Source: Nemertoderma westbladi | Lineage: Eukaryota > Animalia > Xenacoelomorpha | Length of the DNA: 32,644 bases | NCBI GenBank assembly: GCA_032718475.1 | Contig: JAUCBJ010006264.1 | Span: 1-32,644, forward strand | Reading direction: 5' to 3' | Shown here: piece by piece, positions 1 to 32,644 of the stretch | Layout: the number at the start of each line of letters is the position of its first letter | Position numbering within the stretch: position 1 is the first letter of the stretch | Notes under the pieces: generated by a model | The model's input: only the letters and a program-made list of their open reading frames with translations | The model's database searches: none | Told to the model about the DNA's origin: nothing | Position numbers and translations under genes: made by a program

Positions 1-1348
1 CCTGCATATATTTGTATTCGTTTGGTTATGGGTGTGCCCCCCCATATCTACTGATAATGTATAATACAGTAATGGGCAAACCTACTGTTACACAACAGAA
101 GTTGTTGTAAATGTGCAATCCTGGGTGCAACCAAGTAATGGTTTCTTGGAGTTTGAAGCGAGAACAAATTTTATTGATTACTATCAGGAATGGTGACTTG
201 AATTATCAAATACTATGGCCACCAATTAGATTTCAACAATAAAACCAAAAACTTTCAAAATATACATATGTACTACATTAGTATTGTACATCTAAATAAA
301 AATCAGTAGTTAGGCATTACCGAGCTGCCCTGTTGAAGGCCTGTTGTTTGTTTTATATTGTTCATTTGTTTCAATATAATTTCATATTTGGGCCGAAATA
401 TTGGCAATAAACTCAATTTTGACCAATGATACCACCCACAGATCTGCTACCCGCCTTTAATCCTTTTAAGTATGTTTACACCGGTGGTCTGGGCAAGGAA
501 CTAACTCTGGAATCAAGCATCTTAAATCGTTTTTCTGAACACTGGCTCTTGATTATGTTTACTATTGTATTAGATCCCTCGAAACGTCATACATGGGAAT
601 AAAAACGTAGGACATCTCATCTTATATTATTCAATATTTTCTCGACCATTTATTAACCTCGCTAACGTTCAGTAAATTAAATGCAGTTTTGCAAACTAAA
701 TGGGGCACAACAAACAACCTCAAACACGCCGCAGATATTCCCTGAACACTGAAACAGTTCATTTCCATGTCTGTCTGCCTGTCTCTGTTGTTTTTTTCAA
801 TATTATATTAATGCCTAAAATATCTTATGAAAACTTGTAAATATTACGCAGTTAGTTGAAAGCGATAGGCCTATAATACTGAATGAGTGAGTAAGAGTAC
901 CTTATGCTAAACCTACATATTATTATACCAATACCAGTACTGATCCCACAATGTTTATTGTGTAATGTAACCTAGCTCTAGCTTATATGATATTACATTG
1001 TATGTTGTTGACCATAAATCTTAATCAATAATGAGTGTATTAATAAAGCATTGCAACATATTTCCAACAACACAATAATCCCTACTCAGTGTATGCTGTG
1101 TTGTTTCTCATAATCACCCCAGTTCCGAGTTCTTCCAAGTTAATTAGCCTAGTATAACAACTGTAGGCTAGAGAGGTACGTTATAATTTGATGATGATGA
1201 TCTGATGTGATGTACTTTAATAATTAACTGTATTAAAAACATTTCGGCACTGCGGGGTGGTACTACTGGAGTTAGTGGAGTTGGAGTGTTGTTAGACACT
1301 GTATAAAGTACTAGCGGATAGACTCGCTTTGTAACTAATGCTACAACA

Positions 1349-1648
1349 ATGTCTGCGTCCGTTGGTTTCCCAGTCAGCGCGTTATCCCTTTCGCCATCGC
1401 GGGATCTTAAAGACCTTCCTATTGGACTTAGAGTTGCCACTGTTGGTCGCAATCTATTCAAAGTCTACAGTGTGGAGGACAGCGAATTTAAAGAGATAGC
1501 CAACCTTCGTGTTGGGAGGAATCTAAATCTCACTTACAGTTCCACCGATGTGGCTTGGAACCCATTCGATGAGAATGTTATAGCTAGCGCAGCTACTAAT
1601 GGTTCCGTTGTATTGTGGAACCTGCAGAAGGGAGCCCGTAATAAACAG
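1349..1648 (+). CDS. WDR24: WDR24 (GATOR2 complex WD40 protein), coding exon 1
   Basis: ATG at 1349 in ACAACAATG context. Peptide VATVGRNLFKVYSVED...NLRVGRNLNLTYSSTDVAWNPFDENVIASAATNGSVVLWNL resembles the WDR24 N-terminus. Donor CAG|GTTGGT at 1648/1649; 300 nt, phase 0. Confidence 0.9.
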
Positions 1649-1873
1649 GTTGGTATCCATGGTAATTATAATAGCTCGTACCAGTAATATGCTGGCTATT
1701 CTAACCAAAACAATAAATTGAGAGTCAGTAGCAAAGGTTACGTGATAGCAAAGGTTATGTGATATTTCTCTAAACCAGCTGATTTTATGCGTCGATTTCC
1801 CCTTATCACCCTGGGTTCTTAATCGAAATACCGGTACTGGTGTTGTTATTAAATCTAAGTTGTTTGCTTTTAG

Positions 1874-2767
1874 GACACGGTGTACAGCGAACACGCGCAG
1901 ACCGTGAACCGTATCCGTTTCCATAACGACGAGCACCACGTCCTACTGAGCGGCGCTCACGACGGCCTCGTGAAGCTGTTCGACCTGCGAGAAAAACTCT
2001 CGGTTCAGACGTTCCACGTGGGGGAACGCGTTCGCGACGTAATGTTCGTGAACCGGGAGTTTATCGTCGCGTTGGAGAACGGAACCGTGGAGCAATGGAG
2101 TCTGCGGTCCCCGGACCGACGACAGTGGGACTTTACGGCCCACACGGGGCCAGTGTTCGCGCTGGACGTAGCCAACGGTCTCCTAGCCACCGGCGGTCGA
2201 GACAAACTCGTCAAGGTCTGGGACCTCGGGGTCTCCCCTATCCGGGAGAAGCAGACCATACAGACGATAGCCTCGGTGGCTCGCGTTAAGTGGCGTCCGG
2301 GATTCGCCAGACAGCTAACCACTTCCTCCCTCCTTATCGACTTTACCGTGAATATCTGGGATATTAAACGTCCTTACATCCCCATCCAATCCTTCCACAA
2401 CCACAAGGACGTTACCACAGACTTCTCTTGGTGGCGACAGGACTCCGAGGGGATGACTTTACTCACCGTCTCCAAGGATTCCTCCATCGCCCGTCTCAAC
2501 TGCCGCGTAGACGGGATCCGCACCGCCGAGATGGCGCCCCCTGTCGGACTCAGCGTGAACTCCCGAGGGGACGCAGTCGCCCTAGCGACCGGGTCGTCCG
2601 ACAGCTCGCGTCGATCCTTGCAGCCGCCGCTTGGGGGCGTTGTCCTACAGAAGCCCCAATACGCCCAATCACAACGACCAATGATGTTCAACAGGAGAAG
2701 TAAACCCGAGTCGGATGGATTCAACACAGAGTATTGTTCGTCGCTCTCCACTTACACATGCGATACG
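1874..2767 (+). CDS. WDR24: WDR24 coding exon 2 (WD40 repeats)
   Basis: Acceptor TTTGCTTTTAG|GAC at 1873/1874 joins in frame to give NKQ-DTVYSEHAQTVNRIRFH. Contains WD40 motifs (AHTGPVF, LATGGRDKLVKVWD, QTIASVARVKWRP, IWDIKRPYIP, HKDVTT). Donor ACG|GTTAGT at 2767/2768; 894 nt. Confidence 0.92.
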
Positions 2768-4100
2768 GTTAGTTAGTCTCCATTTACACATGCGATACGG
2801 TTAGTCTCCACTTACACATGTGATACGGTTAGTTAGTCTCCACTTACACATGCGATACGGTTAGTCTCCACTTACACATGCGATACGGTTAGTCTCCACT
2901 TACACATGCGATACGGTTAGTTAGTCTCCATTTACACATGCGATACGGTTAGTTAGTCTCCACTTACACATGCGATACGGTTAGTCTCCACTTACACATG
3001 CGATACGGTTAGTTAGTCTCCACTTACACATGCGATACGGTTAGTCTCCACTTACACATGCGATACGGTTAGTCTCCACTTACACATGCGATACGGTTAG
3101 TTAGTCTCCATTTACACATGCGATACGGTTAGTTAGTCTCCATTTACACATGCGATACGGTTAGTTAGTCTCCACTTACACATGCGATACGGTTAGTCTC
3201 CACTTACACATGCGATACGGTTAGTTAGTCTCCACTTACACATGCGATACGGTTAGTCTCCATTTACACATGCGATACGGTTAGTTAGTCTCCACTTACA
3301 CATGCGATACGGTTAGTTAGTCTCCATTTACACATGCGATACGGTTAGTCTCCATTTACACATGCGATACGGTTAGTTAGTCTCCACTTACACATGCGAT
3401 ACGGTTAGTTAGTCTCCACTTACACATGCGATACGGTTAGTTAGTCTCCATTTACACATGCGATACGGTTAGTCTCCATTTACACATGCGATACGGTTAG
3501 TTAGTCTCCACTTACACATGCGATACGGTTAGTTAGTCTCCACTTACACATGCGATACGGTTAGTTAGTCTCCACTTACACATGTGATACGGTTAGTTAG
3601 TCTCCACTTACACATGCGATACGGTTAGTTAGTCTCCATTTACACATGCGATACGGTTAGTTAGTCTCCACTTACACATGCGATACGGTTAGTTAGTCTC
3701 CACTTACACATGCGATACGGTTAGTTAGTCTCCACTTACACATGCGATACGGTTAGTTAGTCTCCATTTACACATGCGATACCGTTAGTCTCCATTTACA
3801 CATGCGATACGGTTAGTTAGTCTCCACTTACACATGCGATACGGTTAGTTAGTCTCCATTTACACATGCGATACGGTTAGTTAGTCTCCACTTACACATG
3901 CGATACGGTTAGTTAGTCTCCACTTACACATGCGATACGGTTAGTCTCCACTTACACATGCGATACGGTTAGTTAGTCTCCATTTACACATGCGATACGG
4001 TTAGTTAGTCTCCACTTACACATGCGATACGGTTAGTTAGTCTCCACTTACACATGCGATACGGTTAGTTAGTCTCCACTTACACATGCGATACGGTTAG
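2745..4100 (+). repeat. Minisatellite A1, 28/32-bp unit CTCCA(C/T)TTACACATG(C/T)GATACG|GTTAG(TTAG)T, about 44 copies
   Basis: Direct tandem repeat with CTCCA at 2746, 2778, 2806 and onward. The first unit is the end of exon 2 plus its donor site. Confidence 0.97.
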
Positions 4101-4101
4101 T

Positions 4102-4927
4102 GTTCGCGCTTTCAGACCTTTAGCAGTTTAACCTGCCAAATTGGGATGTCTTTTAGATAATAGATCGTCTTTAGCCTATGACAAGTATTTGATACACTAC
4201 ATTAGCCGAAGCCAGTCTATGCGCGATCATTCACCCGCTGGATATACCCGGGAGACTGGATTCGGAAGCCTAACCGTATTGCGGGGTAGGCCTACTGTAT
4301 TATTCGATTGATCGTAATATATAATCTCTGACAAATATTATTCACTTTCTGGAAATATTAACAGTTCCTTTAGGACGTGGCGTTCTAAATATGTAAACAG
4401 AGTTATGACTTAAACTAAACACAACGGGATGGCTATAGATTCACGTATATGGCGCATTCTTTAGGAGATGCTTTGTTATCAGTCACAATCATACACAATA
4501 CTGCGCAATGCTGCACACTGATCTGCCGACCTTCACTAATTTTAGTCACATATAAAGAGAACAACAGACGGTACATGTAGTGCTTATGAAATAGCATTTG
4601 ATTCACTTCAAACCACTTTAATGTAAGTCGCAATCGTTATATGTAACCGGTCTCTCTAACCTTCAGTATATCAAGAAGATTGGGGTGTCTGATTATTTAT
4701 CAGTATTCCAAATATAATATTCCATCAACAGATATAATGAATAACCGACAGTAAATAGCAGTAAAATGTTAAGTTAAGTTTGATTGATATGTGATATGAA
4801 TTGGTTTGTTTGTGAGTTAACAGATATACGTTCTATAATTAAGCCTACTAATGTTGGGCTAAAGACTGAAAACACCGAGATTCCAAAGCCGGTCTTTCTG
4901 GGCTCAGGACAAAATGTCTACATTGAC
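4102..4927. mobile_element. Possible non-autonomous insertion splitting minisatellite A
   Basis: Unique AT-rich block inside the array, flanked by AGT on both sides (4099-4101, 4928-4930). Degenerate inverted repeat TTTCAGACCTTTAGC (4110-4124) versus GCTAAAGACTGAAA (4858-4871). Confidence 0.4.
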
Positions 4928-4928
4928 A

Positions 4929-7014
4929 GTCTCCATTTACACATGTGATACGGTTAGTTAGTCTCCACTTACACATGCGATACGGTTAGTTAGTCTCCAC
5001 TTACACATGCGATACGGTTAGTCTCCACTTACACATGTGATACGGTTAGTTAGTCTCCACTTACACATGCGATACGGTTAGTTAGTCTCCACTCACACAT
5101 GCGATACGGTTAGTTAGTCTCCATTTACACATGCGATACGGTTAGTTAGTCTCCACTTACACATGCGATACGGTTAGTCTCCACTTACACATACGATACG
5201 GTTAGTCTCCATTTACACATGTGATACGGTTAGTTAGTCTCCATTTACACATGTGATACGGTTAGTTAGTCTCCACTTACACATGCGATACGGTTAGTTA
5301 GTCTCCACTTACACATACGATACGGTTAGTCTCCACTTACACATACGATACGGTTAGTCTCCACTTACACATGCGATACGGTTAGTTAGTCTCCACTTAC
5401 ACATGCGATACGGTTAGTTAGTCTCCATTTACACATGCGATACGGTTAGTTAGTCTCCACTTACACATGCGATACGGTTAGTTAGTCTCCACTTACACAT
5501 GCGATACGGTTAGTTAGTCTCCACTTACACATGTGATACGGTTAGTTAATCTCCATTTACACATGTGATACGGTTAGTCTCCACTTACACATGCGATACG
5601 GTTAGTTAGTCTCCACTTACACATGCGATACGGTTAGTCTCCACTTACACATGCGATATGGTTAGTTAGTCTCCATTTACACATGCGATACGGTTAGTTA
5701 GTCTCCACTTACACATGCGATACGGTTGTTAGTCTCCATTGACACATGTGATACGGTTAGTTGGTCTCCATTTACACATGTGATACGGTTAGTTAGTCTC
5801 CATTTACACATGTGATACGGTTAGTCTCCACTTACACATGCGATACGGTTAGTTAGTCTCCACTTACACATGCGATACGGTTAGTTATTCTCCACTTACA
5901 CATGCGATACGGTTAGTCTCCACTTACACATGCGATACGGTTAGTTAGTCTCCATTTACACATGTGATAAGGTTAGTTGGTCTCCACTTACACATGCGAT
6001 ACGGTTAGTTAGTCTCCATTTACACATGCGATACGGTTAGTTAGTCTCCATTTACACATGCGATACGGTTAGTCTCCACTTACACATGTGATACGGTTAG
6101 TTAGTCTCCACTTACACATGCGATACGGTTAGTTAGTCTCCATTTACACATGTGATACGGTTAGTTAGTCTCCACTTACAAATGCGATACGGTTAGTCTC
6201 CACTTACACATGTGATACGGTTAGTCTCCACTTACACATGCGATACGGTTAGTCTCCACTTACACATGTGATACGGTTAGTTAGTCTCCACTTACACATG
6301 TGATACGGTTAGTCTCCACTTACACATGCGATACGGTTAGTCTCCACTTACACATGTGATACGGTTAGTTAGTCTCCACTTACACATGCGATACGGTTAG
6401 TTAGTCTCCATTTACACATGTGATACGGTTAGTTAGTCTCCACTTACAAATGCGATACGGTTAGTCTCCACTTACACATGCGATACGGTTAGTTAGTCTC
6501 CACTTACACATGTGATACGGTTAGTCTCCACTTACACATGCGATACGGTTAGTTAGTCTCCACTTACACATGCGATACGGTTAGTTAGTCTCCACTTACA
6601 CATGCGATACGGTTAGTTAGTCTCCATTTACACATGCGATACGGTTAGTTAGTCTCCATTTACACATGCGATACGGTTTGTCTCCACTTACACATGCGAT
6701 ACGGTTAGTTAGTCTCCATTTACACATGCGATACGGTTAGTCTCCACTTACACATGCGATATGGTTAGTCTCCACTTACACATGCGATACGGTTAGTTAG
6801 TCTCCACTTACACATGTGATACGGTTAGTTAGTCTCCATTTACACATGCGATACGGTTAGTCTCCACTTACACATGCGATACGGTTAGTCTCCACTTACA
6901 CATGTGATACGGTTAGTTAGTCTCCACTTACACATGCGATACGGTTAGTTAGTCTCCACTTACACATGCGATATGGTTAGTCTCCACTTACACATGTGAT
7001 ACTGTTAGTTAGTC
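4929..7014 (+). repeat. Minisatellite A2, same 28/32-bp unit, about 68 copies
   Basis: The same unit resumes after an ~0.83-kb unique interruption and carries somewhat more point variants. Confidence 0.97.
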
Positions 7015-7260
7015 AAGACCGAGTCAAGACCAATCGAGCCCAATCGAGCTGTACCGAGCCGATCGAGCCGAGTCGAGCCCAATAGAGATGAGTCGAGCCC
7101 AATTGAGCCGAGTCCAACCAAGTTGAGTCCAATCGACCCAGACCGAGCCGATCGAGCTGAGTCAAGCCGATCAAGCCGAATCGAGAGGATCGAGCCGAAT
7201 CGAACCGAGTTGAGCCGGACCAAGCCGAGTCGAGTCCAGCGAGCCGAGTCGACCCCAATC
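7015..7260. repeat. Degenerate 5/10-bp repeat (GAGCC/GAGTC/AATCG type)
   Basis: Runs such as CGAGCCGATCGAGCCGAGTCGAGCCCAAT; these explain the spurious low-complexity ORFs here. Confidence 0.85.
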
Positions 7261-7316
7261 GTCTATTTTATTTATAAAAAGTCGGTTCCTTATCGGGCCG
7301 CTAGGCCTGTCACTAG
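7015..7316 (+). mobile_element. Possible non-autonomous Helitron 3' portion
   Basis: GC hairpin GGGCC-GCTA-GGCCT (7295-7308) followed by CTAG (7313-7316) and then T, the typical Helitron 3' signature. The 5' end is not defined. Confidence 0.4.
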
Positions 7317-7738
7317 TAATTTTGTAATATAATAATTGTTTTTGTTTTAATTGCTTTAATAGGTAATAGATTTGGAAACCGAGTTGCTAGATTGGTCTGG
7401 TTTTGACCTATTTCGCACTTGATTTTACCTTTTACAAACTACTTCAGTCTAATACTGTTTGTGATTGGATAATGTCAATGTCAAAGTGTAACTAGATCCT
7501 TCCTGCAAATAAATTAGGTCAAAATAAACAATGTACACTTTGTTGTTGAAAATGTCTTGAAAATGTTCCTTATAAAATGTTCCAGAACAAGTTATTCTCA
7601 TTCTATAACGTTTTTTTATATTTTTGTATCTTTTGGATAGTGGCCTAGAACAAAATTATATGTTCTAGAACATTTTTTATAAAACCTAAAATATTTAGAA
7701 CATTTCAAATCTTTATAAATGAGCTATTTTAAAAATTA

Positions 7739-8782
7739 CAAGGGGTTGGTGGAACAGGAGTTTTATAGCCCCGAAAGACAATTAAAAGATAATTTAAACA
7801 ACGGCCTATATATTTCTCCCCGTTGGGGTATCGTCAGGGCCTGATTACTTAAACAAACTGGTAAAACTGCAAAGCACAAAAGTATGAAACACCGGTACCG
7901 GTATGTAAAGTAAAGCAGTAAGGGACATCAGACTCATGACTGGCTAAACACAAACAGAACCTACAGTGGCAGAGTGGTACGTACTAAAAGGTAGAACGAT
8001 CTATAACGGGCTATAACGATCTATAACGGGCTATAATTTCCTATAAACAGGCTATAACCACCTATAACGAGCTATAATATGAAAATTTACATTAAAAAAA
8101 CGCCCCTTGGGTGTGTTTAACTTTTGTATTAACACGGTGGTCTGAAAAATCCCGCAGGTTAAAAATTAGGGTAGGCCTATCTGCCTATGCCTAATTGATA
8201 ATTGATACTGGTAAGTTTTTTTTATTGGCCTATATTGCTCACATTCCTGTATTCTATATCGACCAGAAGCTGACAGCGGATATAGCAGGATGGAGGATAG
8301 ACAGAGAGATGAGAGACCTCTCCTCTGCTGCACTGTTTGAAAGTCAGAAAATGCAGTAGTGGCATGCTAACTAATGCAGTAATGACTGATTTCGTGATAC
8401 CACAAAGATGAAATGCGTTATGGACTAAAAAAAATCCAAATTGCCTAATTAAATTACTGACTAGGATAATAAATCCATTCTAAAATAGGTTTTTTTATTG
8501 TAAATTTTCAGATTATAGCTCGTTATAGGTGGTTATAGCTTGTTATGGGGAAGTTATAGCCCGTTATAGATCGTTGTAGCCCGTTATAGATCGTTCTACC
8601 TTTTAGTACGTACCACCTACAGTATATCTCCAAAAAATTATATAGATACAGTATATTTTTATAAGACAAAGCTAAACAAATGCCCCCAAATATGATATAG
8701 GCTAAGCTTACAAAATAACAAAATCAAATTACATTACAACTTTATTAAATTAAATTTAAACTCCTGTTCCACCAACCCCTTG
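7739..8782. mobile_element. MITE with terminal inverted repeats and TA flanks (Tc1/mariner-like, non-autonomous)
   Basis: Perfect 29-bp inverted repeat ATTACAAGGGGTTGGTGGAACAGGAGTTT (7735-7763 versus 8758-8786), with TA at 7737-7738 and 8783-8784. No ORF. Confidence 0.8.
7968..8616. mobile_element. Nested foldback/MITE element with ~127-bp inverted repeats
   Basis: Imperfect inverted repeats at 7974-8100 and ~8490-8616 (GTGGTACGTACTAAAAGGTAGAACGATCTATAACGGGC...), built from CTATAAC subrepeats. Direct repeat CCTACAGT at 7960-7967 and 8616-8623 is a candidate target-site duplication. Confidence 0.8.
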
Positions 8783-9268
8783 TAATGGATCATTGTGACG
8801 CCCTTAAGTCGGCTTGCCACTACCTTAAACAATATTGAAAATTGGGAGGGGTCATAGGGTGGTGGTGTTGGGTACCTAATGAGCTAGTAGATAGTATGAT
8901 AGAATGTAGATATAATGAACTAGACAGGTGAGCCATGGCCTACGTTGAGCATACCGAAGAGTCATTAATTTCTTCTAGAATAAGTTTTATTGAAACCAAA
9001 AGCTACGCATTGCATGTTAAATAACGTGGAATATATTATTCTACCATTCCCTCGATTCTTTATTAACCTATCTGCACTCGGTGAATAGAATATCTCAACC
9101 GAAAACTGTTGGTATCCTTGATGGTGGTGTTCATTTTCGAAGCGCCTTAAAAAATGTTTGAACGTGAAAGTAAACTTAATTCGAAATGTCTGTTTTAAAT
9201 TTTAATCTAGAACCAATCAATTGATATCTCTTATTTTTGATTTTAGACTATATTATTTTTATTTGTAG

Positions 9269-9676
9269 TCTGCCGATGGTGGAGTTGCAGCTAATTCCAT
9301 CACCATGGAAACGTATAATTTATGCGAATTCGCAAAGAGATACCATGTGCGAGGCGGCAGCGTGTACACCCGTTGCGAACACAACCGCGTGGTGGCCGAG
9401 AGTCTGAACCGAAGGGACGTCGCCTTGAACTGGCGGATGTTACAGATATATTACGGCAAGTCCCTCGTTGCAGTCTCAACCGACGTTGCAACGGTTGACA
9501 AGGCAACCACAGGAGACAGCCAATGGGAGAGCTCGCGTGTCCGGGTTGGACTCAGTGATCCGGTACCCAACAACGTAGAGACGTCGGATAACGACGAGTC
9601 AGAGGGGAGCGATCTGGAAGGGATGAATACCGGACGAGACGTTCCGATAGGCTACACAACGGAACCCTTGAACCAA
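9269..9676 (+). CDS. WDR24: WDR24 coding exon 3
   Basis: Acceptor TTTTTATTTGTAG|TCT at 9268/9269, in frame with ORF 9305. Peptide FAKRY...CEHNRVVAESLNRRDVALNWRML matches the WDR24 central CxHN motif. Donor CAA|GTGAGT at 9676/9677; 408 nt. Confidence 0.88.
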
Positions 9677-12581
9677 GTGAGTCGGTCCCATAGGCTACAC
9701 AACGGAACCCCAAGAGAGTCGGTCCCATAGGCTACACAACGGAACCCTTGAACCAAGTGAGTCGGTCCCATAGGGTACACAACGGAACCCTTGAACCAAG
9801 TGAGTCGGTCCCATAGGCTACACAACGGGACCCCAAGTGAGTCGGTCCCATAGGCTACACAACGGAACCCATGAACCAAGTGAGTCGTTCCCATAGGCTG
9901 CACAACGGATTCCTTGAACCAAGTGAGTCGGTCCCATAGGCTACACAACGGAACCCCAAGTGAGTCGGTCCCATAGGCTGTACAACGGATTCCTGGAACC
10001 AAGTGAGTCGGTCCCAGAGGCTACACAACGGAACCCCAAGTGCGTCGGTCCCATAGGCTACACAACGGAACCCTAAGTGAGTCGGTCCCATAGGCTACAC
10101 AACGGAACCCTTGAACCAAGTGAGTCGGTCCCATAGGCTACACAACGGATTCCTTGAACCAAGTGAGTCGGTCCCATAGGCTATACAACGGAACCCCAAG
10201 TGAGTAGGTCCCATAGGCTACACAGCGGAACCCTTGAACCAAGTGAGTCGGTCCCATAGGCTATACAACGGAACCCCAAGTGAGTAGGTCCCATAGGCTA
10301 CACAACGGAACCCTTGAACCAAGTGAGTCGGTCCCATAGGCTACACAACGGAACCCTTGAACCAAGTGAGTCGGTCCCATAGGCTAGACAACGGAACCCC
10401 AAGTGAGTAGGTCCCATAGGCTACACAACGGAACCCTTGAACCAAGTGAGTCGGTCCCATAGGCTAGACAACGGAACCCCAAGTGAGTTGGTCCCATAGG
10501 CTACACAACGGAACCCCAAGTGCGTCGATCCCATAGGCTACACATCGGAACCCCGAGTGCGCGGTCCCATAGGCTACACAACGGAACACTTGAACCAAGT
10601 GAGTCGGTCCCATAGGCTACACAACGGAACCCCAAGTGAGTCGGTCTCATAGGCTACACAACGGAACCCTTGGACCAAGTGAGTCGGTCCCATAGGCTAC
10701 ACAACGGATTCCTTGAACCAAGTGAGTAAGTCCCATAGGCTACACAACGGAACACTTGAACCAAGTGAGTCGGTCCCATAGGCTACACAACGGAACCCCA
10801 AGTGAGTCGGTCCCATAGGCTACACAACGGAACCCCAACTGAATGGTCCCATAGGATACACAACGGAACCCCAAGTGAGTCCGTCCCATAGGCTACACAA
10901 CGGAACCCTTGAACCAAGTGAGTCGGTCCCATAGGCTGCACAACGGATTCCTTGAACCAAGTGAGTCGGTCCCATAGGCTACACAACGGAACCCCAAGTG
11001 AGTCGGTCCCATAGGCTACACAACGGAACCCTTGAACCAAGTGAGTCGGTTCCATAAGCTGCACAACGGATTCCTTGAACCAAGTGAGTCGGTCCCATAG
11101 GCTACACAACGGAACCCCAAGTGCGTCGGTCCCATAGGCTACACAACGGAACCCTAAGTGAGTCGGTCCCATAGGCTACACAACGGATTCCTTGAACCAA
11201 GTGAGTCGGTCCCATAGGCTATACAACGGAACCCCAAGTGAGTAGGTCCCATAGGCTACACAGCGGAACCCCTGAACCAAGTGAGTCGGTCCCATAGGCT
11301 ATACAACGGAACCCCAAGTGAGTAGGTCCCATAGGCTACACAACGGAACCCTTGAACCAAGTGAGTCGGTCCCATAGGCTAGACAACGGAACCCCAAGTG
11401 AGTATGTCCCATAGGCTACACAACGGAACCCTTGAACCAAGTGAGTCGGTCCCATAGGCTAGACAACGGAACCCCAAGTGAGTTGGTCCCATAGTCTACA
11501 CAACGGAACCCCGAGTGCGTCGGTCCCATAGGCTACACAACGGAACACTTGAACCAAGTGAGTCGGTCCCATAGGCTACACAACGGAACCCCAAGTGAGT
11601 CGGTCTCATAGGCTACACAACGGAACCCTTGAACCAAGTGAGTCGGTCCCATAGGCTACACAACGGATTCCTTGAACCAAGTGAGTCGGTCCCATAGGCT
11701 ACACAACGGAACCCCAAGTGAGTCGGTCCCATAGGCTACACAACGGAACCCCAACTGAGTGGTCCCATAGGATACACAACGGAACCCTTGAACCAAGTGA
11801 GTCGTTCCCATAGGCTACACAACGGAACCCTTGAACCAAGTGAGTCGGTCCCATAGGCTATACAACGGAACCCCAAGTGAGTAGTTCCCATAGGCTACAC
11901 AACGGAACCCTTGAACCAAGTGAGTCGGTCCCATAGGCTATACAACGGAACCCCAAGTGAGTCGGTCCCATAGGCTACACAACGGAACCCTTGAACCAAG
12001 TGAGTCGGTCCCATAGGCTACACAACGGTACCCTTGAACCAAGTGAGTCGGTTCCATAGGCTATACAGCGGAACCCGAACTGAGTGGTCCTATAGGCTAC
12101 ACAACGGATCCATTGAACCAAGTGAGTCGGTCCCATAGACTACACAACGAAACCCTTGAACCATGTGAGTCGGTCCCATAGGCTATACAACGGAACCCCA
12201 AGTGAGTCGGTCCCATAGGCTACACAGCGGAACCCTTGAACCAAGTAAGTCGGTCCCATAGGCTACACAACGGAACCCTTGAACCATGTGAGGCGGTCCC
12301 ATAGGCTACACAACGGAACCCCAAGTGAGTCGGTCCCATAGGCTACACATCGGAACCCTTGAAAACCAAGTGAGTCGGTCCCATAGGCTACACAACGGAA
12401 CCCTTGAACCAAGTGAGTCGGTCCCATAGGCTACACAACGGAATCCTTCAACCAAGTGAGTCGGTCCCATAGGCTACACAACGGAACCCCAAGGGAGTCG
12501 GTTCCATAGGCTACACATATACAACGGAACCCTTGAACCAAGTGAGTCGGTCCCATAGGCAACACAACGGAACCCTTGAAC
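9647..12581 (+). repeat. Minisatellite B, 43/37-bp unit GGCTACACAACGGAACCC(TTGAAC)CAA|GTGAGTCGGTCCCATA, about 70 copies
   Basis: Direct tandem repeat with GGCT at 9650, 9693, 9730 and onward. The first unit is the end of exon 3 plus its donor site. Confidence 0.97.
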
Positions 12582-12585
12582 TAAT

Positions 12586-12835
12586 TTGGTTTAAATCAAT
12601 TGAATCTGTTGGTTCAACACAGTTGAATTGGTTGGTTCAACTGAGTTGAGTTGGTTGGTTTACGTCACTTGATTCCGTTGTTTAAACCCATTTGGGTCTG
12701 TAGGTTATACTGAATTCGGTTCAACACATTTGAGTTGGTTGGTTCTACTCAGTTGAATGAATAGGTTAATTCAAAGCAGTTGTTTTAGTTGGATAAACTC
12801 GGTTTGAGTCGGTTGATTCGATTCAGGTGGGTGAA
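12586..12835. repeat. Old degenerate ~23-bp tandem repeat, consensus TGGTTCAACTCAGTTGARTYGGT
   Basis: About 10 diverged units between array B and the exon 4 acceptor. Confidence 0.7.
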
Positions 12836-12874
12836 TGTGAAGGTTAATTTAACTTTAGTTTAATTTACCATCAG

Positions 12875-13111
12875 GGCGACTTTGTATGCGATCTGGCATT
12901 GGGTATGGATCTCACCTCGGTAACCAGACGACCCTACACCAGTTCCCAGTGGTCTAGAAGAGGTCCCAGTGATATCCTCTCTGCTGGCAGTATAGAGACT
13001 GAGGCCTTCCATAAACGGCACCAGTTGGACAGTCTAGCGGCGGCTTCCAGCCACGACGGTGGTGTCCTTAGTGATGACAAAGATTATCAGTCAGACGACA
13101 TCGATGCCGAT
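12875..13111 (+). CDS. WDR24: WDR24 coding exon 4
   Basis: Acceptor TTTACCATCAG|GGC at 12874/12875, in frame with ORF 12899. Peptide GDFVCD...IETEAFHKRHQL resembles the WDR24 EAFxxRHxI motif. Probable donor GAT|GTTAGT at 13111/13112 keeps phase 0; this 3' boundary is the least certain. Confidence 0.75.
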
Positions 13112-13371
13112 GTTAGTGTAAACAATGTTTATATATTTTATGTTAGAAGATATTTAGCTGTGATTCTATTCCAACCAATTTATATGTCGGTAAAGTCATT
13201 TTGAAGAATACAAATTAATACGGTGTGTACAAGTTTGTGCACATTGTCTATCCATTGTCCCTGTATAATCAAGTAAGGATGATACAGGGATAAGGTGTTT
13301 ACTCTGTGTTACAAGCACAATGTGATCACCTATAAATAAATAAATCAATTCGTGTGGTTTCCCTCCCGCAG

Positions 13372-13920
13372 GTATTCACCAGCCAGGTTCCGCACTCTGA
13401 TTTCTCGGTCTCCCGGGTGGTTCCAGAATGGGACCCGTCCCCTGTGTTCCAGACCATGTTACACAACTACGTGGACCGGGGCGACATACAGAACGCCGTA
13501 ACTGCCTTGCTCGTAGTCGGGGAACCCTTACTGAAACTAATAGAACCCGATCTCGTAGAATACTGGTTCTCAGAGTACATCGAACTCTTGTTTCGTTTCG
13601 AGTTGCACGTCGAGATGAACCTCGTTGTAACTTTGTGTCCGTTGGTGAGTGTGCAGACACTGAGTCAGGAGAACACATCACAGTCGGCGCAATGCGGTCT
13701 GTGCGTCCGACCGCTGACGCGATGTGGTTGGTACTGTGTCCATTGTAAGGCCCACACGAGTTTGTGCTCCGTCTGTAGACGTCCCGCTAGGGGTCTCTAC
13801 TCCTGGTGTCACGGCTGCGGTCACGGGGGTCACCTGAAACACATTAACGATTGGTTTGTTACCCGGGGCAACCGAGTGTGCGCTACCGGTTGTGGCCATC
13901 CTTGCGTGTTTGTCAGTTGA
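13372..13920 (+). CDS. WDR24: WDR24 terminal coding exon (helical region and C-terminal zinc finger/RING)
   Basis: Acceptor TTTCCCTCCCGCAG|GTA at 13371/13372. Peptide GDIQNAV...WFSEYIELLFRFEL...CGLC...CVHC...CSVC...WCHGCGHGGHLKH...CATGCGHPC, stop TGA at 13918-13920. The five exons total about 795 aa, the usual WDR24 size. Confidence 0.93.
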   Translation, partial: VFTSQVPHSDFSVSRVVPEWDPSPVFQTMLHNYVDRGDIQNAVTALLVVGEPLLKLIEPDLVEYWFSEYIELLFRFELHVEMNLVVTLCPLVSVQTLSQENTSQSAQCGLCVRPLTRCGWYCVHCKAHTSLCSVCRRPARGLYSWCHGCGHGGHLKHINDWFVTRGNRVCATGCGHPCVFVS

Positions 13921-14734
13921 TTCAGGTTTTACTTTAGCTGCCTGTATTGCGCTTGTTGTTATGATGGTGCTATTATTGATGTTTGGCAAATAATATTTTT
14001 TTTAGTAAAATACTAACAGTGAGTTGCAGTGCAAATGAATAATATACTCTTAATTCAGTTTCCTGTCCTGTACCAACAAAAATATGTTATACAAATCTTA
14101 TTTAGGTGGCATAAAATTTAAAAAAAAAAGGGGGGGGGGGGTGTTTGACCTGACTCCCTCTAAAAGGGTGAGTCAGAATTTTTATTTTCGCTGTTAACTA
14201 CAAGCGTTTTATAAAAGTGTCTCCGTATATATTGCACCATCTCACGCCGTAGTTATTCTTCAATTTTATAATGGATTGTTGCAACAACAGTCTTTGTTAC
14301 TCTGTTAAACGTTGTTGGCTGGATTCTAAATCTGTAACACAATTTAATTTACTTTAGAAATGCCCGAGATATGAGAGATCTAGTTTTGCTGACACAATAA
14401 ATGGATATGAACTTCATCAATTTTCCTAAACAATATTAGACGTTTATAATTATTATTAAGCTTTCGGAAACACGATAAATGGATAAAATTTCCGATAGGA
14501 GGTCGCCTTGCAAGTATTCCAAGACTGTAAAGGCATCAGCGTAGATAACTCTAGCTGTTTGAGGGCACTGAATTAAGATACTATTTTACTGTAAAACCTA
14601 ATTTATTCCTACATTTGAAATATAAAATATTGGTATTTAAAATAATAAAAAATATAAAACAATAAATTAGCGGAATAATTTCAGTTTGATATTTTGTTTG
14701 ATCCAGTTTATTTGATTCAGTTTGATTAGGTCTC

Positions 14735-16069
14735 ATGGGTTGGTTACATAAAGTCAATGGGTTGGTTACATAAGGTCAATGGGTTGGTTACATAAAGTCA
14801 ATGGGTTGGTTACATAAGGTCAATGGGTTGGTTACATAAGGTTAATGGGTTGGTTACATAAGGTCAATGGGATGGTTACATAAGGTCAATGGGTTGGTTA
14901 CATAAGGTCAATTGGTTGGTTACATAAGGTCTATGGGTTGGTTACATAAGGTCAATGGGTTGGTTACATAAGGTCAATGGGTTGGTTACACAAGGTCAAT
15001 GGGTTGGTTACATAAGGTCAATGGGTTGGTTACACAAGGTCAATGGGTTGGTTACATAAGGTCAATGGGTTGGTTACATAAAGTCAATGGGTTGGTTACA
15101 TAAGGTCAATGGGTTGGTTACATAAGGTCAATGGGTTGGTTACATAAGGTCAATGGGTTGGTTACATAAGCTCAATGGGTTGGTTACACAAGGTCAATGG
15201 GTTGGTTACATAAGGTCAATGGGTTGGTTACATAAAGTCAATGGGTTGGTTACATAAGGTCAATGGGTTGGTTACATAAGGTCAATGGGTTGGTTACATA
15301 AGGTCAATGGGTTGGTTACATAAGCTCAATGGGTTGGTTACACAAGGTCAATGGGTTGGTTACATAAGGTCAATGGGTTGATTACACAAGGTCAATGGGT
15401 TGGTTACATAAGGTCAATGGGTTGGTTACATAAGGTCAATGGGTTGGTTACATAAGGTCAATGGGTTGGTTACATAAGGTCAATGGGTTGGTTACATAAG
15501 GTCAATGGGTTGGTTACACAAGGTCAATGGGTTGGTTACATAAGGTCAATGGGTTGGTTACATAAGGTCAATGGGTTGGTTACATAAGGTCAATGGGATG
15601 GTTACATAAGGTCAATGGGTTGGTTACATAAGGTCAATTGGTTGGTTACATAAGGTCAATGGGTTGGTTACATAAGGTCAATGGGTTGGTTACATAAGGT
15701 CAATGGGTTGGTTACATAAGGTCAATGGGTTGGTTACACAAGGTCAATGGGATGGTTACATAAGGTCAATGGGTTGGTTACATAAGGTCAATGGGTTGGT
15801 TACATAAGGTCAATGGGTTGGTTACATAAGGTCAATGGGTTGGTTACATAAGGTCAATGGGTTGGTTACATAAGGTCAATGGGTTGGTTACACAAGGTCA
15901 ATGGGTTGGTTACATAAGGTCAATGGGTTGGTTACACAAGGTCAATGGGTTGGTTACATAAGGTCAATGGGTTGGTTACATAAGGACAATGGGTTGGTTA
16001 CATAAGGTAAATGGGATGGTTACATAAGGTCAATGGGTTGGTTACATAAGGTTAATGGTTTGGTTACAC
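14735..16069. repeat. 22-bp minisatellite GTCAATGGGTTGGTTACATAAG, about 60 copies
   Basis: Highly homogeneous direct tandem repeat in the intergenic region. Confidence 0.97.
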
Positions 16070-16884
16070 AATGCCAAATCAAAGGTTAGCTGGCAAATGG
16101 TCAATTGTCTTGTTTACGTGGTTTATAGTAATGATCGCCCATATACACCAATACTATTGTATGGAAACATGATAAAATACATAACAAGTTACAGTAGCCA
16201 CCACATCTTAGGTAACATACTGTAAGTGCCAGGGCCAGTTAATAAACCTTAATTAGCTAAATAAATTGCTATTCACTGGTACTCTTACAATCATGTTGAA
16301 AATAACTGTATCTTATATACAATGCCAGGAATTAGAAGAATAATAACAGGTTTACTAAACTTGCACTTAAGTGCGCGGTTTATCACTGCAATTAAAATAC
16401 ATTGCCTATTCGCACACTATGATGAGTGCCACAATCAAAGAGATAGCCTTAGGCAAAACTCTAATCTGCGTACCAGTATATATCCACACTTATAATGTAA
16501 GGAAGATAGAACCATGTGAGAGTTTGGAGACAGACTTAAATAATTTGTGATTAGATACACAAGATAATGGAATAGAATTACTTTTCTTTTCAAAGGATGT
16601 ATTTTCGCTTCAGGGATTATCTGTCATTCATGTTAACTGAATTAAATGTTGTTATATTTGAAGTAGCGGGTAGTTATTTACTAATTAGTAGCAAAAGTGT
16701 TATTTGCAGCCAAGATAACACAAAGGAAAATGGATTACTATTATTTATCGGGAAGGTATTGGCTACAAGACGTTCACGTGGTATTAATATTCCTGTACTT
16801 TAAATTCCCTCTTAGTTCCGTAATCGCGTAATGTCTCCTCTTATTCAATCAGCACACGTTCTGGAAAATGAAATCTCTCGCCAC

Positions 16885-17655
16885 TGCGGTGGGGGGAAGG
16901 GGGGTGGGGAGTGCAGCCCCCCCCCCCCCGCCTCTCGTGGGGGGAAGGGGAGTGGGGAGTGCAGCCCCCCCGCCTCTGGTGGGGGAAGGGGGGTGAGGAG
17001 TGCAGCCCCCTCCCGCGCCTGTTGTGTTGGGGGAAGGGGGGTGGGGAGGGCAGCCCCCCTCCGCCTGTGGTGGGGGGAAGGGGGTGGGGAGTGCAGCTCC
17101 CCCCGCCTCTGGTGGGGGGAAGGGGGGTGGGGAGTGCAGCCCCCCCCGCCTCTGGTGGGGGGAAGGGGGGTGGGGAGTGCAGCCCCCCCCCCCCCGCCTC
17201 TGGTGGGGGGAAGGGGAGTGGGGAGTGCAGCCCCCCCGCCTCTGGTGGGGGAAGGGGGGTGAGGAGTGCAGCCCCCTCCCGCGCCTGTTGTGTTGGGGGA
17301 AGGGGGGTGGGGAGGGCAGCCCCCCTCCGCCTGTGGTGGGGGGAAGGGGGTGGGGAGTGCAGCCCCCCCCCCCCGCCTCTGGTGGGGGGAAGGGGGGTGG
17401 GGAGTGCAGCCCCCCCCGCCTCTGGTGGGGGGAAGGGGGGTGGGGAGTGCAGCCCCCTCCCGCGCCTGTTGTGTTGGGGGAAGGGGGGTGGGGAGGGCAG
17501 CCCCCCTCCGCCTGTGGTGGGGGGAAGGGGGTGGGGAGTGCAGCCCCCCCCCCCCCCCGCCTCTGGTGGGGGGAAGGGGGGTGGGGAGTGCAGCCCCCCC
17601 CCGCCTCTGGTGGGGGGAAGGGGGGTGGGGAGTGCAGCCCCCTCCCCCCGCCTCG
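16885..17655. repeat. GC-rich ~42-45-bp satellite GCCTCTGGTG(G)nAA(G)nTGGGGAGTGCAG(C)n with G-quadruplex/hairpin potential
   Basis: Roughly 17-18 units of alternating G-runs and C-runs, with three subunit variants forming higher-order blocks. Ends next to TACGCCTATG (17657-17666). Confidence 0.92.
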
Positions 17656-18982
17656 TACGCCTATGAGTGTAGATTAGGAGAAAATACTTCAGGATTGATT
17701 TTGTTTTGCAACTCTTTTAGTTACAGGGTCATTATTAGTATCCTATGATATGATCAAAATAATTCAAAATATACACCATTAGGCAACAATCGGCGCACCA
17801 TTGGAAATTAAGAATATTATTATTTATTTATTTATTCCAACGCCAAAATAAAGCAGATAAGTTTATCTTCCAAATAAGTAGCTTCATTTTTACATGTCGC
17901 ATGTCAGGGTGGGTAGGCTAAATTTGATATGGAAAGAGCTACATTTTTTCATCACTTTTTTTTAATTCCGCGTAGCGAGACCTCTAGTTGTTGTTGTTGG
18001 TGTTATTGTTAATAATTAATTATATATTAGCAATTATTGCCTGTCTGTTGGAGATCGTTTTGTTGCATAATATTTAGCTATAAGATAGTGGTAACGCGAA
18101 TACGATACATGGCACACCAAACAAGGAGTGCATGCATTGTAAAGACAAACTTGGACCTACTCCATAGATAATTAGTAATGTTAATTATATCTGCTAACTA
18201 TTATTAATATAATTAATATGCAAGGTGAAGGTGTTATTTAATATCGGGACACCGTTGCCTAACTAATAAAGTAATGAATGATTCATTTGTCAGCTCTAGT
18301 CCAATCAGATTCAATAAGATTTATTGGCAATGCAATGCCACAAATTATAGTAGATCGAATGGCAACACAATTTCATTATGTTTATACTTCATGACTCCAA
18401 TTAAATACACTGCAACGTCGCACAGCACAATATCTTAACTGTTCCAATCAGAGATTGCCTGGAGCAGACCTCTAATCTGAATATCCACACCCCGCGCGAG
18501 CGCTACCAACCACCTTTAATTCCCTTTAATTCCAAGAATTATTTTGGACCTATAATCGTTGAATACAAGTCCTTCAGCTAGGGATATTTTTTGCTTCGAG
18601 GGTAATTATGTCATCTACGTTTCAAATCCCTTACAATATTAAACGATCAGCGAGAGATTGTTTTCCGCCAACTTTTCATAACAATTTTGTTTAGTGTTCC
18701 AGTACTTGATGAGATAATATAAATGTTTTAAATTTAATTTCAATGATTCCGTTGAAAAAAGATTCAAATATGTTTTAAATTATACATAACGTTTAATATT
18801 ATAATCTGTAATTTTCTCGTTTTTATTACCTTTTATTTTAGGGATAATGTTTTATTTTTAAAGTAATGAAAATATTTTCAACAAATGGGGTCGTTCTGTG
18901 CTGTGCAAATGGGCAACAATAGTGGAATTTACAATTGATGATAATCAGGCTCTTGATATAACTTGAGCTATTCATGATTATA

Positions 18983-18990
18983 TGACGTCA
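18983..18990. promoter_or_regulatory. CRE-like palindrome TGACGTCA upstream of the FReD gene
   Basis: Exact CREB/ATF consensus about 90 bp upstream of ATG 19082. An 8-mer can occur by chance. Confidence 0.25.
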
Positions 18991-19081
18991 TTTACAGAAC
19001 AATTTTATTTGACTTCCATATTGTGAATGGATATGACACTAATAATGTAATCGAGGTAGTTTGATACTCGATATCACCACA

Positions 19082-22000
19082 ATGACTTCTGTACATCCGT
19101 TTGTCGAATCTGGGACTTCCCTTAGCGACTCTTCCATGCCGAAACTGCCATTACCTAAACCACCAACACCATGGTGGTCAATAGTTGGAATGGTGATAGC
19201 CGCGTCAGTGGGTGCAGCATCTGTGGCTGGGATTGTAGTCATGACGGTTGGTTATAAGGGTGAAGTGGACACAGACATTAAAAAGATTAAAGATCAGTTG
19301 AGCGAATATGGGAATAAATTTGCGCCTGTGGAACAGTTAACTGACACTGCAGAAGGATTCGATTTGCAGTTGAAAAATAATGGTGAAACAATTCTTATTC
19401 AACTAAAAGATCAGGAGGAAACGCTTTCCAGTAAACTTACCTCATTTGCTGGACAGATTGCAAAGATTGAGGACGGGTTTGCTACCCAGTTCAAAGACCA
19501 GAGTACCGATTTTGGAAATAAACTCAGAAACGAAACAGATGGTTACACATCACAATTGCAGACTCAAGAAGATTCACTTGTAAAGCTGGTGCAAACTCAG
19601 GGAGATTCTTTCAATGGCCAGTTGAAAGAACAAGCTCATTCCCTAATAACTCTAATTGAAAATCAAGGAGACTCATTAGATGCCCTCATTAAAGATCAGG
19701 GTGATTCACTTACTTATCAGATTCGAACTCAAGAATTATTGTATGCTAAATTTAAAAACCAAAGTGATTTATATGAAAATCAGTTTGAAATCCAGAGCGA
19801 TACATTTAACACCCAGTTGAAAGATCTAGGTGATTCCTTACTAGACAAAATGCAAGATCAAGGCAACTTTGATTCAGAGTTGAAAGATCTTGTTGATTCG
19901 CTTACGACACAGATTCAAGCTCAAGGTACTTCATTTGATGCCCAGTTGAAAGATCAAGGTACATCATTTGATACCGAATTGAAAGATCAAGGCGACTCAT
20001 TTGATATCCAGTTGAAAGATCTTGGTGATTCACTTACAAATTCGTTTGATACCCAGTTAAAAGACCAAAGTGATACACTTACAACACAGATTCAAGCTCA
20101 AGGTACTTCATTTGATACCCAGTTGAAAGATCTTGGTGATTCACTTACTACCTCATTTGATACCCAGTTGAAAGATCAAGGGGATTCGCTTACGACTCAG
20201 ATTCAAGCTCAAGGTACTTCATTTGATACCCAGTTGAAAGATCAAGGCGATTCCCTAACAGCTCAGATTCAAGCTCAAGGGGATTCACTTATGACTCAGA
20301 TTTTAGCTCAAGGTACATCATTCGATACCCAACTAAAAGATCTTGGCGATTCACTTACTACCTCATTTGATACCCAGTTGAAAGATCAAGGGGATTCGCT
20401 TACGAATCAGATTCAAGCTCAAGGTACTTCATTTGATGCCCAGTTGAAAGATCAAGGTACATCATTTGATACCCAATTGAAAGATCAAGGCGACTCTTTT
20501 GATACCCAGTTGATAGATCTTGGTGATTCACTTACTACTTCATTTGATACCCAGTTGAAAGATCAAGGGGATTCGCTTACGAATCAGATTCAAGCTCAAG
20601 GTACTTCATTTGATGCCCAGTTGAAAGATCAAGGTACATCATTTGATACCCGATTGAAAGACCAAGGCGACTCATTTGATATCCAGTTGAAAGATCTTGG
20701 TGATTCACTTACAAGTTCGTTTGATACCCAGTTAAAAGACCAAAGTGATACACTTACAACACAGATTCAAGCTCAAGGTACTTCATTTGACACCCAGTTG
20801 AAAGATCTTGGTGATTCACTTACTACCTCATTTGATACCCAGTTGAAAGATCAAGGGGATTCGCTTACGACTCAGATTCAAGCTCAAGGTACTTCATTTG
20901 ATGCCCAGTTGAAAGATCAAGGTACATCATTTGATACCCAATTGAAAGATCAAGGCGACTCATTTGATATCCAGTTGAAAGATCTTGGTGATTCACTTAC
21001 AAATTCGTTTGATACCCAGTTAAAAGACCAAAGTGATACACTTACAACACAGATTCAAGCTCAAGGTACTTCATTTGATACCCAGTTGAAAGATCAAGGC
21101 GATTTCCTAACAGCTCAGATTCAAGCTCAAGGTACTTCATTTGATACCCAGTTGAAAGATCTTGGTGATTCACTTACTACCTCATTTGATACCCAGTTGA
21201 AAGATCAAGGGGATTCGCTTACGACTCAGATTCAAGCTCAAGGTACTTCATTTGATGCCCAGTTGAAAGATCAAGGTACATCATTTGATACCCAATTGAA
21301 AGACCAAGGAGACTCATTTGATATCCAGTTGAAAGATCTTGGTGATTCACTTACAAATTCGTTTGATACCCAGTTAAAAGACCAAAGTGATACACTTACA
21401 ACACAGATTCAAGCTCAAGGTACTTCATTTGATACCCAGTTGAAAGATCAAGGCGATTCCCTAACAGCTCAGATTCAAGCTCAAGGTACTTCATTTGATA
21501 CCCAGTTGAAAGATCTTGGTGATTCACTTACAAATTTGTTTGATACCCAGTTAAAAGACCAAAGTGATACACTTACAACACAGATTCAAGCTCAAGGTAC
21601 TTCATTTGATACCCAGTTGAAAGATCAAGGCGATTCCCTAACAGCTCAGATTCAAGCTCAAGGGGATTCACTTATGACTCAGATTTTAGCTCAAGGTACA
21701 TCGTTCGATACCCAACTAAAAGATCTTGGCGATTCACTTACTACCTCATTTGATACCCAGTTGAAAGATCAAGGGGATTCGCTTACGACTCAGATTCAAG
21801 TTCAAGGTACTTCATTTGATGCCCAGTTGAAAGATCAAGGTACATCATTTGATACCCAATTGAAAGATCAAGGCGACTCATTTGATACCCAGTTGATAGA
21901 TCTTGGTGATTCACTTACTACCTCATTTGATACCCAGTTGAAAGATCAAGGGGATTCGCTTACGACTCAGATTCAAGCTCAAGGTACTTCATTTGATACC

Positions 22001-25000
22001 CAGTTGAAAGATCAAGGCGATTCCCTAACAGCTCAGATTCAAGCTCAAGGGGATTCACTTATGACTCAGATTTTAGCTCAAGGTACATCATTCGATACCC
22101 AACTAAAAGATCTTGGCGATTCACTTACTACCTCATTTGATACCCAGTTGAAAGATCAAGGGGATTCGCTTACGACTCAGATTCAAGTTCAAGGTACTTT
22201 ATTTGATGCCCAGTTGAAAGATCAAGGTACATCATTTGATACCCAATTGAAAGATCAAGGCGACTCATTTGATATCCAGTTGAAAGATCTTGGTGATTCA
22301 CTTACAAATTCGTTTGATACCCAGTTAAAAGACCAAAGTGATACACTTACAACACAGATTCAAGCTCAAGGTACTTCATTTGATACCCAGTTGAAAGATC
22401 TTGGTGATTCACTTACTACCTCATTTGATACCCAGTTGAAAGATCAAGGGGATTCGCTTACGACTCAGATTCAAGCTCAAGGTACTTCATTTGATACCCA
22501 GTTGAAAGATCAAGGCGATTCCCTAACAGCTCAGATTCAAGCTCAAGGGGATTCACTTATGACTCAGATTTTAGCTCAAGGTACATCATTCGATACTCAA
22601 CTAAAAGATCTTGGCGATTCACTTACTACCTCATTTGATACCCAGTTGAAAGATCAAGGGGATTCGCTTACGACTCAGATTCAAGTTCAAGGTACTTCAT
22701 TTGATGCCCAGTTGAAAGATCAAGGTACATCATTTGATACCCAATTGAAAGATCAAGGCGACTCATTTGATATCCAGTTGAAAGATCTTGGTGATTCACT
22801 TACAAATTCGTTTGATACCCAGTTAAAAGACCAAAGTGATACACTTACAACACAGATTCAAGCTCAAGGTACTTCATTTGATACCCAGTTGAAAGATCTT
22901 GGTGATTCACTTACTACCTCATTTGATACCCAGTTGAAAGATCAAGGGGATTTGCTTACGACTCAGATTCAAGCTCAAGGTACTTCATTTGATGCCCAGT
23001 TGAAAGATCAAGGTACATCATTTGATACCCAATTGAAAGATCAAGGCGACTCATTTGATATCCAGTTGAAAGATCTTGGTGATTCACTTAGAAATTCGTT
23101 TGATACCCAGTTAAAAGACCAAAGTGATACACTTACAACACAGATTCAAGCTCAAGGTACTTCATTTGATACCCAGTTGAAAGATCTTGGTGATTCACTT
23201 ACTACCTCATTTGATACCCAGTTGAAAGATCAAGGGGATTCGCTTACGACTCAGATTCAAGCTCAAGGTACTTCATTTGATGCCCAGTTGAAAGATCAAG
23301 GTACATCATTTGATACCCAATTGAAAGATCAAGGCGACTCATTTCATATCCAGTTAAAAGATCTTGGTGATTCACTTACAAATTCGTTTGATACCCAGTT
23401 AAAAGACCAAAGTGATACACTTACAACACAGATTCAAGCTCAAGGTACTTCATTTGATACCCAGTTGAAAGATCAAGGCGATTCCCTAACAGCTCAGATT
23501 CAAGCTCAAGGTACTTCATTTGATACCCAGTTGAAAGATCTTGGCGATTCACTTACTACCTCATTTGATACCCAGTTGAAAGATCAAGGGGATTCGCTTA
23601 CGACTCAGATTCAAGTTCAAGGTACTTCATTTGATGCCCAGTTGAAAGATCAAGGCGATTCCCTAACAGCTCAGATTCAAGCTCAAGGTACTTCATTTGA
23701 TACCCAGTTGAAAGATCTTGGTGATTCACTTACAAATTCGTTTGATACCCAGTTAAAAGACCAAAGTGATACACTTACAACACAGATTCAAGCTCAAGGT
23801 ACTTCATTTGATACCCAGTTGAAAGATCTTGGTGATTCACTTACTACCTCATTTGATACCCAGTTGAAAGATCAAGGGGATTCGCTTACGACTCAGATTC
23901 AAGCTCAAGGTACTTCATTTGATGCCCAGTTGAAAGATCAAGGTACATCATTTGATACCCAATTGAAAGATCAAGGCAACTTATTTGATATCCAGTTGAA
24001 AGATCTTGGTGATTCACTTACAAATTCGTTTGATACCCAGTTAAAAGACCAAAGTGATACACTTACAACACAGATTCAAGCTCAAGGTACTTCCTTTGAT
24101 ACCCAGTTGAAAGATCAAGGCGATTCCCTAACAGCTCAGATTCAAGCTCAAGGTACTTCATTTGATACCCAGTTGAAAGATCTTGGTGATTCACTTACTA
24201 CCTCATTTGATACCCAGTTGAAAGATCAAGGGGATTCGCTTACGACTCAGATTCAAGCTCAAGGTACTTCATTTGATGCCCAGTTGAAAGATCAAGGTAC
24301 ATCATTTGATACCCAATTGAAAGATCAAGGCGACTCATTTGATACCCAGTTGATAGATCTTGGTGATTCACTTACTACCTCATTTGATACCCAGTTGAAA
24401 GATCAAGGGGATTCGCTTACGACTCAGATTCAAGCTCAAGGTACTTCATTTGATACCCAGTTGAAAGATCAAGGCGATTCCCTAACAGCTCAGATTCAAG
24501 CTCAAGGGGATTCACTTATGACTCAGATTTTAGCTCAAGGTACATCATTCGATACCCAACTAAAAGATCTTGGCGATTCACTTACTACCTCATTTGATAC
24601 CCAGTTGAAAGATCAAGGGGATTCGTTTACGACTCAGATTCAAGTTCAAGGTACTTCATTTGATGCCCAGTTGAAAGATCAAGGTACATCATTTGATACC
24701 CAATTGAAAGATCAAGGCGATTCATTTGATATCCAGTTGAAAGATCTTGGTGATTCACTTTCAAATTCGTTTGATACCCAGTTAAAAGACCAAAGTGATA
24801 CACTTACAACACAGATTCAAGCTCAAGGTACTTCATTTGATACCCAGTTGAAAGATCTTGGTGATTCACTTACTACCTCATTTGATACCCAGTTGAAAGA
24901 TCAAGGGGATTTGCTTACGACTCAGATTCAAGCTCAAGGTACTTCATTTGATGCCCAGTTGAAAGATCAAGGTACATCATTTGATACCCAATTGAAAGAT

Positions 25001-28000
25001 CAAGGCGACTCATTTGATATCCAGTTGAAAGATCTTGGTGATTCACTTACAAATTCGTTTGATACCCAGTTAAAAGACCAAAGTGATACACTTACAACAC
25101 AGATTCAAGCTCAAGGTACTTCATTTGATACCCAGTTGAAAGATCTTGGTGATTCACTTACTACCTCATTTGATACCCAGTTGAAAGATCAAGGGGATTC
25201 GCTTACGACTCAGATTCAAGCTCAAGGTACTTCATTTGATGCCCAGTTGAAAGATCAAGGTACATCATTTGATACCCAATTGAAAGATCAAGGCGACTCA
25301 TTTGATATCCAGTTAAAAGATCTTGGTGATTCACTTACAAATTCGTTTGATACCCAGTTAAAAGACCAAAGTGATACACTTACAACACAGATTCAAGCTC
25401 AAGGTACTTCATTTGATACCCAGTTGAAAGATCAAGGCGATTCCCTAACAGCTCAGATTCAAGCTCAAGGTACTTCATTTGATACCCAGTTGAAAGATCT
25501 TGGTGATTCACTTACTACCTCATTTGATACCCAGTTGAAAGATCAAGGGGATTCGCTTACGACTCAGATTCAAGCTCAAGGTACTTCATTTGATGCCCAG
25601 TTGAAAGATCAAGGTACATCATTTGATACCCAATTGAAAGACCAAGGAGACTCATTTGATATCCAGTTGAAAGATCTCGGTGATTCACTTACAAATTCGT
25701 TTGATACCCAGTTAAAAGACCAAAGTGATACACTTACAACACAGATTCAAGCTCAAGGTACTTCATTTGATACCCAGTTGAAAGATCAAGGCGATTCCCT
25801 AACAGCTCAGATTCAAGCTCAAGGTACTTCATTTGATACCCAGTTGAAAGATCTTGGTGATTCACGTACAAATTTGTTTGATACCCAGTTAAAAGACCAA
25901 AGTGATACACTTACAACACAGATTCAAGCTCAAGGTACTTCATTTGATACCCAGTTGAAAGATCAAGGCGATTCCCTAACAGCTCAGATTCAAGCTCAAG
26001 GGGATTCACTTATGACTCAGATTTTAGCTCAAGGTACATCGTTCGATACCCAACTAAAAGATCTTGGCGATTCACTTACTACCTCATTTGATACCCAGTT
26101 GAAAGATCAAGGGGATTCGCTTACGACTCAGATTCAAGTTCAAGGTACTTTATTTGATGCCCAGTTGAAAGATCAAGGTACATCATTTGATACCCAATTG
26201 AAAGATCAAGGCGACTCATTTGATACCCAGTTGATAGATCTTGGTGATTCACTTACAAATTCGTTTGATACCCAGTTAAAAGACCAAAGTGATACACTTA
26301 CAACACAGATTCAAGCTCAAGGTACTTCATTTGATACCCAGTTGAAAGATCTTGGTGATTCACTTACTACCTCATTTGATACCCAGTTGAAAGATCAAGG
26401 GGATTTGCTTACGACTCAGATTCAAGCTCAAGGTACTTCATTTGATGCCCAGTTGAAAGATCAAGGTACATCATTTGATACCCAATTGAAAGATCAAGGC
26501 GACTCATTTGATATCCAGTTGAAAGATCTTGGTGATTCACTTACAAATTCGTTTGATACCCAGTTAAAAGACCAAAGTGATACACTTACAACACAGATTC
26601 AAGCTCAAGGTACTTCATTTGATACCCAGTTGAAAGATCTTGGTGATTCACTTACTACCTCATTTGATACCCAGTTGAAAGATCAAGGGGATTCGCTTAC
26701 GACTCAGATTCAAGCTCAAGGTACTTCATTTGATGCCCAGTTGAAAGATCAAGGTACATCATTTGATACCCAATTGAAAGATCAAGGCGACTCCTTTGAT
26801 ATCCAGTTGAAAGATCTTGGTGAATCACTTACAAATTCGTTTGATACCCAGTTAAAAGACCAAAGTGATACACTTACAACACAGATTCAAGCTCAAGGTA
26901 CTTCATTTGATACCCAGTTGAAAGATCAAGGCGATTCCCTAACAGCTCAGATTCAAGCTCAAGGTACTTCATTTGATACCCAGTTGAAAGATCTTGGTGA
27001 TTCACTTACTACCTCATTTGATACCCAGTTGAAAGATCAAGGGGATTCGCTTACGACTCAGATTCAAGCTCAAGGTACTTCATTTGATGCCCAGTTGAAA
27101 GATCAAGGTACATCATTTGATACCCAATTGAAAGACCAAGGAGACTCATTTGATATCCAGTTGAAAGATCTTGGTGATTCACTTACAAATTCGTTTGATA
27201 CCCAGTTAAAAGACCAAAGTGATACACTTACAACACAGATTCAAGCTCAAGGTACTTCATTTGATACCCAGTTGAAAGATCAAGGCGATTCCCTAACAGC
27301 TCAGATTCAAGCTCAAGGTACTTCATTTGATACCCAGTTGAAAGATCTTGGTGATTCACTTACAAATTTGTTTGATACCCAGTTAAAAGACCAAAGTGAT
27401 ACACTTACAACACAGATTCAAGCTCAAGGTACTTCATTTGATACCCAGTTGAAAGATCAAGGCGATTCCCTAACAGCTCAGATTCAAGCTCAAGGGGATT
27501 CACTTATGACTCAGATTTTAGCTCAAGGTACATCGTTCGATACCCAACTAAAAGATCTTGGCGATTCACTTACTACCTCATTTGATACCCAGTTGAAAGA
27601 TCAAGGCGATTCCCTAACAGCTCAGATTCAAGCTCAAGGGGATTCACTTAACACTCAGATTTTAGCTCAAGGTACATCGTTCGACACCCAACTAAAAGAT
27701 CTTGGCGATTCACTTACTACCTCATTTGATACCCAGTTGAAAGATCAAGGGGATTCGCTTACGACTCAGATTCAAGTTCAAGGTACTTTATTTGATGCCC
27801 AGTTGAAAGATCAAGGTACATCATTTGATACCCAATTGAAAGATCAAGGCGACTCATTTGATACCCAGTTGATAGATCTTGGTGATTCACTTACAAATTC
27901 GTTTGATACCCAGTTAAAAGACCAAAGTGATACACTTACAACACAGATTCAAGCTCAAGGTACTTCATTTGATACCCAGTTGAAAGATCTTGATGATTCA

Positions 28001-31000
28001 CTTACTACCTCATTTGATACCCAGTTGAAAGATCAAGGGGATTCGCTTACGACTCAGATTCAAGCTCAAGGTACTTCATTTGATGCCCAGTTGAAAGATC
28101 AAGGTACATCATTTGATACCCAATTGAAAGATCAAGGCGACTCATTTGATATCCAGTTGAAAGATCTTGGTGAATCACTTACAAATTCGTTTGATACCCA
28201 GTTAAAAGACCAAAGTGATACACTTACAACACAGATTCAAGCTCAAGGTACTTCATTTGATACCCAGTTGAAAGATCAAGGCGATTCCCTAACAGCTCAG
28301 ATTCAAGCTCAAGGTACTTCATTTGATACCCAGTTGAAAGATCTTGGTGATTCACTTACAAATTTGTTTGATACCCAGTTAAAAGACCAAAGTGATACAC
28401 TTACAACACAGATTCAAGCTCAAGGTACTTCATTTGTTACCCAGTTGAAAGATCAAGGCGATTCCCTAACAGCTCAGATTCAAGCTCAAGGGGATTCACT
28501 TATGACTCAGATTTTAGCTCAAGGTACATCATTCGATACCCAACTAAAAGATCTTGGCGATTCACTTACTACCTCATTTGATACCCAGTTGAAAGATCAA
28601 GGGGATTTGCTTACGACTCAGATTCAAGCTCAAGGTACTTCATTTGATGCCCAGTTGAAAGATCAAGGTACATCATTCGATACCCAATTGAAAGATCAAG
28701 GCGACTCATTTGATATCCAGTTGAAAGATCTTGGTGATTCACTTACAAATTCGTTTGATACCCAGTTAAATGACCAAAGTGATACACTTACAACACAGAT
28801 TCAAGCTCAAGGTACTTCATTTAATACCCAGTTGAACGATCAAGGTGATTCCCTAACAGCTCAGATTCAAGCTCAAGGGGATTCACTTATGACTCAGATT
28901 TTAGCTCAAGGTACATCATTCGATACCCAACTAAAAGATCTTGGCGATTCACTTACTACTTCATTTGATACCCAGTTGAAAGATCAAGGGGATTCGCTTA
29001 CGACTCAGATTCAAGCTCAAGGTACTTCATTTGATGCCCAGTTGAAAGATCAAGGTACATCTTTTAATACCCAATTGAAAGATCAAGGCGACTCATTTGA
29101 TACCCAGTTGATAGATCTTGGTGATTCACTTACAAATTCGTTTGATACCCAGTTAAAAGACCAAAGTGATACACTTACAACACAGATTCAAGCTCAAGGT
29201 ACTTCATTTGATACCCAGTTGAAAGATCTTGGGGATTCACTTACTACCTCATTTGATACCCAGTTGAAAGATCAAGGGGATTCGCTTACGACTCAGATTC
29301 AAACTCAAGGTACTTCATTTGATGCCCAGTTGAAAGATCAAGGTACATCATTTGATACCCAATTGAAAGAACAAGGCGACTCATTTGATACCCAGTTGAA
29401 AGATCTTGGTGATTCACTTACAAGTTTGTTTGATACCCAGTTAAAAGACCAAAGTGATACACTTACAACACAGATTCAAGCTCAAGGTACATCATTTGAT
29501 ACCCAGTTGAAAGATCAAGGCGATTCCCTAACAGCTCAGATTCAAGCTCAAGGGGATTCACTTATGACTCAGATTTTAGCTCAAGGTACATCATTCGATA
29601 CCCAACTAAAAGATCTTGGCGATTCACTTACTACCTCATTTGATACCCAGTTGAAAGATCAAGGGGATTCGCTTACGACTCAGATTCAAGCTCAAGGTAC
29701 TTCATTTGATGCCCAGTTGAAAGATCAAGGTACATCATTTGATACCCAATTGAAAGATCAAGGCGACTCATTTGATACCCAGTTGAAAGATCTTGGTGAT
29801 TCACTTACAAGTTTGTTTGATACCCAGTTAAAAGACCAAAGTGATACACTTACAACACAGATTCAAGCTCAAGGTACTTCATTTGATACCCAGTTAAAAG
29901 ACCAAAGTGATACACTTACAACACAGATTCAAGCTCAAGGTACTTCATTTGATACCCAGTTGAAAGATCAAGGCGTCTCATTTGATACCCAGTTGAAAGA
30001 TCTTGGTGATTCACTGACAAATTTGTTTGATACCCAGTTAAATGACCAAAGTGATACACTTACAACCCAGATTCAAGCTCAAGGTACTTCATTTGATACC
30101 CAGTTGAAAGATCAAGGCGATTCCCTAACAGCTCAGATTCAAGCTCAAGGGGATTCCCTTATGACTCAGATTTTAGCTCAAGGTACATCATTCGATACCC
30201 AGCTAATAGATCTTGGCGATTCACTTACTACCTCATTTGATACCCAGTTGAAAGATCAAGGGGATTCGCTTACGACTCAGATTCAAGTTCAAGGTACTTC
30301 ATTTGATGCCCAGTTGAAAGATCAAGGTATATCATTTGATACCCAATTGAAAGATCAAGGCGACTCATTTGATACCCAGTTGAAAGATCTTGGTGATTCA
30401 CTTACAAATTCGTTTGATACCCAGTTAAAAGATCAAAGTGATACACTTACAACACAGATTCAAGCTCAAGGTACTTCATTTGATACCCAATTGAAGGACC
30501 AAGGTGATTCACTTACGACACAGATTGACGCTGTCGCTAAAGATTTGATCATTCTTGACAGCGAATTACGCGATTACATAAATGAAATGCTTCAATTGTA
30601 TTTACAAATAAACCAGACTTGTGGTGTTCTTACTGTGGATAATAGTATTGCTATTTATCCTAATCAGATGTATGGTTTGCCTTCCACGGGTTTTATTCGT
30701 TGTGACACTACGGCTCCCGGTGGGCCATGGTTGGTAATACAACGACGGGTTGATGGTAGTGAAGATTTCTACCTCGGTTGGGAAAGCTATCGATCGGGAT
30801 TCGGAAATATTGAGGCGAACTTTTGGATTGGACTGGATAAGATTCATCAACTGAGTCTTGGTGGTGTCATATTGCGGGTTGATCTGTGGTGGAATGGAGA
30901 GCACAAGTTCGCCAGATATTCATCATTTAGCATTAGCGACGCTTCCACTAACTTTATCCTCTATATATCTGGTTATTCAGGGGACGCCGGTGACTCGATT

Positions 31001-31237
31001 GTTTACGATGTTGAACTTCTTAATTTAAACGAACAACCATTTTCTACTAAAGATAATGATAATGATTCACATGCTGGCCAATGCGCGGTCGGGCAAACTG
31101 GTGCATGGTGGTTCAAATCCTGTCATATGTCCAATCTCAATGGAGTGTATGGTGAGCCAGATGGAAGGGGTCCGAGGTGGGCAACTTTTACTGGTTTGGA
31201 GCCAGCTGATAAAGTCGAGATGAAAATCAAAGTCTAG
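19082..31237 (+). CDS. Giant single-exon fibrinogen-related-domain (FReD/FBG) protein, about 4051 aa: N-terminal signal anchor, 11/15-residue repeat stalk, C-terminal FReD (FIBCD1/angiopoietin/ficolin-like architecture)
   Basis: Uninterrupted ORF; the first ATG is 19082 (ACAATG) although the track starts at a TTG. Hydrophobic segment WWSIVGMVIAASVGAASVAGIVVMTVGY at 19172-19255. C-terminal motifs CD..GGPWLVIQRRVDGSEDF, W..Y..GFG, FWIGLDKIHQL, YSGDAGDS, FSTKDNDND, GAWWFKSCHMSNLNG and EMKIK are diagnostic of FReD. Confidence 0.9.
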   Translation: MTSVHPFVESGTSLSDSSMPKLPLPKPPTPWWSIVGMVIAASVGAASVAGIVVMTVGYKGEVDTDIKKIKDQLSEYGNKFAPVEQLTDTAEGFDLQLKNNGETILIQLKDQEETLSSKLTSFAGQIAKIEDGFATQFKDQSTDFGNKLRNETDGYTSQLQTQEDSLVKLVQTQGDSFNGQLKEQAHSLITLIENQGDSLDALIKDQGDSLTYQIRTQELLYAKFKNQSDLYENQFEIQSDTFNTQLKDLGDSLLDKMQDQGNFDSELKDLVDSLTTQIQAQGTSFDAQLKDQGTSFDTELKDQGDSFDIQLKDLGDSLTNSFDTQLKDQSDTLTTQIQAQGTSFDTQLKDLGDSLTTSFDTQLKDQGDSLTTQIQAQGTSFDTQLKDQGDSLTAQIQAQGDSLMTQILAQGTSFDTQLKDLGDSLTTSFDTQLKDQGDSLTNQIQAQGTSFDAQLKDQGTSFDTQLKDQGDSFDTQLIDLGDSLTTSFDTQLKDQGDSLTNQIQAQGTSFDAQLKDQGTSFDTRLKDQGDSFDIQLKDLGDSLTSSFDTQLKDQSDTLTTQIQAQGTSFDTQLKDLGDSLTTSFDTQLKDQGDSLTTQIQAQGTSFDAQLKDQGTSFDTQLKDQGDSFDIQLKDLGDSLTNSFDTQLKDQSDTLTTQIQAQGTSFDTQLKDQGDFLTAQIQAQGTSFDTQLKDLGDSLTTSFDTQLKDQGDSLTTQIQAQGTSFDAQLKDQGTSFDTQLKDQGDSFDIQLKDLGDSLTNSFDTQLKDQSDTLTTQIQAQGTSFDTQLKDQGDSLTAQIQAQGTSFDTQLKDLGDSLTNLFDTQLKDQSDTLTTQIQAQGTSFDTQLKDQGDSLTAQIQAQGDSLMTQILAQGTSFDTQLKDLGDSLTTSFDTQLKDQGDSLTTQIQVQGTSFDAQLKDQGTSFDTQLKDQGDSFDTQLIDLGDSLTTSFDTQLKDQGDSLTTQIQAQGTSFDTQLKDQGDSLTAQIQAQGDSLMTQILAQGTSFDTQLKDLGDSLTTSFDTQLKDQGDSLTTQIQVQGTLFDAQLKDQGTSFDTQLKDQGDSFDIQLKDLGDSLTNSFDTQLKDQSDTLTTQIQAQGTSFDTQLKDLGDSLTTSFDTQLKDQGDSLTTQIQAQGTSFDTQLKDQGDSLTAQIQAQGDSLMTQILAQGTSFDTQLKDLGDSLTTSFDTQLKDQGDSLTTQIQVQGTSFDAQLKDQGTSFDTQLKDQGDSFDIQLKDLGDSLTNSFDTQLKDQSDTLTTQIQAQGTSFDTQLKDLGDSLTTSFDTQLKDQGDLLTTQIQAQGTSFDAQLKDQGTSFDTQLKDQGDSFDIQLKDLGDSLRNSFDTQLKDQSDTLTTQIQAQGTSFDTQLKDLGDSLTTSFDTQLKDQGDSLTTQIQAQGTSFDAQLKDQGTSFDTQLKDQGDSFHIQLKDLGDSLTNSFDTQLKDQSDTLTTQIQAQGTSFDTQLKDQGDSLTAQIQAQGTSFDTQLKDLGDSLTTSFDTQLKDQGDSLTTQIQVQGTSFDAQLKDQGDSLTAQIQAQGTSFDTQLKDLGDSLTNSFDTQLKDQSDTLTTQIQAQGTSFDTQLKDLGDSLTTSFDTQLKDQGDSLTTQIQAQGTSFDAQLKDQGTSFDTQLKDQGNLFDIQLKDLGDSLTNSFDTQLKDQSDTLTTQIQAQGTSFDTQLKDQGDSLTAQIQAQGTSFDTQLKDLGDSLTTSFDTQLKDQGDSLTTQIQAQGTSFDAQLKDQGTSFDTQLKDQGDSFDTQLIDLGDSLTTSFDTQLKDQGDSLTTQIQAQGTSFDTQLKDQGDSLTAQIQAQGDSLMTQILAQGTSFDTQLKDLGDSLTTSFDTQLKDQGDSFTTQIQVQGTSFDAQLKDQGTSFDTQLKDQGDSFDIQLKDLGDSLSNSFDTQLKDQSDTLTTQIQAQGTSFDTQLKDLGDSLTTSFDTQLKDQGDLLTTQIQAQGTSFDAQLKDQGTSFDTQLKDQGDSFDIQLKDLGDSLTNSFDTQLKDQSDTLTTQIQAQGTSFDTQLKDLGDSLTTSFDTQLKDQGDSLTTQIQAQGTSFDAQLKDQGTSFDTQLKDQGDSFDIQLKDLGDSLTNSFDTQLKDQSDTLTTQIQAQGTSFDTQLKDQGDSLTAQIQAQGTSFDTQLKDLGDSLTTSFDTQLKDQGDSLTTQIQAQGTSFDAQLKDQGTSFDTQLKDQGDSFDIQLKDLGDSLTNSFDTQLKDQSDTLTTQIQAQGTSFDTQLKDQGDSLTAQIQAQGTSFDTQLKDLGDSRTNLFDTQLKDQSDTLTTQIQAQGTSFDTQLKDQGDSLTAQIQAQGDSLMTQILAQGTSFDTQLKDLGDSLTTSFDTQLKDQGDSLTTQIQVQGTLFDAQLKDQGTSFDTQLKDQGDSFDTQLIDLGDSLTNSFDTQLKDQSDTLTTQIQAQGTSFDTQLKDLGDSLTTSFDTQLKDQGDLLTTQIQAQGTSFDAQLKDQGTSFDTQLKDQGDSFDIQLKDLGDSLTNSFDTQLKDQSDTLTTQIQAQGTSFDTQLKDLGDSLTTSFDTQLKDQGDSLTTQIQAQGTSFDAQLKDQGTSFDTQLKDQGDSFDIQLKDLGESLTNSFDTQLKDQSDTLTTQIQAQGTSFDTQLKDQGDSLTAQIQAQGTSFDTQLKDLGDSLTTSFDTQLKDQGDSLTTQIQAQGTSFDAQLKDQGTSFDTQLKDQGDSFDIQLKDLGDSLTNSFDTQLKDQSDTLTTQIQAQGTSFDTQLKDQGDSLTAQIQAQGTSFDTQLKDLGDSLTNLFDTQLKDQSDTLTTQIQAQGTSFDTQLKDQGDSLTAQIQAQGDSLMTQILAQGTSFDTQLKDLGDSLTTSFDTQLKDQGDSLTAQIQAQGDSLNTQILAQGTSFDTQLKDLGDSLTTSFDTQLKDQGDSLTTQIQVQGTLFDAQLKDQGTSFDTQLKDQGDSFDTQLIDLGDSLTNSFDTQLKDQSDTLTTQIQAQGTSFDTQLKDLDDSLTTSFDTQLKDQGDSLTTQIQAQGTSFDAQLKDQGTSFDTQLKDQGDSFDIQLKDLGESLTNSFDTQLKDQSDTLTTQIQAQGTSFDTQLKDQGDSLTAQIQAQGTSFDTQLKDLGDSLTNLFDTQLKDQSDTLTTQIQAQGTSFVTQLKDQGDSLTAQIQAQGDSLMTQILAQGTSFDTQLKDLGDSLTTSFDTQLKDQGDLLTTQIQAQGTSFDAQLKDQGTSFDTQLKDQGDSFDIQLKDLGDSLTNSFDTQLNDQSDTLTTQIQAQGTSFNTQLNDQGDSLTAQIQAQGDSLMTQILAQGTSFDTQLKDLGDSLTTSFDTQLKDQGDSLTTQIQAQGTSFDAQLKDQGTSFNTQLKDQGDSFDTQLIDLGDSLTNSFDTQLKDQSDTLTTQIQAQGTSFDTQLKDLGDSLTTSFDTQLKDQGDSLTTQIQTQGTSFDAQLKDQGTSFDTQLKEQGDSFDTQLKDLGDSLTSLFDTQLKDQSDTLTTQIQAQGTSFDTQLKDQGDSLTAQIQAQGDSLMTQILAQGTSFDTQLKDLGDSLTTSFDTQLKDQGDSLTTQIQAQGTSFDAQLKDQGTSFDTQLKDQGDSFDTQLKDLGDSLTSLFDTQLKDQSDTLTTQIQAQGTSFDTQLKDQSDTLTTQIQAQGTSFDTQLKDQGVSFDTQLKDLGDSLTNLFDTQLNDQSDTLTTQIQAQGTSFDTQLKDQGDSLTAQIQAQGDSLMTQILAQGTSFDTQLIDLGDSLTTSFDTQLKDQGDSLTTQIQVQGTSFDAQLKDQGISFDTQLKDQGDSFDTQLKDLGDSLTNSFDTQLKDQSDTLTTQIQAQGTSFDTQLKDQGDSLTTQIDAVAKDLIILDSELRDYINEMLQLYLQINQTCGVLTVDNSIAIYPNQMYGLPSTGFIRCDTTAPGGPWLVIQRRVDGSEDFYLGWESYRSGFGNIEANFWIGLDKIHQLSLGGVILRVDLWWNGEHKFARYSSFSISDASTNFILYISGYSGDAGDSIVYDVELLNLNEQPFSTKDNDNDSHAGQCAVGQTGAWWFKSCHMSNLNGVYGEPDGRGPRWATFTGLEPADKVEMKIKV
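19860..30526 (+). repeat. Coding tandem repeat of 33-bp and 45-bp modules (SFDTQLKDQGD, SLTTQIQAQGT, SFDTQLKDLGDSLTT and variants)
   Basis: About 10.7 kb of in-frame modules with no stop or frameshift. Diverged copies extend upstream to about 19580. Confidence 0.97.
30614..31234 (+). other. Fibrinogen C-terminal globular domain (FReD) coding region
   Basis: Four canonical cysteines (TCG, RCD, QCA, SCH), Ca-binding DNDND loop and NLNG motif. Confidence 0.93.
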
Positions 31238-31523
31238 AATCCGCAGTAAAGCTAACGCTTGTCCAAAAAGTGACCAACTTGCCTTATTAAACGACATCTT
31301 TTTTGGCACTCACCATTCCTTTACCACAGTAGTGACAAGGCTCAGGCTTTAAAAGCCTGTACTGATGTTCATCAATTATGACGAGTGTAGATCTTGTTGT
31401 TTTAGTTGGGAAGCGAGTTTAGGCTCTTGTAAAATATTTCCTAAATTACATACACGGTATATTTCCACAGTATGGGGAATTTCGTTCTGTTTTCAGGACA
31501 TCCCGCGGCATATATATATATAC

Positions 31524-31529
31524 AATAAA
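31524..31529 (+). promoter_or_regulatory. Candidate polyadenylation signal of the FReD gene
   Basis: First AATAAA downstream of the stop codon, about 290 nt away; an ATTAAA also occurs near 31286. Confidence 0.3.
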
Positions 31530-31903
31530 TAGCACGAGCGCATCACGTGAGATAATATATGTTACGTATCATATCTAAAGGATAATAGCAAAATATGAGT
31601 ATATTTCCGCTGCTCCATTTATTGCCTTTATAACGAGATCAAAAATACATATTAGAGATCTTAAAGAGAACTAAAAGAAATCTCCCTAAGCCGTGTTAAG
31701 ATTTGAAATCCTCACTAAACTCTGCTCGATAGATGACATAATGTAGAAAAATAAAAAATCTGAACTTTTGACCCGGAAGAGGGGAATTCCAACCCAAAGC
31801 ACCTATATATAATTTGTATTAAGCCATGAGTTTGGCACCCAAAGCACAAAAAAAGTGTACAGTATATAAATAAGTTATTAATAATAATTATAAAAGAAAG
31901 TTT

Positions 31904-32460
31904 TTAATATTTAAGTAGTGTGCATATGAAATTTATTTTTGACGCACCCGCCAGTGGGAGAGACTTTTCGAGTTGGCTGGATAGTTCAATAAGTGGTACG
32001 CAGATGCGCCCCCCCCCCCCCCCCCCCCCCGCCCCCACATACAGTCGGCAACGGCAGGTCTTGCAATCAGAGTGGAATTTATTCATGCAACAAACCAAGT
32101 GGTGATATCTCTGTATAGCAAACCTCGTCACCACGTCTCTTTGGTTGCTGGGAACGAGTCCAAGATTTCTCAGAAAAACAGGAGTGCTCCAAAATTCAGG
32201 ATCGATATCCGCCACTTTGGCTTCTATATCCCCGACGTATTTAATGAAGTTTAAAGTTTCCGGCAGGTTCATATGTGCTTGAAGCTTGATACGGAGGTTG
32301 GTATCGCCACAGATTGCAACTACTAGCCTATTGGAAGCATTTTATTTAGACTAAGAACTCTTTTCATAAATGTGGTCTGTTAAGTCAAGAACCGAATCCT
32401 CAAATGTTCTCACTTTGGATCTCGAGGGACTAGTAATTCTTCACTGGATGAACTTTTAAT
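31904..32460 (-). pseudogene. Decayed coding fragment, possibly the 3' end of a retroelement ORF
   Basis: Minus frame open from ~32341 (NASNRLVVAICGD...TRFAIQRYHHLVCCMNKFHSDCKTCRCRLY) with a His/Cys cluster. Stops and frame changes lie upstream and a 22-nt C run interrupts it downstream. Family not recognised with certainty. Confidence 0.3.
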
Positions 32461-32644
32461 CCGGGGGTTTGAAGGTCTAATATGTCGAGCCGTTCCAAAT
32501 ACGGTCTCAACTACCGGTAGTAATTTTATACTGTACAGTAGTCTTCCCACTAAGGTCCGCCAACCACTGTTAAACCCCCGCGAACAGCGGAAGAATCGAA
32601 TAATCGTCCTATTCTCGGGCGTACAGCTGTTGCAACCTCACCAG

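Follow-up and report, generated by a model that had tools for sequence, protein, structure and literature searches.

This locus raises a puzzle: Does a single open frame of some 12 kb, most of it a repeat array, encode a genuine giant protein ending in a fibrinogen domain (FReD), and could that domain be held half a micrometre away from the cell? Within the window, by which we mean the whole stretch of 32,644 nucleotides that was analysed, frame +2 stays free of stops between 19046 and 31237, and its first ATG lies at 19082 with A at position -3. The 4,051-residue product contains, in this order, a Pro-rich tail, a hydrophobic segment, 11- and 15-residue repeats, and the FReD, a layout that a sequence-only reading had described with the same coordinates and that the open frame, hydropathy and Pfam analyses bear out. 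The features are the following.

19082..31237, + strand: uninterrupted ORF of 4,051 codons (4,051 aa, 441 kDa, pI 4.05, no N bases)
19082..19180, + strand: N-terminal tail, residues 1-33, Pro-rich, predicted from sequence to be cytoplasmic, without a Tyr-based sorting motif
19181..19252, + strand: single hydrophobic segment, residues 34-57, which hydropathy and flank charge predict to be a type II signal anchor
19253..19924, + strand: degenerate membrane-proximal stalk, residues 58-281, whose period is about 3.62 and which passes gradually into the uniform repeat (sequence)
19925..30502, + strand: uniform coding array, residues 282-3807 (3,526 aa), parsed into 236 hendecads and 62 pentadecads
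30503..30619, + strand: neck, residues 3808-3846, a non-repetitive stretch predicted as an amphipathic helix that prolongs the last repeats (AlphaFold2)
30620..31234, + strand: FReD, residues 3847-4051 (PF00147, E 2.6e-49, 168.5 bits against a cut-off of 22)
31286..31755, + strand: candidate polyadenylation signals, ATTAAA at 31286 and AATAAA at 31524 and 31750 (pattern match only)

Six prolines fall within residues 1-30 and none between residues 83 and 3859, while the four cysteines of the whole protein all lie in the last 205 residues, that is, in the FReD.

The array behaves as coding sequence. No stop or frameshift occurs across the 12,153 bases; over the array, the ORF frame contains 0 stops against 170-354 in each of the other five frames, far outside what chance would give, and the spacings between repeat markers are divisible by 3 in 147 of 147 cases, the same test giving 10/81, 0/45 and 0/54 in three non-coding arrays of the window. 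The 33 private point changes of the array comprise 16 synonymous and 17 non-synonymous ones, without a single stop; with an expected synonymous share of 0.22-0.28, dN/dS is 0.29-0.53 (P 0.0005-0.02 over nine settings), the absence of stops not being significant on its own (P 0.10-0.22). This stricter test was used instead of an initial dN/dS count (28/58 synonymous), which may include recombinant units. The array is thus under moderate purifying selection as protein, and this selection, combined with the keeping of frame, makes a plain intron hard to accept. The earlier view of a coding rather than intronic array is upheld by the 147 in-frame spacings and the synonymous excess, and we conclude that 19082-31237 is a real, selected, giant FReD gene.

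Is the assembled length of the array equally real? Reads came from three runs (X1, X2 and X3) of two samples in two studies, X1 and X2 being possibly the source of the assembly. Short-read contigs agree with the flanks without a single difference: those of X1 cover the whole 2,151-base 5' flank and the whole 1,501-base 3' flank, and those of X2 the whole 5' flank and 1,403 bases of the 3' flank, the flank contigs ending at 19936 and 30460, the breakpoints of the de Bruijn graph derived from the assembly. Two repeat contigs of X2 have depths of 491.6 and 579.1 against 24.3 on the 5' flank, or 20.2x and 23.8x, where the assembly predicts 19.6 and 22.5 copies; depth in X2 is uneven, falling to 4.3 on the 3' flank, and, if anything, implies more copies. 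For X1, in which depth is even (29.4 and 25.2), a summed bin depth of 712.7 corresponds by rough arithmetic to ~48-56 copy equivalents, to be compared with a sum of about 64 for the three commonest junction types of the assembly. The longest exact internal repeat measures 669 bp and 1,343 of 10,640 31-mers are unique, which is not the pattern of assembler duplication. Hence the array is not assembly inflation, the joining of its two ends being given by the assembly only. Three junction variants present in X1 are absent from the window and hint at a second allele.

A silent or recently dead locus, or an assembly that has fused anchor and FReD from two different copies, appears very improbable. 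No read record spans the array, other FReD loci occur in the same runs and the FReD has a long branch (0.69 substitutions per site), but the unbroken 12,153 bases, the signal of selection and the intact fold speak against a dead gene, and the flank contigs end exactly at the breakpoints of a single-locus graph. As for the third run, X3 covers 19098-19804 and 30643-31694 in pieces and 0 of the 1 kb upstream, an RNA-like pattern; given its record as 'DNA?', a 61-kb contig and very uneven depth, it was not counted as expression evidence.

The genomic neighbourhood bears on how the length should be read. The window is animal DNA, with a WDR24 gene at about 1.3-13.9 kb (E 7e-63 to human WDR24). Satellites separate this gene from the ORF, and two of its introns open with tandem copies of an exon end plus donor site, forming arrays of the 3-4 kb class.

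2745-7014: first WDR24 intron array, 105 donor-like matches
9636-12581: second WDR24 intron array, 57 donor-like matches

Intron arrays of this 'mirage' type have been described in amphioxus (PMC3087553). Kilobase arrays in the introns of WDR24 make the length of the stalk alone less surprising, and this length may reflect tolerance rather than selection. The coding array itself contains donor-like sites (AAG/GTACTT, n=71; TTG/GTGATT, n=44) and acceptor-like sites (TTCCCTAACAG/, n=21), the slash marking the boundary, all of them in phase 1, so that in-frame shortening is possible. Shorter products could then dominate: cryptic in-frame splicing would yield stalks of graded length, and the full extent of the array would be tolerated as a by-product of tandem amplification in this genome, not selected as a ruler. 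The phase-matched sites and the WDR24 arrays suit this explanation, as do the annotated isoforms of 453-798 aa of a pipefish analogue and the three X1 junction variants, but the synonymous excess and the frame are kept throughout the array as if all of it were translated at least sometimes, and the donor-like sites lack G at +5 and amount to one chance site per unit, then multiplied. We rate a dominance of short products as rather unlikely.

What, then, would the array form? Its hendecads follow the pattern G-D/T-S-F/L-D/T-T-Q-L/I-K/Q-D/A-Q/L, with the F/L and L/I positions almost always occupied by large hydrophobic residues, followed along the sequence by Q/L and then by G; compared across the units of the array, core positions are nearly invariant and surface positions vary. 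The unit before each pentadecad has Leu, not Gln, at its last position (62/62), and about five higher-order modules recur, including 25 copies of 15+11+11+11+11 and 12 of 15+11+11. In the hydrophobic spectrum the maximum lies at 3.689 residues, with a power of 103.6 against 0.11 at 3.5, and this periodicity stays in phase over the entire array. The core is formed by positions a, d and h in hendecads and by a, d, h and l in pentadecads; periods above 3.63 impose a right-handed twist, slight for hendecads and full for pentadecads, and large core residues need higher oligomers (PMC9858780). With hydrophobic a, d, h (and l) positions and a period of 3.689, inside the range of 3.67-3.75 for such coils, the stalk is predicted to be a slightly right-handed hendecad/pentadecad coil. 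The period departs from that of the heptad-type coil assumed for FIBCD1 and angiopoietins (3.69, not 3.5), and the likeness first drawn with those stalks has to be abandoned on this point. Coiled coils rise by 0.148-0.15 nm per residue; as a continuous coil, the uniform array would extend for 522-529 nm, and the stalk with its degenerate ends for 560-568 nm. The half micrometre originally proposed is therefore sustained as a computed value (~0.52 micrometre when the uniform array is counted by itself, 0.56-0.57 once the degenerate ends are added), and, if the rod forms, a stalk of about 3,800 residues would rank among the longest coiled coils described.

Structural modelling agrees with the helical nature that had been ascribed to the repeats. 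Modelled by AlphaFold2 from a single sequence, the repeats are helical with pLDDT of about 66-78 and pTM of 0.30, fold-backs being present, while a 56-sequence alignment returns the last repeats and the neck as one helix (model residues 4-92; pLDDT 85-93 for most blocks). A trimer prediction of residues 3660-3846 (score 0.06, mark 0.32, controls not folded) speaks neither for nor against a trimer. Composition is another matter: The array contains 16.5% Asp, 15.5% Thr, 9.9% Ser and 7.5% Gly, only 22.5% large hydrophobic residues and a net charge of -11 per 100 residues, and judged from such a sequence, rich in Asp, Thr, Ser and Gly, this is poor helix-forming material, which counts against a stiff rod. 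An anchored, full-length protein might accordingly carry a flexible acidic polyelectrolyte, possibly O-glycosylated or Ca-binding, with only local helix and a reach far below half a micrometre, comparable to a mucin-like coat or a biomineral matrix protein. Apart from the high content of Asp and of Ser plus Thr (25.4%), Gly and net negative charge, the moderate confidence of the single-sequence model suits this alternative; however, mucins contain Pro, and here there is none in 3,776 residues, while the strict, in-phase period of 3.69 and the near-invariant core are likewise difficult to reconcile with it. We consider a flexible repeat unlikely, although less so than dominant short products. 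By analogy, a precedent for the coil is available, since 15+11(+11) stalks with half-polar cores do exist in the adhesin Saa (PMC13580157).

The segment preceding the stalk is predicted to be a single membrane anchor with the N-terminus inside. Its strongest hydrophobic 19-mer, in residues 34-56, has a KD value of 2.24, the next best in the protein reaching 0.82, and the flanking charge is +2 before the segment and 0 after it. The type II topology proposed at the outset thus gains support as a prediction. Small-xxx-small spacing is present within the segment (G36, A40, G44; S42, A46, G50), and the degenerate stalk that follows contains N-glycosylation sequons at residues 150 and 226. A hydrophobic stretch 24 residues long that starts at residue 34 resembles a signal anchor more than a signal peptide, and no RxxR site lies near the membrane in the protein sequence; both features weigh against an ectodomain that is released, by cleavage near the Ala/Gly-rich end of the segment or by shedding, to become the secreted precursor of a fibre, glue or matrix in which the FReD would act as a knob for polymerisation or cross-binding. 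In favour of release, small residues close the hydrophobic segment, the solved structures nearest to the head are those of tenascin FBGs, which are protein binders, and the Dreissena protein tpf1 is of comparable size (PMC10691215), but tpf1 is rich in Asn and has no reported FReD. Such a released product seems to us quite unlikely, a little more so than a ladder of spliced forms.

At the other end of the stalk, the neck holds one Lys and one Arg in its 39 residues and leads into a FReD whose two conserved cysteine pairs (C3847, C3874, C4001, C4014) are in place. The model obtained with the 56-sequence alignment has pLDDT >90 save for a 20-residue N-terminal stretch; Foldseek matches it to the tenascin-C FBG (E 1.7e-24) and FIBCD1 (6.3e-24) with probability 1.00, and its TM score against 8FNB is 0.84 by target length. 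The Pfam score and this fold bear witness to an intact terminal FReD, as had been claimed. The domain keeps the C4014-H4015 pair and the acidic-loop aspartates D3993 and D3995; 16/16 invariant alignment columns are also present, although by construction of the alignment report. In FIBCD1, the S1 acetyl pocket is formed by Cys414, His415, Tyr405 and Tyr431, and a polycationic region lies between coil and FReD (PMC10825690). Mapped by offset through primate ficolin-2 rather than human FIBCD1 itself, the position of Tyr405 is occupied by Q4005 and the Tyr431 loop is four residues shorter and without an aromatic residue; this lack of the acetyl-pocket tyrosines weakens any lectin assignment.

The FReD is 35% identical to that of FIBCD1, 38-42% identical to tenascin and ficolin heads, and 43-48% identical to its best sequence matches, FREP-like proteins of which the named ones are from Elysia and Plakobranchus and with which it has in common a short C-terminal loop and the GPxW motif. 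FastTree places it with a support of 0.947 in a 55-member clade containing FREPs, in a sample of 177 sequences picked from 266 for coverage and enriched by a stalk-containing query; on a 49-sequence subset the same grouping has SH-aLRT values of 67-77, the FReD branch being long (0.69 substitutions per site). These trees would suggest a weak grouping with gastropod FREPs.

Searches for relatives of the remaining parts were negative. No homologue of the N-terminus was found among 7,824 candidates. A search with the FReD region for giant homologues of 2,228-7,090 aa scored 0/486 candidates, but it also missed tenascin-X, which should qualify, and so carries no information. Similarity leads from an atlas peaked at 0.77 with the N-terminal 420 aa, while the C-terminal 468 aa reached 0.86-0.87 with clusters of plain FReDs. 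For the repeat, 0/39 pattern matches were confirmed in metagenome scans, which had no DNA-pattern matches, and viral scans yielded no matches and no support for a viral origin. Two of 20 candidates passed in a prokaryote scan and were set aside as chance, since by sequence reading they are DNA polymerase III-type and chain-length-determinant-like proteins; horizontal transfer of the repeat from prokaryotes has no support. With neither the repeat nor the N-terminus matched by a homologue in these searches, there is no basis for calling the length conserved. Among the titles and abstracts that full-text literature searches retrieved, none described a protein combining an anchor, a giant non-heptad coil and a FReD.

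The explanation we favour, to which we give about an even chance (roughly 0.5), is that the gene encodes a predicted type II membrane protein whose slightly right-handed hendecad/pentadecad coil would carry a cluster of FReDs as far as about 0.56 micrometre away from the cell. One predicted membrane anchor would leave the N-terminus inside, and the repeats would be helical without a break into the head. Three or four parallel chains may wind together, because large core residues exclude a dimer and the FReDs of ficolins and FIBCD1 act as trimers or tetramers; divalent cations might screen the acidic surface of the stalk, which would serve as spacer and avidity scaffold, by analogy with the necks of DC-SIGN/DC-SIGNR and the stalks of bacterial adhesins, and the head could recognise some glycan or protein that is not the classic N-acetyl ligand. 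The roles first proposed, immune sensing, adhesion, particle capture or fibre formation, are conjectural. In evolutionary terms, the degenerate residues 58-281 look like an older version of the pattern, which suggests that a shorter coil came first and that the uniform array is a recent expansion; its length may have been gained when unequal crossing-over multiplied a few modules of 26-70 residues in an ancestral FReD gene whose coiled coil was shorter. The most demanding form of this explanation, in which the complete 441-kDa chain is exposed on the cell, its right-handed coil running through about 3,790 residues without interruption and carrying FReDs with a non-canonical pocket >0.5 micrometre out, is doubtful.

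If that demanding form is correct, this would be the longest membrane-anchored extracellular coiled coil that we could find, longer than that of giantin, and an animal counterpart of bacterial fibrous adhesins, with its reach set by a coding minisatellite in steps of 11 and 15 residues. If a rod forms, animal receptor stalks of the FReD family would be known up to about eight times the size recorded so far, and the stalk would offer a natural, near-uniform hendecad/pentadecad fibre as template for long right-handed protein fibres, the geometry of such coils being, in the view expressed in the literature consulted, largely unexplored and hard to model. Given the modular repeat, stalk length could be tested as a molecular ruler for cell-surface recognition. 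If no rod forms, the locus would still represent a clear in-frame coding array inside a genome that amplifies repeats freely.

How does this protein compare with known systems? Like human FIBCD1 (PDB 4M7F), to which it had been likened, it has a short cytoplasmic tail, one transmembrane helix (predicted here), a coil and a C-terminal FReD, and it shares the Cys-His of the S1 pocket; unlike FIBCD1, its stalk is thousands of residues longer, acidic and without a polycationic region. The likeness therefore holds for topology, coil and head but not for ligand pocket, basic region and heptad period, and membership of FIBCD1 was rejected, with Tyr405 replaced by Gln, the Tyr431 loop shortened and the basic region missing. 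The initial remark that no described protein with this architecture was recognised needs to be qualified similarly: XP_068507981 of the pipefish Syngnathus scovelli, annotated as uncharacterized or FIBCD1-like and without a paper in our literature search, shares the order of N-tail, membrane segment, tandem-repeat helical stalk and FReD, although it has 750 aa (isoforms 453-798), a heptad period of 3.5 and an unrelated repeat. Homologue sets comprised 120 of 205 matches (395-2,000 aa) and, in another set, 150 of 11,644; a Cys/Pro-poor N-terminal stretch >150 residues is present in 60/283 retrieved proteins, the longest among the matches listed being 487 (XP_068507981) and 484 residues.

Gastropod FREPs, both those of Biomphalaria and the Elysia and Plakobranchus matches, also have a coiled-coil interceding region ahead of the FReD, and several FREP-like stalks have a period of 3.6-3.7. 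FREPs of Biomphalaria are secreted, with a signal peptide, one or two N-terminal IgSF domains and an interceding region of at most about 320 aa (PMC7588048), and in the FREP-like matches this region reaches up to about 480 aa, against the stalk of about 3,800 residues here. FREP membership was rejected on the hydrophobic segment at 34-57, the lack of Ig families in the Pfam scan and the lack of Cys outside the FReD. In tenascins, EGF-like and FNIII repeats precede the FBG; both are absent in the Pfam scan, and tenascin membership was discarded. Exchangeable apolipoproteins are built of 22-mers punctuated by Pro, which present a broad face for lipid binding and a basic interface. The match to PF01442 (Exchangeable apolipoprotein A1/A4/E), with 345 bits against a cut-off of 90, is a sum over 29 repeats and scores 11-residue periodicity, the PDB sequence match to ApoA-IV having an E of only 0.007; with no Pro in 83-3859, strong acidity and 22.5% large hydrophobic residues, an apolipoprotein identity was dismissed, and the matches to Baculo_PEP_C, DUF4709 and other families are effects of periodicity or composition. 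The gene is thus a variant of the anchor-coil-FReD design, and not a FIBCD1, FREP, tenascin or apolipoprotein.

Among systems of other descent, DC-SIGN/DC-SIGNR are alike in being membrane lectins with heads on a tandem-repeat coil oligomer of variable repeat number, their neck consisting of about seven heptad-type units of 23 residues and 37 A each (PMC5275740), whereas their C-type lectin head is not homologous. The stalk of the STEC adhesin Saa has 15+11(+11) repeats with half-polar cores (PMC13580157), and tetrabrachion has 11-residue repeats in a right-handed tetramer with a 70 nm stalk (PMC5744192); both are prokaryotic, with other heads and anchors, and no sequence kinship of our stalk to theirs emerged in the pattern scans and PDB search. 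Giantin has a coil of 3,056-3,238 residues, about 0.5 micrometre long (PMC5082667), but is cytoplasmic, with a C-terminal anchor and no FReD, and the stalk predicted here would be longer than its coil. The closest in size is tpf1 of Dreissena, reported as the largest known coiled coil: intronless, with 4,068 aa, 440 kDa and a predicted trimeric or tetrameric coil of about 600 nm (PMC10691215), it is a secreted fibre precursor, and the predicted stalk of ~0.56 micrometre would be just shorter than this.

The FReD gene (19082-31237, plus strand) is probably not the only gene of its kind in this genome, since its fibrinogen-related domain stretch at 30695-30756 is matched, with 11-12 differences, by other contigs (~2.2 kb and 587 bp), a divergence pointing to further FReD genes. 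The gene itself may also be present in two forms: at 19803-19837, three repeat-junction variants occur at depths of ~15-22 in run X1, one of the sequencing runs containing this DNA, and are absent from the window, which suggests a second allele of the repeat array encoding the stalk.

Among related proteins, six gastropod FREP-like sequences have stalks with a coiled-coil period of 3.66-3.68, that is a hendecad and not the 3.5 of heptads. The Gulf pipefish has a type II membrane FReD protein with a stalk of heptad tandem repeats, its annotated isoforms spanning 429-798 aa; a literature search found no publication on it.

The surroundings of the gene comprise the following features.

1349-13920, plus strand: WDR24 (GATOR2) gene, few introns
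2745-7014, plus strand: WDR24 intron-start tandem array, 32/28-bp units
9636-12581, plus strand: WDR24 intron-start tandem array, 43/37-bp units
14735-16068: 22-bp satellite, ~60 copies, 95% matches, between WDR24 and the FReD gene
16888-17647: 43-bp/266-bp repeat rich in G/C runs, between the same genes
17958-18013 and 31665-31727: short dispersed repeats on both sides of the FReD gene, summed contig depth ~2,000 in run X1

Third-codon-position GC is 0.27-0.37 in the FReD gene versus 0.45-0.72 in three WDR24 exons; scans of prokaryote and viral sequences found no bacterial or viral source for the former. Two WDR24 introns open with tandem arrays in which the end of the preceding exon is repeated together with its splice donor, the 'mirage' type known from amphioxus (PMC3087553).
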